Of a stretch of DNA of 32,000 bases, positions 1 through 32,000 are shown piece after piece (the first letter of the stretch is position 1; every line of letters starts with the position of its first letter). The notes below the pieces were generated by a model that was not told where the DNA came from, ran no database searches, and saw only the letters and a program-made list of their open reading frames with translations. The stretch is from Horticoccus luteus (lineage in GTDB: Bacteria; Verrucomicrobiota; Verrucomicrobiia; Opitutales; Opitutaceae), in contig NZ_CP080507.1 in assembly GCF_019464535.1 (NCBI RefSeq), forward strand, positions 120,001 through 152,000, in the 5' to 3' direction. A program made the translations under genes and the position numbers.

Positions 1-1893
1 GGCGGAGGTGACGGGCCAGCAGTCGTTGAGCTGCCAGTAGAGCGCGCCCATGCAGCGCGGCATCTGGCGGCGGTAATGTTCGACGGCGACCTGCATGGAG
101 AAGGCCTCGTTCAACTCGGAGAGGTAGCAGAGCGCGTCCTGATTTTTGGGGTAACGATAGAGGCGGGAAACGTAGTCGAGGACGATCTGGTTGCCGGCGG
201 GATGTTTCTGATGGTTCTCCATCACGGGGCCGAACACGTTGTTCTGGCCGGGCGGGCAAAACGTGGCCTGGGCCTCGGGCGAGGCGAAGGCTTGCATGCC
301 GAATTCGGAGACGAAGCGGAACTGCCACTTCTCGTATTCCTTCACGGAACGGCCGGCGTGCCACACGGCCCAGAAATGGGTGTCGCCGCTGATCTCGCCG
401 AGCTTGGTGTCGGTGTAGTCGTTGCTGCGGCCGTCGCCGCGATAGGGTGACGTGGGCCAGTAGGGCGTGACGCCGTCGTGCGCGGCGACGGCGGCGGGGA
501 GCGCGTCGTGGAAGAGCGCGTGGTAGTTGCGGCGCAGATCGGGGGAGGCCTGAAGGGCGTCCCAGTTGAGCGTTTCGATTTCGTTGTTGCCGCACCAGAG
601 GGCGAGGCAGGCGCGGTGGCGGAGGCGGCGGATTTGGGCGTCGGCCTCGGCGCGGACGCTGGCGACAAAGGCGGCGTCGCCGGGATAGAGGACGCAGGCG
701 AACATGAAATCCTGCCACACGAGCAGGCCGAGTTCGTCGCAGAGATCGTAGAAGGATTCGTCTTCGTAAATGCCGCCGCCCCAGACGCGGAGCATGTTGA
801 GGTTGGCGGCGGCGGCGGCGCGGGTGTCGCGCGCGTAGTCGTCGCGCGTGAGGCCGGCGACGAGGATGTGCGCGGGCACCCAGTTGGCGCCCTTGGCGAA
901 GAGCGGGCGGCCGTTGACGACGAAGCGAAACGATTCGCCCCATTGGTCGGCGCTGCGGTCGAGCGCGAGGGTGCGCAAGCCGATGCGTTGGGACCATTGG
1001 CCAAAGGCGCGGCCGTCAGCCTCGAAGGCGGCGACGTGGACGGTGTAGAGCGGTTGCGCGCCGTGGCCGTTGGGCCACCAGAGTTGCGGCGCGTCGAGGG
1101 CGAGCGTGAGCGTTTCGGCGGGGCCGCGGAGCTCGGCGACCGTTGTGCCGTCGAGGGCGATGGTAACGTGATAGGTGACTTTCGGATCCGGGCGGGCGAG
1201 TTCGGGGGTGAGCGTGAGGGTGACGGCGGTGGCCGCGGCGGGAGCGGAGGCGCGGCGGCGGGGGGCGGACGGGCGGGCGTCGGAGGTGGGAGCGTGGTGC
1301 TGTGCGACGCGGACGGACTCGAGGCGGTTGGTGGTCCAGGCTTCGAGGCGGAGGTCGCGCCAGATGCCGGCGGTGAGGAGGCGAGGCGCCCAATCCCAGC
1401 CGAATTGGGACGGTTGCTTGCGGAGGACGGAGCCGCGGCCGACGGCGTCGTTGAACTCTTTCGGCTGATGTTCGGGGCGCGTCGCGCGGACAGCGGCGGC
1501 GGCGCTGGCGAAGACGATGCGCAGTTCGTTGCGGCCACGGCGGAGGTGGGCGCGGACGGATACGCGCAGCGGGACGAACATGTTGTCGGACGTGGCGACG
1601 CGGCGGCCGTTGAGATAGACGGTGGCGAGGGTGTCGAGGCCGTCGCACACGAGATCGATTTCCGTCTCGGCGAGCAGGGGGGCGGGCGCGGTGAAGGTGG
1701 TGCGATATTCCCAGTCGCGCTCCTCAATCCATTGGAGGGAGAGCTCGTTGGTGCCGAAAAAGGGATCGGGAATGAGGCCGGCGCGCTGGAGGTCGCGGTG
1801 AACGCAGCCGGGGACGGCGGCGGAGTGCCAGCGGGAGCGTTGGGTGGCGTCGCGGAATTGCCAGGCCGCGGAAGCAAGGGGCAGGGTGGTCAT
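1..1893 (-). CDS. Glycoside hydrolase family 2 beta-mannosidase; N-terminal 631 codons, C-terminus runs off the left window edge
   Basis: Absent from the ORF track because it is open to the edge. ATG is the reverse complement of cat at 1891-1893. I scanned the minus frame (plus-strand triplets at 3k+1..3k+3) from 1 to 1893 and found no TTA/CTA/TCA. Translation starts MTTLPLASAAWQFRDATQRSRWHSAAVPGCVHRDLQRAGLIPDPFFGTNE. Later motifs are LWCGNNE, YWPTSPY, GDTHFWAVWH, FVSEFGMQ and GALYWQLNDCWP, which are hallmark GH2 beta-mannosidase motifs. No signal peptide. Confidence 0.9.
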   Translation of the reverse strand, partial: MTTLPLASAAWQFRDATQRSRWHSAAVPGCVHRDLQRAGLIPDPFFGTNELSLQWIEERDWEYRTTFTAPAPLLAETEIDLVCDGLDTLATVYLNGRRVATSDNMFVPLRVSVRAHLRRGRNELRIVFASAAAAVRATRPEHQPKEFNDAVGRGSVLRKQPSQFGWDWAPRLLTAGIWRDLRLEAWTTNRLESVRVAQHHAPTSDARPSAPRRRASAPAAATAVTLTLTPELARPDPKVTYHVTIALDGTTVAELRGPAETLTLALDAPQLWWPNGHGAQPLYTVHVAAFEADGRAFGQWSQRIGLRTLALDRSADQWGESFRFVVNGRPLFAKGANWVPAHILVAGLTRDDYARDTRAAAAANLNMLRVWGGGIYEDESFYDLCDELGLLVWQDFMFACVLYPGDAAFVASVRAEADAQIRRLRHRACLALWCGNNEIETLNWDALQASPDLRRNYHALFHDALPAAVAAHDGVTPYWPTSPYRGDGRSNDYTDTKLGEISGDTHFWAVWHAGRSVKEYEKWQFRFVSEFGMQAFASPEAQATFCPPGQNNVFGPVMENHQKHPAGNQIVLDYVSRLYRYPKNQDALCYLSELNEAFSMQVAVEHYRRQMPRCMGALYWQLNDCWPVTSA

Positions 1894-2046
1894 GCGGGGG
1901 AGACGAAACCAAGTGTTCAAACACGTGAGGTGCAACCGGCCCAGCCGAAAGGAGTGAAAATGCGAGGGAGCGGGGTGAGACGGAGAGCGGGAAGGAGCGC
2001 TGAGCGGGGAGGCAGTGAAGGTGGATGAGGCGGCGAGGGCGCAGAC

Positions 2047-2078
2047 GCGCGGAGCGGGGTGAGGGCACCCCGCCTACA
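2047..2078. repeat. REP-like palindromic element, copy 1 (GCGGGGTG-AGGG-CACCCCGC core)
   Basis: gcgcggagcggggtgagggcaccccgcctaca. Perfect 8-bp inverted repeat at 2054-2061 / 2066-2073. 30/32 identical to 21493-21524. Lies just downstream of the stop of the 2091-2981 gene. Confidence 0.7.
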
Positions 2079-2090
2079 TTAGGGAGCGGG

Positions 2091-2981
2091 TCAGGGGCGG
2101 AGTCGCGCGAGGAGTTCACGGACGCCGTCGATGGGAGAGCCGCTCACCGGTGCGAGGGCGAGCGGGGTGCGCGCGGCGAGGGCGGAGTGGACAACAGGGT
2201 GAATGAGGATCGGGCCGCTGAGGCCGGCGGGCAGGACGTCGAGAGCGGTGTCGGGAAAAAGTTTCGTGGCAACGCGGGTGGCGAGTTCGGCGAGTTCGAG
2301 CACGGAAGCGACGACGAGTTGATGCGCGGTGGCATCGCCTTCGCTCGCGAGGCGGAGAAGGGCGGGCGCGAGGCCGGCGATCTTCTGGCTGGCTTGCGGA
2401 TCGTGGTAGAAGAAACGCGTGAGGGCGCCGGCGTCGGCGAGGCCGGTGTAATCGCAGAGCGTGGTGGCGAGACGCGAGGGAGGGCCCCAGCCTTGGAGTT
2501 CGAGGAGGGCGCGGGCGATCGCGCGCCGGCCGAGGTCGTAGCCGCAACCGGGATCGCCGAAGCGCCAGCCGAGTCCGCCGGCGTAGTGCAGGGCACCCGC
2601 GGCGTCGCGCGCGGCGACGAACGAACCGGTGCCGGCGTGGAGCACGAGGCCGGGCTGGCCGTGCGTGGCGAGTTCGAGGACGGGGAGGGAATCGTCGGCG
2701 GTTTGCACGGCGCCGAAGCCGGAAAGGGTGGCGGCGAACTCGCGCCAGAAGGCGCGGTTGCCCGCGAGGCAGAGGAGCGTGGCGGAAATCGTTTCGCCGG
2801 CGGGGACGGCGGCAGCGAGCGCGCAAAGGGTGTCGGTGACGACGAGGCGCGCCTGATCGGCGCCGGCCACGCTGGGGTTGCAGCCGGGAGCGAGGTGGCG
2901 CGCGAGGATGTCGCCGTGCACGTTGACGAGGATGCCTTCGGTTTTGGTGCCGCCGCCGTCGAGGCCGATTTTGCAGCTCAT
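2091..2981 (-). CDS. BadF/BadG/BcrA/BcrD-type ATPase, N-acetylglucosamine-kinase-like sugar kinase
   Basis: 296-aa ORF with an ATG start. N-terminal phosphate-1 motif MSCKIGLDGGGTKTEG, later HAGTGS and GGLGWRFGDPGCGYDLG, as in ASKHA-fold GlcNAc kinases. Confidence 0.85.
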   Translation of the reverse strand: MSCKIGLDGGGTKTEGILVNVHGDILARHLAPGCNPSVAGADQARLVVTDTLCALAAAVPAGETISATLLCLAGNRAFWREFAATLSGFGAVQTADDSLPVLELATHGQPGLVLHAGTGSFVAARDAAGALHYAGGLGWRFGDPGCGYDLGRRAIARALLELQGWGPPSRLATTLCDYTGLADAGALTRFFYHDPQASQKIAGLAPALLRLASEGDATAHQLVVASVLELAELATRVATKLFPDTALDVLPAGLSGPILIHPVVHSALAARTPLALAPVSGSPIDGVRELLARLRP

Positions 2982-2992
2982 GGGAAAGGATT

Positions 2993-3030
2993 AACCACGA
3001 AACACACGGAAGACACGAAAGGGAAAAGCG
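2993..3030 (-). promoter_or_regulatory. Phased triple TTCGTG-type direct-repeat motif, copy A
   Basis: The minus strand reads ccgcttttccctTTCGTGtctTCCGTGtgtTTCGTGgtt. Hexamers (as CACGAA/CACGGA on the plus strand) sit at 2996-3001, 3005-3010 and 3014-3019, with 9-bp phasing. The motif ends 14 nt upstream of the ATG at 2981. A related copy lies at 8269-8306. Confidence 0.4.
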
Positions 3031-3123
3031 GCCGAGGGAAACGAAGTGGTGGGGGCCGGCGAATCACGCGGAGAGACGCGAAGGCCGGAGCGCTGGGGGC
3101 AGTGAAGCCGGCGCGGGCTGGCT

Positions 3124-3858
3124 TCAGGCGAGCTGGCGGGAGAGGCGGCCTTTGTAGGTCTGGCCGAGGGCGCGGTTGTGTTCGATCGCGCCGGGGAGGT
3201 TTTGACTGCGAAGGAGCGGGAGCGGATGGCCGTGGGTTTTGAGCCAGTCGATGGTGGCGAGCATGAGCCAGTTGAGGACGGAGGCGCCGATGAAGGTCGA
3301 CGTGGGGCCGGCCATGACGCCTTCGCCCGTATCGACGATCGCATCACCGGGCACGCCGCCGTTGTCGAGGGTGTAGTCGGCGACCTCGAAGAGGCGTTGG
3401 CCACCCGGGTGTTGGGAGGGCGTGATCTCGGACATGGCGCGGCAGGTGAGCGCGACGACGGTGAGGCCTTTTTTCTTGGCGTAGAGGGCGACGTCGATGG
3501 GAGAGGTGTTTTTGCCGGAGTTGGAGATGACGAGGACGATTTCGCCGGGGAGGAGTTGATATTGGCGGTCGTAGCGTTCGATGAGTTTGGTGCCGTAGCC
3601 GGGCAGGTTTTCGATGAAGCCGCCGGTGGGATCGATGATGCCGGTGACGCAGACGAGTCCGCCGGCGCGGCCGATGATTTCGCGGGAGATGAGTTCGCTG
3701 TGACCGGAGCCGAAAGTGTGGATGACGCCGCCGCGGGCGATGGATGCGCCGAGGAGGGGCGCGAGCGCGGTGAGCGTGGGGGCGTTGGCGGACCAGGCGC
3801 GGGCGAGCAGGTCGTTGGCGCGGGAGAAATAGGCGTCGGAGAGAGGAGAGAGCGTCAT
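3124..3858 (-). CDS. SIS (sugar isomerase) domain protein, UPF0309-like
   Basis: 244 aa with an ATG start. GGVIHTFGSGHSELISREIIGRAGGL and VISNSGKNTSPIDVA match the SIS phosphosugar-binding fold. Confidence 0.8.
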   Translation of the reverse strand: MTLSPLSDAYFSRANDLLARAWSANAPTLTALAPLLGASIARGGVIHTFGSGHSELISREIIGRAGGLVCVTGIIDPTGGFIENLPGYGTKLIERYDRQYQLLPGEIVLVISNSGKNTSPIDVALYAKKKGLTVVALTCRAMSEITPSQHPGGQRLFEVADYTLDNGGVPGDAIVDTGEGVMAGPTSTFIGASVLNWLMLATIDWLKTHGHPLPLLRSQNLPGAIEHNRALGQTYKGRLSRQLA

Positions 3859-3976
3859 GGGAAATGGGAGGGTCGGGAAGCGGGGAGCCGGGGGCGCACT
3901 TTTGTCCGGGCGGGGCGCGAGACGAGATTCTTTTTCCTCGGCAGAGGTGCGGGCGGCTGCCAGAACGGCGGCTCTT

Positions 3977-5962
3977 ATGCGCCCCCTCGTATCGTCCGGC
4001 TGGTTGTTGGCTGCGTTGTTAATTTCGCCGGTGCTTGCGAGCGCGGCGAATCAGCCGGCGCCGCCGGCGTTGGTGCCGATCGAGGATTTTGCGCAGACAC
4101 CGATCGTGTCAGGCATGCGGATGTCGCCGGACGGCAAGGCGGTGGCCTACACGGCCTCGGCGGACCAAAAAACGGCGATCGTGATCAAGGACCTGGACAC
4201 GGGCAAAGTGTCGGGCGTGGACGATGGGTGGGCGCCGACGTGGGTGAATGACGGGCGGATCGCATTTGGGGGAAATGGCTTCGCGGCGATCGATCGCGAT
4301 GGGTCAAACTACAAGGGGCTCGCGGGACGGGCGCGGCAAATGGAGACGCATCAGGTCGATGGCTTGCTCGTAGCGCCGTCTCCGATCTTCAGCGAGTTCA
4401 CGACGAAGGCGAACAAGGATGACGTGCTGCTGCTGCAGTATGATTATCCGAACTGGCGGGGGCGTTACTCGATTATATTATCTTTTCCGCATGTGCTGCG
4501 AATGGACACGCGGTCCGGCGGTTTCATGCGCATGGTGGAAAATCCAGGGGATGTCATGGGCTGGGGTTTGGACGCGAGCGGCGTCGTGCGCGTGGGCGTG
4601 GAATACAATAAAGGTCTCTACCGGGTGCTGTATCGCGATGACGCGAAGCAGGGCTGGCGGGTCTTGAAAGGGCTGGACTGGGAGCGGCGCGGGACCTCGG
4701 TGCGGGGGATGAGCGCGGACGGCAAGCAGCTCTATCTCGGCCGGATTTCAGACAACGGAAAGTGGGCGCTGTATACTTACGATATCGCCGATGAAAAGAT
4801 GGGCGAGATGCTGCTCGGTCACGCGAAGTATGATATCGGCTCGTTCGACGGTGATGGCTCGGAGTTGATGCTCGCCCGCCAGACGCGGGAGCTCCTCGGG
4901 GTGCGTTACGTGGCGGAGATTCCGAAGACGCAATGGTTCGACCAGCAAATGGCGTCGATCCAAGCGGCGCTGGACAAGAGCCTGCCGGAGCGCATCAACA
5001 CGATCACCGACATGGATGTGGCGCGGCAGAGGTTTTTGGTGAACTCCTCTTCGGCGCGCGATCCGGGCACCTATTACGTTTTCGATCTTGGGAAGCAGCA
5101 ACTGACTCCGGTGATGGCGACGATGCCGTGGATCAAGCCGGACCAGATGGCGGAGATGATCCCGATCACCTACAAGTCGCGCGATGGGCTGCCGATCCAC
5201 GGTTTTCTTACGCTGCCGGCCGGGCGGGGCACCAAGAAGCTGCCCTTGGTGGTGATGCCGCACGGCGGCCCGTTTGTGCGGGAGACTTATCGCTTCAATC
5301 CCGACGTGCAGTTCCTGGCGAATCGGGGCTACGCGGTGCTGCAGATGAATTTTCGTGGTTCGCCGGGCTTCGGGCAGGCGTTTCTCGACGCGGGAAAGCA
5401 TCAAGTGGGCACGGGGATGATCGACGACATCACCGATGGTGCGAAGTGGGCGATCGCCAAGGGGATCGCGGATCCCGATCGCGTGGCAATCATGGGCTGG
5501 AGTTACGGCGGCTACGCGGCGCTGATGGGCGTCATTCGGGAACCGAAATTATTCCGGTGCGCGATCGACCTCGCGGGCGTGACGGATTGGAAGGCGATCT
5601 TGAAATACGACAACGAAGTGAGTCCGAACTCCCTGCCGTATACGCGTGATTACATTGGGGATTTTCAGAAGGACGCGGCGGCGCTCGACGACATTTCGCC
5701 GGTCTATCACGCGGACGCGATTCAGGTGCCGCTCCTGCTGGTTTACAGTAAGTCGGACGATACGGTGCACTACGACCAGGCGACGGCGATCACCAAGGCG
5801 TTGGACAAGGCGGGCAAGCCCTACGAGTTCATGGCGAAGTTCAACGAAGGGCATGGTTTCTACGAGAAGAAGCACCGCGTAGCGCTTTATCAGACGATCG
5901 AGGCGTTTCTCGCGAAGAACATGGGTCCGGCGGCGGCGGGTGCCGCGACGGGCGCGAACTGA
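3977..5962 (+). CDS. Secreted S9 family serine peptidase (prolyl oligopeptidase / dipeptidyl aminopeptidase-like)
   Basis: The track ORF starts at 3857. I prefer the ATG at 3977, which gives a signal peptide MRPLVSSGWLLAALLISPVLASA. Catalytic triad context: GWSYGG (Ser), SKSDDTV (Asp), NEGHGF (His). N-terminal propeller-like region. Confidence 0.9.
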   Translation: MRPLVSSGWLLAALLISPVLASAANQPAPPALVPIEDFAQTPIVSGMRMSPDGKAVAYTASADQKTAIVIKDLDTGKVSGVDDGWAPTWVNDGRIAFGGNGFAAIDRDGSNYKGLAGRARQMETHQVDGLLVAPSPIFSEFTTKANKDDVLLLQYDYPNWRGRYSIILSFPHVLRMDTRSGGFMRMVENPGDVMGWGLDASGVVRVGVEYNKGLYRVLYRDDAKQGWRVLKGLDWERRGTSVRGMSADGKQLYLGRISDNGKWALYTYDIADEKMGEMLLGHAKYDIGSFDGDGSELMLARQTRELLGVRYVAEIPKTQWFDQQMASIQAALDKSLPERINTITDMDVARQRFLVNSSSARDPGTYYVFDLGKQQLTPVMATMPWIKPDQMAEMIPITYKSRDGLPIHGFLTLPAGRGTKKLPLVVMPHGGPFVRETYRFNPDVQFLANRGYAVLQMNFRGSPGFGQAFLDAGKHQVGTGMIDDITDGAKWAIAKGIADPDRVAIMGWSYGGYAALMGVIREPKLFRCAIDLAGVTDWKAILKYDNEVSPNSLPYTRDYIGDFQKDAAALDDISPVYHADAIQVPLLLVYSKSDDTVHYDQATAITKALDKAGKPYEFMAKFNEGHGFYEKKHRVALYQTIEAFLAKNMGPAAAGAATGAN

Positions 5963-6174
5963 CGCGCGGCTGTCCGGGCGAGGCGGGCGCGGGCGCGGGA
6001 AGCGCACGCGCCGGCGGCGGGGACGGAGGCGATGCGGGGGGGGGCGAGTGCGCGCGAAGAAAGCCAAGGCATGGGACACAGGGTTCACCGCGCTCCGACA
6101 CGGAGAAAAGGCAGGAGGCCGGTCGATGGTCGGGACGTGAGAGGGCGACGGGTGTTTCGCGTCGAGTGGACGGG

Positions 6175-6930
6175 CTAAACTGCCGCGCGGCGGAGCGCAC
6201 GGCCCACTTGGGTTGGCGTGTCGCGCAACTGGATTCGCGGCTGAGCCGGCGAAGGCGGGGAAGAACTCTCACGCGCGCGGAGTTCGCGGAGGGCGTCGGC
6301 GGCGATCCAGCGGGCGGCAGAGGAGTCGAGGCGGGCGATGCGCGCGGCTTCGGCGAGCGCGGCGCGGTGGAGGCGCGGGTTGCGTTTGCCGATCTGGCGG
6401 AGCGCCCAGTTGACGGCTTTGCGCACGAAGTTTCGTTCGTCGGTCGCTTCGCGGGTGATGACGGGAAGGAAGTCGAGGAAGACGGCGTCGGGCAGTTCCT
6501 TGCGATGCACGGCCATGCCGGCCATGACGGCGAAGGCGGTGCGTTTCACGAATTCAGCACGGCGCGCGCTCCAAGCGTGGGCCTGGGCGGCGGCGAAGGG
6601 GGTGCGGTCGACGAGGAAGGCGAGGGAATCGGCGAGGGCCCAGTTATCGGTGTCGCGCACCCAGCGGTCGGCTTGGCTGGATGTGAGTTGGGGCGGGTCG
6701 GCGACGAAGGTGGCGAGGAGACGGGCGTCTTGAATACCGCTGGCCCATAACGCGAGCGCGAGGGCATGATCGCGGCGGTGCGGGCGCGCAAGGGTGCGCA
6801 GAACGGGAATCGCGATGCCGAGGTGTTCACCGGCGGGGCGGACGCCGAAGCGGTGTTGTCCGGCGATGGCGGTGTCGCTGCGCAGTGAGCGCAGGTAGGC
6901 GATGAGGGCTTCGGCCGCAGCGGAACTCAT
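6175..6930 (-). CDS. DNA alkylation repair protein (AlkD-like HEAT-repeat family)
   Basis: 251 aa with an ATG start. Pattern typical of the DNA_alkylation family: NWALADS, RRAEFVKRTAF, DERNFVRKAVNWALRQIGKRN. Confidence 0.8.
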   Translation of the reverse strand: MSSAAAEALIAYLRSLRSDTAIAGQHRFGVRPAGEHLGIAIPVLRTLARPHRRDHALALALWASGIQDARLLATFVADPPQLTSSQADRWVRDTDNWALADSLAFLVDRTPFAAAQAHAWSARRAEFVKRTAFAVMAGMAVHRKELPDAVFLDFLPVITREATDERNFVRKAVNWALRQIGKRNPRLHRAALAEAARIARLDSSAARWIAADALRELRARESSSPPSPAQPRIQLRDTPTQVGRALRRAAV

Positions 6931-7098
6931 GCTGAGGTTACTCGTCAGGAATCGAGTGATCGACGTTGAGGGTCAGGAGCGAAACGTCGGCAAAAACCAC
7001 CAGCGATGGAGGGAGTTCGTCGCGTTGGCGAATGCGCGGCGCCGGGAAAACGTGTTGGGTCGCGGGAAGCCGCGGGGCGTCGGTCGGGCGGCGGGGTT

Positions 7099-8169
7099 TT
7101 AAGATGCGGGCGCGGTGCGGGTGCGGCGCGCGCGGACGGCGGCGGCGAGGGTGGCGAGGACGGGGAGGGTTTTTTCCCACGAGAGGCAGGCGTCGGTGAT
7201 GCTGCGGCCGTAAACGCGCGGTTCGGCGCGGTAGTCCTGGGTGCCGCCGACGAGGTGGCTCTCGAGCATGACGGCGGCGAGGGCGCGTTCGCCGGCGGCG
7301 AGTTGCGCGGCGAGTTCGGCGGCGACGGCGGGCTGGCGTTCGGCGTCTTTGCCACTGTTGGCGTGACTGCAATCGATCATCACGTGCGGCGGGAGCTGGT
7401 TGGCGCGGAGGAGTTCGGTGGCGGCGCGGAGGTGGTCGGCGGAAAAGTTGGGGCCGCGCGTGCCGCCGCGGAGGACGAGGTGCGTGTGCTCGTTGCCGGT
7501 GGTGCCCATGACGGCGGGCGCACCTTCGCGGGTGAGCGAGGGGAACCAGTGGGGATGACGGGCGGAGCGGATGGCATCGATCGCGACCTGGAGATCGCCG
7601 TCGGTGCGGTTTTTGAACCCGACGGGCATGGAGAGGCCGGACGCGAGCTCGCGGTGGATCTGGCTCTCGACGGTGCGCGCGCCGATGGCGCCCCACGAGA
7701 CGAGGTCGGCGTAGTATTGCCCGAGCGTGGTATCGAGAAACTCGGTGGCGACGGGGAGGCCGAGGGCGACGACGTCGAGCATGAGTTTGCGGGCGAGGCG
7801 GAGACCGGCGTTGATCTGAAAACTGCCGTCGAGAAACGGGTCGTTGATGAGGCCTTTCCAGCCGACGACGGTGCGCGGTTTTTCAAAATACACGCGCATG
7901 ACGAGGAGCAGCGTGTCCGCGTAGAGTGGGGCGAGGTCGCGAAGGCGTTGCGCGTAGTCGAGCGCGGCGGCGGGATCGTGAATCGAACAGGGGCCGACGA
8001 TGACGAGGAGACGGTCGTCCTGGCCGGTGAGGATGGCGGCGATGTCGCGGCGGCTGCGGGCGATGAGCGCGGCGCTGGCGGCAGTGAGCGGGAGATCGTC
8101 CTCCAGCACGGCGGGCGCGATGAGCGGTTTGGTGGCGCGGATACGCAGGTCGGCGGTCGGCTGGTTCAT
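7099..8169 (-). CDS. aroG: 3-deoxy-7-phosphoheptulonate (DAHP) synthase, class I
   Basis: The track ORF extends to 8355, but the recognisable protein starts at the ATG at 8169 (MNQPTADLRIRATKPLIAP). Diagnostic motifs: LVIVGPCSIHD, MRVYFEKPRTVVGWKGLINDP, GARTVESQIHRELASGLSMPVGFKN, IDCSHANS. The isozyme (aroF/G/H) cannot be resolved. Confidence 0.95.
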   Translation of the reverse strand: MNQPTADLRIRATKPLIAPAVLEDDLPLTAASAALIARSRRDIAAILTGQDDRLLVIVGPCSIHDPAAALDYAQRLRDLAPLYADTLLLVMRVYFEKPRTVVGWKGLINDPFLDGSFQINAGLRLARKLMLDVVALGLPVATEFLDTTLGQYYADLVSWGAIGARTVESQIHRELASGLSMPVGFKNRTDGDLQVAIDAIRSARHPHWFPSLTREGAPAVMGTTGNEHTHLVLRGGTRGPNFSADHLRAATELLRANQLPPHVMIDCSHANSGKDAERQPAVAAELAAQLAAGERALAAVMLESHLVGGTQDYRAEPRVYGRSITDACLSWEKTLPVLATLAAAVRARRTRTAPAS

Positions 8170-8268
8170 GGCAAAGGGGTTGACCGTAGGCGGGCGGCGA
8201 CGGCAAAGGCAAGCGGAGCGAGCGCGCGTCAGGTGGGCGCGGAAGGCAGGCGGCAACGCGAGGCAGCA

Positions 8269-8306
8269 GAACCACGAATGGACACGAAGAAACACGAATG
8301 AAAGCG
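8269..8306 (-). promoter_or_regulatory. Phased triple TTCGTG direct-repeat motif, copy B
   Basis: The minus strand reads cgctttcaTTCGTGtttcTTCGTGtccaTTCGTGgttc. Hexamers sit at 8273-8278, 8283-8288 and 8293-8298 with exact 10-bp phasing, about 100 nt upstream of the aroG ATG. Confidence 0.4.
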
Positions 8307-8450
8307 AAGTGCGGCGGGATCTGACAAACCACCGCGCGCGGAGCGCCCGGTCCACCAGCGCTGCGTCAGTATGAAATGCGTGCGGCGATAGGGCAGGCGC
8401 TCCGCGGGCCTACGCTGCGAGTTTCACGCGCGGAAAGGAGCGTGGCGATG

Positions 8451-8840
8451 TCACCGGCGTGGCGCGGCTCGGCGGCTGAGGCAGGTGCGCCAAATCCACC
8501 ACGCGAAGAGCAGTTGAAAGGGGAGGCGCGCCCACAAAACCCAGCGGGGCAGATCGACGCCGGGCCAGCCGTGGAGAGCGACGTGAACGTTCGCGGGAAA
8601 CACCGCCACCAGTAACGCGAGGAGGCCCCAACCGGCGAGGCGGCGCGTCGCGGGGAGGAAAACGCCGAGGCCGCCGAGGATTTCCGCGAGGCCGCTGATC
8701 GCGAGCAACGCGCCGGGCGCGGGCAGCCACGGCGGCATCATCGCGAGATACGGTTGAGGATGGAGAAAGTGGTTGGCCCCAGCGGCGATGAAGAAGAGGC
8801 CGAGGAGCCAGCGACCGTAAGGTAACGAGGATGCGCGCAT
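8451..8840 (-). CDS. DoxX-like small integral membrane protein
   Basis: Four hydrophobic segments. LLGLFFIAAGANHF and AISGLAEILGGLGVF resemble the DoxX/DoxX-like family. I prefer the ATG at 8840 (MRASSLPYGRW) over the track start at 8924. Confidence 0.6.
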   Translation of the reverse strand: MRASSLPYGRWLLGLFFIAAGANHFLHPQPYLAMMPPWLPAPGALLAISGLAEILGGLGVFLPATRRLAGWGLLALLVAVFPANVHVALHGWPGVDLPRWVLWARLPFQLLFAWWIWRTCLSRRAAPRR

Positions 8841-9048
8841 GGCCACGGGGATGTAGTCAGCGAGAAATGAGCGTGGTGCGCCGCCAACGGAAACGAAAGG
8901 CGGTCTCTTTACGATGAGCCACAAGCCGCATGAGAGGCGTGTGAATCAACTTCAAGGATTCATCCGAGCCATCGACCGAGTTAAAAGTAGGGAGCGAAGG
9001 AGTCGCCAAGCCTAGCCTGCGCTCGCTGTTGGGCGGACATGGCCCGCT

Positions 9049-9465
9049 CTACAACACCAGCCGGCCGCCTGCCCGTGTACAAGCGGCGCGGAGGAGCTGG
9101 TCGAGCGACGCGAGGGGCAGGCCCTTGCGCAGGGCCAGTTCAAGGTAGGCGGCATCGTAGGAGGTGAGGTTGTAGCGTTCGCCCAGCCCCAGAATCTTGT
9201 TCCAAGCGAGAGAGCCCGTCTCGTCGTCGATTTCGATGTCGAGGGTCTTGAGCGTGGCGAGGTATTTCTCCACGCCGGCTTTGTCGATGCGCCCGCGTCG
9301 TTGAGCACCGAGCATGACGTTGGCGATTTCGAGCGGCCAGACCGCGGGCACCCAAGCGTGAGCGCCTTTGACCAGGTCATCCATCAAGGACTCGGTGGCC
9401 GGAGTAACTTCGTCCGCGAACACCCAAGCCAGCGCGGCCGAGCAATCCAGGACGAAATCGTTCAT
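9049..9465 (-). CDS. vapC: Type II toxin, PIN-domain ribonuclease VapC
   Basis: 138 aa. The N-terminal VLDCSAALAWVF carries the first acidic PIN residue; later residues lie in PLEIANV and TSYDAAYLELA. The start overlaps the upstream antitoxin stop by 4 nt (ATGA at 9465-9462). Confidence 0.85.
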   Translation of the reverse strand: MNDFVLDCSAALAWVFADEVTPATESLMDDLVKGAHAWVPAVWPLEIANVMLGAQRRGRIDKAGVEKYLATLKTLDIEIDDETGSLAWNKILGLGERYNLTSYDAAYLELALRKGLPLASLDQLLRAACTRAGGRLVL

Positions 9466-9713
9466 CGGCGGCCTTCTTCGATCAGCTCGCGAAGAGAGGT
9501 GCCGTTGAGCGCATAGCGCGGACGCACCGCGCGCAGTTCGGCGACGGCGCGTTTGCGGCGGGCGGCAGCAGCGTCATTGACCGGCACGAGCCTCGCAACC
9601 GGGGTGTTATGCTTGGTGATGGTGATCTCGGCGCCCCGACCGACGCGTTCGATCAAGTCTGAGAAACGATTTTTCGCTTCAAAGGCACCCAGGGTCACAG
9701 AACGCGTTTTCAT
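9462..9713 (-). CDS. Type II antitoxin, Phd/YefM family
   Basis: 83 aa. FEAKNRFSDLIERVGRGAEITITKHNTPVARLVP is the canonical Phd/YefM N-terminal fold. Translationally coupled to vapC. Confidence 0.85.
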   Translation of the reverse strand: MKTRSVTLGAFEAKNRFSDLIERVGRGAEITITKHNTPVARLVPVNDAAAARRKRAVAELRAVRPRYALNGTSLRELIEEGRR

Positions 9714-9893
9714 AAATACAGGCTGGAAAAAAAGGCCTGTTTGTCAACGAGCCGCTCGCCGGCCCGCCACGGGAGAATGTAAAGGATGATGTTTTGCCCG
9801 CACTGCAGCACGACCCGGGCGGTTTTTTCGCCCACAGATCTGCAGAGCACTCACGGCGAAAACGCCTCCCGTGCCTGCGGCCAAATGCGAAGG

Positions 9894-9917
9894 GGCGCGA
9901 CGAATGGTCGTCGCGCC
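9894..9917 (-). terminator. Perfect 10-bp GC hairpin immediately downstream of the DoxX gene
   Basis: ggcgcgacga (9894-9903), atgg loop, tcgtcgcgcc (9908-9917). It lies 10 nt past the stop at 9928. On the minus strand it is followed by cccttcgcatttgg, which is only a weak U tract. Confidence 0.4.
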
Positions 9918-9927
9918 GGTGGCGAGA

Positions 9928-10383
9928 TCAGGCCGATTTGGCGGCGAGGCGGGCGTCGATGGACGCGCGGCCGGCGCCGTAGATCATCACGATCAACGCG
10001 AGGCCGAGCGCGAGGAGGTGGTATTCGAAGCCTTCGCCTTTCTGACTGCCGGACCAGTTCATGAAGTAGCCGTTGGCGGCGTGCACGGTGAGGATCGCGA
10101 CGGTCATGTTGGCGGCGATACCGAAGGCGGCGAGGCGACTGAAGAAGCCGGCGATGAGCGCGAGCGACCCGACGAATTCGGCGACGATGGCGAGGAAGGC
10201 GAAGACGGCGGGGATGTGCAGGGTGCCGGTGAAGAAGCCCATGGTGCCGTGGTAGCCATAGCCACCAAACCAGCCGAGCGCTTTTTGCGCGCCGTGGGGA
10301 AACATGACGAGGCCGAGCGTGAGGCGGGCGAGGGTGGGCGCAAAGCTGGCGGTGGTGTGAGTGAGGCGGGTGATGAGTTTCAT
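9928..10383 (-). CDS. DoxX family membrane protein
   Basis: Start at the ATG at 10383 (MKLITRLTHTT). LARLTLGLVMFPHGAQKALGWFGGYG is the typical DoxX motif. The upstream part of the track ORF is P/R-rich shadow. Confidence 0.8.
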   Translation of the reverse strand: MKLITRLTHTTASFAPTLARLTLGLVMFPHGAQKALGWFGGYGYHGTMGFFTGTLHIPAVFAFLAIVAEFVGSLALIAGFFSRLAAFGIAANMTVAILTVHAANGYFMNWSGSQKGEGFEYHLLALGLALIVMIYGAGRASIDARLAAKSA

Positions 10384-10534
10384 TTGATGGACTGAGTTGA
10401 GGTTGAGGAGAAAAGGGTGAGGCGAAGTATGCGGCGGCCGGGCGCGGGCGGTCAGGATGGATCGCGGGGAGGGGCGTCGGTCGCGACCAACAGAGCGAGG
10501 ATGCCGAGGATGATGACGGGAGCGAGCATCGCGT

Positions 10535-11266
10535 TTATTGCAGATCGAAGAGGAGGGCTTCGACGGGCGTGGCGGCGGTGAAGGTGAGACGGCCGGCGGT
10601 TTCGGTGCTGGCGCCATCGCCGGCGGCGAGCGGGGTGTCGTTGAAGGTTAATTCGCCGGCGATGACTTGCAGCCAGGCGCCGCGACCGGAGGCGAGATCG
10701 TGCGTGACGGTTTCGCCGGCCTTGAGCCGGAGGCGGTGGATGACGGCGTCTTGATGGATGGTGGCGGAGCCGTCGCGACCGTCGGGGGAGATGAGGAGAG
10801 TCTTCGCGCGATCGGCGGCGTCGGCGCGCGGCTGCCATTCGGTGTAGCTGGGCGTGAGGCCGCGTTCGCGGGGGAGGATCCAGATTTGCAGGAGGTGCGC
10901 GGGCTCGGTGGCGGAGGGGTTGAATTCGCTGTGCGTGACGCCGGAGCCGGCGCTCATGAGCTGCACCTGGCCGGGCGAAAGCACGCGCACGTTGCCGAGG
11001 CTGTCGCGATGGGCGAGGGCGCCGGCGAGGATGTAGCTGAAGATTTCCATGTCGCGGTGCGGGTGCGTGGGGAAGCCGCGGCCGGCGGCGATGTGGTCGT
11101 CGTTGATGACGCGCAGGGAACGAAAACCCATGTGCGCGGGATCGTAGTAATCGGCGAACGAGAAGGAGTGGGCGGTGTTGAGCCAGCCGTGATCGGCGTG
11201 GCCGCGGGCGGCGGCGGGGTGCACGGTGACAGTCGAGGCGGCGGTCGGAGTGGCGGTGGTTTTCAT
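10535..11266 (-). CDS. Pirin family protein (bicupin)
   Basis: Start at the ATG at 11266 (MKTTATP). GWLNTAHSFSFADYYDP, GFPTHPHRDMEIFSYIL and SAGSGVTHSEFN are pirin metal-site motifs. Confidence 0.9.
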   Translation of the reverse strand: MKTTATPTAASTVTVHPAAARGHADHGWLNTAHSFSFADYYDPAHMGFRSLRVINDDHIAAGRGFPTHPHRDMEIFSYILAGALAHRDSLGNVRVLSPGQVQLMSAGSGVTHSEFNPSATEPAHLLQIWILPRERGLTPSYTEWQPRADAADRAKTLLISPDGRDGSATIHQDAVIHRLRLKAGETVTHDLASGRGAWLQVIAGELTFNDTPLAAGDGASTETAGRLTFTAATPVEALLFDLQ

Positions 11267-11335
11267 GCCGTGAGTATGCCAGCGGGCGGCGAAACCGGCC
11301 AATGCTATGTGCTTTGCCTGAGGCCTACTTTTCGT

Positions 11336-12247
11336 ATGGTGCGGCCAATGGAGCTCCGCCAGTTGCGTTACTTTGTCGCGGTGGCCGAGAGCGGTAACAT
11401 CAGCCGTGCGGCCCAGAAGATTTTTCTCACGCAGCCCGCGCTCAGCCGGCAGATCAAGGCGTTGGAGGAGGAAATCGGGCAATGCCTGTTGGAGCGGCAG
11501 GCGCACTCGATCCGGCTCACGCCGGCGGGCGAGGCGATGTTGCACGAAGCGCGGGAGCTCCTGGCGCGGGTGGACGGCGTGGTGGAGCGGGTGCGCACGG
11601 GGGCGGCGGGCGGGCGGCTGCGGATCGGTTACGCGCCGTCGCTGGCGAGTGGTCTGCTGTCACCGGCGGTGGCCAACTTCACGCAGGTGCATCCGGGGAC
11701 GCGCGTGGAGCTGCAGGATCTCTCGACGGGGGAAATGCTCGCGGGCCTCGAGGCGGGCGAACTCGACGTGATCGTGACGATCGCGCCGCGCGGGGAGACG
11801 CGCGGGTTGACGTGGACGCCGCTGGTGCGTTCGCCGTGGCGGCTGGCGGTGGGGCTCAAACATCCGCTCGCGCGGCAGAACCGGGTGACGCCGGCGGCGG
11901 TGGCGGCGGAGCCGCTGTTGATCTACAGCCAGAGCGATTATCCCGAGTATTGGGAAACGGTGACCGCGTGGTTGAAGGAGCACGGGCTGCGGGCGCGCGT
12001 CGCGGGGGAATACAATGGCGTGGACAGTCTGCTGGCAGCGGTGGAGTCAGGGCTGGGGGTGGCGCTGGTGGCGGAGCGGATTGCGCGGCTGTTTCCGGCG
12101 CGGACGCGGATGAAGGTGGTGAGTGCGCCGCCGGGGGATTTGTGCATCGCGGCGGGTTGCCGCACGGATCGCGCGAGCGACAAGCGGCTGGCGGTCTTCG
12201 TGGAGGAATTGCGCGGCGCGGCGGCGGGGATGGTGGACGGCGGGTGA
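11336..12247 (+). CDS. LysR family transcriptional regulator
   Basis: MVRPMELRQLRYFVAVAESGNISRAAQKIFLTQPALSRQIKALEEEIG is a canonical LysR wHTH, followed by a substrate-binding domain. An alternative ATG lies at 11348. Divergent from the pirin gene across a 69-bp gap. Confidence 0.9.
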   Translation: MVRPMELRQLRYFVAVAESGNISRAAQKIFLTQPALSRQIKALEEEIGQCLLERQAHSIRLTPAGEAMLHEARELLARVDGVVERVRTGAAGGRLRIGYAPSLASGLLSPAVANFTQVHPGTRVELQDLSTGEMLAGLEAGELDVIVTIAPRGETRGLTWTPLVRSPWRLAVGLKHPLARQNRVTPAAVAAEPLLIYSQSDYPEYWETVTAWLKEHGLRARVAGEYNGVDSLLAAVESGLGVALVAERIARLFPARTRMKVVSAPPGDLCIAAGCRTDRASDKRLAVFVEELRGAAAGMVDGG

Positions 12248-12315
12248 GTGAAGGGCAGGACGGGGACGAAGATGAAATGGGTCGTCCACGTGCGTGTGCG
12301 CTCGGCGCCGAACGG

Positions 12316-12525
12316 TCATTTTTCTTTTACGAATTCGAGCAGGTCGCCGGGCTGACATTTCAGTTCCCGGCATAATGCTTCGAGGGTGCTGAAGCGCACC
12401 GCTTTCGCTTTGTTGGTTTTTAAAATCGAAAGGTTGGCGAGGGTGAGGTCCACGCGCGCCGCCAGCTCAGTGAGCGTGATGCCGCGGTCAGCCATCACTT
12501 GGTCGAGATTGAGTTGGATGGGCAT
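12316..12525 (-). CDS. Small XRE/Cro-type HTH transcriptional regulator (YozG-like)
   Basis: 69 aa. LDQVMADRGITLTELAARVDLTLANLSILKTNKAKAVRFSTLEALCRELKCQPGDLLEF matches the short HTH_26-type regulators that accompany DUF2975 genes. Confidence 0.85.
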   Translation of the reverse strand: MPIQLNLDQVMADRGITLTELAARVDLTLANLSILKTNKAKAVRFSTLEALCRELKCQPGDLLEFVKEK

Positions 12526-12528
12526 GGC

Positions 12529-13233
12529 TCAGACGGTGAGATCGTTTTCGGCTTTGAGCGCGAGTCCTTGTCGGAAGGCTTCCGCCACCACGAGCACGAG
12601 GCAGCCAATCAGCACGCCGCCTTGGGCCGTGATCAGGCCGGGGGAGAGATGGAATTGCAGTGTGGAGGCGCTCCCGAACGGCAAGGGCGTTTGCAACCCG
12701 GTGAGGACGACGTGTTGCTGGAAATAGTGCCCCAGCACAAACGAGGCCCAGATCTCCAGCCCCGCACTGACCAAGCAGTAGGCGATGAGATTCACCCCGA
12801 TGCGGCGGACCAAGCGGAGGTTGATGTCGTTGAAGACTTCGCCACGGGCGAGGTTGCCGCATAAGTCGCGCAGGGCCGTGAAGAGCACATACGAAAACGC
12901 GATCAGCACCGCCATCGACGGAATGATCGCGAGCCGAAGAGCAGATCCCAGGGCGGGGTCTTGGCTGGCCAGATCGACCTGTAGGGTGCCGCGCACCGAT
13001 GAGAGGGACAGCGATTTAGCCGGAGCCGTGGCGGACGTGAGGTTGAGCGCGCCGGGCGCGGTCGGCAGGGAGATTTCGCCCACCGTCGCGATGATGTGCC
13101 GTCCGAAGTAGTGTTGGATCCAAGTATTATAGGTGAGCGTCACCAGCCAGAAGACGGCGAGGATGAGTGTCATGATGCGCAGAAAGGCGAAAAGCGCGCG
13201 AAGCAGGCGGGGGAGATTGATGGAGGATTTCAT
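12529..13233 (-). CDS. DUF2975-like integral membrane protein
   Basis: Four predicted TM segments (e.g. ILAVFWLVTLTY, AIIPSMAVLIAFSYVLFTAL, GVNLIAYCLVSAGLEIWASFVLG, GGVLIGCLVLVVAEAF). Its stop lies 3 nt before the XRE gene start. I prefer the ATG at 13233 to the TTG at 13290, because 13234-13320 is AT-rich and holds a perfect inverted repeat. Confidence 0.7.
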   Translation of the reverse strand: MKSSINLPRLLRALFAFLRIMTLILAVFWLVTLTYNTWIQHYFGRHIIATVGEISLPTAPGALNLTSATAPAKSLSLSSVRGTLQVDLASQDPALGSALRLAIIPSMAVLIAFSYVLFTALRDLCGNLARGEVFNDINLRLVRRIGVNLIAYCLVSAGLEIWASFVLGHYFQQHVVLTGLQTPLPFGSASTLQFHLSPGLITAQGGVLIGCLVLVVAEAFRQGLALKAENDLTV

Positions 13234-13252
13234 GACGGCGACGAAGGAGGGT

Positions 13253-13315
13253 TTATTGAAAAACGATAATATCGCGGTGGGTGCCGTCAATCATGAATTT
13301 ATCGTTTTTCAATAA
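13253..13315. promoter_or_regulatory. Twin 17-bp dyad sites (putative operators) upstream of the DUF2975-XRE operon
   Basis: TTATTGAAAAACGATAA (13253-13269) and its exact reverse complement TTATCGTTTTTCAATAA (13299-13315), separated by 29 nt. Each arm is itself a near-palindrome, TTATYG-N5-CRATAA. This is an AT-rich patch in a GC-rich genome, 20 nt upstream of the ATG at 13233. Confidence 0.55.
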
Positions 13316-13385
13316 GCACTCCTCGAAGAGTGCCACGCGGAAATCTAAGTCGCCGCGGACAACGCGCGTCGCGGCGGCGCGGCGA

Positions 13386-14717
13386 TCAGCGCGAGGAATA
13401 CGGGTCGGCGGCGTCGCGGAGGGCGTCGCCGGCGAAGTTGAAGGCGAGGATCGTCAGCACGATGAACAGCACGGGCGCGAGCAGCCACGGATAGTGGCCG
13501 ACGGTCTGGAGGTTCTGGCAGTCTTGCAGCATCACGCCCCAGCTCACGATCGGGGGGCGCAGGCCGAGGCCGAGAAAGCTGAGCACCGTTTCACCCAAGA
13601 TCATGCCGGGGACGCTGAGCGTGAGCGTGACGATGATGTGGCTCGCGAATCCCGGCACGAGGTGGCGAAACAGGACGCGCGCGTGGCTCGCGCCGAGGAG
13701 GCGCGCGGCGACGGCGTAATCTTCTTCGCGCAGCGCGAGAATCTTGCCGCGCACGACGCGGGCGAGGCCGGTCCAGGCGAGGAGGCTGAGCGCAATGGTG
13801 ACGCAAAAATAAACCGTGAGCGACGACCAGTCGGCGGGAAAGATGGCGCCGATGGCGAGCCAGAGCGGGAGTTGCGGGAGGGAGTTGATCACTTCGATCG
13901 TGCGCTGGATGACGTTATCCCAACCGCCGCCGACGTAGCCGGAGATGCCGCCGAGGGTGACGCCGAGCACAAAGGTGACGACGATCGAGATCAGGCCGAC
14001 GGAGAGACTGATGCGCGCGCCGTAGATGAGGCGCGAGAGGACGTCGCGGCCGTATTTGTCGGCGCCGAGGAGATAGAACACGGCGTCGGGATCGCGGTCG
14101 CGACCGAGGGCGGCGAGTTTTTCGCGGTCGACGCCGAAGAAGTGCCGGTCGAGGGGGATCAGGCCGAAGAGGCGGTAAGGTTCGCCGCGGACGAAGAAGC
14201 CGAGAGGAATGCGCACGGCGGGATCTTCCAGGTAGGTGCGGGCGAAGGTGACGGGGTTGTCGAGGCGGCGGAGCGCGCCGACGTGGAATCCGTCGCGGGA
14301 AAAATGCAGCGGTTGCGGCGGGCAGTAGGAGTGGCGGAGGTCGCGCCATTCGCGGGTGGTGGGCGCGAAGAATTCGCAGCCGGCGGCGAGCACGTAGAGG
14401 ATGCAGAGGAGAAAGAACGAGCCCATGCCGAGCTTGTGGCGGGCGAAGCGGCGGATCGTGAGATCCCAGGGCGAGCGGAAGGATTCCGTGGGCTGTTCGT
14501 CGGGTGGGTGGGGCGGGCCGGGCGGGGGAAGGACGGCGGAGGGCGGCGAACTCGCGTCGGCGGGTGCCAGGGCGGAGGTGGCGGGAGGAGAGCCGAGCGC
14601 GGGCGAGGGCGGGGCGATGGGAGAGGAGGGGAGCGGGAGAGCGGAGGTGGCGGACGAGGGCGGCGGGGTGGGGGCACCCGGCCGACAGGCGGAGGAGGGC
14701 TGAGGCTCGTCGTTCAT
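13386..14717 (-). CDS. ABC transporter permease, OppC/DppC-like, with a Pro/Ser/Ala-rich N-terminal extension
   Basis: The track merges this into a 1014-aa ORF; the part above 14717 is off-frame overlap with the upstream gene. The ATG at 14717 overlaps the upstream stop (ATGA). The core WDLTIRRFARHKLGMGSFFLL ... LGADKYGRDVLSRLIYGARISL ... LPLWLAIG ... AARLLGASHARVLFRHLVP is typical of OppC. Confidence 0.85.
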   Translation of the reverse strand: MNDEPQPSSACRPGAPTPPPSSATSALPLPSSPIAPPSPALGSPPATSALAPADASSPPSAVLPPPGPPHPPDEQPTESFRSPWDLTIRRFARHKLGMGSFFLLCILYVLAAGCEFFAPTTREWRDLRHSYCPPQPLHFSRDGFHVGALRRLDNPVTFARTYLEDPAVRIPLGFFVRGEPYRLFGLIPLDRHFFGVDREKLAALGRDRDPDAVFYLLGADKYGRDVLSRLIYGARISLSVGLISIVVTFVLGVTLGGISGYVGGGWDNVIQRTIEVINSLPQLPLWLAIGAIFPADWSSLTVYFCVTIALSLLAWTGLARVVRGKILALREEDYAVAARLLGASHARVLFRHLVPGFASHIIVTLTLSVPGMILGETVLSFLGLGLRPPIVSWGVMLQDCQNLQTVGHYPWLLAPVLFIVLTILAFNFAGDALRDAADPYSSR

Positions 14718-17700
14718 TTGCGGCCTCCGGTGAAGCGGATGCGGGGGTCGAGCCAGAGCAGGAGGAGATCGCTGACGAGCGTGCCGAAGGCGCCGAGCAC
14801 GCTCAGGAGCATGAGCATCGAGGCGGCGAAGTAGGTGTCTTCGTTGAGGAGCGCCATCATGAGCATCGGGCCGATCGTGGGGAGGCTGAGCACGAGGGCG
14901 ACGATCGCGCCACCGGAGACGAGTTGCGGGAAGAGCGAAGCGATGCCGGAGACGAAAGGATTGAGGGCGATGCGCACGGGATACTTGAGGAGGAGTTTCA
15001 ACGGGCGGACGCCTTTGGCGCGGGCGGCGACGACGTAGGGTTTTTTCAACTCGTCGAGGAGGTTGGCGCGCATGACGCGGATCATCACGGCGGTGCTGCC
15101 GACGCCGAGGACGATGACGGGCACCCAGACGTGCTGGAGGAGATCGACGAACTTGCCCCACGACCACGCGGGGTCGGCGGCGTAGCGCACGCTGAAGAGG
15201 CCGGAGACGTTGACGCCGAAATATTCGCCGCTGGCATACATGAGCACGAGGGCGAGGAGAAACGGCGGCACGGACATGCCGACGAAGCCGATGAGCGTGA
15301 GAAAATAATCGCCGAGCGTGTAGGGTTTGACGGCGGAGTAGATGCCGATGGGCAGGGCGATGAACCAGGTGACGAGGATGGTGAGAAACGAAATGACGAA
15401 GGTGAGCGCGAGGCGGTCGCCGAGGATTTCGTTGACGGGCAGGTTGCTGGCCATCGAGCGGCCGAGGTTGCCTTGGAGGAGGCCGGCGTCGGCGGGGCGG
15501 AAGGTGACGAACCACTTGAAGCCCATCCAGTCGGCGTATTGCTGCAGGGGCGGTTCGTCGAAGCGGAAGGTTTTGCGCAGGTCTTCGAGTTGCGCGCCGG
15601 CGCTGGGGTCGCCGTTGAGCGACAGCTCCATGCTCTTCGAGGTGATGAAGTCGCCGGGGGGCGCCTGGACGATGAAGAAGATGATGACGGAAATGGCGGC
15701 GAGCGTGGGGATGAGGGTGAGGACGCGGCGCCAGACGAAGGCGTGGTGCCAGGCGATCCAGATGAAGCCGGCGAGGAGGGCGAGGCTGAGCGCGGCGCCG
15801 AGCCAGTGAGCGAGGCGCGGGCCGGACTCGGCGGCATCGGCGCTGGCGAGCATGGGCAGGCGCGAAGGGGTGATGAGGGATTGCTGCATCTGGGCTATCG
15901 CGGCGGGCGAGTCGTGCGGGTGATCCCAGAAAAACGTTTCGAGGCCGGCGTTGGCGGGCGTCATGAAGAAATAGCCGGCGACGAGGTTGTCGGGGACGTT
16001 GCGAAAACCGTCTTTCACGACGGCGAGGGCGGGCGGGGGGGTGGCGATGCCGATGGACCAGAGGTTGTCGGCGGCGATTTCGAGGATTTGGTGGAAGTAA
16101 CCGCGCATCGTGGCGGCGTCGGGGGCGCTTTGGGCGAGGTCGTAGAGCTCCATGGCGCGGCGGGCGGGATGGCCGGGGGGCGGCCCGGAGAGTCCGGCGG
16201 CGTGCGAGGCGGGGGTATCGTGCAGGCCGCCGCGTTGATACCAGCGGCCCCAGGTGGGCGCGAAAAAGGTGGCGCCGTTGATCGCGACAAAGGAGCGCGG
16301 ATCGAGCATGGGCATGAATTCCTCGAGGCCGGGCCAGACGGTGAAATCGTGTTCGAGGGCGGCTTGCTGCACCTGCCAGAGCGTGCGGACGGTGATTTGC
16401 ACGATGGCGCGGACGCCGACGCGCGCCCATTGGTCGGCGATGAGGTAGGGGGCGTCGGGCGGGAAACTTTCGGCGACGTTAAGCATCCAGGTCATGCGCG
16501 TGCCGTCGGGAAACGTGCGGAAGCCTTCGCGGTCGCGGTGGGTGAGGCCGATGGAATCGAGGAGGGCGTTGGCGCGGGCGGGATCGTAGGCGGTGTAGCT
16601 GTGGAACTGGCGGTCGTCGCGGAAGAGCGAATCGGGGCCGGGGGAGGTTTGCGCGGGGACGCCGACGCCGTTGTAAACCGCGGTGATGATTTCGCGGCGG
16701 TTGATGGCGAGGGAGAGGGCGCGGCGGAAATCGACGGTGTTGAGAAGGCGGTGTTTCCAGGCGGTGGCGGGGTCGTGCGGGTCGATGGCGCGGTTGAGGT
16801 TGGGGCTGAGCTGGAGCATGGTGCGCGTGCCGCTATACCAGTGCAGCAGACGGTAACCGTGGCTGGCGGCCTCGCTGGCGAGGAGCGTGTAGTCCTCGAA
16901 GTCGATGTGGCGCTCCTGCAGGGCGAGATCGCCGGCAGCGGCGGAGGCGCTGATGAGGCTCTTGTTCTTGATGTCGATCAGCACGCGGTCGAGGTAGGGG
17001 AGCTGGTTGCCCGCGGGATCGACGGCGAAGTAGTAGGGGTTGCGGACGAGCGTCTGCGGCGCGGAGGTTTTATATTCGCAGTAAATCCACGGCCACAGGC
17101 GCGGGTGCTCGGGGTTGAGCTTCGACTGGAGACGAATGTAAACCGAGTAGGGGCTCGGGAGGTTCATCGTGCGCATCGTCTCGGCGATGAGCTTTTGGTC
17201 GCCGATGGCCGGGTGGTATTTTTTCAGGTAGTGAACCGGGCGGAAGTAGTCGAAGGCGCTGGCGAGTTTTTCGAGGAAGAGGGTGTTGGGCGTGTCGAAC
17301 GAGAAACGCAGCGTGAGGTCGTCGATTTTCTCGATGCGGCCAAGGCGGCCGGCGTGGCGCATGAAACTGGCGTCGGTGACGGCGTCGGAGTTGAAGTAGA
17401 GGACCTCGTAGTTCCACCAGAAGAGGATGTCGTCGGTGGTGAAAGGGACGCCATCGGACCAACGCAGGCCGCGGCGCAGGGTGAACGTCCAGACGCGTTT
17501 GTCGGGCGAGGAAGTCCAGGATTTCGCGAGGTGCGGGACGATGGGATAACCCTGCGGCGACCAGCGGACGAGCGACACGTAGGAGAGGCGCGTGGGGAGG
17601 ATGCCTTCGAGGTCGCCGGGGTTGGTGGCGAGGCGGTTCCAGGTGCCGCCGTAGTGGCCGAGTCCGTCGACGCCTTCGAGGACGAGGGGTTCGGGGCCGA

Positions 17701-18031
17701 TGCGTTCGGCGAGGGGCGGGAGTTGGCCGGCGCGGACGAGATCGTCGAGGATCGGCGATTCGGCTTTGGGCCACCAAGCGGCGCGGGAGCCTTCGGCGTA
17801 ATCGACCTCACGCCAGATGACGGGCGGGTGCGCGGTGTCGGGATGCGGGTCGCGGGCGCGTTGCGCGACTTCGGCGGCGAGGGCGGACGGCATCGGCGGG
17901 CGATGCGCGAGGTCGGGGCGGAAGAACCAGCCGGTGGCGAGGATGAGCGCGCTCAACACGAGCGCCGCGGCGAAGGCGCCGAGGAGGAATTTCGCGGAGA
18001 AGCGGAGGCGTTTGAAGGCGGGAGCGGGCAA
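14714..18031 (-). CDS. Fusion protein: membrane-anchored family-5 (OppA/DppA-like) substrate-binding domain plus OppB/DppB-like ABC permease
   Basis: 1105 aa. The start is TTG at 18031 and is uncertain. N-terminal anchor FLLGAFAAALVLSALILATGWFF. SBP_bac_5-like region (LVRWSPQGYPIVPHLAKSWTSSPDKRVWTFTLRRGLRWSDGVPFTTDDILF). Extra TM LAHWLGAALSLALLAGFIWIAW (about 15751-15820). Then the OppB-like domain from about 15748 (RRVLTLIPTLAAISVIIFFIVQAPPGDF ... KPYVVAARAKGVRPLKLLLKYPVRIALNP). Confidence 0.85.
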   Translation of the reverse strand: MPAPAFKRLRFSAKFLLGAFAAALVLSALILATGWFFRPDLAHRPPMPSALAAEVAQRARDPHPDTAHPPVIWREVDYAEGSRAAWWPKAESPILDDLVRAGQLPPLAERIGPEPLVLEGVDGLGHYGGTWNRLATNPGDLEGILPTRLSYVSLVRWSPQGYPIVPHLAKSWTSSPDKRVWTFTLRRGLRWSDGVPFTTDDILFWWNYEVLYFNSDAVTDASFMRHAGRLGRIEKIDDLTLRFSFDTPNTLFLEKLASAFDYFRPVHYLKKYHPAIGDQKLIAETMRTMNLPSPYSVYIRLQSKLNPEHPRLWPWIYCEYKTSAPQTLVRNPYYFAVDPAGNQLPYLDRVLIDIKNKSLISASAAAGDLALQERHIDFEDYTLLASEAASHGYRLLHWYSGTRTMLQLSPNLNRAIDPHDPATAWKHRLLNTVDFRRALSLAINRREIITAVYNGVGVPAQTSPGPDSLFRDDRQFHSYTAYDPARANALLDSIGLTHRDREGFRTFPDGTRMTWMLNVAESFPPDAPYLIADQWARVGVRAIVQITVRTLWQVQQAALEHDFTVWPGLEEFMPMLDPRSFVAINGATFFAPTWGRWYQRGGLHDTPASHAAGLSGPPPGHPARRAMELYDLAQSAPDAATMRGYFHQILEIAADNLWSIGIATPPPALAVVKDGFRNVPDNLVAGYFFMTPANAGLETFFWDHPHDSPAAIAQMQQSLITPSRLPMLASADAAESGPRLAHWLGAALSLALLAGFIWIAWHHAFVWRRVLTLIPTLAAISVIIFFIVQAPPGDFITSKSMELSLNGDPSAGAQLEDLRKTFRFDEPPLQQYADWMGFKWFVTFRPADAGLLQGNLGRSMASNLPVNEILGDRLALTFVISFLTILVTWFIALPIGIYSAVKPYTLGDYFLTLIGFVGMSVPPFLLALVLMYASGEYFGVNVSGLFSVRYAADPAWSWGKFVDLLQHVWVPVIVLGVGSTAVMIRVMRANLLDELKKPYVVAARAKGVRPLKLLLKYPVRIALNPFVSGIASLFPQLVSGGAIVALVLSLPTIGPMLMMALLNEDTYFAASMLMLLSVLGAFGTLVSDLLLLWLDPRIRFTGGRK

Positions 18032-18143
18032 GAAGGAGGAAAGGAGGAGCGGAGGAAAAAGGGCGAGACGCCGAAGCGCAAATGAACGCGAAGGCGGAGT
18101 GGGGAAAGAGCGAAATGTGGCGGGCGAGGAGAGTGACGGGCGG

Positions 18144-18155
18144 GGGAATATTCCC
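18144..18155. promoter_or_regulatory. Perfect 12-bp palindrome GGGAATATTCCC upstream of the ABC fusion gene
   Basis: Lies in the 193-bp gap between the enolase-family gene stop (18225) and the fusion gene start (18031), about 113 nt upstream of that start. AT core within GC-rich DNA. Confidence 0.3.
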
Positions 18156-18224
18156 GAGCGGCGAGGAGCGGCGGAGGGTGGAAGAAGCGCAGTGAGTCGG
18201 GCGGGCGCGGTCTTACCCGGCAGG

Positions 18225-19373
18225 TCAGGCGGAGGCGACGCGTTCGAGGCGGGCGGCGGCGCGGGGGTCGAGCGTGAGGCCGAGGCCGGGCGCGGTGGAC
18301 AACGTGAGCTGGTCGCTATCGAGCGCGAGCGGCGTGAGAGAGAGGGAGTCGGCGAGGAATTGCGGGCCGTTGAGCGCGCAGGGTTGCGTGACGCCGCTCC
18401 ATGCGAAGAGGTGGGCGGCGGCGCTGAGCGAGAGATCGGGATCGGTGAGGCCGGAGCCGAGGACGCCGAGGCCGCGGTCGCGGAGAAGGCGGACGATTTG
18501 CGCGGAGGGCCAGAGGCCGGCGTTGCGGGCGGGCTTCATCGCGATGCCATCGAGGCATTCGAGGGCGATGAACTCGGCGGCGACTTCGGGCGCGAGGATG
18601 CCTTCATCCATGTAAATGGGGAGCGCGGCCTGGCGTTTGAGCGCTTGATAGCCGCGAATCTGCGTGGGCGGGAGCGGCGATTCGAGCACGTCGACGCCCG
18701 CGTCGCGCAGGCGCGGCGCGAGGGCAAGGGCCTCGGCGGGCGTGTAACCGGTATTGGCGTCGGCCCAGAGGAAACCGGCGGGCGCGAACGCGCGGACGCG
18801 GCGGGCGAGCGCGAGGTCGTAGTCGGCGGATTGGGGCGCGCCGACCTTGATGTTGAAGTTGCGGTAGCCGCGGGCGGCGCCTTCGGCGAGCTGGCGTTCG
18901 ACGACCTCCATTTTCGGCGACGCCACCGTCCAGCTCAACGTGAGCGTGGAGAGGGGCGCGGCGACGGGGGAAGGCCCGAGAAGTTGCGAGGCAGGCACGC
19001 CGCGCTGGTGGCCGACGAGGTCGTGACAGGCGAGGTCGAGGGCGGCTTTGCAGAGCGGTTGACCGACGGAGAACGCGGGGCGGATGGCGGCGTTCATGGC
19101 GGCGTGCAGGCCGGCGAAGTCGGCGGGATCGCGGCCGATGAGCAGGGGAGCGAGATGGTGCTGCAACGTGGTGAGCACGCTTTCGACGGTTTCGTAAGTC
19201 CACGAGGGCACGGGGACGGCCTGCCCCCAGCCGGTGACGCCGTCGGCATCGGTGAGGCGCACGAGCACGGAGGGGCGCGTGACGCGGCCGTCCGGGCCGG
19301 GGCGGAAGAATTTGAATTCGCCGGCGACGGCGTAGTCGAAGCGGCCGATTTCGACGGAAGTGATGGGTGACAT
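18225..19373 (-). CDS. Enolase-superfamily enzyme, mandelate racemase/muconate lactonizing (dipeptide-epimerase-like) subgroup
   Basis: Start at the ATG at 19373 (MSPITSVEIGRF). Capping domain DADGVTGWGQA. Barrel motifs FNIKVG, WADAN (Asp), VLESP (Glu), IYMDEG (Asp), IAMKPAR (Lys). Confidence 0.85.
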   Translation of the reverse strand: MSPITSVEIGRFDYAVAGEFKFFRPGPDGRVTRPSVLVRLTDADGVTGWGQAVPVPSWTYETVESVLTTLQHHLAPLLIGRDPADFAGLHAAMNAAIRPAFSVGQPLCKAALDLACHDLVGHQRGVPASQLLGPSPVAAPLSTLTLSWTVASPKMEVVERQLAEGAARGYRNFNIKVGAPQSADYDLALARRVRAFAPAGFLWADANTGYTPAEALALAPRLRDAGVDVLESPLPPTQIRGYQALKRQAALPIYMDEGILAPEVAAEFIALECLDGIAMKPARNAGLWPSAQIVRLLRDRGLGVLGSGLTDPDLSLSAAAHLFAWSGVTQPCALNGPQFLADSLSLTPLALDSDQLTLSTAPGLGLTLDPRAAARLERVASA

Positions 19374-19407
19374 CAAAGCGAGGGGAGCGGGAGGCGTGCG
19401 CCCGAGA

Positions 19408-20301
19408 TCAGGCGAAGGGGTTGAGCGCGGGGTTGCGCTCGAAGCGGGCGTGGACGTCGCGCAGATAATCGCGGGCGCGGCGGGCGGTTTCGTAGGGATC
19501 GCCGCCGAGGTCGTAGGCTTGCGAGACGATCGGGCCGCGGTAGCCGCGCGACCAGAGGAGGCCGAGGGCGGCGGCGACGTCGATGTTGCCATCGTCGAGG
19601 GGGCGCGTGCGGAAAGGTTCGGCGGGTTTGGGCCAGCCGTTGAGCACGGCGAAGTAGTCGAGTTGCTCCATGCCGGGTTGGGCGAGCACGTCGGGAAGGT
19701 CGGGGACGCCGAGGTGGAAGAACGCGTGGAAAAGCGCGAGGCCGGGACGGAGGACTTTCGCGCCGGCTTCGCGCAGCGCGCGGAGTTGCGCGGCGGGCGT
19801 GTCGATCATGAACCAGATGTGGTTGTAGAGATTGCCGGTGAGGCCGCGGGCGGCGAGGTGGGCATCGATTTCGCGGAGCATGAGCGCAGCGCGTTCCCAG
19901 TGGCGGGGCTCGGCTTGGGCGGAGCCGGCGTCGCGATAGTCGGGCGTGGACTGGCCGGCGGGGTTGCTGAAGATGGTGAAGTTGACGAAGGCGTGCGGGT
20001 CGAGCGCGGCGAGGCGGTCGATGATTTGTTTCGCGCGCGTGACCTCGGCGTCGAAGCGCGGGAACTCATCGTCGGTGATGCCCTTGGCGACAATATACAT
20101 GCCGGCGAGGTGGAGACCGCTCGCGCGGTAAGCGGCGGTGGCCTGGTCCCAGTTTTGATCGTCGTGGGGTTCGAGGGGGTGGAACTCGTAGCCGTCGAAG
20201 CCGAGGTCGGCGGCGACGGCGAGGCGCGTGCGCCAGGGATACGCGCGGCGGTGGCCGACGAAGTGGTTGTTGAAGAGGACGAGGGGATTGGGGAAGGACA
20301 T
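19408..20301 (-). CDS. Xylose-isomerase-like TIM-barrel protein (sugar phosphate isomerase/epimerase family)
   Basis: Start at the ATG at 20301 (MSFPNPLVLFNNHF). LGFDGYEFHP, LYNHIWFMIDTP and GPIVSQAYDLG are compatible with the AP_endonuc_2/XylA-like TIM-barrel family. Assigned by overall pattern only. Confidence 0.7.
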   Translation of the reverse strand: MSFPNPLVLFNNHFVGHRRAYPWRTRLAVAADLGFDGYEFHPLEPHDDQNWDQATAAYRASGLHLAGMYIVAKGITDDEFPRFDAEVTRAKQIIDRLAALDPHAFVNFTIFSNPAGQSTPDYRDAGSAQAEPRHWERAALMLREIDAHLAARGLTGNLYNHIWFMIDTPAAQLRALREAGAKVLRPGLALFHAFFHLGVPDLPDVLAQPGMEQLDYFAVLNGWPKPAEPFRTRPLDDGNIDVAAALGLLWSRGYRGPIVSQAYDLGGDPYETARRARDYLRDVHARFERNPALNPFA

Positions 20302-20336
20302 GGGTGAAGGGTGAGGCGGGCGGAGGGAGAGGGAGT

Positions 20337-20363
20337 GCGGGGTGGGGGGGCACCCCGCCCACA
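20337..20363. repeat. REP-like palindromic element, copy 2
   Basis: GCGGGGTG (20337-20344), gggggg loop, CACCCCGC (20351-20358), then ccaca. Lies in the 89-bp gap after the Gfo/Idh/MocA gene stop. Confidence 0.65.
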
Positions 20364-20390
20364 CTATTGGACGGAGACGGAGCGGGGCGT

Positions 20391-21458
20391 TTATTCGGCG
20401 ACGCGGATGGCTTGCTGCGTGCGGGCGGACGCGAGGACGGCGTCGAGGACGCCGTGGATGCGGAGATTGTCGGCGAGGGTGTTTGCGGTGGGGCGATCTT
20501 CGAGGATGGCGCGGCTGAGGTCGCGGATGGGGTTGACCATGGTGTCGTCCCAATTGGGCGGCGCATCGGGCAGGACGGTGGACTTGAGTTCATCGGTGCC
20601 GAGGTAGGCGTGATGGACCATGCCCGGGCGTTCGGGGAGCGGCATGAAATAGGTGTCGAGGCCGGCGCGCGTGCCGCGGAGCTCGATGTTGTGGCGGGAG
20701 GGGCCGTGTTCGGCGGCGCGGCGTTCCCAGTGAATCGTGAGGCCGTGATCGCAGATGATCTCGGCGCTGTAATAGCCGTCGACATCGAGGCACGGTGGCA
20801 CGCGTTCGGGGGTGAGCGGAAAGTAATGGCCGGTGACGGCGAAGACGACGCGGGGGCGGAAGAGATCGCCGAGGACGAACGCGAGCCAGTCGAGATCGTA
20901 AGGACCCCAGTCGAAGGTGATGCCGCCGCCGTTTTTCGCGGGGTCGTTGCGCCAGGGCGGAAGGGTGCTGCCGGGTTTGGGTGCGCCGATGACCTGTTCG
21001 TAGGAGACGCGGTAGAGGCGGCCCAGGTCGCCGGCGGCGATCAGGGCGCGGGCGCGTTGCGCGGTGCCGGTGGCGAGGTAGCGGGACGAGGCGCAGTTGA
21101 CCTTGAGGTGCGGGTGTTCGCGTTGCACGGCGAGCACGTCGCGCACTTCGGCCTGCGTGAGCATGAAGGGTTTTTCGCAGCAGACGTGTTTGCCGGCGCG
21201 AAGGGCCTCGATCGTCATCGGGCGGTGCAGGAAAGGCGGGGTGGCGAGATAGACGGCGTCGATGGCGGGGTCGGCGAGGAGCTCGCGATAATCGGCGACG
21301 ATGCGCGGCTGGCCGAGGGCGGGCGCGAGTTTCTCGGCGGCGGTGCGATTGACGTCGGCGAGAGCGACGGCGATGGAGTCACGGCCCTCGGTGAAGGCGC
21401 GGGCCATGTAGTTGGCGATGACACCGGCGCCGACGACGCCGTAACGGATGGGTTGCAT
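20391..21458 (-). CDS. Gfo/Idh/MocA family NAD(P)-dependent oxidoreductase
   Basis: 355 aa with an ATG start. Rossmann motif [15 protein letters not shown] and signature HVCCEKPF. No Tat or Sec signal. Confidence 0.9.
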
Positions 21459-21492
21459 GGATGGGAAAAAGAAGGGGCGGGCGAGGAGCGAT

Positions 21493-21524
21493 GCGCGGAG
21501 CGGGGTGAGGGCAGCCCGCCCACA
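21493..21524. repeat. REP-like palindromic element, copy 3
   Basis: gcgcggagcggggtgagggcagcccgcccaca. 30/32 identical to copy 1, with one mismatch in the 3' arm (CAGCCCGC). Lies in the divergent intergenic region 21459-21724. Confidence 0.65.
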
Positions 21525-21724
21525 GGGGATTGGGCGGCGGCGGGAGAAAGGAGTGAAGGAGCGAAGAGGAGAAGGAGGAGCGGGCGCGGGGCAGGGCGGC
21601 GGAGTGTGGGGCGTTTCGGCGGAGCGGGACTAGCTGAAAGACGTGAAAGTTTGCGCGCGATTTTTGTGGTGCAGCGTTGCGTTGCGAGAAACGGCGGCGG
21701 ATGACTCGCCGGAATTTTGCGCGC

Positions 21725-24085
21725 ATGAAACTCACCCCCATCAATTCGGCGGAAGCGATCCTTGAGGCGTTCTATGACGAACAGCTCAGCGGCTGGATGG
21801 AGCACTGGACGTGCGAGGGAGCGGCGGAAGGCCTCGCGCGAAAACAAGGGTGGGCGATGGCGGCGTACGAGTGGGCGCGCACGCCGGCGGACGAAAGCGT
21901 GGCGGCGATGCGGGCGGCGCGAACCTTCACGCCGCCGGTGCCGGCGGAGGATTACGACACGTTGATTTTCTCGATCGTGGCGCCGCCGGGATCGCGGGTG
22001 ACGTTGCGCGTGGGCACGGAGCGGGGCGAGCGGAGCAGCACGAGCACGCCGTTCGCGCACTTGAAACGCGAGTTGGGCGTGGCGCTTGAGGGCGCGCGGG
22101 AAGTGCGCGCGTTGAGCGTGGAAATTTTTGGCGATGCGGTGCGGGCGCCGGGGCCGGTGAGCGGTTGGTTCAACTGGATCGGCTTGCAGGAGCAGCGGCA
22201 GCTCGCGCGGCATTTGCGGCAGTTCGAGCGCTTCGATGCGCGGTGGGAGGACTATCTGAAGCCGGAGAGCTACGAACCGACGTTCGAGCCGGTTTACGGA
22301 CTGCATTTGACGGGAGCGGAACTGGCCGCGGCGCGCGGGCGGCTGGCGGCGGGCGGCGGGCGCGAGCGGTCGCCGCTGGAGGAGCTGGCGGTGGACGCGG
22401 CGCGCACGCCGCCGGAGCGGATGATGTCGGGCTTCGTGAATTTCTGGAACGACACGCGGTTCACGCGGGAGCGGGATTACGGGAAGCATTTGCTGACGCA
22501 TGGCGCGAATGCGGCGCAGGCGGCGGTGTTGTTTCGCGACCAGGCGCTGGGCCGGCTGGCGGCGCGCTATGCGATGGCGATGGCGCACAGCGAACGCTGG
22601 GACAGTGCGTTCGTGTGCTGGATGACGGGGAGCCTCTGGGAGCACCGGGCGTTTGTGCCGAGCCTGGTGATGTATGAGTGCGCGTTGATCCTGGATTTGT
22701 GCGGGGAGTGGTTCACCGACTATGGCCGCGATTTGATTTTGCGGCGGCTGGCGGAGGAAGGGCACGGGACGAACAACTACAACACGTGGTGGTGGGAGTA
22801 TTTGTTTTGGTGCAACCAGGCGGCGTGGTTCATGCCGGGGCGGATGTATGCGTATCTCGTGCTCGAGCGCACGATGCCGGCGCGGTGGACGCCGTATCCG
22901 CGGCCGGCGGAATCGCGCGTGGCGCCTTACACGGAGCTGGCGCTGGCGGATTTGATGGAGAATCTGCGGCGCGTGCTGCTGCCGGACGGCGGTTACACGG
23001 AAGGGCCGATGTATTTCACGTGGACGGCGCGGCAGGCGTTCATCTCGCTGTATTACTACGCCCGGGCGCGGGGGAAGGAGGTGCGCTCGCTGGTGCCGCC
23101 GGCGATGCTCGCGACGGCGCGCATGGCGGAGGTGCTGGTGTCGACCGACGATGCGGCGCAGATGATCATGATCTGCGATGCGCAATACCTGAATCAGGAG
23201 TCGCTCGCGGCGCTGGCGTGGTTGATGCCGGACTCGCACTGGGTGACGATTTTCCGAAAGTCGCTCGCGCACACGGGCGGGCAGCCGTTGACGTTGTTGA
23301 CGGCGAATTTGCTGGCGGAGATTCCGGCGGCGGGGCCGGCGTGGCGCGCGTGCGTGGAGATGAGGGACATCGGGCAGATGGCGTCGCACCGGCGGCTGGG
23401 CGGCGAATGGGTGAAATTGTTTTTGATGGGCAACCAGGCGGGGGCGTCGCACACGCACGAAGACAAGGGGAGCTTCGTGCTGGAGTTTGCGGGCGACAGC
23501 TTCGCGCTGGATTTCGGGATGTGCGATTACAGCAATCCGCTCGGCGATCTGATGAAGCATGCGCAGCGGCACAACATGCTTGTGCCGGTGGCGCCGGGCA
23601 TGCGGCCGCGGCCGGCGAATCCGATCCTGGCGGACATCACGCCGACGGGCAGCGGCGACGAGCGGGCGTTGCATGCGCGCATGGAACTGGCGGCGGGCTG
23701 GGAAGGGTGGTTCACGCGCTGGCAGCGCGCGTGGGATGCGGAGACGCCGGCGGAGTTGACGATCACGGATGAGTGGGAACTCGCGCAGGGGGAGGGCGTG
23801 GCGTTTCACTGGACGACGCCGCTGCCAATCGCGTTGAGCGACGACGGCCGCAGCGCGACGATCGAAGGCCGGCGCGGCCGCGCGCGGTTGACGTGGAGCG
23901 ATGAGGCGACGGCGGTGGTGGAGCAATTGCCGCTGGAAGAACCGAGGTGGAAGGACGTGATGCGGCAGCGGAAGGAGATGGCGCTCGTCGTGCGGCCGTT
24001 GCCGGCGACGCAGCCGCGCCTCACGCTCACGCAGCGCGGGCGGCGCGGTCGGCTGGTGGTGAATGTGAGGTTGGAAGTGAAGTGA
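21725..24085 (+). CDS. Heparinase II/III-like protein (polysaccharide-lyase-like), no signal peptide
   Basis: I prefer the ATG at 21725 (MKLTPINSAEAIL); the track start is 21677. The C-terminal GASHTHEDKGSFVLEFAGDSFALDFG matches the Hepar_II_III His-x-His-x-Asp motif. The central region looks like an alpha/alpha toroid (WWWEYLFWCNQAAW). Confidence 0.7.
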   Translation: MKLTPINSAEAILEAFYDEQLSGWMEHWTCEGAAEGLARKQGWAMAAYEWARTPADESVAAMRAARTFTPPVPAEDYDTLIFSIVAPPGSRVTLRVGTERGERSSTSTPFAHLKRELGVALEGAREVRALSVEIFGDAVRAPGPVSGWFNWIGLQEQRQLARHLRQFERFDARWEDYLKPESYEPTFEPVYGLHLTGAELAAARGRLAAGGGRERSPLEELAVDAARTPPERMMSGFVNFWNDTRFTRERDYGKHLLTHGANAAQAAVLFRDQALGRLAARYAMAMAHSERWDSAFVCWMTGSLWEHRAFVPSLVMYECALILDLCGEWFTDYGRDLILRRLAEEGHGTNNYNTWWWEYLFWCNQAAWFMPGRMYAYLVLERTMPARWTPYPRPAESRVAPYTELALADLMENLRRVLLPDGGYTEGPMYFTWTARQAFISLYYYARARGKEVRSLVPPAMLATARMAEVLVSTDDAAQMIMICDAQYLNQESLAALAWLMPDSHWVTIFRKSLAHTGGQPLTLLTANLLAEIPAAGPAWRACVEMRDIGQMASHRRLGGEWVKLFLMGNQAGASHTHEDKGSFVLEFAGDSFALDFGMCDYSNPLGDLMKHAQRHNMLVPVAPGMRPRPANPILADITPTGSGDERALHARMELAAGWEGWFTRWQRAWDAETPAELTITDEWELAQGEGVAFHWTTPLPIALSDDGRSATIEGRRGRARLTWSDEATAVVEQLPLEEPRWKDVMRQRKEMALVVRPLPATQPRLTLTQRGRRGRLVVNVRLEVK

Positions 24086-24184
24086 CGCGCCGCAATGAAA
24101 CGCCGGCGGATGAATCCGAGCGTTGGAAAAATCGATTGGACAGGCGCGGTGGCGTTTGCTGACGTGCCCGTCCACCGCAGCCAC

Positions 24185-24259
24185 ATGAACCAGCGCGCCA
24201 TCATCATCGCCGCGATTATTATTCGCCCTCACTCAGGGCGGAGGCGCATGGCTGTATAA
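24185..24259 (+). CDS. Ile-rich leader peptide (24 aa) of a putative ilvA attenuator
   Basis: ATG AAC CAG CGC GCC ATC ATC ATC GCC GCG ATT ATT ATT CGC CCT CAC TCA GGG CGG AGG CGC ATG GCT GTA TAA = MNQRAIIIAAIIIRPHSGRRRMAV. In-frame upstream ATGs at 24095 and 24110 could extend it. Below the 60-aa cutoff of the ORF track. Confidence 0.55.
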   Translation: MNQRAIIIAAIIIRPHSGRRRMAV

Positions 24260-24300
24260 GTTTACCGACAACAACCATTCACTTTCGAAAGCCCTGAGCG
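24224..24300 (+). promoter_or_regulatory. Attenuator alternative helices (1:2 hairpin and 2:3 antiterminator)
   Basis: CGCCCT (24224-24229) pairs with AGGGCG (24235-24240). CTCAGGGC (24232-24239) can instead pair with GCCCTGAG (24291-24298), which is the 5' arm of the terminator. Confidence 0.55.
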
Positions 24301-24326
24301 ATTCCCGCTCAGGGCTTTTTGTTTTT
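24288..24326 (+). terminator. Rho-independent terminator ending 2 nt before the threonine dehydratase ATG
   Basis: aaaGCCCTGAGCG-attcc-CGCTCAGGGCtttttgttttt. Perfect 10-bp GC-rich stem (24291-24300 / 24306-24315), flanking A/U pairs, and an 11-nt T-rich tail. Confidence 0.8.
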
Positions 24327-24328
24327 CC

Positions 24329-25363
24329 ATGAAGACAACCAGCCACTCCTCCTTCTCTCTCGCTGACGTCGTCGCCGCGCGGCGGCGCATCGCGGGAGGG
24401 CTGCGACTCACGCCGTGCGCCTTGGCGCCGGCCTTTGCGCGGGAGCTGGGGATTTCGATCTGGTTGAAGCGGGAAGATCTGCAGCGGACGGGCTCGTTCA
24501 AGGAGCGCGGGGCGCGGCACGCGTTGTGGTGTTTAACGGAAGCGGAGAAGGCGCGCGGGGTGGTGGCGGCTTCGGCGGGCAATCACGCGCTGGGGCTCGC
24601 GTTTCACGGGCAGCAGCTCGGCGTGCGCGTGACGGTGGTGATGCCGGCGGGGGCGTCGGCGGTGAAGGTGACGCGTTGCCGGCAACTGGGCGCGGACGTC
24701 GTGTTGCACGGAGCGAACTTCGATGCGGCGCAAACGCACGCGGTGGCGCGGGCGGCGGCGGGCGGCGCGGTGCTCGTGCCGCCGTTCGACGACGAGCGGG
24801 TGATCGCGGGGCAAGGGACGCTGGCGCTGGAGATGATGGAGCAGGTGCAGGCGTTTGACACGGTGGTGGTGCCGGTGGGTGGCGGCGGTTTGCTGGCGGG
24901 CGTGGCGACGGCGATCAAGGCGTTGCGGCCGGACGTGAAGGTGGTGGCGGTCGAGCCGGAGCGAGCGGCGGGATTCAGCGCGGCGTGGCGGGCGGGAGCG
25001 CCGGTGCGGATCGCGACGGCGCCGACGCTGGCCGACGGGCTGGCGGTGGCGCGCGTGGGCGAAGTGGCGTTTGCGGTGGCGCGGTCGCGCGTGGACGACG
25101 TCGTGACGGTGAGCGAGCAGGAGTTGGCCAACGCGATCGGCTGGCTGGCGCGAAGCGCGGGCGTCGTGGCGGAAGGCGCGGGGGCGGCGGCGCTGGCGGC
25201 GGTGATGGCGGGAAAAGTGCGGACGCGCGTAGTGATCGTGCCGGTGACGGGCCGCAACGTGGATCCCAGGGCGCATGCGCGCGCGGTGGCGGCAGGCGGC
25301 GCGTGCGAAGGGATCGCGGCGGCGAATCAGGCGCGGGCCACGAGGAGGCTGATGATTTCGTAG
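24329..25363 (+). CDS. ilvA: Threonine ammonia-lyase (threonine dehydratase), short form without a C-terminal regulatory domain
   Basis: 344 aa. PLP-lysine motif TGSFKERGA, SAGNHA, glycine loop PVGGGGLLAG. The length leaves no room for ACT-like regulatory domains. The ilvA assignment is supported by the Ile leader upstream. Confidence 0.8.
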   Translation: MKTTSHSSFSLADVVAARRRIAGGLRLTPCALAPAFARELGISIWLKREDLQRTGSFKERGARHALWCLTEAEKARGVVAASAGNHALGLAFHGQQLGVRVTVVMPAGASAVKVTRCRQLGADVVLHGANFDAAQTHAVARAAAGGAVLVPPFDDERVIAGQGTLALEMMEQVQAFDTVVVPVGGGGLLAGVATAIKALRPDVKVVAVEPERAAGFSAAWRAGAPVRIATAPTLADGLAVARVGEVAFAVARSRVDDVVTVSEQELANAIGWLARSAGVVAEGAGAAALAAVMAGKVRTRVVIVPVTGRNVDPRAHARAVAAGGACEGIAAANQARATRRLMIS

Positions 25364-28300
25364 GGCGCGAAAGGCAGGTGGTTCGCGCGCAGGGCGGCGC
25401 GCGTCAGCGGGCGGTCGAGAAGATCGACTTTGCGTGCGGTCCAGCCGTCGGCGAGTTGCAATCGCGCGGTGCCGCGCTGGCCGCCCACTTCATGAAGGCG
25501 GAGGATCCAGCGATCGCGGTCGATCGGCCGTGCCCAACACGGGATGAGCGTGTCGCCGCCGTCGAGGCCATGGAACGCACTCGTGTGGGGCGCGCCCGTG
25601 TAGCGCACGGGCGGCGTGAACAGCGTGTCGGCGAGCGCGGCGGGTTGCTCGGCGCGGGGCGCGGCGGCGCGATAGGCGCCGAGCGCGAGTTCGATGACGT
25701 GACGCCCCTGATCGGTGAAGCGCGAGGCTGGTTGCGGGAGGCGGCTGAGGTGAGCTTGATACGCTTTCGCGTGATCCTCGTAGCCGACGTGAAGAGGGCT
25801 GCGCACGAGGGAAACGCCGAGATTGCCGTCGCGGCAGTTCACGCCGTATTTCGCTTCGGTGACGACGAAGAGACCTTCGGTTTCGGCATCGGCAAACACC
25901 GCGGCCCAACGGCTCATCGGCGTTTCCCACATGGCTTCGGCCTGCGGATGCGTCAAAAGTTGCGGACGGAGAATGCTGCCCATCGGGCCGCCGCAGCGCA
26001 TTTCGCGCGCGGCGTAGCGGGTGGGGAGGTGCCAGCGAAGCATCGTGTCCTCCTCGTGCCAATCGAGGTCGATCGTGAGGCGGAGGACGCTGGCGGCGGG
26101 TTCAAGCCAGTAGCGGAGCGCGATGGTGCTGGCGCGGCCGAGGCGGCGGCGGACGACGAGGGCGTCGCCGTCGAGCTCGAGCGTGGCGGGGGTGCGCACG
26201 GGTTGGCCGAGCGAGAACGAATGGCGATCGATGTCCCACGGGCCGAAGTTGGCGGGCTGTTCTGGATACAGGACGAGTTCGGCGGGGGCGGAGAAATCGA
26301 CGGCGCGGCCATCGATGGTCAACGCAGCGAGGCGGCCGCTGCGGTCGAGGCGCGCGGTGACGCGGCCGTTGGTGAGCGAGCGGCCGGAGGCGGCGACCGG
26401 TGGCGCGGCGATCGCAGCGGCGTCGGCGAGACGGACGCCGGCGAGGGGCGGCAGGGGCACCACGCGACCGTCGAGGACGCAGGTGCGCGCGAGCGGGAGC
26501 GGGTTGAACACGCAGGCGGCGGACGCCGCGGCGGAGGAAGGTTTGCGGGACGGCGGCGGGGCGAGCGAGGCGACGGCGGCGGCGGATTGTTGCGCGGTGA
26601 GGTGGGCGAGTTCGGGGAGGCCTTCGGCGTAAACCTCCGGAATGCCGCTGCCGGGAATGAAGTCGTGGAACTGCGCGAACACCATGCGTTGCCACGCGTG
26701 ATCGAGGGCGGCATCCGGCGCGTGGTGGGTGACGACGAGAGCGGCTTCGCGCGTTTGGAGGGCGCGTTCGAGCGCGCGGAAGGCGGACTTCACGGGGCTC
26801 TGCGTCGTGTAGGTGCCGCGGTGATATTCGAGGTAGATCTCGCCGTCGTGGATCGGAAGGCGCGCGCGGGTGGGAGCGAGGCGGTCGAAGAAGGCTTCGG
26901 GTTGATCCCACTGCAGCGCGGGGAGGCCGCGCAGGGCGTTGAGGCGGCGGGCGCGTTCGCACATGTCGGCGGAAGGGCCGCCGCCGCCGTCGCCCCAGCC
27001 GGTGGGCAGGAGCACCTCGGGATGCAGGTCGCCTTGGTAATTGCCGCGGGTGGCGGCGCGGACCTGCGCGACGGTGACGGCGTTGTTGAACTGCACGCCT
27101 TGGGTGACGTGGCTGAGGACGGCGTGGCCGCCGGGTCCGCGCCAGACAAAGCTGGAGTGCGGGAAGCGGTTGGTGGTGTTCCACGTGGTCTTGGTCGTGA
27201 AAAAATAGTCCACACCGCAGAGGCGCATGAGTTGCGGGAGGCAGGCGGCGAAGCCGAACAGGTCGGGGAGCCAGAGCACGCGGGAGTGCCGGCCGGAGAG
27301 CTGCCGGAAGGCCTCCTGGCCGAGGGTGAACGTGCGCACGAGACCTTCGCCGCAGGGGAGGTTGGAATCGCTTTCGACATACATGCCGCCGGTGGCTTCC
27401 CACTGGCCGGAGTGCAGGCGCTGGCGAACGGCGGCGAGGAGGGCGGGGGCGCGGCGGCCGACGGCCTCGTAACTCATGGGCTGGGAGTAGGCGAAACGGA
27501 ATTCCGGATACTGCGCCATGAGGCGGTTGGCGTTGGCGAAGGTGTGCACGGCCTTGCCCTCGCCGATGTGTTCGGGCCAGAGCCAGACGAGGTCGAGGTG
27601 CGAGTGGCCGGTGAGCGCGGCGGAGGCGAGCGGCGCGGGATCGCGGAGTTCGCGATAAACCCGCGCCAGGCCGCGGCGAAGCGCGGCGACGTCGCCGGAT
27701 TCAAAGGCATCGAGGGCGAGGTCGACGCCGCGCAGCAGGCGGCGATAGAGCGGCGAGACGTCGGCGAGCGGCGCCTGCGCGGTCATGGCGTTGAGGGCGG
27801 GCGCCACGCCGGGATGCTCCTTGGCGCGAAGGTCGAGCATCCATTCGTAGAGGCAGTTGAGATCGTGATACGCACCCCACGCTTCGTCGTGGCGGGTGAG
27901 AAGCTGCGCGCCGCGGAAGAGATTTCCGGCGGGCGTGAGGCCCTGCGCGTCGGGATGCCAGATGGCGGCCTGCACGCAGAGGCACTCGAGCCAGAGCTCG
28001 TGCGCCCCGGAAGGGAGTTCGCAGTGGCGGTGCGCGACGTCGAAACCGAAGTAGGGCAGGCCGTCGACGTAGAGGGTGGCTTCCCCCTGTTCGTCCCAAT
28101 GCAGCCAGCGGGAGGCGGGGCGGGCGTTACGTGGAGCGGCGGGCAGGATGATGCGGCACCAGCGTTGATCGTAGAGGCGGCCCCACGCGGTGCCGGGGCG
28201 GACGGCGCGGCGGGGGAGTTTTTGCGCGGCCGGGAGAGAGAGGGGGCGCGGATGCGCGGCGGTGGCCTCGACGGAGAGCGGTTGTGGATTGCTCCAGATG

Positions 28301-28374
28301 AGGTCTTGGAGGCGCAAGACGCCGCGTTGGGTGCGGAGCGGGGTGAGGTGAAGAGCCGGGTTGGGGGGCAGCAT
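25327..28374 (-). CDS. Glycoside hydrolase family 38 alpha-mannosidase
   Basis: I prefer the ATG at 28374 (MLPPNPAL); the track uses the TTG at 28437. LTGHSHLDLVWLWP, VLWLPDLFGF and IYLEYHRGTYTTQ are GH38 catalytic-domain motifs. No signal peptide. The 3' end overlaps the ilvA 3' end by 37 nt (convergent). Confidence 0.9.
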   Translation of the reverse strand: MLPPNPALHLTPLRTQRGVLRLQDLIWSNPQPLSVEATAAHPRPLSLPAAQKLPRRAVRPGTAWGRLYDQRWCRIILPAAPRNARPASRWLHWDEQGEATLYVDGLPYFGFDVAHRHCELPSGAHELWLECLCVQAAIWHPDAQGLTPAGNLFRGAQLLTRHDEAWGAYHDLNCLYEWMLDLRAKEHPGVAPALNAMTAQAPLADVSPLYRRLLRGVDLALDAFESGDVAALRRGLARVYRELRDPAPLASAALTGHSHLDLVWLWPEHIGEGKAVHTFANANRLMAQYPEFRFAYSQPMSYEAVGRRAPALLAAVRQRLHSGQWEATGGMYVESDSNLPCGEGLVRTFTLGQEAFRQLSGRHSRVLWLPDLFGFAACLPQLMRLCGVDYFFTTKTTWNTTNRFPHSSFVWRGPGGHAVLSHVTQGVQFNNAVTVAQVRAATRGNYQGDLHPEVLLPTGWGDGGGGPSADMCERARRLNALRGLPALQWDQPEAFFDRLAPTRARLPIHDGEIYLEYHRGTYTTQSPVKSAFRALERALQTREAALVVTHHAPDAALDHAWQRMVFAQFHDFIPGSGIPEVYAEGLPELAHLTAQQSAAAVASLAPPPSRKPSSAAASAACVFNPLPLARTCVLDGRVVPLPPLAGVRLADAAAIAAPPVAASGRSLTNGRVTARLDRSGRLAALTIDGRAVDFSAPAELVLYPEQPANFGPWDIDRHSFSLGQPVRTPATLELDGDALVVRRRLGRASTIALRYWLEPAASVLRLTIDLDWHEEDTMLRWHLPTRYAAREMRCGGPMGSILRPQLLTHPQAEAMWETPMSRWAAVFADAETEGLFVVTEAKYGVNCRDGNLGVSLVRSPLHVGYEDHAKAYQAHLSRLPQPASRFTDQGRHVIELALGAYRAAAPRAEQPAALADTLFTPPVRYTGAPHTSAFHGLDGGDTLIPCWARPIDRDRWILRLHEVGGQRGTARLQLADGWTARKVDLLDRPLTRAALRANHLPFAPYEIISLLVARA

Positions 28375-28935
28375 CGCGGCGGCACGCTCGCGGGACGAGC
28401 GGTGGGGGGCAAATGTTTCCTGACGTCGGGCGGGCAAGCCCTGATCCCGGCCAGTCGGACGAGGAGAGCGGACGACGAAGTCGCGCCGCCGACTGCGCCG
28501 TCTGCGCCGGCAAAATCGGCGGTGGCGCAGCGGTCCCGTTGGCGGAGAGCACCTCGGTGGCGGTCGCGGACGCTACCGGGTGTTTCGACTCTGAGTCCAT
28601 TTCGGTTACTCGCCGCTGAAGCATGTCGTTGGCCTCGACCCGCCCACTTCCTTCGCCAAGCTCGACGGTTAACAAATGCGAATGTTCAAAATCCACGTCG
28701 GCTCGACCGCTTGGGGGCTGCGCTTTCCCCGCGACCGAGCGGCTCTTATCTTGGCCGACTGGGATGCAGTTGGGCGTCGACAGAACACTTTCTGCCCAGA
28801 GCGGATGATGCGCCGTTGGTGGTTCGACGGCCAATAAGGGACGCCCTCGCAGTCGTGTCTTCCAACGATAACCTTCCGCTCTCGCTTGCCGGTCATCCTG
28901 ATGACGAAAGGCCCGTCCAACACCGCGTCTTAGGG

Positions 28936-30474
28936 ATGCGACGATCTCCAGTTCTCCGCGGGCTGGTCTTCGCTGGTGCTTCGGCGGTGGCGGTGAGTTT
29001 CCCGCTCGCGCTCGGCCGATTTCTCTGGCCGCAAGGATTGAGCGCCGGGGCCGAGTTCATTTTCTGGCCCGCCTCGGGCGTCAACGTCGCCGGGCTCCTC
29101 ATCCTCGGCTGGCGCTACTGGCCGGCGATTCTGTGCGGCATTCTGCCCGCGTGGCTTTTCTTCGACCAATCGCTGGCGCATTCCGCCCTCGGTGCTGCGG
29201 GCAACATCATGGAGGCGCTCGCGTGCTGGTGGATCCTGCATCGCTTTGGGCATTTTGACGGACGATTCGACCGCGTGCGGGCGGTCATTGCGTTGTGCGG
29301 GGCGGCGTTGTTGGCGCCGTTCATCTGCTCGCTCACGGTTCCTGCCTACCTCGTTTTGAACGGCACTTATCCGCGCGCTGAATTTCTCCAGGCGATCAGT
29401 AATTGGAATCTCGCCAACGGGGCCGCCATCCTCGTGCTCACCCCGTTTCTGCTCGCGCTGCGGCAACGCGTTTGGACCTGCCGCGAGCGTCCATTGGAAA
29501 CGCTGGCGTGGATCGGCGCCGGCGTGGGGCTCGGGTTGTTCGCCTTCAACGCCGTATTTCGATTCCACGGCGAAAACTACGCTTTCCTGGTGTTCCCCTT
29601 TGTCATTTTCGCCGCCACCCGCTTCGACCCGCCCGAGACCACCGTGGCCCTCGTCCTCGTGCTGGCCACGATCTACGGGGCACTGGTCGTTGCGGCGGGT
29701 GCTCTCCCCGCGGGAGACGTGCCCGCCATCGCGTGGTTCACGCAGGCGTTTCTCTGGGTGCTCGCCGCCACCGGTCTGAGCATGGCCGCGCTGACCGCCG
29801 AGCGCCGCCAGTCCGACCACCGGGCGCACATCGAGCAAACGCGTTCGCTCGAAGCCTCGCTGCGGGAAGCCCGCGCCCGGCTCGATTCTCTCCGTTATCA
29901 AGTCAACCCCCACTTTCTCTTCAACACCCTCAACTCGATCCGCTCGCTCACCCTCACCGAACCGTCCAAGGCGCGTGATCTCATCTCGCACCTCGCCTCG
30001 TTTTGTCGGCGAGCGCTCGCGCCCGCCACCGAGCCGCTCATCCCGTTGCACGAAGAATGGACCGCGCTGACGGATTATCTCGCCATGGAAAAAGCGCGCT
30101 GGGAGTCGCGTCTGCAAATCGAGACCCAACTCGACCCGGCGCTCGCCGGCGTGCGCGTGCCGCCGTTGTTGCTCCAGCCGCTCGTCGAGAACGCCGTCAA
30201 ATATGGCCAGCGAACGACGCCGCTCGGCGTGCTCCATCTGCACGTGACCGCAGCCCGCGAAGACTCGACGCTCGTGATCCTCGTGGCCAACACCGGCCGT
30301 TGGGTGCAGCCCGTCGCCACGCCTGACCACACTTCGACGTTGGTCGGCCTCAACAATGTCCGCGCGCGCCTCGCCGTTTGTTATTCGACCCAGGCCTCGC
30401 TGACCTTCACGGAGGAGCCGGGCTGGGTTCGCGCCACGCTCCGCATTCCCTTCCACACGCTCTCCGCCTCCTGA
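28936..30474 (+). CDS. Sensor histidine kinase: MASE1-like membrane domain plus LytS/AlgZ-type His_kinase and ATPase domains
   Basis: This is the last 512 codons of the 1829-aa track ORF, starting at the ATG at 28936 (MRRSPVLRGLVF). The membrane part FWPASGVNVAGLLILGWRYWPAILCG is MASE1-like. YQVNPHFLFNTLNSI is the LytS-family phospho-His box. LLLQPLVENAVKYG is the N-box. Confidence 0.85.
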   Translation: MRRSPVLRGLVFAGASAVAVSFPLALGRFLWPQGLSAGAEFIFWPASGVNVAGLLILGWRYWPAILCGILPAWLFFDQSLAHSALGAAGNIMEALACWWILHRFGHFDGRFDRVRAVIALCGAALLAPFICSLTVPAYLVLNGTYPRAEFLQAISNWNLANGAAILVLTPFLLALRQRVWTCRERPLETLAWIGAGVGLGLFAFNAVFRFHGENYAFLVFPFVIFAATRFDPPETTVALVLVLATIYGALVVAAGALPAGDVPAIAWFTQAFLWVLAATGLSMAALTAERRQSDHRAHIEQTRSLEASLREARARLDSLRYQVNPHFLFNTLNSIRSLTLTEPSKARDLISHLASFCRRALAPATEPLIPLHEEWTALTDYLAMEKARWESRLQIETQLDPALAGVRVPPLLLQPLVENAVKYGQRTTPLGVLHLHVTAAREDSTLVILVANTGRWVQPVATPDHTSTLVGLNNVRARLAVCYSTQASLTFTEEPGWVRATLRIPFHTLSAS

Positions 30475-30480
30475 CCAGCC

Positions 30481-31179
30481 GTGCCCCCGACCGCCCTGAT
30501 CGTCGATGACGAAGCGCCCGCCCGGCGCGAGTTGTCCTTCCTGCTCAAAGCCCATCCGCACATCAACGTGGTCGCCGAAGCGGCCACGCTCGCCGAAGCC
30601 CGCGCCGCGCTGCAAGAGCACGCCCCTGACCTTGTATTTCTCGACATTCACCTCATGGGCGAAAACGGGTTCGATCTCGCCCCCGACATCCGATCCGCCA
30701 CCCGGGTCATCTTTGTCACCGCCGACGACACCGCCGCGCTCCGGGCCTTCCGCGTTAATGCCCTGCACTACCTCCTCAAGCCGATCAGTCCTGCCATGCT
30801 GGCCGACGCCATCGACCGGCTCTCTCCGCTGCGACTGAACGAGCCGCCCGACGACGAACGCGTCCTGCTGCGCTCGAGCGGAGCCCGGCGCTTTGTCCAC
30901 CCCAGCGAAATCATCGTCCTCGAGGCCGTCGGCGCCTACACCCGCGTTTATCTCACGGATGGCACCCGTCCGCTGGTGCTTCGTTCGCTCAAATCATGGC
31001 ACGAGACATTGCCGCCGCCCGCTTTTTTGCGCATTCATCGCAACGCCATCGTCAACCTCGCCCGTGTTCAGTCCGTGAGCCAAAACCGCGTCGTTGAGCT
31101 CGCTCCCGGCGCGCTGCGCTTCGAAGCCAGTCGACGCGAAATTTCCGCCCTCCGCGCCCGACTCGCCGGCGAACGATAG
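30481..31179 (+). CDS. LytTR/AlgR-family response regulator
   Basis: GTG start. Receiver domain ALIVDDE ... DLVFLDIHLMGENGF ... LLKP. C-terminal LytTR domain IIVLEAVGAYTRVYLTDG ... FLRIHRNAIVNL. Confidence 0.9.
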   Translation: MPPTALIVDDEAPARRELSFLLKAHPHINVVAEAATLAEARAALQEHAPDLVFLDIHLMGENGFDLAPDIRSATRVIFVTADDTAALRAFRVNALHYLLKPISPAMLADAIDRLSPLRLNEPPDDERVLLRSSGARRFVHPSEIIVLEAVGAYTRVYLTDGTRPLVLRSLKSWHETLPPPAFLRIHRNAIVNLARVQSVSQNRVVELAPGALRFEASRREISALRARLAGER

Positions 31180-31198
31180 ACCGGAGGCGGAGCGTTCC

Positions 31199-31248
31199 TC
31201 CGTTCGTGCAGAATCCGATACCGTTCATGCAGCTCGCATCGCGTTCGT
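31199..31248 (+). promoter_or_regulatory. Three phased LytTR/AlgR-type 9-mers upstream of the TPS-domain gene
   Basis: TCCGTTCGT (31199-31207) and ACCGTTCAT (31220-31228) both fit [TA][AC][CA]GTTN[AG][TG] exactly, with a 12-nt spacer. CGCGTTCGT (31240-31248) is a partial match with an 11-nt spacer. CCGTTCGTG matches the AlgR 9-mer CCGTTCGTC at 8/9 positions. Confidence 0.55.
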
Positions 31249-31276
31249 TTTCGCAGCCATCAGGTTCCGCTACGAA

Positions 31277-32000
31277 ATGCCCTCCTCCAAGGCCCGGCGC
31301 ACCCAACCCTTTCTCGCATTTTTTCGCACGCGGCTGACGCCGTTCACTTTCCCCGTGGCCATCGCCGCGCTCGCGCCGCTTGTGGTGCTTCCCCAAGGCT
31401 ACGCGTTGCCCGCCGGCCCGCAGGTCGTGGCAGGCGACGTTACCATCGGCCGTTCCGGAAACACCCTTAACATCGCCCAAGGCTCCCAACACGCCGTCGT
31501 CAACTGGCAAGGCTTCGACATCGCGCAAAACGAGCTCGTCCGCCTTCGCCAGACCAGCAACGCCGCCATGCTCGCGCGTGTCACCGGCGGCAATCCCACC
31601 CAACTTCTCGGCACGCTTCAGGCCGACGGAAAACTTTTCCTCATCAATCCCAAGGGCATCGTGGTCGGTCAGGGCGCGGTGATCGATACCGCGGCCTTCA
31701 TGGCGTCCACGCTTGATGTGAGCGATGCGGATTTCCTGCGCGGTGGCGCGCTGACGTTCAAAGGCGACAGCGCCGCCGGCGTCGCGAATTACGGTGAGAT
31801 CACGGCTCGCGAAGGCAGCGTAATGCTGTTCGCCCACACCGTAAAAAACGCCGGCCAGATCAACGCGACCAACGGCACCGTCGGTCTCGGTGCAGGCACC
31901 GAGGTTTACCTCGCGGCCCCCGACGCCACCGGCTTTGTCATCAAGAGCAACCTGCCCGCCACGACGAAGAAAACCGGTGTGGACAACGCCGGCGTCATCG
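31277..32000 (+). CDS. Two-partner-secretion exoprotein (filamentous haemagglutinin-type TPS domain); N-terminal 241 codons, continues past the right edge
   Basis: Absent from the track because it is open to the edge. ATG at 31277, and I checked the frame open to 32000. Long signal region MPSSKARRTQPFLAFFRTRLTPFTFPVAIAALAPLVVLPQGYA. TPS motifs: AVVNWQGFDIAQNELVRLRQ, ARVTGGNPTQLLGTLQADGKLFLINPKGIVVG. Confidence 0.85.
   Translation, partial: MPSSKARRTQPFLAFFRTRLTPFTFPVAIAALAPLVVLPQGYALPAGPQVVAGDVTIGRSGNTLNIAQGSQHAVVNWQGFDIAQNELVRLRQTSNAAMLARVTGGNPTQLLGTLQADGKLFLINPKGIVVGQGAVIDTAAFMASTLDVSDADFLRGGALTFKGDSAAGVANYGEITAREGSVMLFAHTVKNAGQINATNGTVGLGAGTEVYLAAPDATGFVIKSNLPATTKKTGVDNAGVI

Follow-up and report, generated by a model that had tools for sequence, protein, structure and literature searches.

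The locus examined here is a familiar kind of sugar-catabolic cluster whose enzymes are divergent members of known families. It lies in a 32,000-nt window of the Horticoccus luteus genome (Opitutaceae; NZ_CP080507.1, positions 120,001-152,000), and all coordinates below are positions in this window. We tentatively propose that the locus imports an acidic, mannose-containing oligosaccharide and dismantles it in the cytoplasm. The exact pathway appears to be without earlier description: a literature search found none with this gene set, as a first-pass annotation of this DNA had suspected, and no protein reached the cut-off of a named equivalog in NCBIfam. The substrate class is inferred and the chemistry of the three central enzymes is a proposal.

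Gene content and layout of the locus

The first-pass annotation had described four open reading frames, with domain assignments and minus-strand gaps of 89 bp (Gfo-TIM), 34 bp (TIM-enolase) and 193 bp (enolase-fused transporter gene), all of which we recovered (Table 1). Third-position GC is high in all four frames, as for real genes of this DNA, and a signal peptide-like N-terminus was seen by eye in 0/4 products, again as first annotated.

Table 1. Features of the locus, with positions in the 32,000-nt window
Feature	Position	Strand	Domains or context
OppC-type ABC permease, 443 aa	13386..14717	-	Pfam OppC_N + BPD_transp_1
SBP-OppB fusion, 1105 aa	14714..18031	-	Pfam SBP_bac_5 (1.1e-47) + BPD_transp_1_N + BPD_transp_1
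Enolase-superfamily enzyme, muconate-lactonizing subgroup, 382 aa	18225..19373	-	Pfam MR_MLE_N 1.8e-15, MR_MLE_C 1.2e-31
Xylose-isomerase-fold TIM barrel, 297 aa	19408..20301	-	Pfam AP_endonuc_2 7e-16
Gfo/Idh/MocA oxidoreductase, 355 aa	20391..21458	-	Pfam GFO_IDH_MocA N- and C-terminal domains, 1.5e-24
Direct repeat TGAAAG-ACG-TGAAAG	21635..21649	+	Divergent intergenic region
Heparinase-like protein, 786 aa, cytoplasmic	21725..24085	+	Polysaccharide-lyase fold
Terminator-like hairpin, 14-bp stem then T run	24287..24319	+	About 200 nt after heparinase-like gene
Thr/Ser-dehydratase-like PLP enzyme, without regulatory domain	24329..25363	+	Pfam PALP 2e-85
GH38 alpha-mannosidase, cytosolic Ams1-like type, without signal peptide	25327..28437	-	Pfam GH38 N, middle, C domains

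Two further genes adjoin these four and the transporter. The GH38 alpha-mannosidase, whose PDB matches are 7UFS (284 bits) and Ams1, belongs to the conserved unit. The PLP enzyme, for which every NCBIfam model scored under its cut-off, is tied to the cluster only loosely and is present in 4/24 loci. The direct repeat between the divergent genes, a candidate shared operator or promoter element, occurs nowhere else in the window, where 0.02 matches are expected. At least 14 orthologous loci carry it too, upstream of their heparinase-like gene, although the intergenic sequence around it differs.

Co-conservation across related loci

Using the TIM-barrel gene as anchor in 49 related loci, with loci that have room for the neighbour as denominators, we found nearby the enolase-family gene in 40/43, the Gfo gene in 34/39, the heparinase-like gene in 28/31, GH38 in 16/20, the fused SBP-permease gene in 18/27 and the OppC-type permease in 16/24; these counts overstate independent support because most loci come from the single family Opitutaceae and were not de-duplicated. 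The co-conservation far exceeds a residue of gene-order drift, and flanking genes vary among loci while the core stays. These recurring neighbours bear out the conserved cytoplasmic catabolic unit of the first-pass annotation, whose genes prove to be co-conserved. Its five-gene composition, in contrast, has to be redrawn: GH38 accompanies the unit constantly, recurrent extra neighbours are a PhyH dioxygenase and a GH36-like protein (the latter an alpha-galactosidase homologue present in many relatives), and the Gfo, enolase, heparinase-like and transporter genes are each absent from some lineages.

The variant loci are informative about which genes belong together. No gene accompanies the heparinase-like gene more constantly than the TIM gene, and three loci with TIM alone of the trio (L004, L095, L097) keep the heparinase-like gene, the transporter and GH38, which links the TIM and heparinase-like proteins to each other. 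In L105 and L115 the order is GH38-Gfo-TIM-enolase, head to tail on one strand with GH38 immediately upstream of the trio, and a heparinase-like gene is lacking nearby. In L079 the trio has heparinase-like paralogues on either side, and in L073 it has one next to it. In a Planctomycetes MAG, the trio occurs in the same order with overlapping genes (53/57/70% identity), beside an ActP/MctC-like carboxylate symporter that has a DUF485 partner, a beta-propeller protein weakly resembling PL22 and a GH95, and no GH38 was found at that locus. The symporter points to a small carboxylate as the likely substrate of the trio. Genes for KDG kinase, KDG aldolase, KduI/KduD and Uxa/Uxu were absent from every locus examined. 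A phytase and a PLD-like gene were each seen inside single loci (L013, L021), and asparaginase and PhyH-type dioxygenases lie close by in some loci.

The heparinase-like protein and the importer

The heparinase-like protein, identical in length and sequence to database entry P0001, belongs to a small family of which Pfam sees only a marginal C-terminal match (Hepar_II_III_C, 24.1 bits against a cut-off of 24). It is composed of an N-terminal beta-sandwich, a toroid of the (alpha/alpha)6 type and a C-terminal beta-sheet domain. Its best fold match is Atu3025 (PL15; E 2e-20, whole length, ~14% identity), followed by PL35, PL33, exoHep, DS-epimerase, PL12 and PL17; no match to PL15 was found at the sequence level. 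Invariant residues are N364, P420-D-G-G-Y-x-E-G-P-x-Y430 and H576-x-H578-E-D. Of these motifs, those of Y430 and H576/H578 show no variation across 11 diverse members and align to the motifs of PL35. The Tyr-to-His spacing of 146-148 resembles that of PL33 (153) and of the PL15 enzymes exoHep/VBAly15A (165-166; PMC11848413, PMC11921355). We assign the putative catalytic residues from motifs and spacing, not superposition, and no equivalent of PL15 His311 could be located with confidence. For a P. cymbidii homologue (52%), the neighbours of the gene are another heparinase-like gene, an ABC importer for sugars and a further Gfo enzyme.

In the product of the fused transporter gene, a membrane anchor at the N-terminus precedes a family-5 solute-binding domain, and a transmembrane helix, read like the anchor from the hydrophobic segments, links this domain to an OppB-type permease. 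This fusion is kept in all orthologues, and its stop codon overlaps the ATG of the OppC-type permease (ATGA; NCBIfam Opp4C 265 bits, under cut-off). The importer had been annotated as peptide-type, a label that does not suit its binding domain, which stands nearest to oligosaccharide binders. By score the closest matches are T. maritima 5IPW (318 bits), then SPH1118/7VER with 254 bits and AgpA/6EPY with 108 bits. SPH1118 of Sphingomonas sp. A1 is a pectin-oligomer binder whose ligand is unsaturated trigalacturonate, not peptides, and AgpA binds alpha-galactosides. Judging by these nearest solved relatives, the ligand is probably an oligosaccharide rather than a peptide. Like SPH1118 and 5IPW, the H. 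luteus domain is a large family-5 protein of the kind annotated as oligopeptide binders; it differs in being membrane-anchored and fused to the permease.

The Gfo/TIM/enolase trio

The oxidoreductase has an E-K-P motif (95-97) and, in place of the D...H of many members, D183...Y187. Its Asp35, which follows strand 2, makes NAD a likelier cofactor than NADP. The best NCBIfam match of the enzyme is IolG (84 bits against a cut-off of 355); levoglucosan dehydrogenase (83.6 bits) and the glycoside 3-dehydrogenases BT_2158/BT_2159 also match below threshold. In the PDB its relatives include DgpA, a glucuronide 3-dehydrogenase and, among C1-oxidising enzymes, glucose-fructose oxidoreductase, aldose-aldose oxidoreductase and L-glucose dehydrogenase.

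The TIM barrel had no match in NCBIfam, the IolE model included, and none by PDB sequence. Its predicted structure (AF2 pLDDT 92) has ketose 3-epimerases, UlaE, YcjR and IolE as fold neighbours. At the ligand positions, the beta8 Glu aligns to Gln261 and the beta7 His to Leu220/Asn221, and the protein thus appears to lack the canonical Glu/Asp/His/Glu site. The first-pass annotation had taken a Gfo enzyme paired with a XylA-like TIM barrel for an established catabolic core, an argument that needs the metal site apparently missing here. An isomerase role for the TIM protein is likewise without direct precedent because the usual isomerase/epimerase ligands seem lost.

The enolase-family member is 72-82% identical among Opitutaceae loci (orthologue-filtered). 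Its residues are N174-I175-K176, as first annotated, D205/E231/D256, K280 and D311. It had been called dipeptide-epimerase-like; it is closer to muconate cycloisomerases. The best NCBIfam model is muconate/chloromuconate cycloisomerase (145 bits, cut-off 335), followed by cis-3-hydroxy-L-proline dehydratase (99 bits), whereas the dipeptide-epimerase models scored 69 and 19 bits (L-Ala-D/L-Glu epimerase, 69) and the strand-8 position, as aligned with the cycloisomerases, reads A-L-N-G, without two Asp. These cycloisomerases are also its best sequence matches (112-115 bits, full length). The D/E/D metal ligands align with theirs, as do the strand-6 Lys and, within KxK, the second Lys, in keeping with the original assignment of the metal ligands and K280. 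An acidic residue aligns at the position that we take to be MLE Glu327. Differences are Asn174 in place of the first Lys of KxK and a glycan rather than aromatic-catabolic genomic context. We know of no enzyme of the muconate-lactonizing subgroup with a sugar acid as substrate.

Proposed pathway

In the scheme that we tentatively favour, the binding-protein-dependent ABC importer, with its family-5 domain tethered to the OppB-type permease, would bring in an oligosaccharide, its ATPases being encoded elsewhere. The heparinase-like protein would split a 4-O-substituted uronic acid off the chain end by beta-elimination, a step modelled on the cytoplasmic PL15 exo-lyase Atu3025; the fold is evident, and the activity is predicted from the Asn/Tyr/His motifs. 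GH38, clearly a member of its family, would take off alpha-mannose. The trio may then turn the freed acid monosaccharide into a central intermediate: the TIM protein and the NAD-dependent Gfo enzyme could isomerise and reduce 4-deoxy-5-keto-uronate, like KduI/KduD and DhuI/DhuD, and the enolase member might abstract the proton beside the carboxylate (C5 of a uronate), so that a form that is saturated or ring-closed would be dehydrated or opened. The divergent units are probably co-regulated through the conserved TGAAAR direct repeat. Among the substrates listed in the first-pass annotation, the uronate or unsaturated-oligosaccharide option fits best and the glycopeptide or amino-acid side is disfavoured by the relatives of the binding domain. 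The arrangement in L105 and L115 fits a mannose-linked role of the trio equally well.

The closest parallels are the alginate systems of A. tumefaciens (Atu3025) and Sphingomonas sp. A1, in which the cytoplasm receives an acidic oligo- or polysaccharide through an ABC importer and Atu3025 has the same three-domain layout as the heparinase-like protein. Besides the distance between these two proteins, the H. luteus importer differs in being of Opp type with a fused binding domain, GH38 is present, and a Gfo enzyme, a TIM-fold protein and an enolase member stand in place of a DEH reductase, kinase and aldolase (presumably the composition of the A. tumefaciens locus). KduI/KduD and DhuI/DhuD, which convert unsaturated uronates to 2-keto-3-deoxygluconate, likewise place an isomerase and an NAD(P)H reductase right after a cytoplasmic uronate lyase or hydrolase. 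Since these are two non-homologous versions, a third is plausible, and Gfo/TIM could be one by analogy, although it is homologous to neither pair and the catalytic site usual for its fold seems to be absent from the TIM protein.

Alternative explanations

Two other sugar-based routes are conceivable, both unlikely. In oxidation-elimination, the first option named in the first-pass annotation, the Gfo enzyme could oxidise a glycoside at C3 and the TIM protein eliminate the aglycone from the 3-keto-sugar, possibly hydrating the product, with the heparinase-like protein and GH38 working alongside. The oxidative glycoside-cleavage systems LgdA/LgdB1-B2/LgdC, DgpA/DgpBC and BT2156-2160 share with the locus adjacent, cytoplasmic, NAD-linked Gfo and xylose-isomerase-fold families, Gfo + AP_endonuc_2 adjacency recurs across phyla (L081, L082), the Gfo matches to glycoside 3-dehydrogenases and levoglucosan dehydrogenase agree, and the TIM neighbour YcjR is a 3-keto-glucoside epimerase. 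However, all these matches are far under family cut-offs, the Glu/His ligands that eliminases and epimerases known for this fold use seem replaced at beta7 and beta8, and the partner Gfo is missing from TIM-only loci. The enolase gene, attached in none of those systems, would be left without a role though it is the best conserved of the trio (70% across phyla). Doubtful to a similar degree is that mannose or a related sugar, once freed by GH38, is catabolised by an oxidative, non-phosphorylative route in which Gfo would be an aldose 1-dehydrogenase, TIM would handle the lactone and the enolase member would dehydrate the sugar acid to a 2-keto-3-deoxy acid. A dehydrogenase, a lactonase and an enolase-family dehydratase are the standard layout of oxidative sugar routes, and the head-to-tail GH38-trio loci, the frequency of GH38 and the C1-oxidising relatives of Gfo agree with it, as does its catalytic-position Tyr, which we take to be shared by glucose-fructose oxidoreductase. 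Yet the enolase member shows the Lys/Lys arrangement of cycloisomerases, whereas the sugar-acid dehydratases known to us all fall in other enolase subgroups; the TIM fold has no known lactonase role, TIM-alone loci would be senseless, and the Planctomycetes trio sits beside a carboxylate symporter without GH38.

The remaining explanations are less probable than these. Import of a glycopeptide or amino-acid conjugate, with the enolase member epimerising or dehydrating an amino-acid-derived moiety, is improbable: the Opp/Dpp-type permeases, the second-best match to cis-3-hydroxy-L-proline dehydratase, the adjacent Thr/Ser-dehydratase-like gene (shared by few loci) and the asparaginase and PhyH-type dioxygenases of some loci are outweighed by sugar-binding relatives of the binding domain, the scarcity of the PLP gene, low dipeptide-epimerase scores and the lack of a conserved peptidase or amidase at the locus. 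We consider very improbable an inositol glycan such as the head group Man-GlcA-inositol that GIPC sphingolipids of plants and fungi carry, from which GH38 and the lyase-fold enzyme would release inositol for Gfo and TIM acting like IolG and IolE. An alpha-mannose on O4 of glucuronate would suit GH38 and the lyase alike, IolG is the best Gfo match, IolE is a TIM fold neighbour, and phytase and PLD-like genes occur; but the IolG score is far under its cut-off, the IolE model gives no match to the TIM protein, the phytase and PLD-like genes are single occurrences, no further iol gene is near, and the enolase member has no role. Finally, there is only a slight chance that common descent alone keeps these genes together and that they do not belong to a single pathway. 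Nearly all loci are from Opitutaceae, four of the components are each lost in some lineages, and the strong terminator sets the heparinase-like gene apart from the genes downstream. Against this, the core persists amid variable flanking genes, the trio is retained across phyla, heparinase-like paralogues lie on both sides of the trio in one locus and adjoin it in another, and the shared intergenic region holds a conserved repeat.

Organization of the locus

The gene map around the locus is unambiguous based on frame-specific GC3 and Pfam domains (the G+C content of the window is 67%). All mapped genes are encoded on the minus strand except those of the heparinase-like protein and of the PLP enzyme. 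The trio consists of a Gfo/Idh/MocA oxidoreductase (Gfo), a xylose-isomerase-fold protein (TIM), and an enolase-superfamily enzyme (enolase member); the gaps of 89, 34, and 193 bp between these genes and the importer gene, as previously reported, were the same on our ORF map, and the sequences agree with the earlier statement on the absence of signal peptides. The GH38 protein belongs to its family, with N-terminal, middle, and C-terminal GH38 domains in Pfam (4e-67, 4.6e-17, and 1.6e-18) and a match of 284 bits to PDB 7UFS. The nearest relatives of every protein of the locus were found in Opitutaceae MAGs.

Genes of the locus and their recurrence among related loci. Counts are loci with the gene over loci with enough flanking DNA, anchored on the TIM ortholog; because duplicate loci were not removed and almost all loci belong to Opitutaceae, the counts exaggerate the independent support.
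Gene product	Position in window	Strand	Loci with the gene
OppC-type permease	13386-14717	-	16/24
Family-5 binding domain fused to OppB-type permease (SBP-permease), 1105 aa	14714-18031	-	18/27
Enolase-superfamily protein	18225-19373	-	40/43
Xylose-isomerase-fold TIM barrel	19408-20301	-	anchor
Gfo/Idh/MocA oxidoreductase	20391-21458	-	34/39
Heparinase II/III-like protein, 786 aa, divergent	21725-24085	+	28/31
Thr-dehydratase-like PLP enzyme	24329-25363	+	4/24
GH38 alpha-mannosidase, convergent	25327-28437	-	16/20
PhyH-type dioxygenase			10/21

Conservation of the locus

We mapped the window proteins onto 76 related loci from species-representative genomes and 33 from metagenomes (loci are designated by L and a number). 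GH38 is a constant partner of the cluster, and in L105 and L115 its gene lies directly upstream of Gfo-TIM-enolase on the same strand, in loci without a heparinase-like gene. In three other loci (L004, L095, and L097), the TIM gene alone is left between the transporter and the heparinase-like gene. The trio is flanked on both sides by heparinase-like paralogs in L079, and one paralog lies directly beside it in L073. Outside the conserved core, gene content varies between loci. Other loci repeatedly carry, on the far side of the transporter, a GH36-like alpha-galactosidase homolog (70 bits to Thermotoga maritima GalA) and an AraC regulator, neither of which is found in the window. The variable neighbors that we annotated and set aside as unrelated were xanthine-dehydrogenase subunits, a TonB receptor, a ParB-like nuclease, and an SLT domain protein.

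The trio also occurs outside Verrucomicrobia. A Planctomycetes MAG (L081) presented Gfo, TIM, and enolase genes in the same order, with overlapping genes and identities of 53, 57, and 70%, respectively; their neighbors are a PhyH gene, a DUF485 and ActP/MctC-like carboxylate symporter pair, a weak PL22-like beta-propeller protein, and a GH95. In L082, also distant, the Gfo-TIM pair is retained together with four PhyH genes and a GH95, and in a third such locus (L083) the TIM ortholog adjoins an unrelated gene of the Gfo family. A metagenome scan seeded with the Planctomycetes TIM protein yielded only Opitutaceae-type loci, so the cross-phylum evidence consists of L081, with the pair of L082 and the TIM gene of L083. 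The first-pass annotation had grouped five genes into one catabolic unit, a grouping that a lack of co-conservation would argue against. We found instead that the neighbors recur around the TIM gene and that the trio or the pair is kept in distant loci. The genes are thus co-conserved, and it is the exact membership of the unit that must be revised: GH38 also belongs to it, and some loci keep only the TIM gene of the trio.

Genes of PhyH-type Fe/2-oxoglutarate dioxygenases recur beside the trio and beside heparinase-like paralogs across phyla (L006, L008, L012, L013, L017, L019-L021, L079-L082, L087, L090, L099, L103, L105, and L115). None was found within the window.

A distinct family of heparinase-like proteins

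The 786-aa protein showed very limited similarity to described families. In Pfam, the only match in 11 of 11 diverse members was a marginal C-terminal one to Hepar_II_III_C, and NCBIfam gave no match. An exhaustive search of 1.84 billion cluster representatives identified 533 homologous clusters at E<=1e-3 and 202 at E<=1e-30, most of them full length with 27-47% identity; by sequence, this is a distinct family of modest size. Opitutaceae show a strong expansion of this family, with as many as four tandem paralogs in about 20 kb.

The AF2 model presents the three-domain layout of PL15, with an N-terminal beta domain (residues 30-155), an (alpha/alpha)6 toroid (helices 157-530), and an antiparallel beta-sheet domain (540-786). 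The best whole-length fold match was the cytoplasmic PL15 exo-alginate lyase Atu3025 of Agrobacterium tumefaciens (3A0O, E 2e-20), followed by PL35, PL33, exoHep, DS-epimerase 1, PL12, and PL17. Identities in these alignments were only 11-16% (11-14% relative to PL15). At the family level, the protein does not group with PL15: a profile search against all PDB chains found no PL15 chain and returned PL35 chains only (E 2e-4 to 0.24).

The heparinase II/III-like lyase/epimerase clan (PL12, 15, 17, 21, 33, 35, 39, and DS-epimerase) is defined by an Asn/His charge stabilizer, a Tyr acid/base in the toroid, and, in the beta domain, both a His and a structural metal site; we assigned candidates for these residues from motifs and spacing. 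Eleven diverse members share the invariant residues P420-D-G-G-Y-x-E-G-P-x-Y430, H576-x-H578-E-D, N364, D596, and H616, and the Tyr and His motifs align to the corresponding motifs of PL35 with HMMER. The Tyr-to-His spacing of 146-148 residues resembles that of PL33 (153) and of the PL15 enzymes exoHep and VBAly15A (165-166) (PMC11848413, PMC11921355). The catalytic pair of PL15, His311/Tyr365, is 54 residues apart (PMC11921355). No His was found 53-57 residues ahead of Y430; H288-x-x-R291 and N364 are sequence-based candidates, N364 being a candidate charge stabilizer. The model and the conserved motifs are consistent with lyase chemistry, and an epimerase or another activity is also possible.

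Tandem arrays of two to four paralogs (47-55% identity) were observed in L040, L056, L058, L062, L066, L070, L080, and the contig of the homolog P0109. Their neighbors include TonB-dependent receptors with FecR/sigma factors, SBP_bac_1, PhyH, Amidohydro_2, DegT aminotransferase, and GH106 rhamnosidase genes. Among the best 80 loci from species-representative genomes, the sole match outside Verrucomicrobia was Paenibacillus cymbidii R196 (L001/L055), whose homolog (52% identity) adjoins a 962-aa heparinase-like protein, a CUT1-type sugar ABC importer, an AraC-type regulator, and an unrelated Gfo enzyme. This occurrence suggests a lateral transfer of the lyase-fold gene.

The importer

The fusion of a family-5 binding domain to an OppB-type permease was kept in every ortholog seen. 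From the N-terminus, the protein runs through an anchor, the binding domain, an additional transmembrane helix, and the permease, a topology predicted to leave the binding domain outside the cell. The importer had been described as peptide-type, which the closest structures do not favor: the binding domain matched T. maritima 5IPW (318 bits), SPH1118 of Sphingomonas sp. A1 (254 bits), and the alpha-galactoside binder AgpA (108 bits), whereas true peptide binders scored below 70 bits. SPH1118 was itself annotated as an oligopeptide binder and binds unsaturated trigalacturonate, not peptide digests (PMC9314435). Because the nearest characterized relatives of the binding domain bind sugars, and SPH1118 does not bind peptides, the ligand is more likely to be an oligosaccharide, probably acidic, than a peptide.

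A full Opp/Dpp-type importer comprises a family-5 binding protein, two permeases, and two ATPases. Pfam identified the binding domain and both permeases in the window. No gene, Walker A, or LSGGQ motif of an ABC ATPase was detected across the 32 kb, nor did the ORFs that we examined in related loci include one; the ATPase genes presumably lie elsewhere in the genome.

Proteins of the trio

Gfo is an ordinary member of its family, with both Pfam domains (N-terminal Rossmann and C-terminal alpha/beta), the E-K-P motif (C-C-E-K-P-F at 93-98), and the catalytic Asp...His/Tyr (D183-W-G-P-Y187). An Asp suggests NAD as its cofactor. The nearest structures of Gfo are 1,5-anhydrofructose reductase, DgpA, and several C1-oxidizing enzymes, with matches largely confined to the Rossmann half.

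The TIM protein had no sequence match in PDB or NCBIfam. Its fold is that of the family (AP_endonuc_2, 59 bits vs. 31 in Pfam), and its AF2 model (pLDDT 92) has UlaE, D-tagatose and L-ribulose 3-epimerases, YcjR, and IolE as neighbors at a TM of about 0.7. In ketose epimerases, IolE, LgdB, and DgpBC, the residues that bind metal and act in catalysis are Glu/Asp/His/Glu, located where strands 5-8 end. This canonical site appears to be absent from the TIM protein, according to weak but concordant alignments. Gln261 replaces the strand-8 Glu in three independent alignments (UlaE, 5HMQ, and 7CJ4; E 0.07-1), and Leu220/Asn221 stand at the strand-7 His in the UlaE alignment, a weak HMMER match. By strand position, the two remaining ligand sites are Y159/N160 and A189/L190, with no acidic residues. 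A profile-profile comparison to a canonical TIM-fold neighbor from L081 aligned the first 32 columns only; given this and the lack of a PDB match, the residue mapping relies on the weak HMMER alignments. Since many His, Asp, Arg, and Tyr residues are invariant, the protein is probably an enzyme with a rebuilt site.

The enolase member aligns end to end with muconate and chloromuconate cycloisomerases and presents the hallmarks of the muconate-lactonizing subgroup, in which strands 3-5 provide Asp/Glu/Asp as metal ligands, strand 2 carries K-x-K, and strand 6 carries a Lys. The previously noted N174-I-K176, D205/E231/D256, and K280 are all present; D205, E231, D256, K176, and K280 align to CMLE/MLE residues, such that both catalytic Lys are kept and the first Lys of KxK is Asn174. 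An acidic residue is found at the position that we take to be MLE Glu327. The cycloisomerase model TIGR02534 scored 145.2 bits, below its cut-off of 334.95, and a cis-3-hydroxyproline dehydratase model scored 99 bits. Two models of L-Ala-D/L-Glu dipeptide epimerases scored 69.1 bits (vs. 500) and 18.9 bits (vs. 343). In dipeptide epimerases, strand 8 ends with an Asp-x-Asp motif; the enolase member reads C-A-L-N-G-P at the strand-8 position that aligns with the cycloisomerases. In view of the higher cycloisomerase score and the end-to-end alignment, the initial label of dipeptide-epimerase-like is not the best description of this enzyme. The homologs listed for it were close orthologs without functional names. 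A galactarolactone-cycloisomerase-like role was considered and dropped: the match to 4GGB/4HPN, presumably Gci, was weak (56 bits) and covered part of the protein.

Proposed function and alternatives

Our best-supported proposal is that the locus would import an acidic, mannose-containing oligosaccharide, which would contain galactose as well in many relatives. The lyase-fold enzyme would cleave it exolytically at uronate, GH38 would trim mannose, and the trio would convert the acid monosaccharide. For the trio, our preferred assignment, itself rather unlikely, is that TIM and Gfo act as a KduI/KduD-like isomerase and reductase and that the enolase member abstracts a carboxylate-adjacent proton. 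We prefer these roles because the TIM gene is the most constant companion of the heparinase-like gene and because the Planctomycetes trio adjoins a carboxylate symporter.

Four main rivals must be weighed against this reading. An oxidative mannose route is favored by the arrangement GH38-Gfo-TIM-enolase in L105 and L115. The trio might alternatively cleave glycosides by oxidation and elimination. The substrate could also be an inositol glycan: a phytase and a PLD-like gene, in one locus each, lend weak support, and the IolG/IolE pair of inositol catabolism was not recognized (Gfo scored 84.3 bits with the IolG model, below its cut-off of 355, and no NCBIfam model matched TIM). Finally, the substrate might be a glycopeptide, against which the scores of the binding domain and of the dipeptide-epimerase models speak.

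With an ABC importer, a putative cytoplasmic lyase, a glycosidase, and enzymes that would process sugar acids, the locus is of a familiar kind, of which the alginate systems of Agrobacterium and Sphingomonas are the nearest examples. It is set apart by enzymes that all fall outside characterized families, by a TIM protein that appears to lack a feature defining its own family, and by a gene combination that we did not encounter in the literature searched, an absence that does not prove novelty. A broader and equally doubtful proposal is that the 786-aa protein founds an unclassified polysaccharide-lyase family and, jointly, that the trio constitutes a third, non-homologous route from (unsaturated) uronates or another acid sugar to a central metabolite, using a xylose-isomerase-fold protein with a rebuilt site and the first muconate-lactonizing member directed at sugar acids, in Verrucomicrobia and Planctomycetes.

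In lakes and soils, complex glycans from algae and plants have major degraders in Opitutaceae and Planctomycetes, and a large share of the enzymes of these bacteria are Gfo/Idh/MocA, xylose-isomerase-fold, and heparinase-like proteins without an assigned role. The locus connects a defined subfamily of each kind with a transporter and a mannosidase, and its seven genes form a small set that lends itself to testing. Should the proposed roles be true, the locus would yield a new family of lyases, a new entry of acid sugars into central metabolism, and a functional foothold in protein families that are greatly expanded in these phyla. If they are false, it remains a well-defined target for substrate discovery.

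Intergenic and flanking regions

The intergenic region between the Gfo and heparinase-like genes contains the sole TGAAAR-N3-4-TGAAAR repeat of the window (21635-21649, plus strand; 0.02 expected). At least 14 orthologous loci have the same direct repeat ahead of their heparinase-like gene, within intergenic sequences that otherwise differ (L007, L008, L012, L017, L020, L022, L090, L092, L107, L110, L112, L116, and others), and it is often preceded by CGCTCGCCACTAG. It ends about 10-15 nt before the start codon in most loci, and the repeat of the window lies ~75 nt upstream. A terminator-like hairpin with a 14-bp stem is located downstream of the heparinase-like gene. In L090 and L012, short tandem repeats of GGGGACTAA/GGGACTGAG units fill the Gfo-proximal part of this intergenic region.

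A separate small sugar cluster occupies positions 1-4050 (minus strand), ~9 kb from the main locus with housekeeping genes in between. It encodes a GH2 with a beta-mannosidase/exo-glucosaminidase-type N-domain, whose gene is truncated by the start of the window, a BadF-type sugar kinase, and a SIS-domain protein. The frame of the SIS-domain gene (3124-4050, minus strand) and an S9-peptidase ORF (3833-5962, plus strand) overlap by ~220 bp at their 5' ends on opposite strands; the true start of one or both probably lies inside its open frame. On the other side, a MASE1/LytS-type histidine kinase, a LytTR response regulator, and the start of a TPS-domain (two-partner secretion) exoprotein (29113-31999, plus strand) adjoin the cluster and are not conserved with it.

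GC skew changes abruptly from about +0.25 to about -0.2 at about 28450-28750. We identified no convincing dif-like site at this switch by eye. The change in skew does not follow gene orientation, because the heparinase-like gene, although on the plus strand, falls in the positive part; it suggests a replication terminus or another strand-switch point.

Follow-up and report, generated by a model that had tools for sequence, protein, structure and literature searches.

The window (the whole 32-kb stretch of DNA analysed here) carries on its forward strand an IlvA-like threonine/serine dehydratase gene (24329..25363, 344 aa), hereafter ilvA. A heparinase-like gene (21677-24085) lies upstream on the same strand, and a GH38 mannosidase gene (25327-28437) converges on ilvA, which is therefore monocistronic. 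The interval in front of ilvA holds a short leader ORF rich in isoleucine codons, predicted alternative RNA hairpins and an intrinsic terminator. The first-pass annotation of this DNA had called the downstream gene a threonine dehydratase, and this call stands in part. The best-scoring NCBIfam models for the protein were threonine ammonia-lyases, aligned to positions 5-320 of 408, but it fell below every curated cut-off for these models because the C-terminal regulatory domain is absent. PF00291 (PALP) was the sole Pfam match, and no ACT-like regulatory domain (PF00585) was found with Pfam. The PALP plus one or two ACT-like domains that mark the biosynthetic IlvA type (TIGR01124/TIGR01127/PRK09224) were not seen together in this protein, and the PALP-only architecture was shared by all of more than 120 homologues, nearly all of them 327-353 aa long. 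The protein is 100% identical to its counterpart in Horticoccus luteus (Opitutaceae, Verrucomicrobiota), the organism that the window matches. The Ile leader in front of the gene suggests a biosynthetic role for the 344-aa enzyme. IlvA matches on metagenome contigs were 36-52% identical among the matches listed, with no close relatives among them; the matches listed from genome contigs included at least 4 close relatives. Several database calls of ilvA seem to have wrong starts; in locus L180 the called start lies inside the terminator T-run.

The leader ORF (24185..24259, forward strand) runs for 24 codons from the ATG at 24185 to the TAA at 24257-24259 and encodes MNQRAIIIAAIIIRPHSGRRRMAV. 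Its regulatory codons (24200..24223) are three ATC (24200-24208), GCC GCG for two alanines, and three ATT (24215-24223), confirming the six Ile codons within nine positions that had been read by eye. Ile makes up 3.8% of the codons in 15 window genes, at which frequency at least six Ile in nine codons has a probability of 2.4e-7, and a search of all six frames of the 32 kb found no second site with even five or more. ATT accounts for only 14% of the Ile codons in the same 15 genes, so the earlier guess that it is the rarer Ile codon was right. Across the leaders compared, ATT was used for 47 of 60 leader Ile codons (78%) vs. 20 of 123 (16%) in the adjacent ilvA genes.

The comparison drew on the 16 distinct ilvA loci from Opitutaceae for which DNA could be obtained; their IlvA proteins are 62-73% identical. 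Leader ORF, Ile-rich stretch, segment 2 of the hairpin set and terminator precede ilvA in all 16. The leader ATG and its in-frame stop were likewise kept in every locus; ORF lengths were 75, 78 or 81 nt only, with indels in multiples of 3. Within the first Ile run, ATC and ATT were swapped synonymously between relatives. The Ile count ranged from 3 to 6, the fewest (3) being found in the L178 and L182 leaders, and some Ile codons were replaced by Val or Met. The codons TCA GGG CGG, on the other hand, were invariant including their third positions, a sign of constraint at the RNA level. A longer in-frame ORF of 54 aa begins at 24095 in the window; ATGs upstream of 24185 were not kept in relatives. 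A reading of the leader as a hydrophobic toxin or membrane peptide was rejected, since the hydrophobic stretch spans just 9 residues and RNA pairing accounts for the SGRRR conserved at the C-terminus.

The intrinsic terminator (3:4; 24287..24326, forward strand) consists of a 14-bp stem (24287-24319) with the loop ATTCC and the U-tract T5GT5 (24316-24326). The U-tract is followed by CC and the ilvA ATG at 24329, placing the end of the terminator 2 nt before the start codon, as first described. Of 30 terminator-like matches in the 32-kb window it clearly outranked all others, which occurred at a frequency near chance. The same arrangement, GCCCTGAGC-loop-GCTCAGGGC and a T-run, precedes ilvA in all 16 distinct loci; across the 14 aligned loci used for structural counts, 97% of the stem cells were paired, and L178 showed a compensatory change from G-C to A-U at the stem base. 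The close approach of the terminator to the ilvA start, read earlier as taking the place of a conventional leader or ribosome-binding site, was seen in 8 loci, in which the gap between U-tract and ATG was 0-7 nt, but not in 6 others with a gap of about 17-30 nt. No SD-like motif was seen before the leader ORF in 12 of 13 loci or before ilvA in any of 13, which agrees with the earlier description of an SD-less genome at the two starts where it was checked.

Because the heparinase-like gene lies on the same strand and no other terminator-like site was found from the stop codon of that gene (24085) up to 24287, the hairpin and U-tract could be merely the terminator of that gene, the small ORF being accidental. 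The hairpin may indeed also halt read-through from there. In the relatives, however, the leader and terminator stand behind wholly different, often divergent, upstream genes. Some loci adjoin an asparaginase (asparagine-degrading enzyme) gene on the opposite strand, where nothing upstream needs termination, and the terminator holds a constant place between the leader ORF and ilvA throughout. The comparative data therefore largely refute this explanation, exclude the hairpin as the heparinase-like gene's terminator and nothing else, and leave us giving it next to no credence. A covariance model of the unit (R1), run on ilvA loci from 79 sources (478 kb), found it only before these Opitutaceae ilvA genes; held-out loci L181 and L182 were matched at E values of 8e-36 and 2e-36, respectively.

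The anti-antiterminator hairpin (1:2; 24191..24254, forward strand) has an upper part, 24222-24229:24235-24242, and a lower stem, 24191-24199:24243-24254. The helix first noticed at 24224-24229/24235-24240 is present, and the minimum-energy fold lengthens it to 8 bp. The Ile codons fall exactly on its 5′ strand. An equivalent hairpin folded within the leader ORF of every relative at -24 to -33 kcal/mol, in one of two versions: CGCCCY/AGGGCG, as in the window, or GATTC/GAATC, which in these type B relatives is joined by GCCGCC/GGCGGC. A (GGC)n repeat permits several pairing registers, and counting covariation as for one common structure gave no signal in this hairpin.

The antiterminator (2:3; 24232..24298, forward strand) is predicted as a three-part hairpin in which 24232-24255 pairs with 24272-24298. 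Its outer helix of 8 bp, CTCAGGGC:GCCCTGAG (24232-24239 with 24291-24298), is the pairing originally proposed; the proposed extent was too small, and middle (24240-24244 with 24282-24286) and inner (24248-24251, ATGG, with 24275-24278, CCAT) helices extend it up to an apical loop that holds the leader stop codon. The resemblance of segment 2 to the terminator 3′ arm was borne out, CACTCAGGGC (24230-24239) and CGCTCAGGGC (24306-24315) being identical at 9 of 10 positions. Segment 2, TCAGGGCGG, was invariant across the 16 loci, and the identical three-part fold was predicted in 14 of 14 aligned loci. In a plain MAFFT alignment (A1) the variable spacer was misaligned, so the inner helix could not be counted there. 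On a structural alignment (A2), which was N-padded and hand-fitted to the fold so that pairing counts lean toward it, 83.7% of antiterminator cells were paired vs. 30-41% with the partners slid (14 loci). Compensatory changes linked the coding 5′ strand to the non-coding spacer (GTGA:TCAC, GTGG:CCAC and ATGG:CCAT). Pair 73:102 was AU in 7 loci and GC in 7 with zero mismatches, a split that may reflect merely one or two events; pair 70:105 was GC in 11 loci and AU in the window, with one further locus showing GU and one no pairing. In a shuffle control, 62 of 500 reached the observed number of pairs changed on both sides. The high conservation of the element leaves the covariation thin. Both outcomes that the first-pass annotation had proposed to look for in an alignment of relatives, a kept Ile run and compensatory helix changes, were thus seen.

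The anti-antiterminator, antiterminator and terminator were near-equal in predicted energy in the window (-25.4, -24.1 and -23.8/-25.1 kcal/mol, respectively), and all three were predicted in every locus. Compared with shuffled sequences, the terminator stem had a z of -6.5 and the antiterminator a z of -3.7, with 0 of 200 shuffles folding as well; the 1:2 hairpin was not significantly more stable (z = -1.6, a weak value), and the region as a whole folded at z = -5.3. Constrained folding of all 14 sequences was then done under a ribosome mask, the footprint being assumed to span -15 to +12 nt relative to the first nucleotide of the A site. With the ribosome on the Ile codons, the full three-part antiterminator was the best fold before segment 4 is transcribed, in agreement with the prediction that a stalled ribosome favours 2:3. 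Placing the ribosome on the stop codon instead abolished the middle and inner helices of the antiterminator. Such a ribosome covers about 24242-24269 and so leaves segment 2 (24232-24239) uncovered; the earlier view that it acts by covering segment 2 needs correction, but its effect of blocking the antiterminator is retained through these helices. Thermodynamically, the antiterminator was already the preferred fold of the free truncated RNA from the window and from several relatives, indicating that default termination would depend on co-transcriptional kinetics and the ribosome.

A promoter-like element (24137..24164, forward strand) was recognised upstream, with TGGACA at 24137-24142 followed by T-rich TTTGCT (24155-24160) or CTGACG (24159-24164), the spacing of these parts being ambiguous in the window. 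The block [CT][TC]GGACA / CTCGACA was the sole conserved one in the 80 nt before the leader ATG (13 of 14 loci), and TTYNNT followed the GGACA-type block by 16-17 nt in most loci, which is consistent with a putative promoter.

Taken together, the locus shows a short ORF, conserved at both its start and its stop codon, before an amino-acid biosynthesis gene, clustered codons for the pathway's own amino acid, an intrinsic terminator between ORF and structural gene, an antiterminator that shares the terminator 5′ arm and is mutually exclusive with it and, computationally, a ribosome that frees segment 2 when stalled on the Ile codons but blocks the antiterminator when at the stop codon. We put at about 0.85 the probability that this is a classical ribosome-mediated attenuator tying ilvA expression to charged tRNA-Ile, judging from the elements seen in the sequence, how well they are conserved and the mutually exclusive folds predicted for them. 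The comparative data support the trp/ilv-type reading first offered, with refinements only. Transcription would start from the unit's own promoter about 25-45 nt upstream of 24185, and a ribosome would start on the 24-codon leader. With plentiful Ile-tRNA, it would reach the stop codon at 24257 and there cover the 5′ sides of the antiterminator's middle and inner helices; the 1:2 hairpin would reform in its wake, segment 3 (24287-24299) would be free to pair with segment 4 (24306-24319), and the polymerase would terminate in the U-tract. With scarce Ile-tRNA, the ribosome would stall at 24200-24223, mostly on rare ATT codons, and keep the anti-antiterminator's 5′ strand occupied; segment 2, here the whole of 24232-24255, would then pair with 24272-24298, no terminator would form and the polymerase would enter ilvA. 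Since the IlvA-like enzyme lacks an allosteric domain for binding Ile, its main feedback control by Ile is probably the attenuator.

Two further explanations concern what senses or executes the switch. The conserved RNA may instead be a riboswitch or a leader that binds a protein, a proposal made for the LEU element of actinobacteria, with a ligand or protein setting the choice and the ORF incidental. Much of the conservation is indeed at the RNA level, segment 2 being invariant including third codon positions; the leader ORF has no SD sequence in front, and the similar-looking ilvB leader of Streptomyces coelicolor was insensitive to codon substitutions and showed no attenuator behaviour (PMC1262725). 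Against this stand the frame of the leader, kept in start, stop and length steps, and the Ile codons, which vary synonymously with the amino acid retained, are enriched in rare ATT and lie on the anti-antiterminator 5′ strand with the stop codon in the antiterminator loop. Neither a multi-helix junction nor a conserved unpaired pocket typical of ligand-binding RNAs was seen, and no Rfam family matches, making this explanation improbable in our judgement. Control could also be mainly translational, through gating of ribosome access to ilvA or through re-initiation by ribosomes delivered from the leader, as proposed for leader ORFs near structural genes (PMC4833913). The hairpin lies 10 nt before the ilvA ATG, the gap after the U-tract is short in 8 loci, ilvA has no SD-like motif, and formation of the antiterminator leaves segment 4 and the U-tract before the ATG single-stranded. 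All loci, however, have the canonical 11-nt U-tract after the hairpin that is the signature of intrinsic termination; the ilvA ATG is farther from it in 6 loci, and the leader stop lies 69 nt before the ATG, far outside the spacing of 10-16 nt linked to re-initiation (PMC4833913). We regard mainly translational control as very improbable, although translational gating could be an added layer on the attenuator rather than its replacement.

The ilvGMEDA leader (ilvL) of E. coli and Salmonella is a ribosome-mediated attenuator with a short leader peptide, 1:2, 2:3 and 3:4 hairpins and a terminator, and its operon includes ilvA (reviewed in reference [17] of PMC10272879). The Opitutaceae element shares with it the short peptide, the alternative hairpins, the intrinsic terminator and the regulation of ilvA. 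In contrast to ilvL, which has a multivalent Ile/Leu/Val leader, a five-gene operon and an IlvA with allosteric domains, the Opitutaceae leader is dominated by Ile (Val and Met occurring only as neighbour substitutions) and precedes a single ACT-less ilvA, in a different phylum, with no SD sequence and no similarity in sequence or Rfam model. The trp, his, thr, leu and phe leaders of E. coli follow the same logic, in which a ribosome stalled on a run of regulatory codons frees segment 2 and one at the stop codon blocks the antiterminator, but differ in amino acid, regulated gene and lineage. The Rfam leader families (Thr_leader, Leu_leader, His_leader, Trp_leader and Phe_leader) gave no match at E <=10 within 23900-24500, and no Rfam 15 family reached its gathering score in the whole window.

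The Corynebacterium ilvBNC leader and the ilvB-II and ilvB-OMG motifs of high-GC bacteria also combine uORFs rich in branched-chain amino acid (BCAA) codons with a terminator/antiterminator; the ilvB-OMG motifs have been reinterpreted as uORFs, and uORF attenuation of ilv genes was concluded to be widespread (PMC10272879). These elements differ in controlling ilvB (acetohydroxyacid synthase) operons, in being enriched for several BCAAs and Thr and in occurring in other phyla, and none of them is reported before ilvA or in Opitutaceae (PMC10272879). The reference list of the same paper includes a report that, by its title, shows leader-peptide formation without a ribosome-binding site. Rli60 of Listeria monocytogenes is an experimentally validated attenuator in which mutation of the leader ATG or RBS gave the super-attenuator phenotype that had been predicted (PMC5864092), and the ilv-leu attenuator peptide of Staphylococcus aureus is experimentally validated as ribosome-mediated (PMC5794164). 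Both share with the present element ribosome-mediated attenuation of BCAA biosynthesis genes, but they belong to Firmicutes, control a whole ilv-leu operon, have BCAA- or Leu-rich peptides with an RBS and act alongside CodY.

Our literature search found no attenuator described in Verrucomicrobia or Opitutaceae or before ilvA, although broad comparative surveys may still list one. The earlier remark that the mechanism was undescribed for such a genome thus agrees with the literature found for the phylum Verrucomicrobiota. To our knowledge, hardly any work has addressed regulation by RNA or the initiation of translation in this phylum. Classical attenuation, which needs tightly coupled transcription and translation, would be extended to it by the present element, and the SD-less leader ORFs would provide a natural system for studying how translation of such ORFs is rapid enough for coupling to RNA polymerase. 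The Ile-codon leader would also mark the ACT-less 'threonine/serine dehydratase' as the isoleucine-pathway enzyme of Opitutaceae, an example of feedback retained after loss of an allosteric domain. The compact element, some 140 nt long, shows high conservation and is easily modelled, which makes it a candidate for Rfam and for use in annotation.

A more speculative history would join these features: loss of the allosteric domain with feedback moved wholly to an Ile-only attenuator, SD-less starts for both ilvA and the leader (the latter with a very short 5′ UTR), the U-tract doubling as the ilvA ribosome landing site so that one switch gates transcription and translation, and an ...IIIxxIIIR(P)FSG leader, shared with Lutibacter, that marks an old PVC-FCB attenuator lineage. 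As a whole we consider this combination rather unlikely. In the Lutibacter MAG (L038), tandem Ile-rich leaders and a terminator precede ilvB-ilvN-ilvA, and MKLYTNIIIISIIIRFSG, the peptide of the second leader, is similar to the ...IIIAAIIIRPFSG... motif of Opitutaceae; its Rfam matches were all below threshold. This locus differs in coming from an AT-rich member of the Bacteroidota, in having two leaders and in an operon IlvA that retains its regulatory domain. R1 matched it weakly, over the full length, at E = 0.0035.

The DNA in front of the threonine dehydratase gene (ilvA) was checked for the leader ORF, Ile runs, hairpin and terminator described in the first-pass annotation, and all were found where that annotation had placed them. 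The leader ORF runs on the plus strand from the ATG at 24185 to the TAA at 24257-24259, encodes MNQRAIIIAAIIIRPHSGRRRMAV and contains three ATC codons (24200-24208) and three ATT codons (24215-24223), both runs on the same strand. Fifteen window genes picked by GC3 pattern served as the codon baseline. Ile makes up 3.8% of their codons, from which the probability of at least six Ile per nine codons was calculated as 2.4e-7, and no second site with at least five Ile in nine codons occurs elsewhere in the six frames of the whole 32 kb. ATT is indeed the rarer Ile codon (14% of Ile codons in these genes). It supplies 47/60 Ile codons in 13 leaders versus 20/123 in the adjoining ilvA genes (Fisher p 3e-16, descriptive only as the sequences are related). 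A mechanical ORF list also contained a 54-aa ORF (24095-24259) that includes the leader, starting from an ATG at 24095 with a further in-frame ATG at 24110. Because both ATGs precede a promoter-like block and are not kept in relatives, the longer ORF was rejected, and the conserved unit is the 24-codon ORF from 24185.

The minimum-energy fold of 24185-24331 had -51.5 kcal/mol (z = -5.3, 200 dinucleotide shuffles). It includes the 1:2 hairpin (anti-antiterminator), lengthened to 8 bp (24222-24229 with 24235-24242), and the 3:4 terminator, a plus-strand 14-bp stem at 24287-24319 with loop ATTCC. A T5GT5 tract (24316-24326, plus strand), CC and the ilvA ATG at 24329 follow, confirming a terminator just before that ATG. 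The antiterminator had been proposed as 24232-24239 paired with 24291-24298; this pairing stood as the outer helix of a larger structure with three helices. The middle helix joins 24240-24244 to 24282-24286 (CGG:CCG in most relatives, spanning a GG/AA mismatch), the inner helix joins ATGG at 24248-24251 to CCAT at 24275-24278, and the apical loop holds the leader stop codon. In the window, the anti-antiterminator inside the ORF had -25.4 kcal/mol (z only -1.6), the antiterminator -24.1 kcal/mol (z = -3.7), and the terminator -23.8 or -25.1 kcal/mol by exact segment (z = -6.5). Folding of the leader region for exclusive structures predicted, at every locus, three folds that exclude one another and are about equally stable. 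The anti-antiterminator came in two versions, CGCCCY/AGGGCG (window) or GATTC/GAATC plus GCCGCC/GGCGGC.

The relatives came from a genome-collection scan (loci L001-L004) and from contig look-ups for homologous proteins (L161-L182). The attenuator unit lay directly upstream of ilvA in 16/16 distinct loci examined. Its parts are an ORF with an ATG start and 25-27 codons (consensus MSLR[AS][IV]II AA [IM]I[IM](I) ... SGRRRV[AT][AV]), an invariant TCAGGGCGG, a pyrimidine-rich spacer, and GCCCTGAGC-loop-GCTCAGGGC followed by a T-run. Leader ORFs were 75, 78 or 81 nt long, thus differing only in steps of three, with start and stop codons in frame at every locus. Ile run 1 showed swaps between ATC and ATT that left the amino acid unchanged. 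The codons TCA GGG CGG were invariant even at third positions, as expected for a segment that has to form helices with either of two partners. In the leader ORF, constraint therefore seems to act on codons in the 5′ half and on RNA in the 3′ half.

Base pairs were counted on a structural alignment of the loci that was hand-anchored, N-padded and fitted to the fold. In the antiterminator 83.7% of cells were paired, versus 30-41% with partners slid. Pair 73:102 was split evenly, 7 sequences having A-U and 7 G-C, and was never mismatched. At pair 70:105, 11 sequences had G-C and the window A-U; one other had G-U, and in one the bases were unpaired. These changes alter the peptide (VT, VA, MA; non-synonymous), and the compensation lies in the non-coding spacer. 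In the terminator 97% of cells were paired, and in L178 the base of the stem had undergone a compensatory change from G-C to A-U. Covariation was modest overall, since the element varies so little between loci, and it was counted on an alignment fitted to the fold. A covariance model of the unit was built from 14 sequences and searched against 478 kb, comprising the whole window and a subset of more distant ilvA loci, mostly from Proteobacteria. It matched only known unit sites, and two held-out loci gave E = 8e-36 and 2e-36.

A heparinase II/III-like gene lies upstream in the same orientation and ends at 24085, so the hairpin could be merely its terminator. In relatives, the genes flanking the unit vary by locus, with a divergent asparaginase gene upstream in many, indicating that the element belongs to ilvA and largely ruling out that explanation. 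In L161, L166, L169, L176 and L182 the divergent L-asparaginase gene directly adjoins the leader on its upstream side, and in L174 it lies about 2.4 kb upstream; in the window it is not the neighbour. It may form a conserved divergent pair with leader-ilvA that ties Asn/Asp supply to the Thr-to-Ile branch.

Ribosome positions were then modelled by constrained folding, masking a footprint from -15 to +12 nt relative to the first nucleotide in the A site. With the ribosome on the Ile codons and a transcript lacking segment 4, the full three-part antiterminator was the best fold. With the stop codon in the A site, the ribosome covers about 24242-24269; the middle and inner helices were lost, and only a long-range pairing of 7-8 bp around the ribosome remained. 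The earlier proposal that this ribosome covers segment 2 thus fails for 24232-24239 and holds for an extended segment 2. Whatever the masked state, folding of the full transcript favoured the terminator. Without a ribosome, the truncated RNA of the window, like that of several relatives, already had the antiterminator as its minimum-energy fold, so default termination must depend on the ribosome and co-transcriptional order, on which classical attenuation models likewise rely. An Ile-starved ribosome would stall on the Ile codons and leave the three-part antiterminator free to form, and a ribosome at the leader stop codon would block its middle and inner helices, giving the terminator. The comparative loci, exclusive folds and ribosome masking support, with refinements, the trp/ilv-type reading proposed at first. 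The element is very probably (about 0.85) a leader-peptide attenuator of the classical type, specific for Ile and conserved across Opitutaceae, which controls a monocistronic ilvA without a regulatory domain.

The ilvA gene encodes a 344-aa protein with only a PALP domain, which is 100% identical to a "threonine/serine dehydratase" of Horticoccus luteus (Opitutaceae, Verrucomicrobiota). It aligns to 5-320 of the 408 positions of the best-matching threonine ammonia-lyase model and lacks the C-terminal ACT-like regulatory domain; ending at 320, it scores under every curated cut-off. Over 120 homologues (62-73% identity) were likewise all PALP-only, and nearly all had 327-353 aa. Two homologues, P0095 (380 aa) and P0063 (415 aa), are unusually long; their called starts lie downstream of the T-run, and their ends may be miscalled. 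The database start at L180:3001 falls within the terminator T-run; the next fitting ATG is about 25 nt downstream. In the window ilvA is monocistronic, with a convergent GH38 alpha-mannosidase gene. The 3′ ends of ilvA (plus strand, stop 25363) and the GH38 gene (minus strand, ORF end 25327) overlap by 37 nt (25327-25363), with no terminator between them. Across window positions 1-32000, there were 30 terminator-like matches versus about 21 expected by chance; the attenuator terminator was the sole strong one, the others being weak, unconvincing and near the chance rate. In the H. luteus genome, few gene ends seem to carry a canonical hairpin/U-tract terminator.

Upstream of the leader ATG, a conserved TCGACA/TGGACA block (CTCGACA/TTGGACA) is followed 16-17 nt on by TTYNNT, which is T-rich and not TATAAT-like. 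Its distance from the ATG was put at 25-50 nt in one reckoning and at only 11-24 nt in another. It lies at 24137-24164 in the window and at equivalent positions in L002-L180. The block suggests a promoter belonging to the unit itself, with only a very short 5′ UTR ahead of the SD-less leader ORF, and it may represent an Opitutaceae promoter type. Sigma-70 consensus promoters gave 2 matches in the window versus about 2.4 expected. No SD-like motif was found before ilvA in 13/13 loci or before the leader in 12/13. Between T-tract and ATG, 8 loci had a gap of 0-7 nt and 6 loci one of about 17-30 nt, so the terminator taking the place of the RBS is frequent but not defining.

Leader-peptide attenuation of ilv genes operates in the E. 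coli ilvGMEDA and ilvBN leaders. It is also established or predicted for Corynebacterium ilvBNC/ilvB-II and ilvB-OMG uORFs (PMC10272879), Listeria Rli60 (PMC5864092), an S. aureus attenuator peptide (PMC5794164) and actinobacterial candidates (PMC1262725). The S. coelicolor ilvB leader did not respond to substitution of its candidate regulatory codons (PMC1262725), a caution against taking a computational attenuator as proven. No Rfam 15 family matched the element, and no description of an attenuator in Verrucomicrobia/Opitutaceae or of a dedicated ilvA leader was found in full-text literature, which did not cover the survey of Lopatovskaya et al. (2010). When 180 loci were scanned generically for short ORFs that are rich in Ile and have a terminator behind them, one further case of this kind emerged upstream of ilvA, from a Lutibacter sp. 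MAG (Bacteroidota; L038:280-560). The covariance model matched it only weakly (E = 0.0035), and Rfam Thr_leader scored 27.6 bits versus a threshold of 55. Two tandem Ile-rich leader ORFs, MRNLAICPSIIIENVIITSYKGRL (280-354) and MKLYTNIIIISIIIRFSG (429-485), are each followed by a hairpin and T-run, and then by ilvB (725-2419), ilvN (2436-2960) and an IlvA that retains the regulatory domain (2992-4236). Of the two peptides, the second is similar to the Opitutaceae IIIAAIIIRPFSG motif.
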